Shown piece after piece: positions 1 to 64,000 of a stretch of 64,000 nt of DNA (position 1 is the stretch's first letter; every line of letters begins with the position of its first letter). Both the position numbers and the translations under genes were made by a program. Below the pieces are notes generated by a model. That model ran no database searches. It worked only from the letters and a program-made list of their open reading frames with translations, and was not told the DNA's origin. This DNA is from Candidatus Multivoradales bacterium (GTDB lineage: Bacteria > Acidobacteriota > Thermoanaerobaculia > Multivoradales > J023): the NCBI GenBank assembly GCA_965248925.1, contig CBDFLE010000005.1, positions 544,001 to 608,000 on the forward strand. Reading direction: 5' to 3'.

Positions 1-587
1 GGCGCCAGAAGCTCGGTATTCCCGCTACCGCGCCAGTGCTCTACTCGATCGGTCGGATGGCGACGAAAAAAGGCTACCAGGTCTTGATCGAGTGCCTCGA
101 AGAGCTTTATTACCGCCATCCAGACCTGCATATCGTGTTGGCTGGCGCCGGAGATCGTCTGGCGGAGTTCCGCCGCGACAGTGAGCCGTGGCGAGAGCGA
201 TTCCACCTGCCTGGGGCGGTGCTGCGCGACACCCTGCCGGACCTTTACCGGGCCGCCGATATCTTTGTCCTACCGGCGATACATGATCCGCAGGGCAACG
301 TCGATGGCTTGCCGAATGTGTTGCTGGAGGCGATGGCCAGCAGCTTGCCGGTGGTGTCGACCAATATTTCCGGTATCCCTTTGGCGATCGACGATGGGGT
401 CGAGGGCTACTTGGTGCAAGAACAGGATCCGGCGGCGCTACTCGATGCTCTGGACCGCACCCTCTCGGACCCCGAGCGGGGCCGGGCGATGGGAGCCGCC
501 GGACGCGCTCGGGTGGAACGCGATTTGACCTGGGACGCCGTCGGCGCGCGCTATCGAGGGGCATATGAGAGGGCGATGGCGGGTTGA
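1..587 (+). CDS. Glycosyltransferase family 4 (GT-B), C-terminal part; 5' end lies outside the window
   Basis: Motifs SIGRM..KKG, ADIFVLP, DGLPNVLLEAMASSLPVVST..SGIP; the frame is open from the window edge. Confidence 0.9.
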   Translation, partial: RQKLGIPATAPVLYSIGRMATKKGYQVLIECLEELYYRHPDLHIVLAGAGDRLAEFRRDSEPWRERFHLPGAVLRDTLPDLYRAADIFVLPAIHDPQGNVDGLPNVLLEAMASSLPVVSTNISGIPLAIDDGVEGYLVQEQDPAALLDALDRTLSDPERGRAMGAAGRARVERDLTWDAVGARYRGAYERAMAG

Positions 588-618
588 GGCCGGCTCGATA
601 GCGCGATAAGGCGCTGCC

Positions 619-1059
619 TTACCGCTCCTCGAGCTGGACTCGCAATCCTTCTTCTCGGGCGGCGGTGATCAGACGCTGATCAAAGGCTAGAAACCCCACC
701 TCGACACGCAGTTCGCGAGCGAAGACGACGGCCGAGGCGAGCTGCACTGCATCGCCCGCGCGCAGCGAGTGGTGGCGCAACAGCACCTGGCTGCATTGGG
801 TAATGTCGCGAGTCAGCTCGACTATGTAGAGTTCTTCGAAATCCGCTGCCACAGCCGCCAACGCGCGATCCCGTTCGACGGCCGAGAACGCTTTCTCACG
901 GCAGCGCCGGGCAAGCGCCGAGGAGATTTCCACCATGCTCAGCCGGGCAGTGGCGACTGACGTCCGACGCATCAGCTGACGCACCTGGTCGCTGCCGGTT
1001 TCTTCCAGGTAGCGTTTGACCAGGGCGCTGGCATCGAGATACCAGATAGAGAGTTTCAG
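619..1059 (-). CDS. vapC: PIN-domain VapC toxin (type II TA), probable CTG start
   Basis: The ORF-track 619..984 frame extends upstream as LKLSIWYLDASALVKRYLEE (PIN N-terminal motif); also LRAGDAVQLASA and FDQRL. CTG at 1059-1057 overlaps the antitoxin TGA. Confidence 0.85.
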   Translation of the reverse strand: MKLSIWYLDASALVKRYLEETGSDQVRQLMRRTSVATARLSMVEISSALARRCREKAFSAVERDRALAAVAADFEELYIVELTRDITQCSQVLLRHHSLRAGDAVQLASAVVFARELRVEVGFLAFDQRLITAAREEGLRVQLEER

Positions 1060-1376
1060 AAGCGGTCCCTTCGGTCCTCGATCACCGCCTCACTCGCCGC
1101 GGCCCCGAGATTTTGCACCGGCTCAAACTCGACCAGTGGGCCACGCTCGCGAATCTCACCCCCCAGAAGACCCCTCGCGGCCAGGCCGGCCAGGGCATAG
1201 GACAGGCCGCCAGACTCGAGGGAGAGCGGTCTGAGTTCGGCTACAGGTCTGCCGCGCTCAGTGACAATCAAGGTCGCGCCTTCGCTGACCTGACGCAGAT
1301 AGGTTCCCAAGCGAGTCTTGAGCTCACGGGCTCCGACGGCGGTCGGCGGATTTGGCAAGTCTGCTGAGTTGTCCAT
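1056..1376 (-). CDS. Phd/YefM-family antitoxin
   Basis: VGARELKTRLGTYLRQVSEGATLIVTERGRPVAELRP; lies directly upstream of the PIN gene. Confidence 0.9.
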   Translation of the reverse strand: MDNSADLPNPPTAVGARELKTRLGTYLRQVSEGATLIVTERGRPVAELRPLSLESGGLSYALAGLAARGLLGGEIRERGPLVEFEPVQNLGAAASEAVIEDRRDRF

Positions 1377-1382
1377 GTGGTC

Positions 1383-1411
1383 ATTGTGGTCGCAAAGACG
1401 CCGAGTGTCAA
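1383..1411 (-). promoter_or_regulatory. Sigma70-type promoter of the TA operon, probably giving a leaderless mRNA
   Basis: Minus strand TTGACA(1411-1406)-17 nt-CACAAT(1388-1383)-6 nt-ATG(1376); a GACCACA direct repeat overlaps -10/+1. Confidence 0.7.
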
Positions 1412-1432
1412 GCCTGGGATCCCGGACTCAGG

Positions 1433-3223
1433 CTAACGGGTGCTCAAGGAGAGGCGCTGCGGCAGGTTACTGCGCAGAATGACCAGCTCCAAAGTCGCTC
1501 CCGGCACCTGCCGTGCGATGTAGGCCCGTAGTTGATCGGCATCGCTCACCGTGCGGCCGTCGACCCGCAGCACGAGGTCATTGACCCGCAGGCCGGCGCG
1601 CTCCCCCGAGCTTGCTGGCTCCACCGTCTGAATCAGCGTGCCGCTGAGCCCGAAGGAGCCGTAGTCGATCGGCGAGAAGCGCAACCCCAGCAGCGCCGGG
1701 ACACCCTTGGTTGAGCCATTGGGCGGCGCCAGAGTTGTTGGCTGGGTGCCTGCCGCTGCCGGCTTTCGGCCCGTCGTTGGGCGGCTGCTGGGTGACGGTG
1801 AGCGCAAGGTGGGGGAAGTTCCTGCACCGCGACGTTCGACAGCTTGCAGGTTCCTTCTCGCGTCCTCGAAATCGGGTTGGATCGACAAGGCTCTCTCGAA
1901 CGACTGGCGGGCGAGGGAATATTCACCGCGGGAGGCATGGAGGCTACCCAGGTTGTTGTGGGCTTCGGCGCGGGTGGGATCTTGAGCAATGGCCTGCTGG
2001 AAGCTGGCCGCCGCCGACTCTATTTCTCCGAGAGCCTGTTGGCAGAGGCCTAGATAGAGCCAAGGATCTACCAGGCTTGGCTGCCAGTCGATGGCCCGCT
2101 GGGCTTGGCGAGCGGAATCTGTATATTGGCCTTGGTCATAGTAGTAGCGCGCCAGTTGAATAGCGGCCGAGATAGCAAACCCGGCGGCGTTCCGTGGATC
2201 CTGGCGAAACACCGTCTCCAGAGCTTCTACCGCACCCCGCGGGTTGCCGAGGCCCCGTTGGGCGATGCCGAGATTGAGCCACAGGCCGGCATTGTCCGGG
2301 TACTTGCCGGTGGCCTCTAGGAGCAGGCCCACCGCGGCGGTCCAATCTTCGGCGTCGAGGTAGGCCAGAGCCAGGTTGTTGAGCACACTGGGGTCATTGG
2401 GTAGAGCGTCGTAGGCGCGACGAAAGGCCGCGGCGGCTTCTTGCTTGCGACCCAGCCGGCGCCGGGTAACTCCTAAATTGGTCCACGCGGAAGCGTTGCC
2501 TGGATCGAGTTCTACGGCCTGGGCAAGAGCGTCCTCGGCCTCGGCATAGAGCTGGCGCGAGTTGAATAAGAAACCTAGATTGGTCAGTGCCAGGGCGCGG
2601 GTCTGCGGACTGACGGACTCGGGTTGCGCAGCAGCTAGCGCCAGCACTTTTTGGAAACCGGCCATGGCTGCCTCGGCATGCTCCTGGTAGAGATCGACCA
2701 GTGCCAGGTTATACAGCGCGGTTGGCTGGTTGGGGAGAGTGTCGAGAGCACTCAGCAGCAGTTGACGAGCAGCTGGCCATTCGCGCTGGCGGATCTTCTC
2801 CAACGCTTGGTTGATTTGCTGGTTGCCACTGCGTTGACGTCGATTCTCGGCAAGTTGCCGCGCTTCAATAAAGAGATCACGGAAGCCGTCACTGTAGAGT
2901 TCGGCGCGGAACGGCGTCTCGGGGAGCAGCTCTAGAGCCTTGGCGAGAGTTTCAGTCGCGCCGCGGTCGTAGTTGGATAGATGCTCGATCCAGGCGATAG
3001 TCATCCAGACTCGCACTTTCTCGGTGGCTGCCGGCAGACGGTCGGCGAGTTGGCGATAGAGAGCGATCGCTCCGGCCAAGTCGTCTTCCTCGAAGCGGCC
3101 CTCAGCGAGCCGTTCGAGATCCGCGGTGGCGGTGGTTTGCGCCTTGCTCCAGGTCGGTAGCAGACAGCTGCCAACCACCAGCAGCAATGCTCCCAGGCTT
3201 TTGCAGAATTGGCTAGTTCTCAT
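1433..3223 (-). CDS. Exported TPR-repeat protein with C-terminal PDZ domain
   Basis: Signal-like N-terminus (MRTSQ...LLLVVGSCLLPTWSKA), many TPRs (AWTNLGV, AHNNLGSL), Pro/Ser/Thr linker, PDZ motif (VEPASSGERAGLRVNDLVLRVDG). Confidence 0.85.
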   Translation of the reverse strand: MRTSQFCKSLGALLLVVGSCLLPTWSKAQTTATADLERLAEGRFEEDDLAGAIALYRQLADRLPAATEKVRVWMTIAWIEHLSNYDRGATETLAKALELLPETPFRAELYSDGFRDLFIEARQLAENRRQRSGNQQINQALEKIRQREWPAARQLLLSALDTLPNQPTALYNLALVDLYQEHAEAAMAGFQKVLALAAAQPESVSPQTRALALTNLGFLFNSRQLYAEAEDALAQAVELDPGNASAWTNLGVTRRRLGRKQEAAAAFRRAYDALPNDPSVLNNLALAYLDAEDWTAAVGLLLEATGKYPDNAGLWLNLGIAQRGLGNPRGAVEALETVFRQDPRNAAGFAISAAIQLARYYYDQGQYTDSARQAQRAIDWQPSLVDPWLYLGLCQQALGEIESAAASFQQAIAQDPTRAEAHNNLGSLHASRGEYSLARQSFERALSIQPDFEDARRNLQAVERRGAGTSPTLRSPSPSSRPTTGRKPAAAGTQPTTLAPPNGSTKGVPALLGLRFSPIDYGSFGLSGTLIQTVEPASSGERAGLRVNDLVLRVDGRTVSDADQLRAYIARQVPGATLELVILRSNLPQRLSLSTR

Positions 3224-3287
3224 CACATTTCCGGTCGCTAAGTAGTAGGGCCCCCCCCCGGCACAGATTCGGCCGGAGTCCGCCCGC

Positions 3288-5246
3288 CTAAGGCTGCAAT
3301 GCTTTGCTGCGCACGGTCGGCTCAAGCCCGCTTTCTAGATCAAAGGTAACGATGGTTTCCCGGCCCGACTCCACCGCCACCGCCTGGGTCTGGTGTTTGC
3401 CGGTGCCTGCACTGAGCGGGCGGATCTCCACCAGGTAATGGGCGGGCGCCAACCAGAGGTGGCTGACGGGACTAGGTAGCGAATCAGCTCCGTTGATGGA
3501 GACTTGCCCTTGTGGCCGGCCGGGGCGGGCACGCACGCTTAGCGCACCCGGCTGAGCGATGGGCGAGGCTCTGCTCAGCCGCTCACCCTCGCCGAGGCGC
3601 ACCAGGACTTCCTCAGCCGTGGAGTAGTGTGCCGTTCTGAGGTTGAAGTTCAGTCGGTAGGTGCCAGGATTGAGCTCGAACACACGTTGACGGGTAAGAG
3701 GATGCAGCCTTCCGGCGCGGCCGAAACGAACGGTCATCGCGTCAGTCCAGGCAACGGCCGGTACGATCAAAGTTGCCTTGGCCGGGGTTCTGGGTTCGTT
3801 CGCTGTAGGAGTTGCAGGCTGCTCGGTCGCTCCGGTTGTCGCCACCCCTGCTTCGGTGGCACCTCTACGGCCTGTCGGTACCTCTGCCGAGTCAGGCCCG
3901 CCGGCGGTAGGTGAAGGTGTGGAGGTCGCATTGACCGCTTGCGACTGCTCGGAACTCGGCCGGCCGCCGCCATTTGCTAGGCTACGATCGGCGGCGGCCG
4001 CTATCCCAGAGCTGGCTTCTGCTGCTGAGTCTCTGTGTTCGAGCGTCTGGCGGTCGGCGGCGCCCGAGGTTGCGCTTAGTGTTGTCGCCGTGGGACCAGG
4101 GTGCTTCTCGGCTGGCGCCGACAGTGCTAACCAGCCTCGTTCGATAGCGATCTGGCGTAGTCTTGGCGACTGCCAACCAAGGGCGGCAGCAGCTGCGGCT
4201 GCCAACAAAAGTGCGGTCCACAAGGCTCGGCGCCGGGGCTTGGCAGCGGCGTGGAAAGAGCTACCGCCGGCAGCCGCTGCGGCCGGATCGAGAACTATCT
4301 GATCGAGGCGCTCGTCGGAGGACTGGCTTGCGACTTCTGATGCAGGCGGTGGTGAGCTTTCGCGGTGGGCGGCGATGGTGGTGAGGGCGCTGGTATCTAT
4401 GGAGCGAGTCTCGTGCACCACGCGGCCCTGGCGCTGCATTTGCTCTAGCTGCTCAAGCAGCTCGCGGCCATTGCAAAAACGGCTCTTGGGGTCCTTGGCA
4501 AGGCACCGCTCGATTAGCTGTGCCATCGGTTTTGGCACCTCAGGACGTTGCTCTTCGACCCGTGGTGGTCGTTGGTGCAGAATTTGGTAGAGCACGGCTG
4601 AAATCTGCTCGCCCTTAAAGGGGCGTTGACCGACGATCAGCTCGTAAGCGGTGACGCCGAACGAGAAGATGTCGGTCGCGTCGCTGACACTGTTGCCTTG
4701 AATCTGCTCCGGCGCTAAGTAGGCGGCGGTGCCGAGGGTCATTCCGACTTCGGTAAGACCACTCTGCTGCTGGGCGAGTTTGGCGATTCCAAAGTCCAAG
4801 ATCTTTGCCGTGCCGTCGTCCAGAATCCTGATATTGGCCGGTTTGATGTCGCGATGGATGACTCCTTTTCTGTGGGCATGGGCCAAACCACGGGCGACTT
4901 GCAGCAGATAATAGAGCTGTTCCGGGAAGGGTAGAAAATCTCGCCGCTGTATCTTGTGGTCGAGATCCTCACCGCTGAGGTATTCCTGCACCAAATAGGG
5001 CCAGTCCTCGGCGATTCCGAAGTCATAGACAGTGGTGATGTTGCGATGGGCGAGGCGACCAGCAATCTCAGCTTCCTGGAAGAAGCGCTGGCGAATCTCA
5101 GGGTTGTCCGAATGGCAAGTCTTGACGGCTACGAAGCGCTTGATGAAAGGGTCGCGAGCTTTGAAGACAGCACCAAACCCACCAGCGCCTATTTGCTCGA
5201 TGATCTCGTACTTACCAATCTTTCGCGGGGTTTCTCTAGCTGCCAT
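3288..5246 (-). CDS. Membrane-anchored Hanks-type Ser/Thr protein kinase with PEGA-like extracellular domains
   Basis: GAGGFG, AVK, HRDIKPAN, DFG, APE; TM helix (ALWTALLLAAAAAAALGW); low-complexity linker; beta-rich C-terminus. Confidence 0.9.
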   Translation of the reverse strand: MAARETPRKIGKYEIIEQIGAGGFGAVFKARDPFIKRFVAVKTCHSDNPEIRQRFFQEAEIAGRLAHRNITTVYDFGIAEDWPYLVQEYLSGEDLDHKIQRRDFLPFPEQLYYLLQVARGLAHAHRKGVIHRDIKPANIRILDDGTAKILDFGIAKLAQQQSGLTEVGMTLGTAAYLAPEQIQGNSVSDATDIFSFGVTAYELIVGQRPFKGEQISAVLYQILHQRPPRVEEQRPEVPKPMAQLIERCLAKDPKSRFCNGRELLEQLEQMQRQGRVVHETRSIDTSALTTIAAHRESSPPPASEVASQSSDERLDQIVLDPAAAAAGGSSFHAAAKPRRRALWTALLLAAAAAAALGWQSPRLRQIAIERGWLALSAPAEKHPGPTATTLSATSGAADRQTLEHRDSAAEASSGIAAAADRSLANGGGRPSSEQSQAVNATSTPSPTAGGPDSAEVPTGRRGATEAGVATTGATEQPATPTANEPRTPAKATLIVPAVAWTDAMTVRFGRAGRLHPLTRQRVFELNPGTYRLNFNLRTAHYSTAEEVLVRLGEGERLSRASPIAQPGALSVRARPGRPQGQVSINGADSLPSPVSHLWLAPAHYLVEIRPLSAGTGKHQTQAVAVESGRETIVTFDLESGLEPTVRSKALQP

Positions 5247-5300
5247 GAAGAGTACGTCCAAGGATCCGAGTACATGCTAGCACGGTGCCGAGGCTGGCCT

Positions 5301-6887
5301 TCACGGGTCGCTGCCGACCCGAGCCTGATCGATGCGAGCCCGCAGCGGATCGGCTGCGTCGAATTCCCCTAGCAGCTCGACGGCGAAGCGTAGTGCTTGC
5401 GCCGCGGTGCTCGGGTCGCCATCGGCTAGCAAACGCTCGATCGAGGCAACCGCTTCGTTCTGCCGGCGGCGGTTGGTGTTGCCAGGATCAGGTTCGGCGA
5501 GGGCTTCGTTGCGCAATTCATCAATGGCTCGCCGGCCAGCAGTATTGCGCGGGTCGAGTTCCTCGATCCAGCCCGCAAGATCCTCAGCTACCACCAAGGG
5601 AAGGCGGCGGCTTCCGCGGAGATGGGCTAGGGTACCGGCGAGACGAACCGCTTGCCGGGCACCGTCCTCGCGCACCGTATCGAGTTGTTGCGCCAGTGCT
5701 GCCCGAGCCAGACCGCGCAAGTGAACGATGGCGGTGGCGAGGTCGGCGTCAAGGGTCGCTGCCAAGCGCATGTTGGCCGCGGCTCGACCGAGGTGCCCTT
5801 TCACCAGCCGATCCTCGATCAGGGCCACGGTGGCGGCGGAACCGCAGTCGGCCGAGGCAGTGGGTAGCGAGGGGGCCGGTGGTGCGCTGGCGGCCCCGGT
5901 CCAGAAGCTCTCTAGCAGACGTTCCGCTTCGGCTTGGCCAGGCTCAATCTCGAGTACCTCTCGCAGCATCACCTCGGCCCGCTTGGCTTTGCCCTCATTC
6001 AGCAGTTGGCGGGCCCGCTGTAGCAGACCGCGAACTTGCACAGAATGTTCACTGGCCGCCTCACTCTCGACCAGGGGCAAGCGAGTGCTTGCGGTGTGCT
6101 CGGTGCGAAAAGCCTCTAAGGCTGCCAACAACTCGCTGCTGGCGGAATACCGCTGTTCCGGGTCCTTGCGTAGACAGCGCTCAATTACTTTCGCCAAGTC
6201 CGCGGGACAGTCAGTGAGCCGTTGCGGCTCGGATTCCAACAGAGCGTCGATCAGAGCAGGTATGTTGCGGCCGACGAATGGACGGCGGAAGGTGATCAGC
6301 TCGTAGGCCAGCACGCCGGTGGAGAAGATATCGGATCGCGGGCTGCCGGGCTCTCCCAGTAGGCGCTCGGGTGGCAAATAGGCGACGGTACCCAAGGTCA
6401 TGCCCGCTTGGGTGAGCTGGCTGTCGACCGCCGACAGTTTGGCGGTGCCGAAGTCCATGATCTTGACCAGGCCACTATCCAGCACCCTGATATTGCTCGG
6501 TTTGATGTCGCGGTGAATCACTCCTTGGCCGTGAGCATGCGCGAGGCCGCGCACGATCTGGGTGAGGATGTCGATCTTCTCTTCCAGAAATGCTGGTTCC
6601 TGGCGGCGAATCTGCTGAGCTAGATCTTCGCCTGGCAGATATTCCTCAACCAGGTAGGGCCTCTGACCCTCAAGTCCGAAATCGTAGACCGCGGTGATGT
6701 TGCGATGGGCGAGGCGGCCGGCGATCTCGGCTTCGCGATAGAACCTCTTGCGGGTCTCGGCATCGTTCGCGAGGCAAATCTTGATCGCCACCGGTCGCTT
6801 GATGAAGGGATCGTAGCCCTTGTAGACCACCGCGAAGCCACCGACGCCGATTTTCTCTAGGACTTTGTACTTGCCGATGTTTTGCAT
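5301..6887 (-). CDS. Soluble Hanks-type Ser/Thr protein kinase with helical/TPR-like C-terminus
   Basis: Start MQNIGKY; GVGGFA, AIK, HRDIKPSN, DFG, LPPE; no TM segment seen. Confidence 0.9.
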   Translation of the reverse strand: MQNIGKYKVLEKIGVGGFAVVYKGYDPFIKRPVAIKICLANDAETRKRFYREAEIAGRLAHRNITAVYDFGLEGQRPYLVEEYLPGEDLAQQIRRQEPAFLEEKIDILTQIVRGLAHAHGQGVIHRDIKPSNIRVLDSGLVKIMDFGTAKLSAVDSQLTQAGMTLGTVAYLPPERLLGEPGSPRSDIFSTGVLAYELITFRRPFVGRNIPALIDALLESEPQRLTDCPADLAKVIERCLRKDPEQRYSASSELLAALEAFRTEHTASTRLPLVESEAASEHSVQVRGLLQRARQLLNEGKAKRAEVMLREVLEIEPGQAEAERLLESFWTGAASAPPAPSLPTASADCGSAATVALIEDRLVKGHLGRAAANMRLAATLDADLATAIVHLRGLARAALAQQLDTVREDGARQAVRLAGTLAHLRGSRRLPLVVAEDLAGWIEELDPRNTAGRRAIDELRNEALAEPDPGNTNRRRQNEAVASIERLLADGDPSTAAQALRFAVELLGEFDAADPLRARIDQARVGSDP

Positions 6888-6961
6888 GAGGTGTGCAGGC
6901 CGGCGGGCGAGCTGGGAAAGGTAAATCCTACCACCATGGGAGCTAGGTCGGGCGGACCCGT

Positions 6962-6989
6962 TTGCCATCCAGGCGCTAAGTGCTACAGT
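6962..6989 (+). promoter_or_regulatory. Putative sigma70 promoter of the threonine synthase-like gene
   Basis: TTGCCA-16 nt-TACAGT with extended TG, 9 nt before ATG 6999. Confidence 0.45.
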
Positions 6990-6998
6990 TTCGCGATC

Positions 6999-8162
6999 AT
7001 GTCGCAACTTACTGCCGAATCGTCCTGGGCACGCCATCTCCGCTGCTCTGTGAGCGCAGACACGGCGCCGCTCAAGCAGCTCGCTACCCTCTCTCCCGAG
7101 GGCGCTCCATGGTTGGTTAGCTATGAGCTGGACAAGGCAAAGGGTCGGCACCTACGGGCAGCGCTCAGCACCCGGCCCTGGTCCCTGTGGCGCTACCAAG
7201 AGCTGTTGCCGTTGACAGATTTCGCGGCGCGGATTGACCTTGGCGAGGGCGCCACGCCTCTTTTCTCGCTACGCGCCGGGGCGCCTGCCGGGGTCGAGGT
7301 GTTGATCAAGCAAGAAGGCGGCAATCCCACCGGTTCATTCAAGGATCGGGGTTTGTCGTTGGCGGTCAATCGAGCGCGCGAGCTGGGGGCGGTTGGAGTG
7401 GAACTAGCCAGTGCCGGCAATGCCGCGCTGGCACTGGCGGCCTATGCTGCGGCTGGTGGCTTGGCGGCCCGCGTCGCACTGCCAGTGTGTACGCCAGCTG
7501 AAGTCGAGCGACGCTGCCGCTTGCTGGGCGCTGAAGTGCTCTGCGATGGGGCCAACCTGGTGCAATCTGCGGCCCTCTTGGCAGCGGAGCCGAGCGGCTA
7601 TTTCGGTGTCTCGACCTTCCGTGAGCCCTACCGGGTCGAAGGTAAGAAGACCCTGGGGCTGGAGATCGCCGAACAGTTGGACTGGCGGCTGCCCGATTGG
7701 CTGGTCTATCCGACCGGTGGCGGCACTGGCGTGGTCGGCATGGCCAAAGCTTTCGACGAACTCGAACAACTCGGTTTGATCGGTCCTCAACGTCCCCGCT
7801 GGGCGGTGGTGCAAATGGCCGGCTGTGCCCCCTTGGTGCGCGCGTTCGATGCTGGTGCCGAGCGCGCCGAGCCGTGGCAAGATCCTGACACTTTGGTCTG
7901 GGGCCTGCGGGTTCCCAAGTCACTGGCGGATTTCATGATCCTAAAAACCCTGGCCAAAAGCGACGGGGTAGCGCTGGCCATGGATGAGAACAAGCTCGAC
8001 GAGGCCCAGCACCGATTGGCGCGCGACTGCGGCTTGATTTTCGGCCCTGAAGGCGCCGCCTGCATGATGGCGGTGGAGGAGCTAGCGCGGCGCGGCGAGA
8101 TTCGCCGAGGGCAGCGGGTGGTGGTGTTCCAGACTGGCAACCCGTCGAGCTATGGCGATTGA
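6999..8162 (+). CDS. thrC: Threonine synthase-like PLP enzyme (fold type II)
   Basis: SLWRYQELLP, LGEGATPL, NPTGSFKDRG (PLP Lys), EPYRVEGKKT, YPTGGGTG. Confidence 0.8.
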   Translation: MSQLTAESSWARHLRCSVSADTAPLKQLATLSPEGAPWLVSYELDKAKGRHLRAALSTRPWSLWRYQELLPLTDFAARIDLGEGATPLFSLRAGAPAGVEVLIKQEGGNPTGSFKDRGLSLAVNRARELGAVGVELASAGNAALALAAYAAAGGLAARVALPVCTPAEVERRCRLLGAEVLCDGANLVQSAALLAAEPSGYFGVSTFREPYRVEGKKTLGLEIAEQLDWRLPDWLVYPTGGGTGVVGMAKAFDELEQLGLIGPQRPRWAVVQMAGCAPLVRAFDAGAERAEPWQDPDTLVWGLRVPKSLADFMILKTLAKSDGVALAMDENKLDEAQHRLARDCGLIFGPEGAACMMAVEELARRGEIRRGQRVVVFQTGNPSSYGD

Positions 8163-8204
8163 ATCTCTAGTCGGCGCAAACCAGCCCACTCAAGGAGCCC
8201 TCGC

Positions 8205-9122
8205 TCAGGCCCTTGCAGCGCCGAAGAAGCGGTAGCCGAGGCATTTGTAGATTAGCTTGGCGGCCATGAAATCGCTCGCAGGCTGGCCGATATGTGGAGC
8301 TAGTTCGACCACGTCCATGGCGACCACTTCCTTCTGCTCGAAGACTCGCCGCAGCAGTCTCAAAGTCGGGTACCAACCGCCGCCTCCGGGTTCAGGAGTA
8401 CCGGTCGACGGTAGGATCGATGGATCGAAGTAGTCGAGGTCGAAGGTCAAATAGAGGTGAGGCGGTAGCCGCTCTAGGACTTCGTCGATCAACTCGTCCG
8501 CCCGCCGCAACTCACTGCCCCAGATCACCGGCAGATTTCGCTCTTCGATCAACTTCGCTTCCGCCGCCGACAGCGAGCGCACGCCGATTGCTGCCGTCGA
8601 TAGCTGGAGATCGAGCAAGCGGCGCATAACACAGGCGTGGCTGTGCGGGCTGCCCGCATAGGTTTGCCGCAGGTCGGCATGGGCGTCAAATTGCAGTACG
8701 CCGATCCCCGGCTCCTGGGCCAAGGCGGCGCGTACGGTTGCCAAGGTCAAGCTGTGTTCGCCGCCGAGAGTCAGCAGCCACTTGCCGGCCTGCAAGTGGG
8801 ACTTGGCGGCAGCCTCTATTTCTGCGATGGCATCAGCCATGCGGGCGGCCGCGGGGGCCAGCAGTGGCAAGGTGTGGATACCAGCCTTGACCGGTTCGAG
8901 GCCCAGTTCCTGATCCCACAGCTCAACCTGAGAAGAGGCCGCGAGAATTGCTGCCGGGCCCGCAGCGGTGCCTCGTCCATAGGAGGTGGTGCGCTCGAAT
9001 GCAAGCGGTAGAAGCACCGCCCGAGCCTCCTGGTAGGAACACTGTGGAGCATCGTCACCGAGGAATACTGGCGCCCCGGCATCCTCGGCGGCCGGTTCGA
9101 CAGTAGGAGGTGAGGAGGGCAT
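8205..9122 (-). CDS. speB: Agmatinase (ureohydrolase family)
   Basis: TTSYGRGT..GP, GGEHS, FDAHADLR, TFDLDYFDPS..P.TGTPEPGG; start MPSSPP at 9122. Confidence 0.9.
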   Translation of the reverse strand: MPSSPPTVEPAAEDAGAPVFLGDDAPQCSYQEARAVLLPLAFERTTSYGRGTAAGPAAILAASSQVELWDQELGLEPVKAGIHTLPLLAPAAARMADAIAEIEAAAKSHLQAGKWLLTLGGEHSLTLATVRAALAQEPGIGVLQFDAHADLRQTYAGSPHSHACVMRRLLDLQLSTAAIGVRSLSAAEAKLIEERNLPVIWGSELRRADELIDEVLERLPPHLYLTFDLDYFDPSILPSTGTPEPGGGGWYPTLRLLRRVFEQKEVVAMDVVELAPHIGQPASDFMAAKLIYKCLGYRFFGAARA

Positions 9123-9221
9123 TTGGCGGCAGGCTAACAGATTGACGGAGCGCTTTACGTCTCTACCGAGCAGAGCCCGGTCCAGGGAGGCCGGGCTGCC
9201 ATCTAATTTGGAGACGGAACG

Positions 9222-9944
9222 ATGAGATCGATCGAGACACCCTCCGAGGAGCTGCCGGGCGGCTGGCTGAAAACGATGAAGTCCATTCCTGCCGAGGACC
9301 GGCCGCGGGAACGTCTTCTGCGCTGCGGTTCGGCGGCGTTGTCGGATTCCGAACTGTTGGCAGTGTTGCTTCGTACCGGCAGAAAGGGCCGTTCGGCGGT
9401 AGCGATGGCCCGCGATCTGTTGGCCGAACATGGCGGGTTGAGTGGCCTGCTGAACGCCAGTCCGGCTGGCCTGAGGCGCCCTGGTTTGGCGGCTGCCAAA
9501 GCCGCTACTCTGCTGGCGGCGGTGGAGGTCGGTCGCCGTCTTGCCCGAGCCCAAGTCGACCGCCGCCGACTGCTCGATCAACCCAGCGTGGTCGCCGCGT
9601 ACTTGGCATTGCGCTATTGCGCTCCCGACCAAGAGGTGATGGGAGCCCTCTTTCTCGATGTCCGCCATCGACTGATCGCCGAATCTGATATTTTTCGCGG
9701 CACCCTGCGCCGCGCCGCTGTCGAGCCGCGGGCGATTCTCAAAGAAGCTCTGTTGACTTCGGCTTCGGGTTTGATCCTCTTCCACACTCATCCCAGCGGC
9801 GACCCCTCACCAAGCGCCGAGGATCTACTCTTCACCCGGCGAATGGCCAAGGCCGGCGAGGTCTTGGGAGTCGTCCTTGTGGATCATCTAATTCTTGGTG
9901 GCAGTGGGCGCTGGGTCTCCCTGCAACGGCGCGGGGCGTGGTAA
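9222..9944 (+). CDS. radC: RadC family JAB-domain protein (long form)
   Basis: RPRERLL..G..ALSDSELLA.LLRTG, HTHPSGDPSPSAED, LVDHLILG. Confidence 0.92.
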   Translation: MRSIETPSEELPGGWLKTMKSIPAEDRPRERLLRCGSAALSDSELLAVLLRTGRKGRSAVAMARDLLAEHGGLSGLLNASPAGLRRPGLAAAKAATLLAAVEVGRRLARAQVDRRRLLDQPSVVAAYLALRYCAPDQEVMGALFLDVRHRLIAESDIFRGTLRRAAVEPRAILKEALLTSASGLILFHTHPSGDPSPSAEDLLFTRRMAKAGEVLGVVLVDHLILGGSGRWVSLQRRGAW

Positions 9945-10004
9945 ATTGTTGCGCCGTTGGCATCTTTGGCCAGCGCTCCAATCTATTTTCCGAGGCCCCA
10001 GACG

Positions 10005-10916
10005 ATGCCCGAGATGACCCTAGATGCCGCGCTGAGTCAGACCCCAGACCTATTGCGCATGGGTTTGGCCGGCGACGGGTTTCTGCGCTGGGCGGCAGTC
10101 GATCTCACCGCCACGGTGGAGGCCGCTCGGCAGCGACACGATTTATCGCCGGTCGCCGCGGTGGCGCTGGGCCAGGCCCTGTCGGCGACGACATTGCTAC
10201 TGCGTTTCTCGATGAAGACGCCCAGCACCCTGATGCTAGAGCTGATCGGCGACGGTCCGCTGGGCAAGGTGACAGCAGAAGCCGAAAGCGACGGACGGCT
10301 GCGCGGTCGCGTCGATCAGCCGCAAACCGCGAGTCCCGATGAGGGCTTGGCAGCGATCGGCACGGCGGTAGGGCGCGGTATTTTGCGGGTCACTCGGCAA
10401 CACGGCAAGGGCCGTCACACCAGTCATGTCGCGCTCGAAACCGGCAGCTTGAGCCTCGATTTGGCGCACTACCTTGAGCAGAGCGAGCAGATCCACTCGG
10501 CGGTGATGCTGGGGGTCCTGCCGCGACCGGCCGGGGTGGGTGCTGCCGGCGGTTTGATTGTCGAAGCCCTGCCAGGTGCCGAAGACGAGCACCTCAAACA
10601 GCTGGAGAGCAATCTCGCCACCCTCGGCAGCGTTGCTGGCTTACTTGCCAGGGGCGGGGTGGGCGAACTGGTGCGAGGCGCCTTGGCTGGTTTCGACCGC
10701 GAAGTGCACTCCGAGCAGCCGCAGGTTTGGAGCTGTCGCTGCCGCCGGCAAGCTTTGCTGGAAAAGCTGATCGGCCTAGCCGCCGACGACTTCGAAAGTC
10801 TGTTTGCGGAGAGCCCGGGATGCCTGGCGGTCTGCGCCTTCTGCAACCAGCAGTATGACTTCGACCGCGACGAACTCGTAGCGGCGCGCGCCGCCACTGA
10901 GCCGGCAGATGCCTGA
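10005..10916 (+). CDS. hslO: Hsp33 redox-regulated chaperone
   Basis: GDGPLG, YLEQSEQI.S, AAGGLIVEALP, zinc motif CRC...CAFC. Confidence 0.88.
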   Translation: MPEMTLDAALSQTPDLLRMGLAGDGFLRWAAVDLTATVEAARQRHDLSPVAAVALGQALSATTLLLRFSMKTPSTLMLELIGDGPLGKVTAEAESDGRLRGRVDQPQTASPDEGLAAIGTAVGRGILRVTRQHGKGRHTSHVALETGSLSLDLAHYLEQSEQIHSAVMLGVLPRPAGVGAAGGLIVEALPGAEDEHLKQLESNLATLGSVAGLLARGGVGELVRGALAGFDREVHSEQPQVWSCRCRRQALLEKLIGLAADDFESLFAESPGCLAVCAFCNQQYDFDRDELVAARAATEPADA

Positions 10917-10979
10917 GGAGGGCGAGAGCCGGCGAAACTCCATTGAATGTGCCGACCACAAGGTTGGCGAGGAGCCCTG

Positions 10980-11303
10980 ATGATCGAGATTGATAAGTTC
11001 TTTGAGATCCAGCTGCGGGTGGCTACGGTGTTAGAGGCTGAAGCTATCCCCAAGTCCACCAAGCTGCTCCGGCTGAGCCTAGAGATCGGCGAAGAGGAGC
11101 CACGGACCGTGGTAGCGGGTATTGCCAAGAACTTTGAACCCGAGTCCTTGATCGGCCGGCAAGTGGTGATCGTCGCCAACTTGCAGCCTGCCAAGCTGAT
11201 GGGAGTGGAGTCCAACGGCATGATCTTGGCAGCCACCGACGACTCCGGACCGGCCTTGCTGATTCCTGACCGCCCAGTGCCCAATGGCACCCGAGTCGGC
11301 TGA
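10980..11303 (+). CDS. Stand-alone tRNA-binding OB-fold protein (MetRS C-terminal/beta subunit, Trbp111/CsaA-like)
   Basis: IEIDKFFEIQLRVATV, RTVVAGIA, VANLQPAKLMGVESNGMILAA. Confidence 0.88.
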   Translation: MIEIDKFFEIQLRVATVLEAEAIPKSTKLLRLSLEIGEEEPRTVVAGIAKNFEPESLIGRQVVIVANLQPAKLMGVESNGMILAATDDSGPALLIPDRPVPNGTRVG

Positions 11304-11313
11304 GCCTTCGCTG

Positions 11314-12129
11314 ATGTTACAGCCCGGCCCCATCGATTCTCACTGCCACGTCAATCTTCTCAACGATCCCGACGCTGCTCTTGAGCGGGCTCGCGAGTGC
11401 GGAATCAGCGGCTTCTTGGTGCCGGCGATCAAACTGGCCGATGCCGAGCCGCTGCTCGAACTCTGCTCACGCCACGACGATGTCTGGTGCGCCCTTGGAG
11501 TGCACCCGCACGAGGCCTCGACCTGGCAAGATGGCGACGACCGGCGCTTGGCTGACTTGCTTAGCGAACCCAAGGCGGTAGCGGTGGGGGAGTGCGGTCT
11601 CGATTTTCATTACGACCTGTCGCCCCGCGAAGAGCAGTTCCGTGCCGTCCGCGAGCAATGGCAATTGGCCATCGACCTGGATCTGCCGGTGGTGGTCCAC
11701 AATCGCGATTCCAACCAGGAGATGCTAGAGCTAGTGGCGCGACCAGAGTTCGCTGACCTGCGAGCAGATTTTCACTCCTTCGCTGGCGGTTTGGAGATGG
11801 CGCGTGGCCTTCTAGGTCGCGGCTTCTATCTGGGCATGACCGGGATGATTACCTTCCCCAAGGCCGATAACGTGCGCGAGGTGCTACCAGAAACTCCCCA
11901 CGACCGCCTTTTGGTCGAGACCGACACCCCCTACTTGGCACCGGTACCGCACCGTGGCAAACGCAACCAGCCAGCTTTTGTGGTTGCGGTGCTCGAAAGA
12001 CTGGCTGAGGAACTTGGTTTGAGCATTGCTCAGGCGGTGCGCCAGACCAATGAGAACTTCTTTCGCTTGTTCTCGCGAACTCGTCTTGGTGCAGCTGAGC
12101 CCATCGGAGGCTTTCCCACCGCGGTCTGA
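11314..12129 (+). CDS. tatD: TatD family metal-dependent DNase
   Basis: IDSHCH, GVHPH, VGECGLDFHY, VVHNRDS, HSF, LLVETDTPYLAP. Confidence 0.93.
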   Translation: MLQPGPIDSHCHVNLLNDPDAALERARECGISGFLVPAIKLADAEPLLELCSRHDDVWCALGVHPHEASTWQDGDDRRLADLLSEPKAVAVGECGLDFHYDLSPREEQFRAVREQWQLAIDLDLPVVVHNRDSNQEMLELVARPEFADLRADFHSFAGGLEMARGLLGRGFYLGMTGMITFPKADNVREVLPETPHDRLLVETDTPYLAPVPHRGKRNQPAFVVAVLERLAEELGLSIAQAVRQTNENFFRLFSRTRLGAAEPIGGFPTAV

Positions 12130-12274
12130 GAACGGGTTGGAGTAGATCTTGCTCTCACTCTAGCCTGCTCCTAGGCGGTGGTCACCCTGCCTCGGTCGCT
12201 TGGCGTCATCCTACGTTCATCTGCCATCAAATACTCTTGCCACCGTTCAAGGAGTACGCAGTTACCGAGGAACC

Positions 12275-13117
12275 ATGGTGAACGTCGAGCAACCAAAAAA
12301 CGACTCCCCAACGACGCCAAGTCTGCTGTTGGTGGATGACAACCACGACCTGCGACGAGCCACGGCTGAGCTGCTGCGAGCGAAGGGCTGGGAGGTGGTC
12401 GAAGCTGGATCGGCGGAACAAGCTCTGGAGTTAGCCGCTCACCGATCGTTCGCAGTCCTGGTCAGTGATGTCTCGATGCCCGGCATGGACGGTCCCGAGC
12501 TGGTGACTCGTCTACGCCGGCAGCTTCCCGGCCTACGTTGTCTGCTGGTCTCTTCCGCGGAGGGGCGGGCGGATGTAGAGCGCTTGGTGACCCGGCGGGA
12601 GGTGCTATTTCTCGCCAAGCCTTTCTCGGAAGCTCAGCTTTCCCGTTCCCTCCGGCAGCTTCCCTCTGCATCTCCTAAGATTCAATCACGGCGCTATCTG
12701 GCGTTGGCCGCGGTCGCTTTAGTAGCTGCATCCTTGGTCGGCTGGTGGCTACAAATGAGGCCTCCGCCGCTACCCCCGGCAGCTGCTTCCGGGGTGGTTC
12801 GCGGCTCGACTCTTGAGCCAATTCGGCCTCTTGGGGAGCAGATTCAGCCGCCTGACGATCTCGCTTGGCGTGAAGTTGATCTAGCTGCAAGTTACCGTGT
12901 GAGCTTGCGCGAGGTTGACGAGAATCTACTGTGGCAGACGAAAGTAGAGGGTTCGCCTACCGACGTGCCGGCCAAGTTGCGACAAGCGTTGCAACCCGGG
13001 GTTGTTTATTTCTGGCAAGTGGAAGCTCTGGACACGACCGGCGCTCGACTGGCATGGTCCAGTCCGGTGCAATTCCGGATGATCGCGGAGCTGGCCGCAA
13101 TACAAGGTGTTGAGTAG
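12275..13117 (+). CDS. Receiver domain-TM-extracytoplasmic beta-sandwich (FN3/Ig-like) protein
   Basis: REC motifs LLLVDD, VSDVSMPGMDG, LAKPF; TM (YLALAAVALVAASLVGWWL); C-terminus VVRG..LEPIRP...LAW...SYRV...YFWQVEALD. Confidence 0.75.
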   Translation: MVNVEQPKNDSPTTPSLLLVDDNHDLRRATAELLRAKGWEVVEAGSAEQALELAAHRSFAVLVSDVSMPGMDGPELVTRLRRQLPGLRCLLVSSAEGRADVERLVTRREVLFLAKPFSEAQLSRSLRQLPSASPKIQSRRYLALAAVALVAASLVGWWLQMRPPPLPPAAASGVVRGSTLEPIRPLGEQIQPPDDLAWREVDLAASYRVSLREVDENLLWQTKVEGSPTDVPAKLRQALQPGVVYFWQVEALDTTGARLAWSSPVQFRMIAELAAIQGVE

Positions 13118-13144
13118 CGAGGCTTAGGAATTGGAGGACTTGAG

Positions 13145-14182
13145 ATGCTTGAGAGCTACCCTGCAAAGTTGATTCGACGGACTCTGGTGGTCGAGACGAT
13201 GGTCTTCTGCTGGGCCTCGGTGGCCTTCTGCCGGCCAGATCTCACCCTGCGGGTGAATGATACTTCGGTAGACGCCGGTGGTCGGGTGGCGATCGTCTTG
13301 CGCACCTATGCTTCACGGCCAATCGGCCAAGGCCAGCTGTGTTTTCGTAATGCCTTCGTGGCCAACGGTCCCGACCAGCTGCTGGGCAAAGGAATAGGTT
13401 CTCCTTTCGTGGCGCTCGACAGTTTCGTCATCTTCAGTGAGATGGGAGACGTTGTGGCCGAGGCTTCTTTTGACCCGATTACCCAGTTGGTACTGGTTGA
13501 TTTCTCCTCGGTTTCCGCAACTGTCAACAGTGCCGATGGGCCTCTTGGAGTACTCTACTTTCAAGTCGATGGAGGGTTGGTTCCGGACACCGTTTTCAAT
13601 GTGGAGATAGACCCCGACGCCTCTTTCCTGGTTGACGAAGCTGGATTGCCGGTGATCATCAGGCCGCGGTCCGGGGAAATGGATATCCGACCGCTCGGCG
13701 CACCTTACTTGTTGGAAACCGGCGCTGCCGAGGTAGTTCCGGGAGCAGTCGCTTTGCTGAGCGTCGAGACCTCAGAGCTGTTCCCCATTGCAGGCGGCCA
13801 GATCGGCCTCCGCTATCCGGCAGAGATCGCTGGTGGGCCGCCGACGGTCAGTGTCGACCCACGCTACGGCCTGGTCATGGTCGAGACTTCGAGGGCTGAA
13901 CCTGGCCTGCTAGTGATCAATCTTAACTCTCCCGACAGTTCCTACAACGAGGTGCCTGGAGAGATCTTGACCATCGCGCTGCCGATCCGTGGCGATGCTC
14001 CTTTAGGCAATGTCTATCCTCTGACCCTCGATCCGGACTCCACCTTCCTCAGCGGACCGGCAGGAGCACCGATCAGCTTGCAGCTGATGGGCTCAACGGT
14101 CAAAGTGACCGGCCCGCCGGCGCTCTTCACGGATGGTTTTGAAGGTGGCGACTTTGCTGCCTGGTCGGCAGTGCAGCCCTGA
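13145..14182 (+). CDS. Secreted protein with two cohesin-like beta-sandwich repeats and a C-terminal F.DGFE.GD...WS motif
   Basis: Two internal repeats (PIGQGQL...IDPDASFL / PIAGGQI...LDPDSTFL); ends LFTDGFEGGDFAAWSAVQP; GGAGG RBS. Confidence 0.65.
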   Translation: MLESYPAKLIRRTLVVETMVFCWASVAFCRPDLTLRVNDTSVDAGGRVAIVLRTYASRPIGQGQLCFRNAFVANGPDQLLGKGIGSPFVALDSFVIFSEMGDVVAEASFDPITQLVLVDFSSVSATVNSADGPLGVLYFQVDGGLVPDTVFNVEIDPDASFLVDEAGLPVIIRPRSGEMDIRPLGAPYLLETGAAEVVPGAVALLSVETSELFPIAGGQIGLRYPAEIAGGPPTVSVDPRYGLVMVETSRAEPGLLVINLNSPDSSYNEVPGEILTIALPIRGDAPLGNVYPLTLDPDSTFLSGPAGAPISLQLMGSTVKVTGPPALFTDGFEGGDFAAWSAVQP

Positions 14183-14205
14183 CGCGTAGTTCTTGGCGGC
14201 TATGC

Positions 14206-16833
14206 TCAGCCCTTCCGCGGGCGCAGCCACCAGGCGGTGATCGGCAGCAATAGGGCGGCAGCGACCAGCAGCCAGGTCCAGCCCCGCTGGCGCTCGATCA
14301 AGGGGCCAACATCTCCCACCAGCACGTAGGCCGCCCACACTGAGGGGCGGTCCCAATCTGGATCCGAATGCAGGCGTAGCTTGGCTTGGCGAAGCGCATC
14401 CGCGGGTGCCAGGCCGCGGCCGAGGAAGTGATAGAGCTGCTCCATGAACACCGCTGAGCTTTGGTCGTCGACATCCCACAGGGTGGCGATCACGGCTGCC
14501 GATCCTGCTGCCAGGAAGGCGCCGGCGAGGGAGGAGAGGGCTCGGCCTTGGTCGTCGGCAAGGGCTGTTCGGCAGGCCGATAACACGGTCAAGCCAACCG
14601 CCATCTCGAGTCTGGCAATCTCGCGTGGGTAGAGTAGGCCGTCGTTGGCCGAGTCGCTGCCGAGGACGATCGCAGCGCTGCCGCCGGGGCGTTCGTCAAG
14701 CACCGCGTGGCTGGCCAAGTGGAGGATACGTGCCGGCGCAGCGACGGCAGCGCGGAAATACTCCTCGGTCGCGTGCGCGCCAACAGCTAACTCGCTTTCC
14801 CCTGGCCACTGCTCGGCGATGCGTAGCAGCTCGCCCGTTGCTGCTGGTAATGGGGAGAGATGAAAACGCTCGATCAGCAACTCGCGTGGCGTGCCTGGTT
14901 GCTCTGGCAAGTACTCCAATCGGGGATCGGCCAAACCTACCAGGCGGTCGCTGGTTGGGGGTTGCCGGCGACCTAGGGCGGAGGCGCTTGGCAGGTAGCT
15001 GACCACCAGGTGATCGATCAATCGCTGGTCGCCGTGGTCGCCGGTAGGCAGCAGCTCAAAAGGCAGGTAGTGGAGCACTCCGTCGGGGGCAATCTGCAGC
15101 GTGCCCGAAGCCTGGTCAAGGGTAGCCAACGGCGTCAGCAGGATTCTCGATAGCTCGGCTAGAGCCTCCTGCGGCAGCTGCTTGCCAGCTGCCAGGGCGC
15201 GATGAACTTCGCTCACCAGCGTATTGACGGTGGCCGGCGGGCCGAGATCATGGAGTTCGATACGGCCTTCACCGATCTGCCACAGCAGCAGGCTAGAGTC
15301 GGTCAAATAGAGTTCCAAAATGCGGTTGGCAGCAGCCAGCTCGAGCAGCTCGGCGGCGCTTCGCGGAGTTTGGGGCAGATTCCCCGGCGGCTTATCGGCG
15401 GCCTTAGTGAGGTGAGCCAGGGTCTCGATCAGTTCCCTTGCCTTCGCCTGCTGGACAATCTCCAGCGCATGCTCGGCATGGCCAAGGCCGGGTTGCTGGT
15501 GGTCGAGCCGGGCCAGCACCTCAATGGCGGCGCTGTAGACCACTCGCTGGTCGGCAAGAAAAGTCCACCGCAGGTCGTCTTGATCCAGTCTGTCGGCGCC
15601 CAACTTGCTTTGCTGCTGCTCGACCCCGGCGACTGCGCGCAGTAAATGCGGCAATGCCAATCCCAACTTACCGCGGGCCGCCTGCACTAGGCCAAGGCCG
15701 TTTTCGGCTTGCCAGTGGGCGATGGTTGAGGAGTCTTTGGCGGCGGCGAACTGCTGCTGAAACATCTGCTCCGCCTGGTCAAACTGGCCGCGGTCGAGGT
15801 GCAGGCGGCCGAGTTGCCCGAGGCTGCGCAGTTCTTCGGCTTTGGCGCCGCCCTGCCGCGCCGCCTTCAGAGCGCTGCTCAAGGCAAGCTCAGCGTCGTC
15901 CAACCGCGCCAGGTTGAGGTGATAGGCCAGCCCCAGGTTGAGCAGCGCATTGGCTCGACCGCTACCGTCGCCGAGTTGCTGAAAAAGCTCGGCAGCGGCA
16001 GCGAAGGCTGCCACTGCTCGTTGCGGATCGCCGAGATTGCGATAGACCACGCCCAGGTTGACCCGCAGATTGGCGCGGCGGTGGGGCGGCACCCTTGGGT
16101 CGTCGGCGACCGCTCGGCGATACTGCTCGAGCGCCGGTCGGTAGGCACCGGCGAGCTCCAACGCCACCCCCTGGTTGACCCTCGAGATCCAGGCTTGCTC
16201 GGCGGCCCAAGGCTGTTCGGCATGCTGGTCGGCCAGTTGCTCAGCCAGCCGATGGTGGACCAGAGCATCGGTGTAGCGGCCGGCTTCGGTCTCCAATGCC
16301 CCGAGATTGGCCAGGTTGACCACCTCTTGGCCGAGATTGCCTAGCTGGCGGTTGATATTTAATGCCTCGTTGAAGGCTTGACGGCTAGCGGCGAAGTTAC
16401 CCAAGTAACGCTCGCTGAGGCCGAGGTTGTTCAGCACTCGGGCCAGACGGCGGTGATCGCCGAGCTGGCGCCGCAGAGCGAGGGCCTGGCGGCATTCAGC
16501 GACGGCCCGGTGATGGTCGCCGAGGTCGTTGAATACCACGCAGGCGTTGTTCAAGGCCCGAGCGCGCAACTCGGGGTCGGCGCCGGGCTGGCTTGCGGCC
16601 GCGTGGAAGGCCTCGGCAGCCTGCCGCCAGAGTCCTTCGCCATAGAGTCGCCGCGCTGCCTCCAAGTCCTGGGCGGTGAGGGTGGCGGCCAGCAGCCAGC
16701 CGCCGAAAACGAGCAGCCACCAAAGTCGTTGGCGAGGATGGTGTTGGGTCTTCTTACCGCAGGATTTAAGCCGGTACATCTGCAGATCGTACCCTACTCG
16801 GGGCGCCGCCCGGTGGGCGGCGGAGGCGACCAT
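14206..16833 (-). CDS. TPR-CHAT (caspase-like) protease, exported and C-terminally membrane-anchored
   Basis: Hydrophobic signal (LWWLLVFGGWLLAATLTAQ), TPRs, IAPDGVLHYLPFELL, His motif ILHLASHA, Cys motif VLSACRT, VIATLWDVDD, WAAYVLVG, C-terminal TM plus RPRKG; alternative start 16779. Confidence 0.88.
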   Translation of the reverse strand: MVASAAHRAAPRVGYDLQMYRLKSCGKKTQHHPRQRLWWLLVFGGWLLAATLTAQDLEAARRLYGEGLWRQAAEAFHAAASQPGADPELRARALNNACVVFNDLGDHHRAVAECRQALALRRQLGDHRRLARVLNNLGLSERYLGNFAASRQAFNEALNINRQLGNLGQEVVNLANLGALETEAGRYTDALVHHRLAEQLADQHAEQPWAAEQAWISRVNQGVALELAGAYRPALEQYRRAVADDPRVPPHRRANLRVNLGVVYRNLGDPQRAVAAFAAAAELFQQLGDGSGRANALLNLGLAYHLNLARLDDAELALSSALKAARQGGAKAEELRSLGQLGRLHLDRGQFDQAEQMFQQQFAAAKDSSTIAHWQAENGLGLVQAARGKLGLALPHLLRAVAGVEQQQSKLGADRLDQDDLRWTFLADQRVVYSAAIEVLARLDHQQPGLGHAEHALEIVQQAKARELIETLAHLTKAADKPPGNLPQTPRSAAELLELAAANRILELYLTDSSLLLWQIGEGRIELHDLGPPATVNTLVSEVHRALAAGKQLPQEALAELSRILLTPLATLDQASGTLQIAPDGVLHYLPFELLPTGDHGDQRLIDHLVVSYLPSASALGRRQPPTSDRLVGLADPRLEYLPEQPGTPRELLIERFHLSPLPAATGELLRIAEQWPGESELAVGAHATEEYFRAAVAAPARILHLASHAVLDERPGGSAAIVLGSDSANDGLLYPREIARLEMAVGLTVLSACRTALADDQGRALSSLAGAFLAAGSAAVIATLWDVDDQSSAVFMEQLYHFLGRGLAPADALRQAKLRLHSDPDWDRPSVWAAYVLVGDVGPLIERQRGWTWLLVAAALLLPITAWWLRPRKG

Positions 16834-16839
16834 CGGGGG

Positions 16840-18156
16840 CTAACTGCTGGTCTTGAGCGGGAACCGGTCTGGGCGGCCGAAGAGGAACCCCTGGGCGGTT
16901 GGACATCCTGCCGCTTGGATGGTCCGCAGCTCTCTCGGGTTCTCGATACCCTCTGCCACCACCTCCAAGCCCAATCGGTTGCCGAGCGCTACCACCGCTT
17001 CCACAATCGCCAGGCTGGTGTCGTCGGTCACAGCTTGGCTGGTGAATTCTCGCGGGATCTTCACCTTGCGGGCGCGCAGCAGCTTGAGGTACTGCAACGA
17101 GCTGAAGCCGGTGCCGAAATCGTCCAAGGCCAGCTGGATGCCCCGGCGATGCAACCTGGCCAGACCGCTGCCGTGGTCGTCCAGGGAGTCTACGGCCACC
17201 GTTTCGGTGAGCTCGAGCTCCAGCAGGTGCTCCGGCAATCGAGCAGCCTCCAATGCCTTGTCGATGCAGGCAGGAAAAGACGGGTCGGCCAGCTGTAAGG
17301 CGGCGACATTAACCGCGATCAAGGTGTCGTGGGCAATCTGTGAACTCCACCGTTGCCGCCAACGGCAGGCTTCCTTGAGCACCCAGCTGCCGAGATCGCA
17401 GACCAAGCCGGTGGACTCGGCGAGAGGAATGAACTCATTAGGACCCAGCAGTCCGCGGCGCGGGTGAAGCCACCTGATCAGGGCTTCGTACGCCTTGACC
17501 TTCCCGCTCCTGAGATTGATCTGGGGTTGGAAATCCAAGTAGAGCTGACCCTGCTGTAGAGCCCTCTGCAGGGCCTCGAACTCGCTCAGCTCAGCCGCCT
17601 GTCGGGCAGCGGCGCCATCTAGGCAAGAGATTCGTTTACCACTCTGCCGAGCCTGCTCCAGGGCGGTGCGTGCCCGGCCGAGCAGCTCTTCAGCGGCTAC
17701 CCCATGGGTGTGCAAGCTCAAGCCAACCCGGCATGCCTGGCGAGGGTGCTCGGCTCGCTTGCTGATCGAGGTGGCGGCGTCCACTAACTTCTGCGCCAGG
17801 AACAAAGCGCTGAGGGGATCAGCGACCGCCCGCTGCAAGATCGCGAAGCGACCCCGACCGAGATAGGTCCAGGCATCGCAAGAGCGTACCAATTCGGCGA
17901 GCTGCACGGCCACGGCGCGAATCCTCGGTGTCTGGGTTGAGAGGTCCGGTGCCGGGTCGGGGGTAGACTCGACCGATAGCACCTGCACGGCAATCGTTTC
18001 CCCGGTTCGATCCGCTTGAGCGACCGCCTGCCGCAGGCGGTCGGCGAAGCTCGATCCCGCGGCCGCGGGCGCTTGCTCAGCGCCGCGGGGCAGCCGCGCA
18101 TCGAAGGTGGCATGGGCCGAGGAATCGACGGTAGTCAAGGTTTCCAACTCCAACAT
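16840..18156 (-). CDS. Degenerate GGDEF-EAL protein (probable c-di-GMP phosphodiesterase)
   Basis: YEALIRW, FIPLAESTG, AVNV, LELELTE, LDDFGTGFSSL, VVAEGIE, QGFLF; the GGDEF site reads GRGRF. Confidence 0.85.
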   Translation of the reverse strand: MLELETLTTVDSSAHATFDARLPRGAEQAPAAAGSSFADRLRQAVAQADRTGETIAVQVLSVESTPDPAPDLSTQTPRIRAVAVQLAELVRSCDAWTYLGRGRFAILQRAVADPLSALFLAQKLVDAATSISKRAEHPRQACRVGLSLHTHGVAAEELLGRARTALEQARQSGKRISCLDGAAARQAAELSEFEALQRALQQGQLYLDFQPQINLRSGKVKAYEALIRWLHPRRGLLGPNEFIPLAESTGLVCDLGSWVLKEACRWRQRWSSQIAHDTLIAVNVAALQLADPSFPACIDKALEAARLPEHLLELELTETVAVDSLDDHGSGLARLHRRGIQLALDDFGTGFSSLQYLKLLRARKVKIPREFTSQAVTDDTSLAIVEAVVALGNRLGLEVVAEGIENPRELRTIQAAGCPTAQGFLFGRPDRFPLKTSS

Positions 18157-18335
18157 GAAATCCTCCCGTGGATGTCTGGCGCTTTCTATCGCGTCGGAGA
18201 TGAATGGAGCGTGAAGAAGTCTGAGAAGTAGCTAGAGATAATTGAAAATGGCCGCCGGAGTTCAATCCGGCGGCCAATCCTCGGGTCAGTTGCTGCCTGA
18301 GGGGCAGTGCTATCGGCCCTTGCCGGCAGCCATTC

Positions 18336-20687
18336 TCAAGGACAGGCGCGGAAAGTCGAAGTGTCGAAGATCGGTGCCGCGGCTCCGCTGCCGTTGTCGC
18401 GGTAGATCTTGCGCTGTCCGGTCTCGGTATCTTCGATGGTGACCACGATCGACAAAGTCGTGGTGGCGGCGTAGGACAGCCAGTAGGCGCCGAAGGTCTC
18501 ACAGGCGTCAACCGCCTTGACCAGGAACTCAAAGTTGCTGCGATCGTCGTAGTAGAACAATCCTGACTTGTCCGACAGCACCACTACTTTGGCGTCGCGA
18601 GTAGTGCCGTTCGGGATCGTGTAACGGATGCTCACCCTGAACCGGCCGCTGAGCAGGCAGAGAGTGTTGATACCGGCAGGGCAGTTGGTGTTGTCATCGT
18701 CGGCGATCGTCAGCGTCGCGTTGCCGCGTAGCGGGTCGATGGTGGTGCCACCGGTGGCGCCGCTCAAGCTGAGCTCAATGGTCTCATTGCCCTCGGGGTC
18801 GAGGTCGTCGAGGATTGGCACCAAGAAGGTCCTGTCCGCGCCGTCGCCAGCGGCCCAGCTCAGAGTGCCGCTGACCGCGGTGTAGTCGCTACCGTCGAAG
18901 GCGCTACCGTCGAAGCTCGAATAACTGACCGAAGCGGCGCCGTCCTCGCCCGAAGAGCGCTCGACGGTGATCACCGCCATGCCGGACTGCTCCAAGGCCT
19001 GGTACGCGGCCGAGCTGAATTTGAAGATGCCCGGTGTGCCGCCACCACCACCGCCACCACCGCCACCACCGCCACCACCGCCACCACCGCCACCACCGCC
19101 GCCGGTACCGCCGTCACTGGCCAAGATCACCAGGTCAGCTTCGCCCCGCAAACCGTCGATCACCGCTCCGCCGGTGACGTTGGCCAAGGTGAGATGGACG
19201 GTCTCGGCGCCCTCGGACGCACTATCATCGAGAATCGGTACCGAGAAAGTCTTGTCAGCGCCATCGCCGGCGGCCCAAGTCAGCACGCCGGAGCTTCCCA
19301 GATAGTCGCTGCCGTCGCTGGCACTGCCATCGCTGGTGGAGTACTCAACGCTGACCACGCCGTCCTCGCCCGAGGAGCGCTCGACGGTGATCACCGCCGT
19401 GCCAGCTTCCTCGAGCACTTCGAAACTGATCTCGTCGAACTTGATCACCCCTGGTGTTCCAGTCCCACCGCCACCGCCACCGCCACCGCCACCGGTGCCG
19501 CCATCGTTGGCCAGAATTCGAATCACCGCGGTATCACGTCCGGCCGTGAGGCCAGCACCACCGGTGGGGTTGGACAAGGTCAGTTGCAGGATCTCGTCGC
19601 CTTCCGCCAGCTCGTCTTCGAGGATTGGCACAACAAAAGTCATGTCGGTGCCGTCACCATTGGCCCAGCTCAAGGTGCCGCCGACGCCGGTGTAATCGCT
19701 GCCATCCTCGGCGCTGAGGTCGCTGGTGGTGTAGTCGACGGTGACCGCGCCGGAATCTCCCTGGGAACGCTCGACACGAATGATAGCCACGCCGGCCGAC
19801 TCGAGGACCTCGAAGCTAGCTTCGTCGAATTTCAGGTTGCCGGCAGCGCCGCCACCACCACCACCACCACCACCACCGCCGCCGCCGCCGGTGCCACCAT
19901 CACTGGCCAGGATGACCAAGGTGGAGGTGCCGCGCAGGCCGTCGATGGTAGCGCCGCCAGTAGCGTTGGAGAGCACCATCTCGATGGTCTCGTCGCCTTC
20001 GGCTTCGGCATCGTCGAGGATCGGAACGTTGAAAGTCTTGGCCAGGCCGTCGAGATTGGCCCACATCAAAGTGCCACTGACGGATTGGAAGTCGCTGCCA
20101 TCGATGGCAGAGCCGCCACTGATCGTGTAGTCCACCGAAACCACGCCGGACTCGCCTTGCGAGCGCTCGACTCGGATCACCGCCAGGCCGGCTTCTTCGA
20201 GCACCTCGAAGGTGACCTCGTCGAATTTCAGGTTGCCAGCAGCGCCACCGCCGCCACCGCCGGTGCCGCCATCGCTGGCCAGGATGACCACCACCGAAGT
20301 GCCGCGGCCGGCGCGAATGATTGAGCCGCCGGTGGGGTTGGAGAGTTCCAGATCGATGGTCTCGGCGCCCTCGGCCTCGGCATCGTCGAGAATCGGAATC
20401 TCGACCACCCGGTTGCTTCCGTCTTGATCCCCCCATGACAGCGTGCCCGCGGCGGCCGTGTAGTCGGTGCCTTCGCTGGCGCTGCCGCCAGTCGTCGACC
20501 AGTTGATAGTGACCGCTCCATCTTCACCGCGCGAGCGCTCGATCACCACCAACGCGACGCCGGCCTCTTCGAGTACTTCGGTACTGTCCTCATCAAAGGC
20601 GATCTCGCCGTTGCCGGCGGCTAACAAGGGGGATGCCAAGAGGGCCAGGATCCACCCCAAGACTAGTTTCATGTTGAGTGCTTTCAT
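18336..20687 (-). CDS. Secreted/surface protein with 5 Calx-beta domains, poly-Gly linkers and an LCL..GRF C-terminal domain
   Basis: Signal peptide MKALNMKLVLGWILALLASPLLA; five repeats F....EV.E.AG.A.I.VERS.G...DY....GTL.W..GD....F.VPILDD...EG.E; GGAGG RBS. Confidence 0.88.
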   Translation of the reverse strand: MKALNMKLVLGWILALLASPLLAAGNGEIAFDEDSTEVLEEAGVALVVIERSRGEDGAVTINWSTTGGSASEGTDYTAAAGTLSWGDQDGSNRVVEIPILDDAEAEGAETIDLELSNPTGGSIIRAGRGTSVVVILASDGGTGGGGGGAAGNLKFDEVTFEVLEEAGLAVIRVERSQGESGVVSVDYTISGGSAIDGSDFQSVSGTLMWANLDGLAKTFNVPILDDAEAEGDETIEMVLSNATGGATIDGLRGTSTLVILASDGGTGGGGGGGGGGGGGGAAGNLKFDEASFEVLESAGVAIIRVERSQGDSGAVTVDYTTSDLSAEDGSDYTGVGGTLSWANGDGTDMTFVVPILEDELAEGDEILQLTLSNPTGGAGLTAGRDTAVIRILANDGGTGGGGGGGGGGTGTPGVIKFDEISFEVLEEAGTAVITVERSSGEDGVVSVEYSTSDGSASDGSDYLGSSGVLTWAAGDGADKTFSVPILDDSASEGAETVHLTLANVTGGAVIDGLRGEADLVILASDGGTGGGGGGGGGGGGGGGGGGGGGGTPGIFKFSSAAYQALEQSGMAVITVERSSGEDGAASVSYSSFDGSAFDGSDYTAVSGTLSWAAGDGADRTFLVPILDDLDPEGNETIELSLSGATGGTTIDPLRGNATLTIADDDNTNCPAGINTLCLLSGRFRVSIRYTIPNGTTRDAKVVVLSDKSGLFYYDDRSNFEFLVKAVDACETFGAYWLSYAATTTLSIVVTIEDTETGQRKIYRDNGSGAAAPIFDTSTFRACP
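19039..20262 (-). repeat. Four GGN microsatellite tracts encoding Gly linkers (about 22, 10, 14 and 6 Gly)
   Basis: (CCA/CCG)n runs on the + strand at 19039-19104, 19465-19494, 19849-19890 and 20245-20262. Confidence 0.9.
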
Positions 20688-20966
20688 CTTCGTATCCTCC
20701 ACACTTTGTTGTTCGGAAAAGGCTCGTTCACTTGAACTTTGCCGCTCAACCCGGTTGCGGGCGAAGTGCTGAATGTGGGTGCTGAATGAGCATCGCACTC
20801 GGCAGCAAGCGGCTTGGCATGCTCCAGTTATAGCCAGGCGTGTATGAACGGAACATGACCGAGATAAAGTGCCGAGCGGTAGGGTCCAGCCTGGCTCCGT
20901 GATCCCGATCATTGTTAGGGAGAGCATTCATTTAGCGTTCATGCGCCAATCTGTATACCTCTAAGC

Positions 20967-23183
20967 ATGAACAGCTCGCTCGAAGATTCAACCGCGTTCA
21001 CCAGCCGATCAGAACCTAGCTCGCTAGGGCCGCTAGCCCCACGATTGATTGCCGTGGACTCGGTGAACCGCGTCGGTTCCGACCTGAGTTCTCCTCAGCT
21101 CTACCTCAATCGGGAGCTGACCTGGCTGGCTTTTAACCGCCGCGTGCTGCACGAGGCGCGGGACCCGCAAACACCGCTGCTTGAGAGGGTTAAATTTCTT
21201 AGCATTGTCAGCTCGAACTTGGACGAGTTCTTCATGAAGAGGATCGGCGGCTTGAAGCAGCAAGCCGCCGCGCAGCTGGAGGTGCTGAGCGTCGATGGCC
21301 GGACCCCTCGGCAACAGATCGCCGAGAGCCTGGAAGAAGCCCGCCAGATCCTTGAGGAGCAGCAGGTGGTCTTTGGGACCTTGCTCGGTGAGTTGCAGGC
21401 CAAGGGCATCCGCTTGCGGCGTTACCGAGATCTCGATTCGAAGCTGCGACGAGTAGCTCGTGGCCACTACAAACGACAGGTCCTGCCGCTGATCACGCCG
21501 CTGGGTTTCGATCCCGCTCACCCCTTCCCGGTGCTCTCTAACCGGTCACTGAATCTGCTGGTGGAGCTTCGGGAAAATGCTGACGAGCCTACCTTCCTGG
21601 CGCGGATCAAGGTGCCAGTGAGTGCCAGGACGCCACGTCTTGTCCAGATCGGCAAGCAGCAGCAGTTTGTGTTCCTCGAGGAAGTCATCGCCCACAACCT
21701 GGACTTACTGTTTGGCGACTGCCTGGTCGAGTCCTGCCACGCTTTCCGGGTGATCCGCAATGCATCGACCGAGCGCGACGAAGAGAACGCCGACGATCTG
21801 CTGGCGATGATAGAAGCGGAGCTTCGCGATCGTCGGTTTGCTCCCTTCGTCCGTCTCGAGGTAGCAAAGGAGATGGCCCCGGCCCATCGCCGGCTTCTGG
21901 CCGCTGAGTTGGGGCTCGACTTGGTGTTCGACGTCTTCGAAAATGAGGGCCCGCTGGCGCTGGCGCATTTGCTCGAGCTTGCCAACCTGGATCTTCCACA
22001 GCTTCACTTCTCGCCCCATCGGCCGAGGGTCAACGCCCAGCTGGCCGAGAAACACAACGTATTCGCCGCCATTCGCCGCCATGGCTCGATTCTGCTGCAG
22101 CACCCGCGTGAGTCCTTCGGTGCTTCGGTCGAGCGCTTCGTCGACGAGGCGAGCCGCGATCCAAAAGTGGTGGCGATCAAAGCGACCCTCTATCGCACCT
22201 CGGACGGCACCCGGATTGTCGACAGCCTGGTGCAAGCCGCGCTTGATGGTAAGCAGGTGGCGGTGGCGGTGGAGCTGAAAGCTCGATTCGACGAAGCGGC
22301 CAACGTCCGCTGGGCCCGCCGTCTGGAAGAAGCCGGGGTTCATGTCAGCTACGGCATCGTCGGTCTCAAGACCCACTGCAAGGCATTGCTGGTGGTGCGT
22401 GAGCAGACCGGAGGGCTGACGCGCTACGTTCACATCAGCACCGGCAACTATCATGCAGGCACCGCTCTCGCCTACAGTGATCTGGGGTTGCTGAGTTGCG
22501 ACGAGGAGCTCGGCTGGGACATCGCCGATCTGTTCAATGCGTTGACCACCGGGCGTAACTTGGACCGTCGCTACCGCAAGATCCTGACCGCGCCCAAGGT
22601 GATGAAAGCCCTGCTGCTGGCCAAAATCGAGCGCGAAACCAAGCTCCACAATCCAGCCTCCCCCGGCTTGATCCGCCTCAAGACCAATGCCCTGGAAGAC
22701 CCGGATGTGGTCGCGGCGCTCTACCGGGCCGGCAGAGCCGGGGTGCGGGTCGAGCTGTTTGTGCGCGACACCTGCAGGTTGCGCCCTGGTCTACCAGGAC
22801 TCTCCGAGAGCATTCGGGTATTTAGTATCGTCGGCCGGTTCCTAGAGCATTCGCGGGTCTACCACTTCAGCAATGGTGGGGAAGACGAGTACTTCATCGG
22901 CTCAGCGGATCTGATGCAGCGCAATCTCGAGCACCGAGTGGAGCTGCTGGTGCCAGTGGAGCAGCCGGACCAACGTCAGGTGCTGGAGAAGTTCCTTCGG
23001 GCCTCGCCCGGCAAGGACTGGCGGATTTGGCAGATGCAGTCCGATGGCAGCTACATCGAGCAGCCGGATTCGCCCACCGCGAAAGCACCCGCCGCGAGCT
23101 CGGTCCGCGTCGCGGTAGCAGAAAGCCAATGCGAGGTATTGAGTTGGAGAAAAAATGTTCTGGAGGTGGCGAATGCCTCTTGA
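20967..23183 (+). CDS. ppk1: Polyphosphate kinase 1
   Basis: YLNRELTWLAFNRRVL, SSNLDEFFMKR, HPFP, ELKARFDE, LKTHCK, STGNY, SIVGRFLEHSR, GSADLMQRNL. Confidence 0.95.
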   Translation: MNSSLEDSTAFTSRSEPSSLGPLAPRLIAVDSVNRVGSDLSSPQLYLNRELTWLAFNRRVLHEARDPQTPLLERVKFLSIVSSNLDEFFMKRIGGLKQQAAAQLEVLSVDGRTPRQQIAESLEEARQILEEQQVVFGTLLGELQAKGIRLRRYRDLDSKLRRVARGHYKRQVLPLITPLGFDPAHPFPVLSNRSLNLLVELRENADEPTFLARIKVPVSARTPRLVQIGKQQQFVFLEEVIAHNLDLLFGDCLVESCHAFRVIRNASTERDEENADDLLAMIEAELRDRRFAPFVRLEVAKEMAPAHRRLLAAELGLDLVFDVFENEGPLALAHLLELANLDLPQLHFSPHRPRVNAQLAEKHNVFAAIRRHGSILLQHPRESFGASVERFVDEASRDPKVVAIKATLYRTSDGTRIVDSLVQAALDGKQVAVAVELKARFDEAANVRWARRLEEAGVHVSYGIVGLKTHCKALLVVREQTGGLTRYVHISTGNYHAGTALAYSDLGLLSCDEELGWDIADLFNALTTGRNLDRRYRKILTAPKVMKALLLAKIERETKLHNPASPGLIRLKTNALEDPDVVAALYRAGRAGVRVELFVRDTCRLRPGLPGLSESIRVFSIVGRFLEHSRVYHFSNGGEDEYFIGSADLMQRNLEHRVELLVPVEQPDQRQVLEKFLRASPGKDWRIWQMQSDGSYIEQPDSPTAKAPAASSVRVAVAESQCEVLSWRKNVLEVANAS

Positions 23184-23184
23184 A

Positions 23185-23976
23185 ATGATCGACACAACGA
23201 AAGAGAGGCACTCGATGACCGATCTGGCGGAAATCCTACCGACCACTGAAAGGCCGTTGCTGCCACCGACCCCCATCCGGGCCGGTGATGTGATGCCTAC
23301 AGTCGACGATGGCAAGGCCGAGAATGAGTCGGGTGATGAACTCTTGTTGATGATCGCGGAAGCTATTGACGTCAACCTGGGGAGCCGTTCGGCCAAAAAG
23401 AAGAAAAAGAGCAAGTCCAGTAAGAAGCAGGGCCTTGACGTGGGTACCAGCCGCGGCATCGAGTCAATGCTACGCAACTCCTACCGGGCGCAGCTGGCGA
23501 TGATTGCGCTGGCGGCTCGCAAGGCCAACATCATGATCTCGGTCAATGGTTTTCTCTTGTCGTTGCTGACCGTCGGCAGTGCCTATGTGCTGACCTCGGC
23601 ACCTTATCTGCTGATCCCCTCCGGGATCTTCCTGGTGACTTGTATCACGGCAATTCTATTCGCCGTATTGGCAGCCCGTCCGCAGCGGGTCGACAGTTCG
23701 AGAACCCGGCTGAAAGACTTCCGCAAGGAGCGGGCCGACCTGCTGGTCTTCGAGCAGTTCTCGAACCTATCCAAAGAAGACCACATGGCGGTCATGCTGG
23801 AGATGATGGGCGACAAGGAGCGGGTCTACCGCAGCATGGTGGCCCATCTACACTTCCTCGGTCAGTCCGCCAATCGCCGTTTCGAAACTCTGCGAATCTC
23901 CTACAATGCGTTCATCATCGGATTGATCGCCAGCTGTGTCGCCTTGGCGGCGGTAGTAGCGATCTTTTACCTTTAG
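23185..23976 (+). CDS. DUF5706 / Pycsar-effector-like membrane protein
   Basis: GTSRGIESMLRNSYRAQL...ARKANIMISVNG, two TMs ending AARP, LLVFEQFS, final TM after LRISYNAF. Confidence 0.75.
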   Translation: MIDTTKERHSMTDLAEILPTTERPLLPPTPIRAGDVMPTVDDGKAENESGDELLLMIAEAIDVNLGSRSAKKKKKSKSSKKQGLDVGTSRGIESMLRNSYRAQLAMIALAARKANIMISVNGFLLSLLTVGSAYVLTSAPYLLIPSGIFLVTCITAILFAVLAARPQRVDSSRTRLKDFRKERADLLVFEQFSNLSKEDHMAVMLEMMGDKERVYRSMVAHLHFLGQSANRRFETLRISYNAFIIGLIASCVALAAVVAIFYL

Positions 23977-23990
23977 GAAGAGTCGACTAG

Positions 23991-25007
23991 ATGAAGACAC
24001 TCTTGCGCGGCGCTTCGCGGCCGTGGCGGTGGGGGTGCGAGGCCCCTTTGGCGCTCTCGGCAATGCTCCTGCTGGCCGCTGGCGCCGCCACCGAGGCGGA
24101 ATTCAAGTTGATCGAAGGCATCTATGAGCCCTCTGGCGCCACCCAGCTCGAAGACGGGACGATCGTCGCCGTCGAAGACGAGCCCGCGCGGCCGTTCAGC
24201 TTGCTGAGCCCGGCCGGGTTGGTGACTCGGCTCAGTGCTCAACCGCTGCGATCCGGCTCGTTACTCTCGGCCGCTTTTCTCGAGCTGGCCGATCTGGAGG
24301 GGGTCGCGGCCGGAGAGTCAGGCTTCGCTTATGCCATCACTTCGCATTCGCGAAAGGACAACGGCAAGCGCTCCGCTGAGCGAGAACGGCTGGTGAGGTT
24401 CAGAGTCGAGGACTCGAGGATCACTGATCTAGAGGTGGTGACCGGTCTGCGCGATGCTCTGGTTCGGGCGTTTCCAGAGCTCGACAGCGCGGCAAGAGAG
24501 CGCCAGGTGAAACGAGACCATGGGCTGAACCTGGAAGGTCTGACCTTCGGTCTCCGGCGGCAGACGCTGTGGATCGGATTTCGCGGTCCGTTGGTCAAGG
24601 GTGACGCGATGCTGGTCTCGATCCTCAACCCGCGACGGGCCTTCGAAAGCGATGAGGGCTTTCGCTTTGGCGACCGGGTGTTGACCTTGGATCTCGGCGG
24701 AGGTGGCATCCGTGGCTTGGCCTACGTCCCCCGGCTCTCTGGCTTTCTGATCCTCAGCCAGCGCGAGAGTGGCAAAAAAGAGAGCCCCTTCAAGCTGTGG
24801 CTGTGGAACGGCGGCGGGGAACACTCGGTGCGGCGGGTTCGGATCGAGGGTGTGGCCGATCTGCGAAGGGCCGAGGCGGTGGTGCCGATAAGCCTCGAGG
24901 GCCAAGACAAGCTTCTGCTGCTCAGCGACGACGGCAGCTACCGCCAGCGCCGCCCTGCCAGGTACTTGCTGGTTGACTACGCGGCGCTGCGCATCGATCA
25001 GGAATAG
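23991..25007 (+). CDS. DUF3616-like exported beta-propeller protein
   Basis: Signal-like N-terminus; YEPSG...VEDE, DLEGV, YAITSHSR, LNLEGL, WIGFRGPL, LDLGGGGIR, LLLSDDG. Confidence 0.72.
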   Translation: MKTLLRGASRPWRWGCEAPLALSAMLLLAAGAATEAEFKLIEGIYEPSGATQLEDGTIVAVEDEPARPFSLLSPAGLVTRLSAQPLRSGSLLSAAFLELADLEGVAAGESGFAYAITSHSRKDNGKRSAERERLVRFRVEDSRITDLEVVTGLRDALVRAFPELDSAARERQVKRDHGLNLEGLTFGLRRQTLWIGFRGPLVKGDAMLVSILNPRRAFESDEGFRFGDRVLTLDLGGGGIRGLAYVPRLSGFLILSQRESGKKESPFKLWLWNGGGEHSVRRVRIEGVADLRRAEAVVPISLEGQDKLLLLSDDGSYRQRRPARYLLVDYAALRIDQE

Positions 25008-25026
25008 CGGTGAAACGAGGAGAAGC

Positions 25027-26223
25027 ATGAAAACCACGATCTTGCTGAGGAGTTGGGTCCTTGTCACGGCGCTGGTGTCGCTTGTTGGACTGGCCCAGGC
25101 GAAAGAGAAGTCAGGCCAAGACGGGTCCAGGATCGAGATTGGCAAGAAGGGTTTACGTTTCGCCACCACCGGCGGCGATTTTAAGCTCAGGCTGGGGGGT
25201 CGCTTACAGATCGACGGCGCGTTGCATGACGAGGATCGCAGTACCTTAGAAGATGGCAGCGAAGTGCGCCGTGCACGGATCTACCTCAAGGGCTCTATGT
25301 TCGACCGCTGGTCATTCAAGGCGCAGGCCGATTTCAGCGACGGCGACGCCGACCTCAAGGATCTATATCTCCGCCATACCGGTCGTAAAGGGACTGAAAT
25401 CACCATCGGCAACTTCAAAGAGCCCTTCGCGATGGAAGAGCAGATCAGCTCCAAGCACATCACCTTCGTCGAGAGATCCCTGCCCATTGCCGCTTTCGCC
25501 CCCGGTCGCGCGGTGGGCTTGGGGATCCACCATGGCAACCAACATGGCGGAGCTTCGGTGGGGCTCTTCGGCGAGGCCATCTCAGGCCATAACAGCTTCG
25601 ACGACCAGGGATTTGGCATCGCCGCCCGCTTCACTCGATCGCCTTTTGTCGGCAAGAGCAAAGTCTTGCACCTGGGATTCGCGACCGCGTACCGCGAGCC
25701 CCGAAGGGGACAGAGGCTGCGCTTCGACGCGGCGCCGGAGTCTTCGGTGGCGGGCGAAGAGCTGGTTCGCACTCGGCGGCTCAACGACGTCCAGGCCACC
25801 GTGAGCTACGGCCTCGAAGCAGCTTGGCGGGCGGGTTCAGTGTCTCTCCAGGGCGAATACATCGGAGTTGAGGTCAACCGCAACGACGGCAAGTCCGATG
25901 TCAGCTTATCTGGCTGGTATACCTACCTCAGCTGGTTCCCCACCGCTGATCGCCGCCCCTACGATGCAGCAGAAGGTGTCTTCGGCCAAGTGAAACCCAA
26001 GCACAAAGGCGGTGCCTGGGAGCTGGCGGTGCGTTTCAGCACCCTCGACCTCGATGGCCCCGGCGCCGATGGCGGCCAGCAAGACAACATCACCCTGGCC
26101 ACCAGCTGGTACCCCAACACCAACCTCCGCTTGATGCTCAACTACGTCATGGTTGACTCTACCCGCCGCGGCCGCGATGACAACCCCAACATCCTGCTGG
26201 CCCGCGCCCAGGTGGTGTTCTAG
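25027..26223 (+). CDS. Phosphate-selective porin OprO/OprP family
   Basis: Signal peptide; GGRLQIDG, EVRRARI, GNFKEPF.ME, FVERS, GAWELAVRFS.LDL; C-terminal Phe (QVVF). Confidence 0.9.
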   Translation: MKTTILLRSWVLVTALVSLVGLAQAKEKSGQDGSRIEIGKKGLRFATTGGDFKLRLGGRLQIDGALHDEDRSTLEDGSEVRRARIYLKGSMFDRWSFKAQADFSDGDADLKDLYLRHTGRKGTEITIGNFKEPFAMEEQISSKHITFVERSLPIAAFAPGRAVGLGIHHGNQHGGASVGLFGEAISGHNSFDDQGFGIAARFTRSPFVGKSKVLHLGFATAYREPRRGQRLRFDAAPESSVAGEELVRTRRLNDVQATVSYGLEAAWRAGSVSLQGEYIGVEVNRNDGKSDVSLSGWYTYLSWFPTADRRPYDAAEGVFGQVKPKHKGGAWELAVRFSTLDLDGPGADGGQQDNITLATSWYPNTNLRLMLNYVMVDSTRRGRDDNPNILLARAQVVF

Positions 26224-26285
26224 GAACCGGTGTTGGAGTAGGTCTCCCGCCGCTCAAAGAGACCCTGACTTTGGGGCACTCTCAA

Positions 26286-26352
26286 CCCCCCCCCCCCCAA
26301 GAAAAAGCCCTAGGTGGGTGGCACACTTAGCCCTGGCACACTTAGCCCTGGC
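26286..26352. repeat. C13 homopolymer followed by a 15-bp tandem duplication
   Basis: C13 at 26286-26298; TGGCACACTTAGCCC x2 plus TGGC at 26319-26352, between convergent genes. Confidence 0.9.
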
Positions 26353-26355
26353 GAC

Positions 26356-27998
26356 TCAATCAACCCCGACCCAGCGTGGCGGATCGCCCTCGGGGCTGGC
26401 GGCGACCAGGTGGGCGCCGCGGATGCCGCGGCGCCGGTTGGGGCCGTAGGTGACCGGGCGGGTGACTTGGGTGGGGAAGTCGTACATGCTCTCCAGCGCT
26501 TCGATCAAGCGGCCGCGGGTGAGGCCGCGACCGGCTTGGTTGGCGGCGGCGACGAAGAGCTGGGCGGCGGCGAGGGCGGCGAGCTGGGCGGGACGGTGGC
26601 CAGTGGGCAGCTGGTGACTCTGATTCAGCTGGCGATAAAGTTCGACTCCTTGCGGGTCGAGGTCTCCGGGCAGCGATGGGTAGGCCAGGTAGAGGTCGCC
26701 TAGGTCGTTCCCCGGAGTGCTCAGCAGGGCGCGGCCGCTGAGCATTCCGCAGGCTAGCCAGCGGGTCTTGAAATCCACGCCGCGGGTGGCTTGGATCAAG
26801 CTGCTGGCGGGCTGGCCGGCGAGCAGGATGAAGATGGCGTCAGGACTGCTCGCGGCCAAACTCTCGGCCAGCGCTGCTGGGTTCTCGCCCGGTTGCATAT
26901 GCCAGGACTCTGGTGTGCGCCAGCCGTGGGCCGCGATTTGCTCGAATAACGCCGCCTCGAGCCGGCCGGAAAGTAGATCGGTGCCGCGCACCACGGCGGT
27001 GGTGGGACCCTGCTCACCGAAGCTGCCGGCAAGGGACTCAGCCAAGGCCCGAGTTTGATCTTCGAGACCCGAGTGGATGTAGAAAAGATTGGGGTTGGGA
27101 GGCGGGTGACCGGCGGATCGTAGGTCAGCGGCGCCAGCCAGGGAACTTCGATTTGGTCCAGCAGGCTGGCCAGCTGGTCTTCGACGCCGAACATAGAGCC
27201 GCCGACCAGGGCGAAGATCTTTTGCTCCTCGACCAGCGAGCGTAGTGAGCTCGTGGGGCTGGTCGTGCTAGTGGGGAAGCTCACCTCTACTTTGCGCCCA
27301 TAGATACCCCCCCGTTCGCCGAGGTTGGCGAAGAAGGCATGCAGCATGGCGCGGGCGGCGGTGTTGGGGCCATCGGGTCCGTCGTCTAGCAGCAGGCTGC
27401 CAAGGGTGATCGTGGAGTCGTCGACTCCCGGCTCGGGCTCATTGCCGAGCCTTTTCAAATAGGCCAGCAGGTCGCCCATGTCTCCTTGCGACAGGCGGTA
27501 CCGGGGCATCGCGACTTGCAGCTCATTGCCCCCCGCGTCCCTGCCCATGGTGATCGCTCGCGTGACGCTGCGTTCGTCGTAGGGGGGATGGCGGCGGCCA
27601 CTGGCATGCTCGACTTCGTAGGGGCGGGTCAAGCTCGCCCAGCGCAGGTCGGTGGGGAAGGTGCCGCCTTCGGGCCTGCCTTTGCCGTCGCCGCCGTGGC
27701 AGTTGGCGCAGGGCAGCGCGGCGGCTGGGATCTCGATCTCAGTGCCTTGTAGGGTGGCGGTGATTTCCTTACCGCGGCCGCTGGTGCCCTGGTGGAAGAT
27801 CTGCCGGCCATTCTCTTCGGCCGGGTTTAGCTCGCTGGCCGCGGCAACCGCGGCAACGGCCAGCCAGGTGATCAGCACGGCGGCGGTCGGCCAGCGAAGC
27901 CAGCCCCGAACCACGGGGGTGCGGGCGGGTGAATGAAATCCCCCGGTCCACACCGTGGCAACGCTAGCCGGCCGCCGCCGGCTGATCCCTGCACCCAT
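26356..27998 (-). CDS. Cytochrome c-periplasmic binding protein (LivJ-like) fusion; frameshifted near 27105
   Basis: AAGGAG RBS; signal/TM; CANCH heme motif, GRPEGG, MPRY; the SBP frame resumes as PPNPNLFYIHSGLEDQTRALAESLAG (ORF 26356..27045), and one missing base restores a single ORF. Confidence 0.75.
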
Positions 27999-28009
27999 CG
28001 CAAACTCCT

Positions 28010-28624
28010 TTACTGGCCGGCTGAGCCGCTGGCTGAGTCGGCCGCTGGATCGGGTAGGACGTCTTGGATCACCGAGTCGAGCAAGGCGATCAGCTTCTGT
28101 GGCTGGGATAAACCCTGAACTTTCTTCCACAGACTAGTGCGGTCATTGCCAATCATCATTACCGAGGTGTGGGCCGCGGGCTCGTCGACGTATTGCCCCA
28201 ACTTGCGTAATGCCGCCTCGACGTTGGCGACTTCGCCGGAGAGGAAATACCAACCCTCGCGGGAACCGAAGCGCTCGGCGTATTCGGCCAGTCTGGCTTG
28301 GGTGTCGGTAGCCGGGTCGACACTGATCGAGAGCATCAACACCTCCTTTCCCAGGCGCTCACCGAGCCAGTCTTGCACTTTCACTAAATGCCCTGCCATC
28401 ACCGGGCAGGAGCCGGTGCAGGAAGTGAAGAAGGCGTTGATGACGACGATCTTGTCTTGGATCAAGTCGCTGTAGAGGCGCTGGGTCTGGCCGTGCTGAT
28501 CGATCAGCTCGATGTCGGTGAAGTAGCCGTGGGCGGAGCTGTTCTCGGCCAGCAAGCTGGTGCTCGACACGGCCAGCACCAAAGCCAGGAGTGCGCCGCG
28601 ACGGAGCCAGGTGTGAGTGCTCAT
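28010..28624 (-). CDS. SCO1/SenC family copper chaperone
   Basis: Signal peptide; LIDQHG, FFTSCTGSCP (CxxxC), SISVDPATDT, conserved His (AAHT); ATGA overlap with the upstream SCO. Confidence 0.9.
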   Translation of the reverse strand: MSTHTWLRRGALLALVLAVSSTSLLAENSSAHGYFTDIELIDQHGQTQRLYSDLIQDKIVVINAFFTSCTGSCPVMAGHLVKVQDWLGERLGKEVLMLSISVDPATDTQARLAEYAERFGSREGWYFLSGEVANVEAALRKLGQYVDEPAAHTSVMMIGNDRTSLWKKVQGLSQPQKLIALLDSVIQDVLPDPAADSASGSAGQ

Positions 28625-29322
28625 CTGCCGGCCTCCACCGAGGCCAGCTGGGCGCCGGAGCCTTCGGCCATGCGTTCGAGTTCGGCTGCCAGCCTGGCCG
28701 GCGCGGTGATGCCGCTGGTGCGCAGCCATTCACCGGTTTTTGCGTTGCCGATCAGGGCCACCGGCGAATGATCGGTCTTCTCGGGGCTGAAGACGCCGAG
28801 GGCCTTGAGCAGGCGGTTAACCTCCGGCACTGAGCCCGTGACCAGGGTCCAACGGTCGCCGGCGCCGAACTTTTTTCCCCAGGCTTCGAGCCGGGCCGGC
28901 GTGTCGACCGCCGGATCGACTGAAACCGAGATCAAACGGGCCTCGGAACCGCTCTCGTCGAGCAGCCGTTCGAGCTTGCCGAAGGTGGCGCCCATCGGCG
29001 GGCAGATGGTGGTGCAGGTGGTGAAGACGAAGTTCATCGCTACTAGTTGGCCAGCGATCAAGTCGCTGTAGAAATTCACCGCTTCGCCGTGCTGATCTAA
29101 GAGGACGACGTCGGGAATGCGGACCTGGGTGTGTTGCCCTTCGCCGTGGGCTGGGGTCGCTGTTGGTTCCGCGTTCGGCGTTGGTTCGGCAGCCGGCGGC
29201 GTATGGCAAGCGGGGGGAGTTGGGTCAGCGCCGAACAGCGGTCCGGCAAGCGACCCGCAGAGCAGGATCAGGCCCAGCACGGCCAACCGTGCCCGGGTGG
29301 GGAAAAAGGGGGAATGCATCAT
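28621..29322 (-). CDS. SCO1/SenC family copper chaperone
   Basis: LLDQHG, FVFTTCTTICP (CxxxC), SVSVDPAVDTP, DHS. Confidence 0.9.
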   Translation of the reverse strand: MMHSPFFPTRARLAVLGLILLCGSLAGPLFGADPTPPACHTPPAAEPTPNAEPTATPAHGEGQHTQVRIPDVVLLDQHGEAVNFYSDLIAGQLVAMNFVFTTCTTICPPMGATFGKLERLLDESGSEARLISVSVDPAVDTPARLEAWGKKFGAGDRWTLVTGSVPEVNRLLKALGVFSPEKTDHSPVALIGNAKTGEWLRTSGITAPARLAAELERMAEGSGAQLASVEAGR

Positions 29323-29363
29323 ATCGGTTCTCCTCGGTTCTTGATTGCGTTAGCTCAGGGTGA

Positions 29364-31360
29364 CTAGCGGCCGGCTGCTGGAGTGGCACCGTTAGTCTCG
29401 GCCGTGGCAGTAGCTGCGCCGGCATGGACGGCCACGAAGGGGGATTCTTTCTTGGTCAGTCCCAAGCTGGTGCTGTACACCGTCAGGTAGTAGACACCGC
29501 TCTCTGGAGCGGTGATTTCGCTTTCGTAGAGGCCGGCCTCGATCTCTTTGGCGGGCCGCCGAACGTGCCAGGTTCCAGGGGCCTTGACGGCTTGCACCAT
29601 CACGTCTTGGGCGCCGCTAGCCGGCTCGCCGGTGCGGCCATCGATCAGCGAGAAGCGCAGCTTGGAGACCTTTCCGACAGCCAGGGCCGGGGTGTCCAGT
29701 TTCGGTTCGACGCGCACTGGCAATCGCGCCAATTGGCGGTCGCGGATGGCCTGGTTGACACCCACTTCGACCTCGAAACAGTGCACCACCCGAGGTGAAT
29801 CCATAAAGAAGATCAGGTCGTAGGTCCCCGGCCCGCGCAAGCGTGCCTCGGTGACGTAGGTGCCGGGCTGGCGCTCGGCAAGACTGCGGTCGAGCACCAT
29901 GACGGCGCGGGGTTCGCGGCTGTAAGTCTTGAAGCTGCCCATCGGTGCCGCCATGCCTTCCTTGTAGAAGTAGATCATCTGGTCGCCGGGATTGGAGATC
30001 AATACGGCGTTGTTGCCGGGAGCCTGGACGATGCCGGCGGCCAGGCTAGGCAAGTTCATCAAGCCGGGCGCTTCCTGGCCGCCGGGGAAATCGGTCACCG
30101 ACAAAGGTGAATTCGGGTCGGCAAGGTTGGCCAGGGAGATCATCAGAACCGCCTCACTGCCGCGGTGACGGACATAAGCCAGGGTCTCGGAGAAGGTCAC
30201 CTGGTCGGGCGCGGTCTCTACTTCGCCACTCTTGATCAGCCGGTTCGAGGCGGCGTCGATCACATGCAGGTAGTTGGTCTCGGCGTTGGGCACCGCCGCG
30301 GTACGGCCATCGGGGGCGAAGCGCAGAAAGTGGATCCCCGGCTCGACCTCGATTTGGGCCCGGAGCTCGAGGCTGCGGGCGTCGATGGCGGTTACCGTGC
30401 CGGCGAAGCGATTGGCGACGTAGACCGCATCGGCGGCGGTGGAGTAGTCGATCGCCGCCGGGCCCGCACCGGTGGCGATGTCGCGCAGCTTGGTTCGCTG
30501 GCGGATATCGATGACCGAGATGTTGCTTTCCAGCTCGTTGGTGACGAAGGCGTAGCGATTGTCGTGGTCGAAGGCGATCTCGTGGTGGCGACACGGCCAA
30601 CCAACTCACGGCTCGCGACATCGAGCACCGCTACGCCGGATTCTATTGCCTCGCCATCGTCGTCGTCGATCGCGTCGATGCCGATCCACAGGTAGCGGCC
30701 GTCACCCTGCAAGGCCAGGCGGCGCGGGGCGGCACCCAACGCGATCTTCTCCAGCACCCGCCAGTCGGCGGTGCGGATAACCGCTACCGAGCCGGCCTCG
30801 GGCATCGAGACGAAGAGGGTGCGCTGGTCCTCCGACAGCACCCAATCCTGCGCCGGGCTTGGCAGACGAACCATGTCGAGCAGCTTGCTGCCGCCGAAGC
30901 CAAACAAGGGATCGACCACGCTGATCGAGGCGTCTTGGTTCATCACCAGCACGTAATAGACGTTCAAATCGAGTTCGGGTTGGGACATCAAGGAGCCGCT
31001 GAGGAATGACTTGAGCTTGTCCTGGCAGGTTACTTCTTCGCCGTTGCTCTGCTTGTCGATGCGGCGGAGATCCATCCAGGCAGCGGGGTAGGCCCCCGAC
31101 ATCGGCTGGCCGGTGAGAGTGTCGGTGACGCGGAACTGAAAGCTCGCGTCAGTGCCTTCTTGCAGCTGGCCGCCGTCGCTGAAGGGCTTCAGGTCGACTT
31201 CGACGCGAATGCCTTCGCGCTCGTAGAGATCGCTGAAATGGCTGCCGCTGCCAGGATCGGCTGTGGCACCGAGGGAGGTCGCGAAGCAAGTGGCGCCGAG
31301 CAAAACGGTGCCGGCCACGACGTGGCGTAAGGGCGAGATTGGGGTTCGGGTTTGGGTCAT
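29364..31360 (-). CDS. YncE/cytochrome d1-like beta-propeller protein with C-terminal YtkA/FixH-like Ig domain; frameshifted near 30590
   Basis: The N-terminal ORF 30392..31360 (PAAWMD, ISVVDPLFGFGG) switches frame to HHEIAFDHDNRYAFVTN, which is in frame with ORF 29364..30293 (YFYKEGMAAPMG). Confidence 0.78.
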
Positions 31361-31457
31361 GGCTAATACCTCGGGTTCTGTGGGTGCAGGTTGCCCTGGT
31401 GGATGTCGGTCTTGGTGTGAGTTCTTTACGTCGGTTCATCGAAAAATGGGCGGCGCC

Positions 31458-31523
31458 GCCCCGGAGAGCGGCCGGGGCACCGGTGACGCCGGCAGGAGGG
31501 GCGCCGCGATCCTCCTGCCGGCG
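31458..31523 (-). terminator. Twin GC-rich hairpins just downstream of the oxidase gene (terminator or mRNA-stabilising element)
   Basis: 13-bp perfect stem CGCCGGCAGGAGG/CCTCCTGCCGGCG (31487-31523) and GCCCCGG/CCGGGGC (31458-31478); short T-run at about 31442-31446 on the minus strand. Confidence 0.55.
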
Positions 31524-31532
31524 ATTCTCAGG

Positions 31533-34500
31533 TCAGGGAGTGACCCGCAGGATCCCCCAGATCCCACCTTGCAACATCCAAGGCACGTAGTCGCGGTACA
31601 TGTAGTCACCGGTCACGCCTGCCTTACCCCCAGCTCCGTTCTGCAACAAGATGTCGAAGTGGTTAGTGGGCCCGTGGCCGTGGTGTGCTCCCTTGTATTC
31701 CGACAGCTGGTTGTCGCCGATCGTCCTCGAGGCGTTCTCGTAGGGCAGCTCCTGCCAGATGTGGCCATGGATACCGAAGGTGTTCTGCTGCCCGTGCCCC
31801 GCCGGATTGACCATCCGGAAGCGCACCTGGTCGCCGCTCGTGGCCTGGAACGTCGGGGTTACCGGATCACCTCCGACCGCCGAGTTGGAGAACGCGGTGT
31901 CGAAGAAGGTGAACTGGTTGGCGGCCTGCGGCGTGGTCTCAGGGGCGTAGCCCATGCGATGCCACACCGGTTCGGTGCGGTAGTTGACGGCCTTGTGACC
32001 GGACTCAGCGGAGTTGAAAGCCACGCCGATGTTGGGCACCATCGTTCCGTTGTTGTACTGCAGGCTGAGGTCGGTCTGGAAGACCAGCACGAACTCGCGG
32101 AATTCACCGACTCCTGGTGCGCCGACGGTCGCTGAAGCATAGGTCTTCTTCAGAGTCTCGGCGATACCTGTTGGTGAGGTGGTGTCGAGCACCAAATCTC
32201 GGTCCAGGAAGCGTTTTTGGGTTCGATGATCAAGGCACCTACCGCGCCCTTGTTGGAGTGCAGGATCGGGTCCGAAGAGCTCAGACCGGTCGAGCCATAC
32301 TCCACCCCAACCGGCTGGTAGCGACCCTGGCCTGGGCTGTAGGCCACCTCACCGGCATACCATTTGTAGGACACGGTCTGGCCGGGGCTGGCGGTCTGGG
32401 TCGGGTTGAGGCCGACGTTGAGTCCGTCACTGTTGGTGACATCGGCGTAGACCAGCTGCGGGTGTAGGCCGACCTCCTCCGAGGGGTGGATGTCGCTCAT
32501 GCCGAAGCTGCGCAGCTGGCCGGTTAGAGGATCGATCTCGCGAACGATCTTCGGCAGCTTGCTGGCGCCGTTCTTAAAGTGTAGTAACGGGGTCTGCAGA
32601 CGGTTGGTGAGGAAGACCTCGATGCACTCTCCTTCTTGGGCGCGGATGATCAGCGGCTCTTCGTTGATCGTCGGCTTCAGGTTGAAGTTGGCGTCCAGGT
32701 CGCTATCGCGAACGAACATGATCGCCGTCCTGTCTTTGAGCTTGCCGTTGTAACCACTGTTGCGGTTGTAGATCAGCGAGCCGCCGCTCAAGGCGTCCTT
32801 GGCAGCCACCGCCGAGATCTTGAACGTACGGGTCGCGGCGTTGACCGGACAGGCGCCGTCCCAACCCTGGATCACCGTCTCGGCGGTGACGTTGTTACTG
32901 CCCGGCAGATCGAGCAAGCTGCCGGCTTCGGTGCCGTTGCGGTTGTAAACCCGCAGAATGCCCCACAGGCCGTTCCAGAGGTCGTCTACCGAAGAGCCAG
33001 CACGGTAGAGGAAGTCGGCCTGCGGACCGGTGAAACCCTGCGGCAGAATCGGGATCTCGAACTCGAAATGCTCGGAGATACCCATCATCTGCGAGGCCCG
33101 GTAGCCCGAATTTTCGAACGACGGCTCAAAGGGCCAGCGCACGCCGCTGATCGACAGATTGTGTTCCTCCTCGTGTGCACCCACCAGGATCCGGATCTGT
33201 ACCGGGTCACCCTCTTTGACCCGCAGTAGAGGCGTTGCCGGATCTAGCGGCAGGACTCCTGGGGTCAGCTGGGTGGGGTAGTAGGGCATCACGCTGTTGA
33301 GCGCCGGATTGCTGCGGGTGACCTGCGAGGAGAAGGCATATGAGAGGTCGCCAGCCTGGCCCGGAGCCTGCTGTAGGGTGTTGTGCTTCTGTACCCGCAG
33401 GGCGATGGGCTCGTTGCGGTAGTTGACCAACATAGTGCCACTGTCGGCTGCGGAGACCGCTTCCGGACAGGGTGTCGGAACTCCGGCAGGGCATTCCGGC
33501 GGATTGATCGCGTGGTCGTGATCAGGACCGCTATAGCCGAAGCCTTCTTCGTAGGCCTGCTGGAAGTCTCCGAACTCGAGCAAGAACTCGCGGAAAGACT
33601 CCTTGCGGCAAAAATCGTCGGCGTTCGAGGCGATGCCGAGCCCCAGCGGATCGCAGTCGTTGAACTGGGTCTGCTGGATGTTCGCCTGCCAGCTGGTCGG
33701 GCCGCCGTCATAACGGCTACCCATCTGCGTGCCGGTGACTGGATCGAACCACAATGAGCCGCGCCGCTCGACCACCAGGCCGGCGTAGAGGCCGGACTGC
33801 TGATGAGTGGAAGGGCCAAAGTGGTCGTGGGTGAAGACGGTGCGCAAGGTGCGATCCTTGCCGGTCTGGTTGAGCACATCGTCGACGTACCAGCGTTGCG
33901 CACTGACCTGGGCCCCCACCCAATCGTTGTTGGGTCCGGCGCCGAGCACCGGGTGGGTGGTGGGGGTCAAGAGGGTGGTGCCACCGCCGCTGTAGTTGAT
34001 CAGTCCACCGCCCAGGTTGATGGCGGTGATCAGATGGCGAACCTCCTCCGGGCCGAGGTTGCCGTCTTCGTAATTCCAGCCGTTGCCGCTGCCATCCGAG
34101 GAGGTGACATCAAACTTGACCAGATGGATGTGCTGGCCCAACACGTCGGTTGGAGTGCGCACCTGAAAGTCGTCAAGCTCATAGTAGGCCGGCACCAGGT
34201 TGGAATGTTGGAACTCCACACAGTCGCCGGTGTTGGCGCGGAAGAAGAACGGCTCCGGCGGTTTCGTCTGCGACAAGAAGGGACCGATATCGTCCCACAG
34301 TGAGATGAACCGCTGCTGGCCGTAGTGCCAGCCCTCCTTGTTGAAGAAAACATCGGTTTGGATGTTGGCAGCCTGATAGGTCAGGAAGCGGTTCTTGCTC
34401 GGGTCGACAGCGGTACCATTATCGAAGAACAAGGGGTTGCCATTGTCGTCGATGCAGGGATCGGCGTAGGGAGCTCCGGGCTGCGGCGCGGCGCCGTTGT

Positions 34501-36520
34501 AAAGGAACTTCACCGGATTCGAGATTGAATCACAGACCCCGTTGGGCAGGCAGGTCGAGTTCAAGCGCACCGAGTGTGCCGCCATCGCGGTCTGCTCGAG
34601 AGGGGTACCGGCTTCAGGTATCGCCAACGCATTCGCCTTGACCAGATCCTTGCTGAAGTCGTAGGGGGTGTGCGATTCGGTGAACACGCTTTTCACTACG
34701 ACGTGGCGCGGTAGGCCGCCGTCCCACAGGGTGTCCAGCGGCGGCCGCGGCACCCGCTCGCCGGCAACGCCCGGGATGTAGAACGGGTAGCCCGGGTTGC
34801 CGTTACCGGCGACGTTCACTTGGCCGTTGACGATCGAGACGTTAGCGCCGGGCAGTGGAGCCAGCGGCTTGGTCGGGGTCGGCACCAAGGCCGGGATGGG
34901 CGTGCCGGCAGCAATCTCACCGTCCGGATAGGCCCGGGAACCGGTGGCGGGGCGGCCGTTGACGTCGAGCTCGGTGCCGAGCTCGAGCACGTCGTGAACC
35001 CGCCACATCGCCCACATGCCCTGCGCGAAATGGGGGTAGAAGTGGCAGTGGAAGATCGAGTCGCCGACGGTCTTGTTGCGGTTGCCCGAACCGTCGTAGG
35101 CGATCTCATAGGTAAAGCCGGTGCCCTGACCAATCGCCTGGCTATCCAGGTAGGTCGAATTGTCGGCATCCGGGGTGTGCAGCCACTGATGAGCGTGCAA
35201 GTGAAAGATGTGATGATCATCACTGCCGGCCAGCAAGTTACGGAACTTGACATGGTCGCTCATGTAGCTGTGATGAACGTTCGATGGATCGTCCGGGTAG
35301 AACGCCTTGGTGGCTTTCGGACCGGTGATCAGCTGGCCTGACAGGTTGGTCGAGTTGGCCGGAATGTCGACCACCATCGCCGGATCGCCGACCGCCCAGG
35401 CAGAGAGGAAGAACTCCTCGTACTTGCAGCCATCGCATTGGTACATCGGGCCGACCCCCAGCCGATTGGCGAGGATCTCGGCGCCGATGCCGCCGGTGCC
35501 ATAGTTGATGGCGAAAGCGTCGCGGACGCTGTGCAGAGCATGTTCGTAAGCGCCGCCATCGTCGAAGAAGTCGGGAAACGCCTGCTTGGCACCGATCTCA
35601 TCGTGGAAGATGACGGTGAACTCGCGAAAGGGCTCCTGCCGGTCGCGGTACACCTCGACCTCCGGATAACTAGGGCTGATCGCGCCGGCGTTGGGCCCGG
35701 TGATGATCGCATTCAGATCCGAGTGGATAAGCTCATTGCGGTAGCGCATCTTGAGGATCGGCGTGCCGGCGAACGGATGGCCGCTAGGATAGAGCGCGTT
35801 GTAGTTAAAGGTTGGCAGACCATAGATATTGATGCTGCCGAAGTTGGAGGTGACCAGCGTCATGTCCGACTCGGTTATTTGGCTACGGTAGTACTCCGAG
35901 CTCGCCGGCTCGACGTTGACCGCGCCGAACAACCCAGTGGAGATCGAGCCACCCTCACCCTCGCCGGCGACCAGGGCGCCATTGGAATGCAGCAGGTAAG
36001 TGCCTTCCCGCAGGGCAGAAAGTTGGTACGTTGTACTCTGCCCAGGCAGTACCAAGCTGCTGCTGTTGGTGCCGACGTTGGAGCCGTCATCGGAGATGTT
36101 GGACACCAACTCCATGCCGGTGACGTGGATTGACGCAGCTCGCGTGGCCGGTTGTTTGTTGTTGACCTGATTTGGTGCCAGCAGGTTCTCGAACCTGATC
36201 GACAGGCATTCGCCAACATTGACCCGCAACACCAGCGGCCGAGCGCGTTTGTCAGAGCGCAGCGCAACATTGCCGGGAGTCAGCTGGATGCTCCCCGACA
36301 AGGTTGAAACCACGTCGCGGCGGAGGGCAAAGATCTGGCCCTGCGGCTCGTAGGCGCCGAGCCGGTTCCAGAAGAAAGGCTGGTCGAGGGCGACGACATT
36401 AGCCGTCACACAGAGCTGGGCACTGATTTGGGCTTCGGCGGGCACTACCAATAAGAGGAGTCCGGCGCTCGCTGACAGGGTCAGCAGAAGAGCCAGGAGG
36501 CGGATTCTAGAGTTCATCAT
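31533..36520 (-). CDS. mnxG: Giant multi-domain multicopper oxidase, MnxG-like (putative Mn(II) oxidase); frameshifted near 32199
   Basis: Signal peptide; HHIFHLHAHQW, IFHCHFYPHFAQGMW (T1 Cu), GQHIHLVKFD, TVFTHDHFGPSTHQQ, GIHGHIW; ORFs 32150..36580 and 31533..32195 join if ACC-GAG-(G)AT-TTG-GTG is restored. Confidence 0.82.
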
Positions 36521-36773
36521 TAGGGTCCTCGTTTCAACAGAGGTTGGTGAGTCGGGGGACCCGGAAGTCATTCTTGGCATGAGGGATTCCGGGTCCTCCG
36601 GTTCTTCTTCTGACCGCTGGTCTACGAACTGTGAGCTGCCTGTGCTCTAGGCACCGTGCGCTTTTGGATCGATAGAGCGGCAAGTTAGGCGCAGCGTAGA
36701 AGTACAAAAGTTACAGCCAAATGACAACACTAAAAGCAGAGAGTTTCTCTGTTCTGCAATGAGGGTGGAGCTG

Positions 36774-38614
36774 ATGTCAGATCCTCTCCCGTCGGCACCC
36801 ATCGGCCCGTCCGTGCGGCGCTGGTACGGCGTACCTTGGTTACTGCTCGTCCTGGGACTGCTGTCAGTGGCTCTTCTGGTCGGCACACAGCTTTTTCGCG
36901 AGCGACTGATCGACCCTGACGTCAGCCGCGTTGTTGGCCTGCATGAGATCCTCACCCACTTAACGATCGCTCACCTCTGGGTGGAAGAGTTCGTTACCGG
37001 CGATGAGGTGGCGATGGAGCCGGTGTGGCGAAGTCTTGACGATGCCGAAACGGCGATCGCCCAGCTGCTCGGCCACGGTGCGGTAGCTCGCGGCGCCTTG
37101 CCTCCCCTGTCCGAGCCGTCTCTGGTACTCCAGGCGGAGCGCATTCGGGCGTTGGTAGAGCAGTTCGAAGACATGTCGAAGGACCGTCATGAGGGCTACG
37201 AAGTCGGCAAGCCGGTGGGTATCGGCTCGCAGGTAGATGTTGAATACGATCGCGTCTTTGGCGAAGTCGTCCGGGAGACCGAGAGCTTGGAAGTGGCGCT
37301 CAGCGCCCGCATGGCGCGGAGCTACAGCCGATCGCGTCTGCTGTTTCAGCTGATCTTGCTGGCTTGGGTGACGCTGATCGCCCTGGGTTTCGCCGCCTTG
37401 TGGAGTCGTGAGCGGCGCCGCGCGCGGGCCGAGGAAGCCCTGCGGACCAGCCAAGAGCAGTTGCTGCAGGCGCAGAAGATGCATGCCATCGGCCGGCTCG
37501 CTGGTGGCATGGCGCATGACATCAACAACTACCTCGGAGCGATGACCAGCCAATGTGAGGTGGTGCGTCTACAAGTCGGACCAGACCATCCAACATCGGC
37601 CAAGATGGAGGCGGTGATCGCGACCGCCTTCAAGGCTTCGGGCCTGATTCGGCGCCTGCTCGCCTTCAGCCGGCAGCAGCCCACCTTGCCGGAGGTGGTG
37701 GATCTCAACCAAGTTATCGCCGACCTTGATCGGATGATGCAGCGGCTGCTCGGCGAGGACATCGAAATCAGCTTTCGCCTGGCCGCGGATCTGTGGCCGG
37801 TAGAAGTCGATATCTCGCAGCTGGAGCAGGTGATCGTCAACCTGCTGGTCAACGCCCGCGACGCCATGCCCGGGGGGGCACGATCACCATTGGGACCAGC
37901 AACTGCTCGCCAGCGGAGTTCACCCGCCATCAGCCCTCGCGGTCGATCGGCCAGGATGCGGTGCTGATGTCGGTCCGCGACGAAGGCGGTGGCCTGGATC
38001 CGGCGATTCTCGACAAGATTTTCGAGCCTTTTTTCACCACCAAGAGCGTCAGCCACCAAGGCACCGGCCTCGGGCTGTCGACCGCTTACGGCATAGTCGA
38101 GAGCCACGGTGGCCGGATCTGGGCCGAGAACAACCCTGCCGGCGGCGCCAGGATCGCCCTGGTTGTGCCGCGATCGACCAAGAAACTAGCTTCGTTGCCA
38201 CCGGCCGACAAGTTAGCGCGACCGGTTCCCGAGGGGGCGGCCGAGCGCATCTTGCTGATCGAGGACAATCCTGAGCTGCGCCAATCGACCGCGGCGATTC
38301 TCGAAGCTCTGGGCTACCGGGTCGGTATCGCTGAGCATGGTCGCCAGGCGTTGGCGATGTTCGAAGATCATTGGGGCGACGTGGCAATGGTCATCACTGA
38401 TGTAGTGATGCCAGGGATGAGCGGCAAGGAGATCAGTGATCGCTTGCGCGCTCAGCGGCCAGACTTGGGGGTGTTGTTCGTCTCCGGCTACACCGGTGAT
38501 GTGATGTCCCACCATGGCTTCGATAGCGATCAGGAGGCTTTCCTGGAGAAACCTTTTTCTGCGGTGCAGCTGGCCGCCAAGGTGGCCGCGGTACTACGCC
38601 GCCGCGGCGCTTAA
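36774..38614 (+). CDS. Hybrid sensor histidine kinase (TM-periplasmic sensor-TM-HisKA-HATPase-REC); frameshifted at the G7 run 37872-37878
   Basis: AGGMAHDINN (H-box), [11 protein letters not shown]; the next frame gives [27 protein letters not shown] and REC ITDVVMPGMSG. Confidence 0.85.
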
Positions 38615-38667
38615 TGCCGGCGATTGAATAGCTGCCTTCCTCGCGGGCTCTTGGCAGTGGGGTGGCG

Positions 38668-39579
38668 CTAGGCCAGCAGCTGCTGGAGTGCGGTGCTGAG
38701 AGAGGCGGCGCTGAAGGGCTTGGCAAGAAAGATGCAGCCAGGAGTTGGCGGCGACCTCGCGGGATCGCTGGACAACAACAGACAACGCAGCGCAGGCCGG
38801 GACCGGCGCAGCTGTTCGAGGAGCCCGGCGGGGATCTCGGACCGTTCGCAGAGCAGCACCTCGGCGGGGCTTTCTTCGTCATAGATCAGCTGTAGCAAGG
38901 CGTCGCAGTCGGCCACCGCCTGGACGTTGTAGCCCAGCGCTCGCAAGAGGTCGGCGGTGGCACGGCGCAGGGTAGGGTCGCTGGCCAGCAGCGGCAGCAG
39001 GGCGACCGATTGTGCTTTCTCTTCGGCCTTCGCGGCGGGATGGGGTAGGCCCAGGCGCACCGTCTGCCGCAGTAGCTTCGAGACTTCGTCGATCGATTCG
39101 ATAGCCTGCGCCAGGCGCCGCTCGATCTCGGCATTGCCGGCGTGTTTGATCTGAGTGATCTCACACTGGCCACGGGCTGCCCCGAGGGCATTGTTGGCGG
39201 CGAGGGCGAACTGGCGCGCCTGGCGTCGACCGCTGCCGTCTGCAAGTCTGATCAAGGTTCTGGATGCACCGTCCGGACCGCTACCGAGAGGCCAAATACT
39301 GACATCGAGAATCCGGCGTTGGCCGTCGCTGTCGAGCAATTCGAGTTCGACGCCGACCTTGGAGAGCAGAGTGCGCAGCAGCTTGGGGTCGGTCAAGCCT
39401 GCTTTGCCGAGGCCGCAGCTGCTAGCCAGGGAGAGTTCCGCGAGTTTCTCAGCGGCTCGGTTTTGCCACTGCACCTCGCAGTCAGCACCGACCAAGAGTA
39501 CGGCCTCGGGTAGGCTGTCAAGCAGCTTGCTGAGATTGCTGGCGGATGCTTCGTACCCACCTCTTCGCTGGTCGAACAC
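38668..39579 (-). CDS. PAS-pseudo-HisKA-pseudo-receiver protein (pseudokinase)
   Basis: PAS (LLDSLPEAVLLV...NRAAEKL); DHp-like FALAANNALGAARGQCE lacking His; no HATPase; degenerate REC (LLASD, LLCE, FLAKPF). Confidence 0.7.
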   Translation of the reverse strand: MFDQRRGGYEASASNLSKLLDSLPEAVLLVGADCEVQWQNRAAEKLAELSLASSCGLGKAGLTDPKLLRTLLSKVGVELELLDSDGQRRILDVSIWPLGSGPDGASRTLIRLADGSGRRQARQFALAANNALGAARGQCEITQIKHAGNAEIERRLAQAIESIDEVSKLLRQTVRLGLPHPAAKAEEKAQSVALLPLLASDPTLRRATADLLRALGYNVQAVADCDALLQLIYDEESPAEVLLCERSEIPAGLLEQLRRSRPALRCLLLSSDPARSPPTPGCIFLAKPFSAASLSTALQQLLA

Positions 39580-39717
39580 GGAGCGATCATACCTCAGGGG
39601 CGCGGTTTGCCGAGACCGTCATGAACATGTCATCTGTCACGGGACATACTGCACTCGATCTGGGACCGACTGCTGGCTGCCCGAATTTTGGGCATGCAGG
39701 CCGAGAGGGATGTACTG

Positions 39718-40110
39718 ATGGCTGATTTGAGGACCAGATACCACATCTTGCTGGTGGACGATCATGAGAGCTTTCGCGACGCGACTGCCGAGTTGCTGCG
39801 GCTGCTCGGGCATTGGGTGATTGCTGTGGCCTCGCCGCTAGAGGCACTTGGCCTATGCCAAAGGAAGGCGCAGGTCGAGCTGCTGATCACCGACCTCCGG
39901 ATGCCGCAGATCGATGGCCTGGAACTCGCTAGCCGGGTTTCGGCGCTCCGCCCCGAGGTAGCGGTGTTGCTGATTTCGAGCCACGCCCCCAACGCCGAGG
40001 CCCTGAGCCTAGCCGGCGGGTTTCTGCTCAAGCCGTTCTCGGCTGATACGCTGCAGGCGGAGATAGAGCGGCTACTGGCAACTGGTTCGATCAGCAACGT
40101 TCACTCTTGA
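39718..40110 (+). CDS. Single-domain response regulator (CheY-like)
   Basis: ILLVDDH, LLITDLRMPQIDG, LLISS, LLKPF. Confidence 0.88.
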   Translation: MADLRTRYHILLVDDHESFRDATAELLRLLGHWVIAVASPLEALGLCQRKAQVELLITDLRMPQIDGLELASRVSALRPEVAVLLISSHAPNAEALSLAGGFLLKPFSADTLQAEIERLLATGSISNVHS

Positions 40111-40768
40111 GGACATAGCCTTGGCCACGTACGGTATGCAACAACTTGCCTTCACCCTGGCGATCAATCTTGCGTCGCAGCCGGCAAATCGATACGTCGA
40201 CCGCATTCGCCGTCGAAACGAAAGCACTATCCCAGGCACCGTCCTCGATCTGCTGCCGGCTCAGCACCTGGTCATGGTTCTCCATCAGGTAACAGAGCAA
40301 CGTCAGCTCACGGCGCGAGAGCTGGATGGCCCGGCCAGCCAGGCGCACTTTACCGCTCTTTGGTGCGAGTTCCAGGTCGGCGGCTCGCAGACAGTAGGCG
40401 GTGGCTCTTTCGCGGCGGCGCAACAGGCTGCGCACTCGAGCGAGCAGCTCGGCGAAGGAAAAGGGTTTGACGAGATAGTCGTCAGCGCCAGTGTCGAGAC
40501 CACTGGCGCGTTCTGCAATGGAGTCGCGCCCGGTCAGCATGAGCACTGGCACCCGGCTGCCGGCGGCGCGCCAGGTGGACAGCAGCTCGATGCCGGTGGG
40601 CGGTGGGATCGACCAGTCGAGCACCACCAAGTCGTAGTCGCTGACCGCCATCAATTCGTCGGCATAGCCGCCGGATTCGGCAAGATCGACGGCATACAGA
40701 GCCTCACGCAGGGTATCGCAGATCAACTCCGACATCCGACGATCATCTTCGACGACGAGGATTAACAT
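40091..40768 (-). CDS. OmpR/PhoB-family DNA-binding response regulator
   Basis: LVVEDD, LVVLDW, GADDYLVKPF, wHTH VDVSICRLRRKI...HTVRGQGY. Confidence 0.92.
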   Translation of the reverse strand: MLILVVEDDRRMSELICDTLREALYAVDLAESGGYADELMAVSDYDLVVLDWSIPPPTGIELLSTWRAAGSRVPVLMLTGRDSIAERASGLDTGADDYLVKPFSFAELLARVRSLLRRRERATAYCLRAADLELAPKSGKVRLAGRAIQLSRRELTLLCYLMENHDQVLSRQQIEDGAWDSAFVSTANAVDVSICRLRRKIDRQGEGKLLHTVRGQGYVLKSERC

Positions 40769-40882
40769 GGCGGTTTATCCTATCGCTCTCCGCACTCAAG
40801 CGGAAATCGCGGCTGCCGAAGCTCTGCCACTGCATAACAGGCCCATGCGTCGTAGGCTGTATCACCAGCCGGAGGACAAGCG

Positions 40883-41557
40883 ATGAGACTCTTGGTGGTG
40901 GAAGATGAGCGCGATCTGGCCCAGGTGCTGGTCGAAGCGCTCGAAGAAGAAAGCTATGCCGTGGATCTGGCGCTTACCGGCGAGCAGGCTGACGAACTGT
41001 TCGAGGTCAATGACTACGACCTAGTGGTGCTCGATTGGTCGATCCCACCGCCCACCGGCATCGAGCTGCTAGCCACTTGGCGCGCCGCCGGCCACCAACT
41101 GCCGGTGCTGATGCTGACCGGTCGGCGAGAGATTGAGGACCGAGTCGGCGGTCTCGATAGCGGTGCCGACGACTATTTGACCAAGCCGTTCTCTCTGGTC
41201 GAGCTGCTGGCCCGGGTGCGCAGCCTGATGCGCCGGCGTGACAAGAGCCTGGTGTGTCTGCAAGCTGCGGATCTGACCCTCGATCGGGCAGCCCACACCG
41301 CCCACTTAGGTGGCGTCTTGCTCGATCTAGCACCGAAGGAGTTCGGCTGCTTGGAGTATCTCTTGACCCATCATGACGAGGTGGTGTCGCGAACCACTCT
41401 GGCGGAACATGTGTGGGATGATTCGTTCGATGCGATGAGCAACGTTATCGACGTGATTATCTATCGCCTGCGAAAGAAAATCGATAGTGGCACTGAGCGT
41501 AGGCTGCTGCATACGGTTAAGGGTGTTGGTTACCTATTGAAGAGTGAGCGCGGGTGA
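40883..41557 (+). CDS. OmpR/PhoB-family (CusR/CzcR-like) response regulator
   Basis: LVVEDE, LVVLDW, GADDYLTKPF, SNVIDVIIYRLRKKI...HTVKGVGY. Confidence 0.93.
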   Translation: MRLLVVEDERDLAQVLVEALEEESYAVDLALTGEQADELFEVNDYDLVVLDWSIPPPTGIELLATWRAAGHQLPVLMLTGRREIEDRVGGLDSGADDYLTKPFSLVELLARVRSLMRRRDKSLVCLQAADLTLDRAAHTAHLGGVLLDLAPKEFGCLEYLLTHHDEVVSRTTLAEHVWDDSFDAMSNVIDVIIYRLRKKIDSGTERRLLHTVKGVGYLLKSERG

Positions 41558-43332
41558 GGGAAGCCTCCAGCGGGTCGCTGCGCCCGCTAGTGCTGGTCCT
41601 CGGCGTAGTTGGCCTGGGGCTGATATCGATCCTTCTGCTGATCGGTACCGATCGTCTGCGGCGCCACGGCGAGATGGCTGACCGCACCCTCGCCCTGACT
41701 CTCGCCGACCTACAGCGAGATATCGCTACTTCACATCTGTGGCTTGAAGAGTACGTCAGCGGTGACTCCGTCGACGATGCTGAGATTTTTGATCCTTTGG
41801 TGCTGTCGCTGGCCCGGGTTGATCGCTGGCTCGGCCAATCAACTGGCAGGGCGGTCGACAGCCAGCTGCGGCCCTTCACCGATCGCCGACTGTTGAGCCT
41901 TGCCGGCAACCTGAAGTTCCTCCTCCAGCGCTTTGCCGAGATCGCGGCCAAGCGCCACCGCGGCTTCGTCCAGGGCGAGGAAGTCGGCGTCGGCTCCCCC
42001 CTGGATGTGGAGTACGACCGGGTGTTCGCCGAGCTGCGCAGCGAGGCAGTCGCGCTGGAGCAAGCTCTCGAGCAGCGTCGGCAAAGCGATGCAGCGCGCT
42101 CTAACCGCACCTTCATCGGCATCATTATCGGTTGGGGTCTGTTGCTAGCGTTGGCCGCTACCGGTCTGTGGACTCGAGAGAGGCATCGCCAACAGACCGA
42201 GCTGGCGCTCGGTGACAGCCAAGAGCAGCTCCTCCAGGCACAGAAAATGGAGGCTGTTGGCCGCCTCGCCGATGGGATAGCGCACGATATCAACAACTAC
42301 CTGGCAGCGCTGCGCGGCCAGTGCGAGCTGGTCGCCATGCGCTTTGGCGGCGATCCGCGAATCAGCAGCAAGATGGAAGACTCCATCGGTACCATCCACA
42401 AGGCTTCGGCGCTGATCGATCGCTTGTTGGCTTTCAGTCGTCAGCGGCCGATAGAACCCACGGTGTTGAACCTCAACAGGTTAGTGGAAGGGCTGGGAAA
42501 GATGATGGGCCGTTTGCTGGGCGACGATGTGCGGCTGAAGATGGCGCTCAATCCGGGCTTGTGGAACGTCAGAGCTGATCCGGCTCAGCTCGAGCAAGTG
42601 ATTGTCAACCTGCTGGTCAACGCGCGCGACGCGATGGCGCGAGGCGGTGATCTGGAAGTCGTAACCGAGAACCGACCGACCGCCAGCGGTGACCACGTCG
42701 TGCTAAGCATCACCGACAGCGGTGCCGGTATTGAGCCTGAGATCCGCGACAAGATCTTCGAGCCGTTCTTCACCACCAAGTTGAGTAGCGGATCTAGCGG
42801 TTTGGGCCTGGCGACGGTGTACGGTGTCGTGCAGCGTCACGGTGGCCGCATCGAGGTCGACAGTGAGGTTGGCCGCGGGACGATTTTCGAGATCTTCCTG
42901 CCTCGTACGCTACAGCCGTTGACCGCGGTGGATGACTCTCCGGTGGATGCCGAGCCGCTACAGGGTGCCGGTGAGAGTCTCCTGCTGGTGGATGACAACA
43001 GCAGCTTTCGCCACGCCACCGCCGCCCTACTGGAAGGTCTGGGATACCGTGTCGAGGCAGTAGCAGATGGCGAGCAGGCACTACTCGCTATCGACCGCCT
43101 GGCAGGTCTGCGCTTGGTTCTGACCGACGTAGTGATGCCCGGATTGGATGGCACCGAACTCTTGCGCCAGCTGGATCCGCGCTCTGGTGTGCGGCTGATC
43201 TTCATCTCGGGTCACAGCGCTAGCGAACTCGAGCGCCGCGGTTTTTCCGTCGCTCAAGGACAGCTGCTCAAGAAGCCTTTCTCGGCGGTGGCTTTGGCCC
43301 GGATGGTTCACCAAGCGCTACAAGGTCCCTAG
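41554..43332 (+). CDS. Hybrid sensor histidine kinase (paralogue of 36774..38614)
   Basis: GTGA overlap with the regulator; two TMs; HLWLEEY sensor; [27 protein letters not shown]; [11 protein letters not shown]. Confidence 0.9.
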
Positions 43333-43408
43333 CCACAGACAACGCCCTCAACAGGGAGGCCCGGAGCCGGTCGGCATCTCGCCGACCGGCCGCTTGCTAT
43401 CGGCAGCC

Positions 43409-46400
43409 TCAAGGGCAGATCGTCGAATCGAACAGCGGACCCTGGTCGACGCAATCCGATCCCGGTCGCCGGTCGTGCGGCACACAGACCGTGACCACCG
43501 CCTCGCAGGTGCCACCGCGACCGTCATCTGCGATGAATCCGAGGTGGTAGACCCGCCCATCGCCACCGCCGGAGCGCTCGCGGCGGACGCTGGCGCTCGG
43601 CGTACCGGTGCCGGTCGCGTCCGGACAGAAGGCGCCGTCGCCGGTGCTGTCCACCGGTTCGTCCTGGAACACCTGCAGCACTGTCAGGGTGATCGGATCG
43701 CCGTCGGCATCGACCACCCCCTCGATGGCGATCTCCACCATGGCGTGGTTCGGCGGCCACAGCCGATCGAGATCGGCGAACACGGCGCTGCAATCCGGCG
43801 GTACGTTGACCACTTCGAGCAGGTCGCTGTCGAGAGTCTGTTCGAGGCCGCTACCCGCAAGCACGCCGATCAGCAGAGCGAGGTAGGTCTTCGGTGGCAG
43901 TCCGGTAGTGGTGAAGAGCTGATTGCCGGTGAAGGTGTCGCCTACCGCGATGGCGGTCTGGTCCAGTAGCTCACCGACCACTTGCTCGCTGTCTGGATCC
44001 AGCAGCAGTACCCGGACCCCGAGGTCGACCAGCGGCGTGTTGCCCTGGTTGGTCAGGGTGTAGAGCGCGTCGCTCGGCTGGCCGCTGTCGACCAGGTCGG
44101 GATTGAGGCTCAGGGTGCCGCTCAAGCCGGCGCCGGAGAGCGCCGAGCTCTCGATCCTGAAGCCGGCCGAGCACATCGTCGCCAGCTGGTCGCCGGAGAA
44201 GATCTCAAGCAGCGCCAGGTGATCGCCCGGGCTGACCCCGAGGGGAGCGAAGGAGAAGGTCTGCTCGCTGAGACTGGCCGGCGGCAAGGGAGCGAGCAAG
44301 CGCTCCTCGGCGAAGATCTCGAGGTCGAACTCGTCGAAGACTCTGAGCCGCGCCGACAGGCCGTTGAGGGTGAACTCCTCGTCGAGGTTCTCGATCTGAC
44401 CGTCGAAGGTGGCCAGCTCATCGGCGTCGTAGACCACCTGCAAGCTGAACAGATTGCACAGCGCCGCAGTTAGTGGCAGCACGTCTGGGGTGATGGGATT
44501 GCAGTCGTCGTCGATACCGTTGCCAGGGATCTCCTCGGCGCCCGGGTTGACGTTCGGGTCCGTGTCGTCACAGTCCTCGTCCTCGGGGAAGCCGTCGCCG
44601 TCGCCGTCCGGTGGCTCGAGACTCGGCTGGCAGCTGGCCTCGATCGGTAGGGTGGCCAGCGTTCCATTGGTCAGGGTGTCGAAAAATTCGATCGCTCCCG
44701 GGCCACTCACCGAGCTACCGTCACCGGTGAAGGTGACGTCGAAGGTCGCCGACTCGCCAGGGCCAACGCCGGTGACCACCTCGGGGGTGAAGCTGAACGA
44801 CAGACCGTCGGGCAGCGTCGCCGGCCGTAGCGACACGTCGACCGGCCGGGTGGCAGCGGTGGTCACCGCCCGCACCACGGCGTCGCGCAGCGGGCCGGTG
44901 CCGCCGGAGATGTTGAACACCAGCGGCAGGCCGGTCTCGTCGACCGCGCCGGTGAGCAGCGCCAGGGCCGACATCAGCACGCTGGAGCTGCCCGACGGTC
45001 CGACCGGATTGCGGATCGCGGTACCGCCGGGAGCGAGGCCGATCACCGAGATACCGAGCGCGTTGAGCTGGTCGATGGTCGCCGGCACCGGCGCCGAGCC
45101 GAGCGGTGCAATAGCCCCCGCTACGGTGTTGCCGAATCTCGAGATCGAGTCGCTGACCCGGCCAAAGCGGCTGGAGCCGATCGAGCTTGAGCAAGCGATG
45201 GCGGTGGTCGGCACAGTCGCCCCGCCGGCACCGGTTAGGGTGGTCGGGATCGGCTCGCTGGCGGCGAACGGGGCCACCGAGCAGATATCGCCAGCCTGGA
45301 TCACCAGATGTAAGGCTCCCGGCCTGAAGCCGACGCCGCCAAGTCCACCGACGGTTGGCGCGATGTTCGAGTCGAATCCTGGAACATCGCCGCTGGTGCC
45401 CGGTGAGACCTGGGTCAAGGCGTTGCCAGCCACCCCGCTGTCGAGGTTCGAGCCGTTGCCGTTGCCGTCGAACCCGGCCCCGGTAGCAATCTGGAACAGG
45501 GCCTCGAAGTTGGTCTCCGGACCATCGCCGCCAAAGCCCGGTGCGCTGCGGCTCAGGGCGCCGTTGATCAAGGCGAGGAAATCCGGCAAGTCGGGAGTGA
45601 TCAGCGGTTGGTTGAGGGTGAACGGCCTGCCGGTCGAGTTTTCGCTGCTGAAGGTGCGGCCCTGACTGCCGCCGTAGTCCTCGAAGCGACCGACGCCGAA
45701 GGAGAATGAGATCTCAGGCAGGCCGGCTTGCAGGTCGCCGACCAGCTGGTTGAAAATGTTACGTACCTGTGGCACCCGGCCGGCGAAGCTGCCGGTGTCG
45801 TCGAAGAGCAGGAAGACGTCGACCCGGTCGACCACCGAAGTCGGTGGAAAAGTGATCGTCGCTGGTACCGTTTCCGAGCCGCCGACACACACCGCCGAAC
45901 TCGGTTCGAGGACGATCTCGCTGGGGTCGATGGCGCCGCTGCCAAGGCAGCTGCCGGTCTGCAGGATACAGCTCGAGCTGCAGGCCAGGGTGCCGCCGCC
46001 GAAACCCAGGGAGTCGCAGCTCTGGCCGGCGAGGTCCGTACCGTCACACTCCTCCTCCGGCCGGTTGATCTCACCATCGCCACAGAACGGCACCCCTTCG
46101 CAGCCGGCAGCGTCGAAGGTGCAGTCCGGATTGCAGGCCAGAACGCCGCCGAGGAAGCCGACGTCAACGCAGCCCTGGCCACCTAGGTCGCTGCCATCGC
46201 AAGACTCCGTAGCCTGGTTGATCACCCCGTCGCCGCAGGTCGGTGGCGCCGAGCAACCGAGGGTGTCGAGCGAGCACTCCGAGGTGCAGGCCAGATCACC
46301 TGGGCCCAAGCCGAGGGACTCGCAGGTCAGGGCGCCGAAGTCCAATCCGTCGCAGGCCTCAGTAGCTTGATTGATCTCACCATCGCCGCACACCGGCGGT

Positions 46401-47452
46401 CCGGTGCAACTGCTGGTGTCGAGGCCACAGCTGGCGTTGCAAGCCAGGGTGCCGGTTCCCAGGCCGAGGGTTTCGCAGCTCGCGCCGGCCAGGTCGAGTC
46501 CGTCGCAGAGCTCGCCAGGCTGGTTGATCGCACCATCGCCGCACACTGGCACGGTGGCCAGCGCCGCCAGCGCTCTGAGCGCCAGTGCGGTGGGGTATGG
46601 ATCGCCCTGCCAGCTGCCGTCGGTCTGCTGGAGTCCGCCTAAGAAGGCGGTCATCGCGCCCAGCTCGGGTCCTACCGCGGGAATCGCGGCGAGAGCGGTT
46701 GAGGCCAGCGCTGAGTGGATCAGGAGATTGGCTCCGGCCGCGCCGAAGCTGCCGTCGAGGTTGCGCAGGCCGCTCAAGTAGGCCGCGCCTTCGTCCAAGT
46801 CACTCAGCACCGCGAAGCGGCTCTGGTAGCCCGCCAACCCCAGCATGGCGTGGCTGGTACAGAAGATCTCACTGAGCCCACCGGCGACACACGGCCAGCC
46901 GCCATCGGTATTCTGGACGCTGACCAGATAACCCAGCGCGGGCAGCAAGACCGCGTTGCCGACGGTCGGCTGTGAGGCCACCGCGGCCAATGCCAGGGCG
47001 GTGTCGAGAGGGTCAGCGCTGAAGTCGGCCGACAAGCCCCAGCCGCCACGGTCGCTGGCATCGGCAGTGAGCACCACCAGCAGCCCGGCGACGTCACGGC
47101 CTTCGGCGGCGAGCGGCGCCAGCCGCCGTGCACGATCATCGGTGTCGAGCGCCGGCTCGGTATCGAGCAAGGTCGCCGCGGCGGCCCTGGCACCGGCCTC
47201 GAGGCCGCTGGCGCGGAGGGCTCTCAGCGCCTCGGTCGTGGCCTGCTCGGGCCGCACCTGGAGGCTCAGCCAGCTGCCGTCGGCTTGTTGGTTGGCGGCC
47301 AGGAAAGCGGCGCCGTCGGTGGATGGCTGGCCTTGTGCAGGAGTGCTGAAGCTCGCCCAAACGAGAAATAGAAGCGGCAGCGCAACCCACGCCAGGGTCG
47401 ACTGGGAGCGCGGGCGGTAGGTACTTCGACTGCTTGAGAGCGTCGTCATCAT
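43409..47452 (-). CDS. Giant secreted mosaic protein: prenyltransferase-like alpha/alpha repeats, 4 CGDG Cys-rich repeats, vWA-like, MopE-like metal-binding, Ig/CARDB and LWPPNH domains
   Basis: AAGGAG RBS; signal peptide; QQADGSW/QNTDGGW/QQTDGSW; CGDG.IN...E.CDG x4; VFLLFDDTGSF; DGDGDGF...DCDD....NPGAEEIPGNGIDDDC; LWPPNH. Confidence 0.82.
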   Translation of the reverse strand: MMTTLSSSRSTYRPRSQSTLAWVALPLLFLVWASFSTPAQGQPSTDGAAFLAANQQADGSWLSLQVRPEQATTEALRALRASGLEAGARAAAATLLDTEPALDTDDRARRLAPLAAEGRDVAGLLVVLTADASDRGGWGLSADFSADPLDTALALAAVASQPTVGNAVLLPALGYLVSVQNTDGGWPCVAGGLSEIFCTSHAMLGLAGYQSRFAVLSDLDEGAAYLSGLRNLDGSFGAAGANLLIHSALASTALAAIPAVGPELGAMTAFLGGLQQTDGSWQGDPYPTALALRALAALATVPVCGDGAINQPGELCDGLDLAGASCETLGLGTGTLACNASCGLDTSSCTGPPVCGDGEINQATEACDGLDFGALTCESLGLGPGDLACTSECSLDTLGCSAPPTCGDGVINQATESCDGSDLGGQGCVDVGFLGGVLACNPDCTFDAAGCEGVPFCGDGEINRPEEECDGTDLAGQSCDSLGFGGGTLACSSSCILQTGSCLGSGAIDPSEIVLEPSSAVCVGGSETVPATITFPPTSVVDRVDVFLLFDDTGSFAGRVPQVRNIFNQLVGDLQAGLPEISFSFGVGRFEDYGGSQGRTFSSENSTGRPFTLNQPLITPDLPDFLALINGALSRSAPGFGGDGPETNFEALFQIATGAGFDGNGNGSNLDSGVAGNALTQVSPGTSGDVPGFDSNIAPTVGGLGGVGFRPGALHLVIQAGDICSVAPFAASEPIPTTLTGAGGATVPTTAIACSSSIGSSRFGRVSDSISRFGNTVAGAIAPLGSAPVPATIDQLNALGISVIGLAPGGTAIRNPVGPSGSSSVLMSALALLTGAVDETGLPLVFNISGGTGPLRDAVVRAVTTAATRPVDVSLRPATLPDGLSFSFTPEVVTGVGPGESATFDVTFTGDGSSVSGPGAIEFFDTLTNGTLATLPIEASCQPSLEPPDGDGDGFPEDEDCDDTDPNVNPGAEEIPGNGIDDDCNPITPDVLPLTAALCNLFSLQVVYDADELATFDGQIENLDEEFTLNGLSARLRVFDEFDLEIFAEERLLAPLPPASLSEQTFSFAPLGVSPGDHLALLEIFSGDQLATMCSAGFRIESSALSGAGLSGTLSLNPDLVDSGQPSDALYTLTNQGNTPLVDLGVRVLLLDPDSEQVVGELLDQTAIAVGDTFTGNQLFTTTGLPPKTYLALLIGVLAGSGLEQTLDSDLLEVVNVPPDCSAVFADLDRLWPPNHAMVEIAIEGVVDADGDPITLTVLQVFQDEPVDSTGDGAFCPDATGTGTPSASVRRERSGGGDGRVYHLGFIADDGRGGTCEAVVTVCVPHDRRPGSDCVDQGPLFDSTICP

Positions 47453-47516
47453 CGATCTCCTTCGGCGACCAGGCCACCGTGCACTTTGCTCATCATGTCC
47501 ATTCGACAGATCCGCA

Positions 47517-50500
47517 TCAGGCCCAGACCTGCAGCCAAGGGTTGGTGGCCGAACCGAAACCGTCGAAACGCTCATCCTCGGGCGGGCGCAAGAAGCGCAG
47601 TAGCCATCGCTGTAGGTTGATCCACACGGTGTCGGGAGCCATTCCCAGGCTGCCGAAGATCCTGCCCATGAGGACCGCGATGGAGGACATGATCAGCGCG
47701 TTGATCGCCCAATAGAAGCCGATGACGGCGAGCAGAGCGATCGCTGTTCCTCCAGAAGCGAAGAGTGCAAACACCCCGATGGTCACCACGATGATCGCCG
47801 CCATGGCAAGCACCACACCGACCGCATTGCGTCCCGCGGGTCCAAGCCCCGGGTTGTCCTCGAGGATCCCTTGGTAGGAGTCGATCGCGTCGTAGATCGC
47901 CAGAGCGATGCCGGCGATGCCGGCGATCAAGGCGAGGACCCCAAGGCCGGCCAGAGCCGCGAATGCGCCGACGGCCACCAATAGCATGCCGAGGAAGGCC
48001 GCGGTGACCGAGCCGCCGGGAATCGGTGGTATGCGAAAACCGCCGCCGGCCAGGCCGCTGGCGATCAGGTAGGCGCCCGAGCCGGTGGCCGGATCGAAGA
48101 CCACCAGGCCCACGCCCGAGAATCCGTCGAGCTCGAATTGGCGCTGCGGGATGGTGACCTCACGGCCGGCGTTGACCGAGTTGACGATCTCGTTGCGCAC
48201 CAACGACGAGACGCTGAGCTGGGGCAGCGCCGTCGCCAGGTTGTCGCGGGTGATATGGAAGATCGGGATGTTCCGCCGCACCGCCTCGTCGAGGTAGGCC
48301 ATCGTGCTAATGCCGTCCTGGGTCGGAGTGTCGCTGATCGACAAGTCCCAGATCTCGGACTCTTGCCGCGAGGCGTTGGCACCGGCTTGGGCCAGGTAGC
48401 CGATGGCCTGCGCACGATCGCCGTCCAGAGCCACCACCGCCTGCAGGTCGGTATCGACATCGGTTGCCAACGAACCGCTGCGCACCTCGTTGGGGGTGCC
48501 GAAGAAGAAGAAGGTCTGCAGGGCGTAAGTGAAGATGCCCTCCGATGGCAGCCGCGCGGTGGCGATGCCTCGGCTACCCTTGAGCACGTTCGAGAACACC
48601 GCCAGCTGAGACCAGTAGGTCAGGCCGCCAGCGTGCAGGTACTCGCCCATGATGTCGTCCTTGTCGAGCCCCGAGGTATTGCCCGCCACGATCAGGTCGA
48701 GGACCTGCTGGGCCGCTCCCCGGCGCTCGTCGGAGTCGCCTGGAATACCGAGGTTGAGGACGATGGCGTTGTAGGTGCCGGCGGTTACCGCGTTATTCAC
48801 CACGTCGGTGTTGCGACCGGGCCCCGAGAGCACGAGGCGGAAGTTGCCACTCTCGCCCAAGGTCACAGCGGCGCCGGTGGCCACTACCTCGCCTTCGATG
48901 CGCAGCTCTGGGTGGACCCGGATCAGGTAGGCCGGCAACGAGCTGGGGAAGTCTTCGATAGCGTCGTCGTCAGCTGGCGCGAAGGACAGCATGGTGTCGC
49001 GGTCGGCGTCCGATGCCGGCCCATAGCTGAGGGTGATCTTGCGGCCGGCAAGCTGCGGCATGGAGGCGCCGAAAGTGAGGTCGGGCAAGAAGCCGAAGCT
49101 GCTCGAGGTGACCTCGAAGCGTAGCTGATGGCGTAGCGAGCTGGGCAGCTCGGCGAACGAACCTGCCCGCACCAGCACCCGGTAAGGAAGCGAGGCCGGC
49201 AGCAGGGTCAAGCGTTGCTCGCGGATCCTAGTGCCGCCCGCCAGATCGCGCAGCGTCGAAGGAACGCCCTCACTGTCGGCGAAAGCGAGAATCTGGTTCT
49301 TGACCGTCTCGAGGTTGGTGGTGACGAAGCCGACGTCAAGGTCGCTGAGCGCACCGTTGGTCGGATCGATAGTCGCCGTGTCAAACCCCTGCTGCAGGAA
49401 GTCCAGCGAGTCGAAGCCGGCGGCGGCGGCCAGGTCGATGCCCGGCACGACGTCGAGCTGCTTGAAGCTCGGGTCCAGAGGAACCCAGGTGTCGCCGGCA
49501 ACGGCCACCGCGCCGCGCGAGGGTACATAGTCGAGAAACGCCTCCACCCAAGTGTGCTCGAATCGGCCCGACACCAAGGAGACGCCGTCGCTCAGGCCGA
49601 CGGTTGGGGTGCCGGCCGAGGACATGAAGGTCAGGGCCGCTTGCGGGTCGCTAAAGCCGCCGGCCAGGCTCATGATCTGGTCGATCGGCGCCTCGATGGT
49701 GCCGCTTGCGTAGCGCGCCGGAATGCCCGAAGTGCGCAGTAGAGCAATCAACAATGAGGCGGTGTCCGTGGCATTGCAGAGTTTACTGTCGAGACACGCG
49801 CCAGCGCCTTGAATCGAGCCGGTGGTAGGAACGAACGAGATCGCATTGCGAACGAAGTCGAAGATCCGGATCGGGTCGTTGCCGAGTTCGCTCGCCCGGG
49901 CGGTGATCGCCGGCGTGAACTGGACATCGATTGTCTCGGCCAAGTCTTCTGGGCCGGGCAACGACGCTTTGGCGCCGAGTCCCTGCACGGTGGCTTCACC
50001 GGCCGGGCTCTGGGCAGCGCCAGTGCTGGCCATCTCGGTGAACTCGACGGCGTTGAGCCGAGGCTCGACGGGCTCCAGCTCACTCATCCGGTGGGGCAAC
50101 TTGAGTGGATCGAAAGCCGGCGGCAGGGTGGGTGGGTCGAGCATCTCGGAGAGATAGTCCTCAAGCCGATCCAGCTCGCCGCCCAGAGCCGCGGCCGCCG
50201 GTCCCCCGGCCTTGCCGCCGCGCAGCTGCCGCCGCGCATCTCGGCTCGCTTTGTCGACGGCCGCACGAAGGTTGCCGAACAAAGCTGTTCGGGACTCGAA
50301 CTTGGAAAGCTCCGCCCTTTGTCGATCGATGATCAGCTGTGGCAGGCCAGCGCTTCGCAGATGATGACCAAGCTGCAGGAGCGAGCCGCGGACTTCAAGA
50401 ATCAGTTCGGAGATCTGCTTCAGGTGCTCACCGAGGCCGTCGCCGAGGCTGTTCAGCCGATCAGCTTGCCGCGTTGAGCGGAGTGCGGGGATCAACGCCC

Positions 50501-50726
50501 GCGCCTTGGTGGCCGCCTCATGGAGCTCGGCGGCGGCGCTCGGCCCGAGGGACTCCTGCTTGGTGTCGAGTTGCTCCGCGGCCTGCAGGTAGGTCAAGGG
50601 GTCGACCATCCAAAACAGCAGCAGGATCAGAACGACGGCGGTGAAGGGGCGCGCCCGCTGCCGCCAGACGGTCTCTAGCGGCGCACGAAGGGCAGGTGTG
50701 GCTCGGCATTCCAGGGGGCTCTGCAT
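47517..50726 (-). CDS. Large exported transglutaminase-like domain protein with hydrophobic multi-helix C-terminus
   Basis: Signal peptide; IFDFVRN, CNATDTASLLIALLRTSGIPARY, HTWVEAF, WVPLDPSFK; junction GSGAYLIASGLAGG followed by about 4 hydrophobic helices. Confidence 0.8.
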   Translation of the reverse strand: MQSPLECRATPALRAPLETVWRQRARPFTAVVLILLLFWMVDPLTYLQAAEQLDTKQESLGPSAAAELHEAATKARALIPALRSTRQADRLNSLGDGLGEHLKQISELILEVRGSLLQLGHHLRSAGLPQLIIDRQRAELSKFESRTALFGNLRAAVDKASRDARRQLRGGKAGGPAAAALGGELDRLEDYLSEMLDPPTLPPAFDPLKLPHRMSELEPVEPRLNAVEFTEMASTGAAQSPAGEATVQGLGAKASLPGPEDLAETIDVQFTPAITARASELGNDPIRIFDFVRNAISFVPTTGSIQGAGACLDSKLCNATDTASLLIALLRTSGIPARYASGTIEAPIDQIMSLAGGFSDPQAALTFMSSAGTPTVGLSDGVSLVSGRFEHTWVEAFLDYVPSRGAVAVAGDTWVPLDPSFKQLDVVPGIDLAAAAGFDSLDFLQQGFDTATIDPTNGALSDLDVGFVTTNLETVKNQILAFADSEGVPSTLRDLAGGTRIREQRLTLLPASLPYRVLVRAGSFAELPSSLRHQLRFEVTSSSFGFLPDLTFGASMPQLAGRKITLSYGPASDADRDTMLSFAPADDDAIEDFPSSLPAYLIRVHPELRIEGEVVATGAAVTLGESGNFRLVLSGPGRNTDVVNNAVTAGTYNAIVLNLGIPGDSDERRGAAQQVLDLIVAGNTSGLDKDDIMGEYLHAGGLTYWSQLAVFSNVLKGSRGIATARLPSEGIFTYALQTFFFFGTPNEVRSGSLATDVDTDLQAVVALDGDRAQAIGYLAQAGANASRQESEIWDLSISDTPTQDGISTMAYLDEAVRRNIPIFHITRDNLATALPQLSVSSLVRNEIVNSVNAGREVTIPQRQFELDGFSGVGLVVFDPATGSGAYLIASGLAGGGFRIPPIPGGSVTAAFLGMLLVAVGAFAALAGLGVLALIAGIAGIALAIYDAIDSYQGILEDNPGLGPAGRNAVGVVLAMAAIIVVTIGVFALFASGGTAIALLAVIGFYWAINALIMSSIAVLMGRIFGSLGMAPDTVWINLQRWLLRFLRPPEDERFDGFGSATNPWLQVWA

Positions 50727-51013
50727 AACTGCGGACTCTCCACGGTTGGGTTCTTGGCCTCAGCAAGTCGCTGCTTTGGAATGCCGGACTCGACGTCCAA
50801 CGTCAGCGGCGGCGACCGCTTCGGCTCGGAAGAGCAGAAGATTTGCCCAACCTTACTGGAAGTCGCGTCAAGAAATCTAGAGAAATATTTCAATAATCGG
50901 CTACGAGTATCTCTGGCCAGGCTACGCCGTGGATGAGGTCCGCGAGCGGCGCGCGAGCATCTACAGAGAGAGTCGGCGGAGAATCTTCGACGAGTTCAAC
51001 GTTCTCTGCTGCT

Positions 51014-51817
51014 TTAGACCGGATTGGCGATATCGACGAATTCGACTTCCAGCTTGAAACGCGCCGCCAAATGCTCGCCGAGGGCGCGGATGCCGAGGCG
51101 CTCGCTGGCGTAGTGGCCGGCGGCCAGGTAGTGGATGCGGGCTTCGCGGGCCAGGTTCATCACCCACTCTGTGGCTTCGCCGGTGATGAAGGCGTCGAGT
51201 CCAGCATCGATGGCTTCGTGCAAGCTATCCTGCGCTCCACCGCTGACAATACCGAGGCTGCTGATCTGCGCTGGGCCAGCGAGGAAAGCCAGGGGCTCTT
51301 GGGCGTACAGTCCAGCGGTCCGTCGACGAAGTTCTTGGGGCTCGATGGGGGTGGGGAAGCGGCCACTGAAGCCTACCGGTCGACCCTTGGCGAAGCCGAA
51401 GGGCTGTAGATTTTCGAGGCCCAAGGCGCGTGCTGCCAGCGCGTTGTTGCCCAATTCGGCGTGGGCGTCGAGGGGTAGGTGATAGGCGAAGAGATTGATC
51501 TCGCCGGCGATCAGCTCGCGCACCCGGCGGTATTGGATGCCGGTCAAGGCAGCTGGAGCGCCGTGCCAGAATATGCCATGGTGAACCAACACTGCATCAG
51601 CGCGCAACTCCCGAGCCCGCTGGAAGAGTTCTTGGCAGGAAGACACGGCGGTGACGATGCGGTAGATCCGTGGCCGACCTTCAACTTGTAGTCCATTGGC
51701 GCAGTAATCATCGTAAGGCCAGGCCAGGAGCTGGCTCAGGTGGTCTTCGAGCTGCTCGCGGGATACCCCCTGGGAGGTGCTCGGTGAGGGGCTATCCGGG
51801 GTTTCGCTGACTGTCAT
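51014..51817 (-). CDS. Nif3-like dinuclear metal centre protein (YbgI/GTP cyclohydrolase 1 type 2 homologue)
   Basis: DYCANGLQVEG, VHHGIFW, YHLPLDAH.ELGNN, FITGE, AGHYASE. Confidence 0.92.
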   Translation of the reverse strand: MTVSETPDSPSPSTSQGVSREQLEDHLSQLLAWPYDDYCANGLQVEGRPRIYRIVTAVSSCQELFQRARELRADAVLVHHGIFWHGAPAALTGIQYRRVRELIAGEINLFAYHLPLDAHAELGNNALAARALGLENLQPFGFAKGRPVGFSGRFPTPIEPQELRRRTAGLYAQEPLAFLAGPAQISSLGIVSGGAQDSLHEAIDAGLDAFITGEATEWVMNLAREARIHYLAAGHYASERLGIRALGEHLAARFKLEVEFVDIANPV

Positions 51818-51836
51818 CTGGCTACCTCTCCAAAGG

Positions 51837-52940
51837 CTAGGTCTGCCGTGGACCTAAGCTGTGATCCTGCTTCATCAGTCGTTGAACGTCAGCGAAAGCA
51901 GCTTGGTGGCTTAGGAAGCAGTCCACCACCACCGGATCGAAGTGTTTCCCGCGGTCGGCGCTGATCCGCCGAACCGCCTGCCCATGGCTGTAGGCTGGTT
52001 TGTAGGGCCGGGCGCTGGTGATCGCGTCGTAGGCGTCGGCTAGAGCCACAATCCGCGCCGCTAGCGGGATGTCTTCGCCAGCAATGCCGGCAGGGTAGCC
52101 ACCACCGTCCCAATGCTCGTGATGGCTGTAGGCGATCTCCATCGCCATGTTGAGAAAAGTGCGCCCGCTATAGCGCTGGAGCACTGAGCGCAAGGTGTCG
52201 CCGCCGATCTGCGTGTGGGTGTGCATCAGCAAGGTCTCTTCACTAGTCAGTGGACCGGGCTTGCGCAAGATGGCGTCGGGGATGCCTACTTTTCCGATGT
52301 CGTGCAATGGACTCGATTTGAACAGCCAGTTGACGAACAACTCATCGACCAGATGGGAATAAGGACCGTCCTTGAGACTCTGGGCCAGAATACGGCTGTA
52401 GGCGGCCATCCTCTCCAGATGAATACCGGTAGCGCTATCTCGCGACTCGGCCAGTTTGGCCAGGGTCAACAGGGCGATGTCGGTGGTGCGGCGGATCTCT
52501 TCGGTCTGCATCCGCACCATGTGCTCGAGATGCTCTTGGTAGTCGCGGTTTTCGTAAATCAGGTGACGACGCTCCAGCGCCCGATGCATGGTGTTGGATA
52601 AGTCATCGATGTCAAAGGGCTTTGGCAAGTAGTCGTAAGCGCCGCTGCGTAAAGCCTCGCGCACGGTGTCGAAGTCCTGATAGCCGGAGACCATCACCAC
52701 CTGAAGGTCCTCGTTAATGTGGCGCACTTGCTGCAGCAGCTCGAGTCCGGAACACCCTGGCATCTCGATATCTAGGATCAATATGGCGGGAGAATTGTCG
52801 CCACCAGCCAGCGCCAAAGCTTCTTGACCGTCGGCAGTGTGGCGGGCGGTGATGCCCAAGTGACCGAGTTGGGCGACTAGAACTTCGCGGAAAACCGCCT
52901 CATCGTCAACTACCAAGACCCAATCACTGTGGCTACCCAT
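51837..52940 (-). CDS. Response regulator with HD-GYP c-di-GMP phosphodiesterase domain (RpfG-like)
   Basis: REC LVVDDE, LDIEMPG, YLPKPF; ESRD..TG.HLER, LHDIGKVGIPD, HHEHWDGGGYP, ADAYDA, RPYK. Confidence 0.92.
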   Translation of the reverse strand: MGSHSDWVLVVDDEAVFREVLVAQLGHLGITARHTADGQEALALAGGDNSPAILILDIEMPGCSGLELLQQVRHINEDLQVVMVSGYQDFDTVREALRSGAYDYLPKPFDIDDLSNTMHRALERRHLIYENRDYQEHLEHMVRMQTEEIRRTTDIALLTLAKLAESRDSATGIHLERMAAYSRILAQSLKDGPYSHLVDELFVNWLFKSSPLHDIGKVGIPDAILRKPGPLTSEETLLMHTHTQIGGDTLRSVLQRYSGRTFLNMAMEIAYSHHEHWDGGGYPAGIAGEDIPLAARIVALADAYDAITSARPYKPAYSHGQAVRRISADRGKHFDPVVVDCFLSHQAAFADVQRLMKQDHSLGPRQT

Positions 52941-52990
52941 CGGTCCCTCGATTCGAAACGATCCACTTTTCAGACCGCGCAAGAATAACG

Positions 52991-53030
52991 AAAAAAGCTC
53001 CGGACGGCCCATTCTTCGCCGTCCGGAGCT
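52991..53030 (-). terminator. Rho-independent terminator after pnp
   Basis: 13-bp stem AGCTCCGGACGGC/GCCGTCCGGAGCT followed by a T-run on the minus strand. Confidence 0.85.
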
Positions 53031-53049
53031 ACAAGTATACAGCTAAGGT

Positions 53050-55308
53050 CTAGCGGTTGCCGCTATGCGGCGGTCTGCCGCCGCGCCCACCCCGTCCACC
53101 CCGTCCCCGAGGCGGCCTGCCGCCGCGCGGTCCACGACCCCGAGGCGGGCGTCCGCCACCGCCGCTGGGCTCCTCGTCGTCGCCCATCCGAGCGTGCTCG
53201 TCTTGGGCCGGATCGTAGTTCGGATCCTCGAGCAAGACAGCCTTGCGCGACAAGCGGATCTTGCGGCCATCGGAGTCGATTTCCAGCACTTTGACCTTGA
53301 CCGGGTCGCCCTCGCGGAGGATCGCCGAGACTTCGCGGACCCGGAAGGGAGCGAGTTCACTGACGTGCAGCAAGCCCTCGGTGCCGGGCAGAATCTCGAC
53401 GAAGGCGCCAAATGACTCGACCCGGGTCACCAGGCCGTCGTAGGTCTTGCCGACTTCGGGGACCTCGGTCAACTTCTCGATGATCTCGATCGCCCGCCGG
53501 GCGCTGGTGCCGTCCGGTGCCGCCACCGTGACCTTGCCATCGTTGGCAATCTCGACCTCGCAGCCGGTCTCTTCCTGGATCGAGCGGATGGTCTTGCCAC
53601 CAGGGCCGATGATGTCGCGAATCTTGTCGCGCTCGATCATCAGGTTGAACAGTCGTGGTGCACGCGGCGAGATCTCCTCGCGTGGTGCGGCGATCTCTGT
53701 CTCCATGATGTCGAGGATGTGGTTGCGGCCTGCTTTGGCCTGCTCCAGCGCCTGCCCCATGATCGCCCGATCGACACCGGCGATCTTAATGTCCATTTGC
53801 AAGGCGGTGATGCCGTCGCGGGTTCCGGCGACTTTGAAGTCCATGTCGCCGTGGGCATCTTCCTGGCCGGCGATGTCGCTCATCACGGCGAACTTATCGC
53901 CTCGCTTGATCAGACCCATGGCGATGCCGGCGACCGGCGCTAACATCGGCACGCCAACGTCGAATAAGGCCAACGAACCGCCGCAGACGGTAGCCATCGA
54001 CGAGGATCCGTTGGACTCCATGATGTCCGACACCACACGCACGGTGTAGGGGAAGTCGTCTTCGTGGGGCAGCACCGGATTTAGAGCCCGGCGAGCGAGC
54101 ACCCCGTGACCGATCTCACGGCGGCTGGGACCGCGCAAGAAGCGCACTTCGCCGACCGAGAAGGGAGGGAAATTGTAGTGCAGGAGGAACTTCTGCAGCG
54201 ACTCGCCATCGTAGCCTTCGATGATCTGGGCATCGCGACGAGTGCCGAGGGTGGTGGTGACCAGAGCTTGGGTTTCGCCGCGGGTAAAGAGCGCCGAGCC
54301 ATGCGTGCGGGGGAGCAAGCCGGTCTGCACCTCGATGTCGCGGACCTCGTCAAGGCGGCGCCCGTCGAAGCGCGTTTGACGCTCGAGTACGGCCTCGGCG
54401 AGCAGCTCTTCTTCGAGCTTCTTGAGCGCCTTCTTGATCTGGGTGCGCTTGTCCTCGTCCTCTTCCGGGACGTTCGCCAAGAATCCCTCGACGACTTTCT
54501 TGACCGCTGATTTACGCTCGAACTTGCCGCTGGTGTGCAAGGCGTCGCGAAGGTCGCCTAAGATCGCCGCCTTGAGCTCGTCGTAGGTCTCCTGGGTGTA
54601 GGCCACCGGGGTCTTCCAGAAGGGTTTCTGCAGGCCAGCCTGGCGGAAGAGTTCGTGCTGGGCGTGGATGACCTTCTGCAACTCCTGATGACCACGGAAG
54701 ATGCAATCTAGAATCAGGTCTTCAGGCAACTGATTGGCTCCGGCTTCGACCATCGCAATGGCTTCCTCGGTGCCGACCACGATCAGGTCGAGATCCGAGA
54801 CCTCGCGCTCGCTGTTGGTGGGGTTGAACACCACCTCGCCGTCAATCAGGCCCACCCGGACCGCGCCGACCGGGTTGTAGAATGGGATGTCCGAAAGCAC
54901 TAGCGCGGTCGACGAACCATTGATCGCCATGATGTCGGGATCATTCTCGCCATCGGCCGACAAGACCATCGAAATGATCTGCGTCTCACCGAAATAGCCT
55001 TCCGGAAAGAGCGGCCGCAGTGGGCGGTCGATCAGCCGGCAGGAGATAATTTCTTTCTCTGTCGGACGGCCCTCGCGCTTGAAGAAGCCACCGGGGATCC
55101 GGCCTGCTGCCGAAGCTCCCTCACGGTAGTCAACGGTCAGCGGCAGAAATGGGCGCGGCGCGGTCAGGTCGCCGGACATGCACGCGGTGGTCAGCACCAC
55201 GGTGTCGCCGCAGCGGACGATGCAGGAGCCGTTAGCTTGCTTGGCGATGTGCCCACTCTGCAGCACCATGCTGCTATTGCCGATGGCGATTTCTTTCTGA
55301 AGCCTCAT
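53050..55308 (-). CDS. pnp: Polyribonucleotide nucleotidyltransferase (PNPase)
   Basis: AGRIPGGFFKREGRP, HGSALFTRGETQ, RREIGHG, ESNGSSSMA, GDMDFKVAG; KH and S1 domains. Confidence 0.97.
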   Translation of the reverse strand: MRLQKEIAIGNSSMVLQSGHIAKQANGSCIVRCGDTVVLTTACMSGDLTAPRPFLPLTVDYREGASAAGRIPGGFFKREGRPTEKEIISCRLIDRPLRPLFPEGYFGETQIISMVLSADGENDPDIMAINGSSTALVLSDIPFYNPVGAVRVGLIDGEVVFNPTNSEREVSDLDLIVVGTEEAIAMVEAGANQLPEDLILDCIFRGHQELQKVIHAQHELFRQAGLQKPFWKTPVAYTQETYDELKAAILGDLRDALHTSGKFERKSAVKKVVEGFLANVPEEDEDKRTQIKKALKKLEEELLAEAVLERQTRFDGRRLDEVRDIEVQTGLLPRTHGSALFTRGETQALVTTTLGTRRDAQIIEGYDGESLQKFLLHYNFPPFSVGEVRFLRGPSRREIGHGVLARRALNPVLPHEDDFPYTVRVVSDIMESNGSSSMATVCGGSLALFDVGVPMLAPVAGIAMGLIKRGDKFAVMSDIAGQEDAHGDMDFKVAGTRDGITALQMDIKIAGVDRAIMGQALEQAKAGRNHILDIMETEIAAPREEISPRAPRLFNLMIERDKIRDIIGPGGKTIRSIQEETGCEVEIANDGKVTVAAPDGTSARRAIEIIEKLTEVPEVGKTYDGLVTRVESFGAFVEILPGTEGLLHVSELAPFRVREVSAILREGDPVKVKVLEIDSDGRKIRLSRKAVLLEDPNYDPAQDEHARMGDDEEPSGGGGRPPRGRGPRGGRPPRGRGGRGGRGGRPPHSGNR

Positions 55309-55576
55309 ATAAAAACCTTGTTCCTTTAGCGCTCACCTTTCGGGTGGCGGCTGGTAGCGATGTGGGTAGGCTAGCTTGCCGCTGGCCCTCAGCTGACTCA
55401 CGATTCGAAGGTCCGCAGAGCACTCTGAACCGGGCCCGTCAGGCCGCAACATCCATGTTCCGGCGCCGCTTTACGGGTGCGAGAATCCACACTCGGATTC
55501 CCCAGTAGCTGTTGGCCATTGAGGCGGCAATGCCTCCCTTGTGGTGCCCTCCATCGGGCCCACGGTTGGGCAGGAG

Positions 55577-55846
55577 CTATTTGCGCAGGCCCAGGCGCTC
55601 AAGAGTTGAGCGGTAGCGCGCGATGTCAATGCTCATCAGGTAGTCCAGCAGCCGGCGACGGCGGCCGACCAGCTTGAGCAAGCCACGGCGGCTGTGATGA
55701 TCGTGCTTGTGCACCTTGAAGTGCTCCGTAAGCTCGATAATGCGATGGGTGAGGAGGGCGATTTGCACCTCCGGTGATCCGGTGTCTCCATCGTGGACCC
55801 GAAAGTCCTCGATGATCTTCGACTTGACGTCGGTTGTCTGAGCCAA
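55577..55846 (-). CDS. rpsO: 30S ribosomal protein S15
   Basis: [35 protein letters not shown]; TTG start with AAGGAG RBS. Confidence 0.97.
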
Positions 55847-55919
55847 GTTTCTGCTCCTTTGGCGCTTCACGGCCAGGGTTGCGGTTTGCGGTTAAAGTTT
55901 CTAAGTAGTTTGCTGATTT

Positions 55920-56831
55920 TTAGCGGTGGAAAACGACTTTCGGTTGCACGACGCCGACATTGCCTGAGCCGATGCGTTCGACCACCGAGCCGACGGCGAT
56001 CAGTTCGCTGCGCATGTTGACCAGTTTGATCCAGTCCCCCTCTTGGCGATCGAGTTCGCGCACTAAGACACTCTGCCCGTGCTGAATGCGGCGCTCCTGC
56101 TGGGCATCGGTGATCACTTCATCGAAAGGCAAGGAGATGTCGTCAAAGGGGACGAACGCCTCGCCGAACGACTGGTCCGCTTCGAGCCGCTGACCGAGGG
56201 TATCCAAGTCAATCGCCTCGGCAAGCTTGAAGACCCCGATCTGAGTCCGTTCTAGGCTACTCAAGCATCCTCCGCAACCAAGCTGCTGTCCCAACTCGTG
56301 GGCCATGCTGCGGGCATAGGTGCCAGAGGAGCAGGCCAGCTCAAAGCGTAGATCTTTACCAGCTTGCCAAGGCGGCTCAGAATTTAGCTCATAAATGGTG
56401 ACTTCTTTCTTGTCATCCGGCACCGGCTCGCCACGCCGCGCCAGCTCGTAGTACTTGACGCCGCCAATTTTCTTGGCACAGTAAGGGGGGGGCGTTTGTA
56501 GTTGAATACCGACGTACTCAGCCAATGCCGCCTCGACCTGCTCGGCGGTCAAATCCTCGGTGGACTGCTGGTGAGTTACCTCGCCTTGCAGATCGTAGGT
56601 GTCCGTCACGGTGCCAAAGCGCACCGTGCCTCGGTAGCGCTTGGGAGCCCGGATCAAAAAGCGGGTCAGCCGGGTGGCGCGCCCCAGAGTCAGCAGTAAG
56701 AGCCCGGTGGCATCTGGATCCAGGGTGCCACAGTGGCCTATTTTCTTTTGCCGCACCAGGCGCCGCGCCTGCACCACCACATCGTGCGAGGTACAACCCG
56801 ACGGTTTGTTGATCAGCAACAGTCCGTCCAT
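55920..56831 (-). CDS. truB: tRNA pseudouridine(55) synthase
   Basis: NKPSGCTSHDVV, GHCGTLDPDATGLL, CSSGTYARS. Confidence 0.96.
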   Translation of the reverse strand: MDGLLLINKPSGCTSHDVVVQARRLVRQKKIGHCGTLDPDATGLLLLTLGRATRLTRFLIRAPKRYRGTVRFGTVTDTYDLQGEVTHQQSTEDLTAEQVEAALAEYVGIQLQTPPPYCAKKIGGVKYYELARRGEPVPDDKKEVTIYELNSEPPWQAGKDLRFELACSSGTYARSMAHELGQQLGCGGCLSSLERTQIGVFKLAEAIDLDTLGQRLEADQSFGEAFVPFDDISLPFDEVITDAQQERRIQHGQSVLVRELDRQEGDWIKLVNMRSELIAVGSVVERIGSGNVGVVQPKVVFHR

Positions 56832-56833
56832 GA

Positions 56834-57862
56834 TCAGCTAGCTCCGTGCGAGTCTTGCTCGGTCGAGGACTCTCGGTTGGTGGCTTCTTCGAGACTAGAA
56901 CAGAGGCTCTTGAGGGTGTTGCGCAATAACTCGTCCCGGCTCATCTCAGAACTGAAACCGGCGGCATTGTGATGGCCACCGCCGCCATACTTGCGGGCTA
57001 TTTTCTCAACATCAGCGCCGCCCGCGCTGCGCAGCGAAGCTTTGAAGCCGCCGTCTTCAAGCTCGCGGAAAAGGGCCACTGCTTCGACTCCGGCAATCGC
57101 TCGCGGCGTATCCACCAAACCCTCGGTGTGAGCTTTGCTAGCGCCGCTGCGACGCATCATGTCCTGGGTCAGCCAGGCGGTGGCGACGCGGCCCTCGAAA
57201 TGCATTTCAAGGGTACCTAGCATTTCTCCCAAGAGGCGAATTGCCGGTTCGGGCTGGGACTCATAAAGCCACTGGGAAACGGTATCTGGCGAAGCGCCGG
57301 CGCGCACCAAGGCGGCGGCCGATTCGAAAGTCTCAGGAGTGGTGTTGGAGTAGCGAAACCCACCGGTGTCGGTCACCAGGGTCAGATAGAGGCAATTGGC
57401 GGTGTCGACATCCAGAGGAATGTTCAGCATCTGGGCGAGTCGGAAGACCATCTCGCCCACCGCGGGTGCGGCGGTGTCGACCCAATTGACCACCCCGTAG
57501 AGTTCGTTGCCGAGATGGTGATCGATATTGATCACCTCGATCTCAGCAAGTGCCTCTGCATGGCCGCAGCGCTGTGGGCTCGGACATTCGAGAACGATGG
57601 CCGCGCTGTAAAGCTCGGGGAAACCGACCGGCGGATCGGAGCCGACGTGAATGGAGGCCGAGCCGGCCAGCGGGGTGTAGATTTCGGGGGTGGTGTCCTG
57701 GTTCCAAATCGTCGAGCCTTTGCCCAGCCGGCGGAGCACCCGTGCCAAACCCAGCTCTGAGCCGATGGCGTCGCCGTCGGGGTTGACGTGACTGGTCAGC
57801 AGGAAGCGGTTGCCGTTGCGAATCTTGGCGAGCAGAGCTTCCGGAACTTTAGGAGAGGTCAT
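56834..57862 (-). CDS. nrnA: DHH-family bifunctional oligoribonuclease/pAp phosphatase
   Basis: HVNPDGDAIGS, NIDHH, TDTGGF, SLRS, GGGGHHNAAG. Confidence 0.92.
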   Translation of the reverse strand: MTSPKVPEALLAKIRNGNRFLLTSHVNPDGDAIGSELGLARVLRRLGKGSTIWNQDTTPEIYTPLAGSASIHVGSDPPVGFPELYSAAIVLECPSPQRCGHAEALAEIEVINIDHHLGNELYGVVNWVDTAAPAVGEMVFRLAQMLNIPLDVDTANCLYLTLVTDTGGFRYSNTTPETFESAAALVRAGASPDTVSQWLYESQPEPAIRLLGEMLGTLEMHFEGRVATAWLTQDMMRRSGASKAHTEGLVDTPRAIAGVEAVALFRELEDGGFKASLRSAGGADVEKIARKYGGGGHHNAAGFSSEMSRDELLRNTLKSLCSSLEEATNRESSTEQDSHGAS

Positions 57863-58196
57863 CTAAATCCTCCAGCAGATCACTGATGTTCTGACTATGC
57901 TCGGCACCGCGGTCGAGCACGAATTCGAGTTCGGGCACCCTGCGCAGTCGGACTCGCCGGGCGAGCCGGCTGCGCACAAAACCACTGGCCCGCTTGAGTG
58001 CTTCGACACTTTCCAGGCGGGCCGCTTCGTCGCCGAAGGCGGAAACCCGGATCTGGGCATGGCCAAGATCGCCGCTGACTAACACGCCGGATATGGTAGT
58101 CAGTTCCCCGACCCGTGGATCCTTGACGTCCTGGCGGATGATCTGGGCCAGGTTGGCGCGGATGAGGTCGCCGACACGATCAGTGCGCTGGCTCAA
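57849..58196 (-). CDS. rbfA: Ribosome-binding factor A
   Basis: RTDRVGDLI, KDPRV, SGDLGHA, LRRVPELEF; TTG start overlaps the DUF503 stop. Confidence 0.93.
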   Translation of the reverse strand: MSQRTDRVGDLIRANLAQIIRQDVKDPRVGELTTISGVLVSGDLGHAQIRVSAFGDEAARLESVEALKRASGFVRSRLARRVRLRRVPELEFVLDRGAEHSQNISDLLEDLDDLS

Positions 58197-58486
58197 CCCA
58201 TTTCCTCCAAGAGTTGGGGATCCCACCGCAACAAGACGGCTTCAGGCTCACTGTCGATCAACTCGCGGATGGAATCCATCATGCGCTGGTTCTCACCACC
58301 GTTCTGGGTTACCGCGGCGAGGGTGACCTCGGCGCGTTGACGCAAATCGTGAAAGTCGGTCTCGGCGATCGACACCCGGAAGCGCCGATGAATGCGCTCG
58401 ATCAGGCTCTTCAACACTCTGCGCTTTTGCTTCAAGCTGCGCGAGTGCGGCATTTGCAGTTCGAAGACCGATATTCCGATGACCAA
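58193..58486 (-). CDS. DUF503 (YlxP) family protein
   Basis: VIG...ELQMPHSRSLKQKRRVLKSL...RFRVSIAE...DLRQRA; usual position between infB and rbfA. Confidence 0.88.
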   Translation of the reverse strand: MVIGISVFELQMPHSRSLKQKRRVLKSLIERIHRRFRVSIAETDFHDLRQRAEVTLAAVTQNGGENQRMMDSIRELIDSEPEAVLLRWDPQLLEEMG

Positions 58487-58856
58487 ATCTTGCGTCCAGG
58501 TGCCGCCGCCCTTATGGACTCCCCACAGCGCCGGCGAGCCGGCAGCAGCTTCCCTGAAGAGTGAACGGCCGTGCTGCGAGAGCGTGGCGATCACTCTTGA
58601 AGGAGAGGGTCAGAGGCGGAGAACACTGTCATTCCGGCGGCGCTGATCGGCCGTCGTGCTCAGATCCGTGGTATCGACAACTGGCGATCACCGCGGGGAG
58701 CGACTTGTCGACGGGCCAGGGTCACCGCTCGCATTAGGCGATGGCGTCCACGAGCCCGGGCGTCGAGGTAGTTGTACTACAAAAAACGGTCAGAAGCCAG
58801 CGCCTTGTCGAATTCTCGTCCAACGCGGCGCTGGCTCGGTGACGAGCCGTGCCGGG

Positions 58857-61517
58857 CTAGAGGACCCCCGCAACCTCCTTGCGCATATAGCCCTCGATCA
58901 AGTCACCAGGTTTGAGGTCCTGGAAATGATCGAGGCCGATGCCGCACTCGAAGCCGTTGCGGACCTCGGAGGCATCGTCCTTGAATCGGCGTAGGGAGGT
59001 GATCTTGCCTTCGTAGACCACTCGGTTATCGCGCAGTACACGGGCCAGGGAGTTGCGGACAACGGTGCCATCGATCACATGACAGCCAGCGATGACGCCG
59101 ATCTTCGGCACTTTGAAAGTCTCGCGTACTTCGGCGGTTCCCTGCTGCACCTCCTCGAAAGTCGGTTCCAGGAGACCAGTCATGGCATTGCGGATTTCGT
59201 CGGCAAGCTCGTAGATGACGGTGTGCAGGCGAATGTCGACTTGCTCCTTGCCAGCCAACATCTTGGCATTGCGTTCAGGTCTGACATTGAAACCGACGAT
59301 GATCGCAGTTGACGCCGATGCCAAGACCACATCGTTGGTGGTCACCGCTCCGACACCGCCGTGAATCATCCGCACCTGTACCTTCTCGGTAGAGAGTTTC
59401 TCCAAGGTATCTCGCAAGACTTCCAAAGAGCCGTGTACATCGGCTTTGACCACCACCAACAGCTCTTTGGTCTCCCCTAGTTCGATCTGGTCGAAGAGCT
59501 GGTCCAGAGACATCCGGCCTGGTTGCGGAGCCAGTTCCCGTTGCCGCTCTTCCCGGCGGCGGAAATCGGCGATGGAGCGGGCCTTCGATTCGTCGGCAAC
59601 TGCCTGCATCGCGTCGCCGGCCGCCGGTAGCTCATTGAATCCCGTCACCTCGACCGGGGTAGCCGGTGGCGCGCTGTCAATCCGCTTGCCGTCTTGATCG
59701 GTCATCGACCGCACCCGGCCCCAGGTGGCACCGGTAACGAAGGCGTCGCCGATCCTCAGGGTTCCGTCCTGGACCAGCACCGTGGCGACGATGCCGCGAC
59801 CGACTTCCTTACGCGATTCCAACACAGCGCCTTGGGCGGGAAGGGAAGGCGAAGCCTTGAGTTCCAACATGTCGGCGTTGAGATGGATCATCTCCAGCAG
59901 CTCGGGAACCCCATCCCCCTTCAAGGCCGAGATCGGCACCGCGACGATGTCGCCACCCCAATCCTCGACCAACAGCCCCTTGTCGGACAGCTCTTTCTTG
60001 ACTCGGTCGGGGTTAGCGTTGTCGCGGTCGATCTTGTTGATGGCTACAATCAACGGCACGTTGGCGGCCCGGGAGTGATCGATCGCCTCCAAGGTCTGCG
60101 GCATGACGCCATCGTCGGCACCCACCACCAGCACCACCAAGTCGGTGATCTTGGCGCCGCGGGCACGCATCAAGGAGAACGCCTCGTGGCCCGGCGTATC
60201 GAGGAAGACGAGCCTGCCACCGCTCTTGGTCCGGACCTCATAGGCCCCAATATGCTGGGTGATTCCACCAGCCTCGCCGGCGGCAACCCGAGTGGAGCGG
60301 ATGGTGTCGAGCAGAGTGGTCTTACCGTGATCAACGTGACCCATGACGGTGATCACTGGCGCTCGCGGTTCCTTCGGTGCCTCCGACTGCTCTGCGGTCT
60401 CCTCGTGCTGCAGTTGGACTTCTTCCTCGAACGAGACCTCCATGGTCTCGACCCCCAACTCCTCGGCCACCTCGCTGGCGGTTGCCACATCGAGCACATG
60501 GTTGATGGTCACCAACATGCCACGGCCCATCAAGATCTTGATCAGATCTTTGGTCTTGATGCCGAGCTTGTCGGAGAAGTCCCGTACCGTCATGCCTTCG
60601 GTGAGGGTCACCGCGCCGCCAGGACGATCTTCCCTAAATTGGATCTGACCAGTCTGCGGGCCCAATTCCTCACGCTTCTTGGCGCGGCGCTTGCCGCGCT
60701 CGGAAACCGGCTCTAGAGGAGCTACCGGTTCGCTGGGAGTGAAGCGACGCTGTGGCCCGTCGTAGCGACGACCGCCGCGGCCGCGGGCCCGATGACGACC
60801 TCTCGGCGGCCTTCCCGGCGGGCCCGCAGGGCGTGGTCCAGGGCGAACCCTGGAGGGGCCTGGGCGGGTACTTGCGGGGGGGCTCACTGGCGCACCAGTG
60901 CCCCTTTCGATCAGGCGCGCGCGGATCTTGCTGCGCGGTGGCTTGAGCGCTTCCGGTGCCTGGGCCGCGGGTGCGGCCGGGCTCGCTGGCGCCGTGGCGC
61001 TAGGAGTGGGTGTCTCCTTGGTTGCGGGCTTGGCCGTGGCTGGTTCCGTGGTCGCCGGTTGGGCGGTGGTTGCCGCGGCAACGGTCGGAGCGACGGCAGC
61101 GGCCGCCTGGGCAGCCTCGGCGGCGGTCGGCACGGCCGCCGTGCTCTTGGTTGGTGCCGCGCTCGCAGCTGGTGGCGCGGCTGCCGCCGTGATCTCGCTC
61201 AGCGGCCGATCCAGGGTGCGAATCCGGGAGTCGACCCGCTGCACCAATGAACGCCTTGGCGGTTTCATGGCGGCGGCCGCTAGCCTAGTCGGTTGGCGCA
61301 CTGCCTCGACTGCCGCTTCCTCGGTTGAGTCGTCGCGCAGAATCACTTCCCGTGGCTGGGGCAGGCGCTTGCCTTGCATGATTGCCTTGATGATATCGGC
61401 ATCGATCAACGAGTCCTCACCATCAAGGCGAACACCGATTGAGCGCAACTTGAACAGGAGATCCTGCTCGGCCATGCCCATTTTCTGGGCCAGATCCTTA
61501 ACCGGAATCTTACTCAT
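58857..61517 (-). CDS. infB: Translation initiation factor IF-2
   Basis: [45 protein letters not shown]...ECGI. Confidence 0.97.
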
Positions 61518-61573
61518 ACCTACGGGGGCTCCTCCCCTTGGAAAATCTTCCTGGCGGTTGGCCAGGAAGATTT

Positions 61574-63169
61574 TCAGTCGCTCGTTTCTTCGCTGTCGGC
61601 AGCGCTGTCTTTGGTGGTGTCGAGGTCGGCAAAGGCCTGCTCGGCAACCTGCATCTGATCACTTGCGGCGGCGGCCTCTTCGGCTTCCAAATGACCGCTC
61701 TCCTTCATCGCCTTGCTCAGCGCGGCCATGAAGTCGTCTTCACCCATTGACCCAGTGGCGTCTGGTTTGGCCTCAGGCACCGGCAGATCGAGGCTGACGG
61801 AGTCCTCGAGGCCGGCTTGCTCTAGTGCCCAAGCGCGGATCGCCGCCACCGTCTTGGGACCGACTCCTTCGACCGCGGCCATCGCATCCGGTCGCGCATC
61901 GAGCACCGAGCCAAGATCGACAAAACCGGCTTCCCGCAAGGCCTCTCCGACCTTCTCCCCAACTCCCGGGATTGATGGCCAATCGACTTCCGTGTCGTCG
62001 CTCATCGGCTCGTTGGCGGGGAGGCTCTCTTCCATCGCGGTCTGCAGCATCTTGGCCAGCGCGTCGGCGACCTCGTCCTTGACGTCGGATTCGCCCTTGA
62101 TATCGATTTTGCCGACGATCAGCTCGGCGGCCAGACGGACATTCTGTCCGCGTTTGCCGATCGCCAGGGAGAGCTGCTCGTCCTCGACGATCACATCCAG
62201 ATGGGGCACATCGCTGTGATGGGTAATCGATACGCGGGTAATCCGCGCTGGCGCCAGAGCGCTCTGGGCGAAGGTCACTAAGTCGTCGCTGTACTCGATG
62301 ATGTCGATTTTCTCACCGCGTAGCTCGCGGATGATCGACTGCACCCTCGATCCCTTCATGCCGACGCAAGCGCCGACTGGATCGACATCCCGCTCGCGGC
62401 TGTAGACCGCTACTTTGGCCCTTTCGCCGGGGGCTCGCACGGCGCTCTTGATCACTACCGTGCCATCGTAGATCTCAGGCACTTCCATCTCGAAGAGCTT
62501 GACCAACAAGCGCGGATCGGTGCGCGAGAGGACGATCTGCGGTCCCTTGGGTTGAGTGTGCACATCGATAATCACGGCGCGGATGCGCTCGCCCTGGCTG
62601 TAGCGCTCGTGGCGCGCCTGCTCCGGCTTGGGTACCACCGCCTCGGTGCGCCCAAGGTCGACAATGATGTCGCCGCGCTCGAAGCGTTTGACCGTGCCAT
62701 TGAGAATCTCGCCCACGCGGTCGTGGAACTCGTTGAAGATCTTCTCCCGTTCAGCCTCACGGATGCGCTGATAGAGCACCTGCTTGGCCGACTGTGCGGC
62801 GATTCGGCCCAGGCCCTCAGTCGACAGCGGCATCAAGATTTCGTCACCGATGGCGGCCTCGGCGCGCTCGGCTTGTGCTTCCTCCAGCGACCATTCGGCC
62901 AGAGGGTCGACGACTTCTTCAACCACATTCTTGACGATGAAGGCGTCGAACTTACCTGTCGCCGGGTCGAATGTGGAGCGTACTGGCTCCTTGATACGGT
63001 GCTGCTTCTTGGCCGCGGAAGCCATCGCGTCTTCCAATGCGGCAATCCAGCGATCAAGATCGATCGACTTCTCTCGCGAGACCTGCTCGAGCACCTGCAT
63101 GAGGTCAATATCTGGTGTTTGTGCCTGGGCCATCTTCGATTCCGTGTTCGATAAGTCCATGGAGGCCAT
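61574..63169 (-). CDS. nusA: Transcription termination/antitermination factor NusA with C-terminal HhH/acidic extension (start may be 63133)
   Basis: GRIAAQSAKQV, LFEMEVPEIYDG, DPVGACVGMKGSRV, LSLAIGKRGQNVRLA. Confidence 0.96.
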   Translation of the reverse strand: MASMDLSNTESKMAQAQTPDIDLMQVLEQVSREKSIDLDRWIAALEDAMASAAKKQHRIKEPVRSTFDPATGKFDAFIVKNVVEEVVDPLAEWSLEEAQAERAEAAIGDEILMPLSTEGLGRIAAQSAKQVLYQRIREAEREKIFNEFHDRVGEILNGTVKRFERGDIIVDLGRTEAVVPKPEQARHERYSQGERIRAVIIDVHTQPKGPQIVLSRTDPRLLVKLFEMEVPEIYDGTVVIKSAVRAPGERAKVAVYSRERDVDPVGACVGMKGSRVQSIIRELRGEKIDIIEYSDDLVTFAQSALAPARITRVSITHHSDVPHLDVIVEDEQLSLAIGKRGQNVRLAAELIVGKIDIKGESDVKDEVADALAKMLQTAMEESLPANEPMSDDTEVDWPSIPGVGEKVGEALREAGFVDLGSVLDARPDAMAAVEGVGPKTVAAIRAWALEQAGLEDSVSLDLPVPEAKPDATGSMGEDDFMAALSKAMKESGHLEAEEAAAASDQMQVAEQAFADLDTTKDSAADSEETSD

Positions 63170-63201
63170 GGAACGTGAGTAAAAGGGGTCACCGCCGGCT
63201 G

Positions 63202-63702
63202 CTAAACCCTCCCGCCGGTGGCACCGAGAGCTAGCTCTTGTTCGAGATCGAGCCTTGCCGTTTGGATCTGGCTCAAAAGGATTTCGATCTGCCTGCCGGA
63301 CTCGGTGATTGCGATACGCGCCGTGCCGCCATTCTGATTGGTGAAGTCTTGAAGTTCCCCGACAACGGTGCGCTTACTCTGAGATTCTCCGTCAACGAAG
63401 GTCAGGCGGACGAAATGGCCGCAGAAACGGCGGAAGTCGCCAGCGCCGAAGAGCGGCCGATCAAGACCGGGCGAGCTAACTTCAAGCACATACTTGCCGC
63501 CGCCGAAATCGTTTAAGTCGAGGATGGGGGAGAGCTGCTTGGAGACTTTTTCACAGTGCTGCAGAGTGGTGCCATCTGGGTGATCCAGAAGGATCTGCAA
63601 AACGCCCCGATTGAACTCGGCTTGCAGCAGCCGGCACTCGCAGCTGCTGGCTACGGCGGCGATCTCCGCCTCGAGTTCTGCTGTGATTCGAAGGGCGCTC
63701 AC
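63202..63702 (-). CDS. rimP: Ribosome maturation factor RimP
   Basis: CEKVSKQLS.ILD, YVLEVSSPGLDRPL; upstream of nusA. Confidence 0.92.
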   Translation of the reverse strand: MSALRITAELEAEIAAVASSCECRLLQAEFNRGVLQILLDHPDGTTLQHCEKVSKQLSPILDLNDFGGGKYVLEVSSPGLDRPLFGAGDFRRFCGHFVRLTFVDGESQSKRTVVGELQDFTNQNGGTARIAITESGRQIEILLSQIQTARLDLEQELALGATGGRV

Positions 63703-63944
63703 GGGTCGCTGTGTCTCCTACGCCAGTTGCCGGCCGAAACCGATCCCACGCGGCCGTCCGCTGCTTGATAGCGGACGGATGGCCCCGGAAGGCCGCCGTG
63801 TTAAACACGGGGTGGGTCCGGGTTTACGCGATAGTTGGCGTTCTTCATGATCAACGGTCGTTACGTTTCTGCCGGTTCTCGCGCGGGACGACCTCTGGGC
63901 ACTCGCTACTGAAGTCGGTCGGCTTGCAAAAAAAGTTCGGCCAA

Positions 63945-63972
63945 CAAAAAAGGTGGGCGAACTACCCACCCT
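63945..63972 (-). promoter_or_regulatory. rimP-leader-like terminator/attenuator hairpin
   Basis: Minus strand GGTGGGT-AGTTC-GCCCACC-TTTTTT, about 245 nt upstream of rimP; resembles the GGGc...gCCC rimP leader. Confidence 0.6.
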
Positions 63973-64000
63973 CCCGTTGAAGAACTGGCTGGCGCAGTAT

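Follow-up and report, generated by a model that had tools for sequence, protein, structure and literature searches.

Among described systems that resemble the locus considered here is DdvA/DdvS of Myxococcus xanthus, with a zinc anti-sigma domain, a TM helix, a flexible linker and a periplasmic TPR-CHAT domain, the latter being proposed as site-1 protease and RseP, which degrades DdvA after TPR-CHAT removal, as site-2 protease (PMC11506125). TPR-CHAT proteases of the periplasm are widespread and poorly understood. For DdvA the published account describes a CHAT activity that was never triggered, with neither trigger nor cut shown (PMC11506125). In classical RIP (RseA/DegS/RseP/ClpXP and RsiW/PrsW/RasP; 10.1101/491043, PMC8767453) there is also a single-TM regulator with an outer domain and an Ala-rich TM end, Ala-Ala degrons in the TM of anti-sigma factors being known (10.1101/491043). 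Control of a sigma factor by a CHAT protease that cuts a partner protein is described for craspase (Csx29-Csx30-CASP-sigma; 10.1101/2023.06.23.546230) and SAVED-CHAT/PCaspase (PMC10028731), but as those reports present them, the systems are cytoplasmic, RNA- or cyclic oligoadenylate-triggered and CRISPR-linked, with neither a TM substrate nor a receiver. ECF sigma genes adjoin TPR-CHAT genes in ECF54 too, although that group, as reported, is actinobacterial and has no anti-sigma factor, and its promoter is GTATCAG/CTCC (PMC7826278) versus TGTTCC/CTGTC for the sigma-type loci described below.

How does the locus in the window, i.e., the whole 64-kb stretch of DNA analysed, compare? Judged by its sequence, it is a conserved envelope-signalling cassette in a version whose cytoplasmic head is a receiver, with all the outer parts kept (Table 1), and no description of such a receiver-headed cassette was found in the literature searched. 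The reading frame of P0001 is open across 12200..13117; GAGGAACC precedes its start ATG at 12275, and the start of the homologue P0002 falls at nearly the same point. Its head matches PF00072 (residues 18-125, E 2.2e-21) and has the receiver fold, acidic pocket, phospho-Asp, Ser/Thr and Lys (D21, D22, D65, S93, K115, P116). In NCBIfam it matches best the receivers at the C-terminal end of CckA models (E 1.2e-22 and 9e-20, with the third-best match at 7e-16), all of these matches being far below the whole-protein cut-offs. A receiver with no output domain is familiar from CpdR and similar single-domain response regulators. P0001 shares with CpdR-type and CckA-type receivers the absence of an output domain and the CckA-like sequence but differs from them in that a TM-FN3 tail of the anti-sigma type tethers it to the membrane and a protease gene accompanies it. 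The TM helix, which the structure model places at residues 137-158, has a mean hydropathy of 2.0, and Lys and Arg are commoner before it than after it in 31 of 35 receiver-type members, which places the N-terminus inside. The tail, which scores 27.7 bits against the Ig-like PF25788 (cut-off 27.4), is modelled with a pLDDT of 93 and has the fibronectin type III fold (best Z 9.9, rmsd 2.8 over 89 aligned residues, with many FN3 entries tied). The first-pass annotation had read this gene as an intact cytoplasmic receiver, one TM helix and an outer beta-sandwich, and so it has proved.

Table 1. Coordinates of features in the window, with the kind of evidence for each
Feature	Position	Strand	Evidence
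P0001, receiver-TM-linker-FN3 gene, 280 aa	12275..13117	+	Pfam, model, family comparison
CckA-type receiver domain, about aa 15-128	12317..12658	+	PF00072, NCBIfam
Single TM helix, about aa 141-158	12695..12748	+	structure model, hydropathy
R176-G177, juxtamembrane linker, candidate site-1 cut site	12800..12805	+	conservation
FN3 beta-sandwich, extracytoplasmic	12803..13084	+	PF25788, structure model
P0004, probably secreted, two cohesin-like domains	13145..14182	+	orthologues, look-alikes
P0003, TPR-CHAT protease, apparently exported and C-terminally anchored	14206..16833	-	PF12770, TPRs
P0003 catalytic C736	about 14572-14574	-	alignment
P0003 catalytic H687	about 14719-14721	-	alignment
Degenerate GGDEF + EAL phosphodiesterase	16840..18156	-	Pfam
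Surface protein with Calx-beta repeats; accessory gene of the cassette	18336..20927	-	PF03160
Distant signalling cluster, candidate cognate kinases	36759..43332	+	sequence comparison
Hybrid kinase, split over two frames	36759-38614	+	
Stand-alone receiver	39688-40110	+	
Hybrid kinase	41554-43332	+	

The tail is, by sequence comparison, of the same family as those of zinc anti-sigma proteins. Among 105 short homologues of the TM-FN3 tail (the best 150 matches, with 45 long multi-repeat FN3 proteins left out and used as control), 33 have a receiver head and 54 a zinc anti-sigma head, 38 of the latter confirmed by PF13490, and no protein in the family has both. These counts were not taken from a word-seeded search, which gave 2 proteins and in later runs 3 long repeat and 20 short ones, because it was insensitive here. 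P0001 lacks the zinc anti-sigma head (ZAS, HxxxCxxC) and the receiver stands in its position. The statement in the first-pass annotation that such tails often occur on zf-HC2 anti-sigma factors, and its suggestion that here a receiver had replaced the anti-sigma head, thus hold, the tail belonging with CHAT-associated anti-sigma ectodomains. In the tail tree the heads are intermixed, with 14 changes against 27.7 when shuffled; receiver-type members are scattered in the CHAT tree, an AU test does not reject a single receiver-type clade (p 0.21), and the receiver-type loci are grouped in a three-gene tree with a support of 34, so that one origin of the receiver form is not separated from several by the trees. 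A sisterhood of the window and locus L028 (support 86, CHAT tree) was not reproduced in two later trees and was set aside.

Locus counts come from 28 strong GTDB loci, almost all of them from Acidobacteriota, of which three are receiver-type (L006, L021, L027); L029-L038, at E 1e-6 or weaker, were excluded, L029 and L030 carrying a CHAT gene. In the common form the order is an ECF sigma that looks autoregulated, the zinc anti-sigma/TM/FN3 gene, the cohesin-like gene and then the convergent TPR-CHAT. A cohesin-like orthologue is present in 26 of the 28 and a downstream, convergent CHAT orthologue in 21, against CHAT in none of eight weak FN3 loci (L031-L038), a rough control. Four sigma-type loci (L003, L017, L020, L025) have about 10 kb downstream without CHAT and keep the linker Arg. 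All three outer elements, the R-G/S linker-FN3 tail, the adjoining cohesin-like gene and the convergent TPR-CHAT orthologue, are found in the window, and the partner genes are intact in L006 and L027 also. Receiver-type genes accompany CHAT in both of the assessable GTDB loci, the sequence of L021 stopping 0.8 kb beyond its receiver-type gene; the receiver-type neighbourhoods covered are these three plus the window, as against 33 receiver clusters. The earlier expectation of ECF/anti-sigma/CHAT gene groups, and of receiver-TM-Ig proteins that co-occur with CHAT, agrees with this, the groups holding a cohesin-like gene as well.

As that annotation had also said, the window has no ECF sigma gene: a six-frame search of the 64 kb with an HMM built from 34 sigma sequences gave a best E of 0.42, and P0001 has no cognate ECF gene directly upstream. 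One dedicated cassette sigma is present in 23 of 25 non-receiver loci and in none of the three receiver loci, L006 covering only about 0.7 kb upstream of its receiver-type gene. The motif TGTTCC-N15/16-CTGTC lies upstream of all 23 cassette sigmas (20 of them used for training) and is absent from L006, L021, L027 and the 64-kb window. The sigma-type cassette and classical RIP (10.1101/491043, PMC8767453) have in common a dedicated ECF preceded by a promoter motif. A scan for sigma-70 promoters and terminators gave results at chance level. Unrelated ECFs are located 6 kb away in L006 and 8 kb away in L027.

The CHAT gene on which both plus-strand genes were said to converge is indeed there (PF12770, E 6e-55, plus TPRs), and its His-Cys dyad follows the TPRs, as in a CHAT protease. 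With residues counted from the ATG at 16779, H687 and C736 do not vary across the 19 orthologues aligned, and the dyad is intact in 22 of 22 CHATs, including all three receiver-type ones. A signal-peptide-like N-terminus and a hydrophobic C-terminal helix, both read from the sequence, are like those of an exported, membrane-anchored protein. The family profile matches the DdvA structure 8rot (E 8.7e-12). However, in DdvA as reported the anti-sigma factor and the protease form a single fusion protein (PMC11506125), whereas ZAS, TM and TPR-CHAT are not in one chain here: the CHAT is separate, on the opposite strand and seemingly exported and C-anchored; its presumed substrate has FN3 as its last domain, a cohesin-like gene belongs to the set, and there is a receiver and no sigma. 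No fused ZAS-TM-TPR-CHAT form was seen when 8000 candidates between 343 and 2000 aa were scored, which is weak evidence. Unlike classical RIP (10.1101/491043, PMC8767453), the locus would use a caspase-like enzyme as site-1 protease, and the cargo is a receiver domain. For P0004 the claim of a secreted cohesin-like gene stands as to position and cassette membership, while the cohesin identity is likely, not proven: there is no Pfam or NCBIfam family, profile matches to cohesin structures are weak (E 0.1-0.6), and Atlas look-alikes at 0.94-0.95 are from clusters with PF00963 in only 13-25% of members.

Where might the protease cut? The linker Arg is conserved in 105 of 107 family members, and Arg followed by Gly or Ser occurs in 90 of 94 members versus 10 of the 312 FN3 repeats found in long proteins; kept in the family and rare in unrelated repeats, the pair is a candidate cut site, and since only those 10 repeats have it the FN3 fold does not require it. 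The linker (aa 161-180) is modelled at low confidence (pLDDT 67-68), and structural matches to FN3 mostly start at G177 or beyond. The cytoplasmic end of the TM reads LAA in P0001 and AAA in many homologues: 18 of 35 receiver-type members (shuffled mean 9.1, maximum 17 across 2000 shuffles) and 42 of 54 zinc-type members (shuffled mean 14.2), but also 9 of 22 CHAT anchor helices, and 11 of 84 other hydrophobic segments. As to partners, the predicted TPR-CHAT/FN3 complex scores 0.60 against 0.00 for the best of three controls, with contacts agreeing at least 83% between runs and a partner pLDDT of at least 79. As many as 116 of 157 solved pairs come up to the mark, as do 2 of 215 mismatched ones, but just 18 of those solved pairs, and both mismatches, do so with a score of 0.60 or under. 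The multimer check proposed earlier gives binding weak support.

To which we would give roughly an even chance is the reading that CHAT clips the linker, that intramembrane proteolysis follows and that the tethered receiver is thereby removed or released. The anchored TPR-CHAT would bind the FN3 domain and be activated by an outside signal, perhaps sensed together with the cohesin-like protein; as site-1 protease it would cut after R176, which lies some 16 residues from the outer end of the TM helix. An RseP-type protease would then cleave the TM helix, and the Ala-Ala end may be exposed for ClpXP. Without an output domain, the receiver would act as a brake like the anti-sigma it replaced, draining phosphate from, or occupying, a membrane hybrid kinase of the matching receiver subfamily (probably as a phosphate sink), and its removal or release would alter phosphorelay flux; this last step is the weakest. 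Separases cleave after Arg (PMC11506125), but craspases as described do so after Met or Leu, so CHAT specificity is not generally for Arg. Consistent with clipping are the head swap, the cassette linkage, the loss of sigma and promoter, the dyad, the Arg, the TM AAA and the complex prediction; to be set against it are 13 of 35 heads with a non-canonical site, the lack of a conserved kinase, the LAA of P0001, AAA in CHAT anchors, the weakness of the complex prediction, the four sigma-type loci that keep the Arg but show no CHAT, the presence of CHAT at only two other receiver loci and the receiver-type L027, which has no Arg-Gly/Ser at the expected position. The outer cut may switch a phosphorelay instead of transcription. 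In its fullest form, which is decidedly tentative, RIP would have changed its output from transcription to phosphorelay: a caspase-like protease, exported and specific for Arg, would cut a membrane-tethered receiver that serves as an ‘anti-kinase’ (phosphate sink or competitor) towards a CckA-type hybrid kinase, with site-1/site-2/Clp destruction as the switch and a plug-in sensor whose head selects the output.

Could information instead flow from the inside out, with phosphorylation of D65 altering dimerisation and the TM-FN3 part as an output that activates, inhibits or feeds the exported CHAT, which would process proteins at the cell surface, the cohesin-like or Calx-beta ones for example? 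The receiver is first and has no other output domain, sigma gene and promoter are absent, the canonical site is complete in 22 of 35 heads, and the weak complex prediction fits; but the same tail is on zinc anti-sigma proteins, where information must go inwards, the Arg and Ala-rich TM end are retained in receiver-type members, and, with the non-canonical remainder of the heads also counting against it, such a flow is unlikely. Conformational change carries a signal through the membrane in co-component systems such as VtrA/VtrC, and next in order is a non-proteolytic co-receptor in which TPR-CHAT and the cohesin-like protein bind FN3, the Arg serving in binding. The complex prediction and the tighter linkage of the cohesin-like gene than of CHAT suit this too, as does the reported lack of signal-induced CHAT activity in DdvA (PMC11506125), but a dyad conserved in all 22 orthologues, an Arg in a low-confidence linker outside the FN3 fold and TM AAA beyond shuffled expectation make it rather improbable. 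That the receiver is only a protein-binding cap independent of phosphorylation, or else a relic fusion left after sigma loss, with any two-component coupling incidental, would suit the non-canonical heads, the absence of a conserved kinase neighbour and trees that do not separate one origin from several, but has little in its favour given an architecture common to 33 separate 50%-identity clusters, a phospho-Asp retained in 27 of 35 heads and the Lys in 30, and intact partner genes.

The cassette has the appeal that a stand-alone protease, a candidate substrate with a near-invariant Arg and, in the sigma-type form, a predicted promoter as reporter make CHAT-driven site-1 proteolysis directly testable. 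Within the literature searched, the receiver form would be the first receiver controlled as cargo of anti-sigma-type proteolysis, and would be a clear natural output swap between ECF and two-component signalling.

Which kinase might be braked? No conserved kinase family is beside the receiver loci, L006 having an unrelated GAF kinase/NtrC pair and none being seen at L021 and L027. The kinases of the distant cluster in the window are candidates only as cognates of the P0001 receiver; there is 46% identity across 497 aa, a stretch that takes in the sensor region, with the kinase directly upstream of the L028 CHAT. A helix-1 signature, chosen post hoc with the data already seen, links 18 of 35 heads to the window kinases and occurs in 4 of 14 other receivers. 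It is missing from the sensorless CckA-like kinases close to L022-L024, which were discounted as partners. As to a defence role, PADLOC gave only generic TPR/BovA partial matches for the CHAT and no CRISPR/CBASS link, and the reading was dropped; a plasmid search gave zero matches. Only 6 bp separate the GGDEF/EAL gene from the first ATG of the CHAT gene downstream, but it is beside CHAT in the window and in no other locus, so it was rejected as a conserved output and is probably window-specific, not cassette core. The Calx-beta gene has homologues in L005 (48% over 485 aa), L006, L024 and L028, and a second copy of the promoter motif is upstream of it in L005, L024 and L028, where, in the sigma-type cassette, it is likely a sigma target.

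The arrangement proposed in the first-pass annotation, a membrane-anchored receiver gene and a cohesin-like gene converging on the gene for a TPR-CHAT protease, is confirmed by the open reading frames of the window. The product of the first gene, P0001 (280 aa), has a Pfam receiver match (PF00072, E 2.2e-21) with canonical phospho-site residues, and a C-terminal Ig-like match. The AlphaFold model runs from the receiver through a helix at 137-158, flanked on either side by low-confidence sequence (on the far side a linker with pLDDT 67-68 across 161-180), to a confident beta-sandwich which, taken alone, has structural matches to FN3 domains (Z 9.9). Charge bias around the transmembrane (TM) helix puts the receiver on the inner side of the membrane and, because the protease (P0003) starts with a signal-like segment and is anchored C-terminally some 15 residues past its protease domain, protease and FN3 tail should share the outer face. 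The conserved His-Cys dyad of the protease, H687/C736, is present, and C80 and C96 form an invariant, disulfide-compatible Cys pair.

Is such a chimera a one-off? The TM-FN3 part, searched against 50%-identity representatives, gave 1722 matches, of which the best 150 were examined; 45 of these are long FN3-repeat proteins and were excluded from the head count. Among the 105 left, 54 have an HxxxCxxC-type head (38 with a PF13490 match), 33 a receiver (32 with a Pfam match) and 18 a truncated or short head. Judged by homology, the chimera is therefore a genuine family in which the head on a common tail has been swapped, and the earlier suggestion that the tail belongs also to zinc anti-sigma factors holds. 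The sigma form may be ancestral, given its wider spread (locus L030, and a zf-HC2 cluster among Atlas look-alikes which, at score 0.84, is a lead only); the trees leave the number and direction of the swaps unsettled.

A single scan of GTDB with YxW[QRT]VEALD, a narrow pattern, yielded 38 loci. The 28 strong ones were tabulated, 27 titled Thermoanaerobaculia, Acidobacteria or related and one Gammaproteobacteria; many are closely related, so that counts are not independent. A cohesin-like gene is present in 26 of the 28, and a CHAT orthologue, downstream, convergent and 37-48% identical to that of the window, in 21; it is missing in four having some 10 kb of flank, and the other three contigs end too early. 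A CHAT gene is absent from all eight weak FN3 loci, L031-L038. Directly upstream in 23 of the 25 non-receiver loci is a distinctive ECF sigma gene (present in L005 as a fragment joined to the tail); the ECF of L018 is a different one, and L011 is without upstream sequence. That sigma family is well conserved, with weak region-4 Pfam matches. The three receiver-type loci lack it, and sequence search found no sigma factor in the 64-kb window. Two of the three, L006 and L027, have the window's gene order, so that the expected co-occurrence of receiver-type genes with CHAT is seen; L021 has the receiver and a short cohesin-like gene, then the contig ends. Unrelated genes lie within the convergent cohesin-like/CHAT junction in L002, L007, L024 and L028. 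A second ECF sigma and zf-HC2 pair stands beyond the CHAT start, divergent from it, in 10 related loci (L004, L008, L010, L013-L016, L022-L024); in the four of them that were checked, wholly or partly, two DUF4252 genes follow.

Upstream of the cassette sigma gene, TGTTCC-N15/16-CTGTC was found directly at 20 sites, and a matrix from these recovered the remaining 3; position and bipartite form suggest an ECF promoter. It was not found in the portion of the ECF classification supplement (PMC7826278) compared. In L005, L024 and L028 further copies stand ahead of Calx-beta genes. Neither the three receiver loci nor any part of the window contains the motif; the window and L006 retain a Calx-beta gene. 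In the receiver form, then, the zinc head is missing along with the sigma gene and its promoter, and the outer machinery is kept.

Where might the protease cut? Of 107 homologues, 105 (34/35 receiver-type, 54/54 zinc-type) conserve R176 of the linker, with Gly or Ser after it, amid variable flanking positions; in most members it lies 13-20 residues past the TM helix, just ahead of where FN3 matches begin. As the motif stands at equal spacing in only 10 of 312 FN3 repeats from long proteins, the FN3 fold is independent of it. Separases cleave after Arg, but craspases after Met or Leu (PMC11506125); Arg-specific enzymes are known among other bacterial caspase-like proteases (10.1101/2024.10.24.620036). 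Arg specificity of the CHAT protease is therefore plausible by analogy. A predicted TPR-CHAT/linker-FN3 complex (contacts agreeing by at least 83%, partner pLDDT 79 or more) faintly suggests binding: it scores 0.60 against 0.00 for the best control, on a benchmark in which 116 of 157 solved pairs and 2 of 215 mismatched ones made the mark, both of the latter at 0.60 or below. AAA occurs in the TM helix of the tail family above shuffled expectation, the control being also high (9/22 CHAT anchors); Ala-Ala TM degrons are known in anti-sigma factors (10.1101/491043).

Our reading, to which we give about a 50% chance, is that a signal activates CHAT, which would cut the linker at R176; RseP-type cleavage would then act, and the tethered receiver would be removed or released, lifting a brake on a phosphorelay. 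The double-negative logic would be that of an anti-sigma factor, and the way of working like that of DdvA and classical anti-sigma regulated intramembrane proteolysis. However, P0001 is not itself an anti-sigma factor, and its system is not DdvA-type. Signalling in the opposite direction, the receiver controlling the protease from inside, is unlikely; a non-proteolytic co-receptor is marginally more doubtful. In the full-text literature searched, which takes in a minority of subscription journals, no account appeared of the cassette or of any receiver-TM-FN3 protein under CHAT control; within it the receiver variant seems new and the host cassette itself undescribed.

Since only 22 of 35 receiver heads are fully canonical, phosphorylation is not essential in every member. 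As the general explanation, a phosphorylation-independent or relic head is improbable. For the proposed phosphorelay brake, what might the partner be? No conserved kinase was found beside the receiver loci. Among curated models, the P0001 receiver comes closest to the C-terminal receivers of CckA hybrid kinases, and the heads resemble the receivers found in a family of hybrid kinases whose sensor region is extracytoplasmic. The window has two members of this family, 20-27 kb from the CHAT gene, and in the sigma-type L028 a third (46% over 497 aa) sits immediately upstream of CHAT. Kinase-specificity residues lie in receiver helix 1. A helix-1 pattern, defined once the sequences had been inspected, occurs in 18 of 35 heads, the three hybrid kinases and the receiver encoded on its own in the window; 10 other receivers all lack it. 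The family is a candidate partner, a lead from sequence. Multicopper-oxidase, SCO1 and cytochrome c genes near two of the four receiver-type loci are probably a coincidence, because only one SCO1 pair is similar (39%).

Positions of features in the window and, where prefixed, in other loci
Feature	Position	Strand	Observation
Receiver-TM-FN3 gene (P0001)	12275..13117	+	
Cohesin-like gene (P0004)	13145..14182	+	
C-terminal tail of cohesin-like protein	~14135-14179		Short, acidic/aromatic; missing in nearly all orthologues; presumably resembles a surface-sorting motif
TPR-CHAT gene (P0003)	14206..16833	-	
PycTM-domain protein	23155-23976		Between polyphosphate kinase and DUF3616 gene, with a phosphate porin further on; no adjacent cyclase seen
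Oxidase, SCO1, cytochrome c genes	26796-36580; L021:3855-8131		
Hybrid kinase	36759-38614		Spread over two frames, the break near eight consecutive G (~37870); may be a sequencing indel
PAS-like protein	38668-39579	-	C-terminal pseudo-receiver without acidic pocket; groups loosely with P0001 receiver
Sigma region 2 joined straight to TM-FN3 tail	L005:3712-4488		Same as P0044, a tail homologue; in L005 probably a deletion or assembly artefact
Variant cassette	L018:9226-14252		Different ECF, short non-zinc head, cohesin-like gene upstream of CHAT; head also in tail homologues P0101, P0111, P0142, P0160-P0162, P0164
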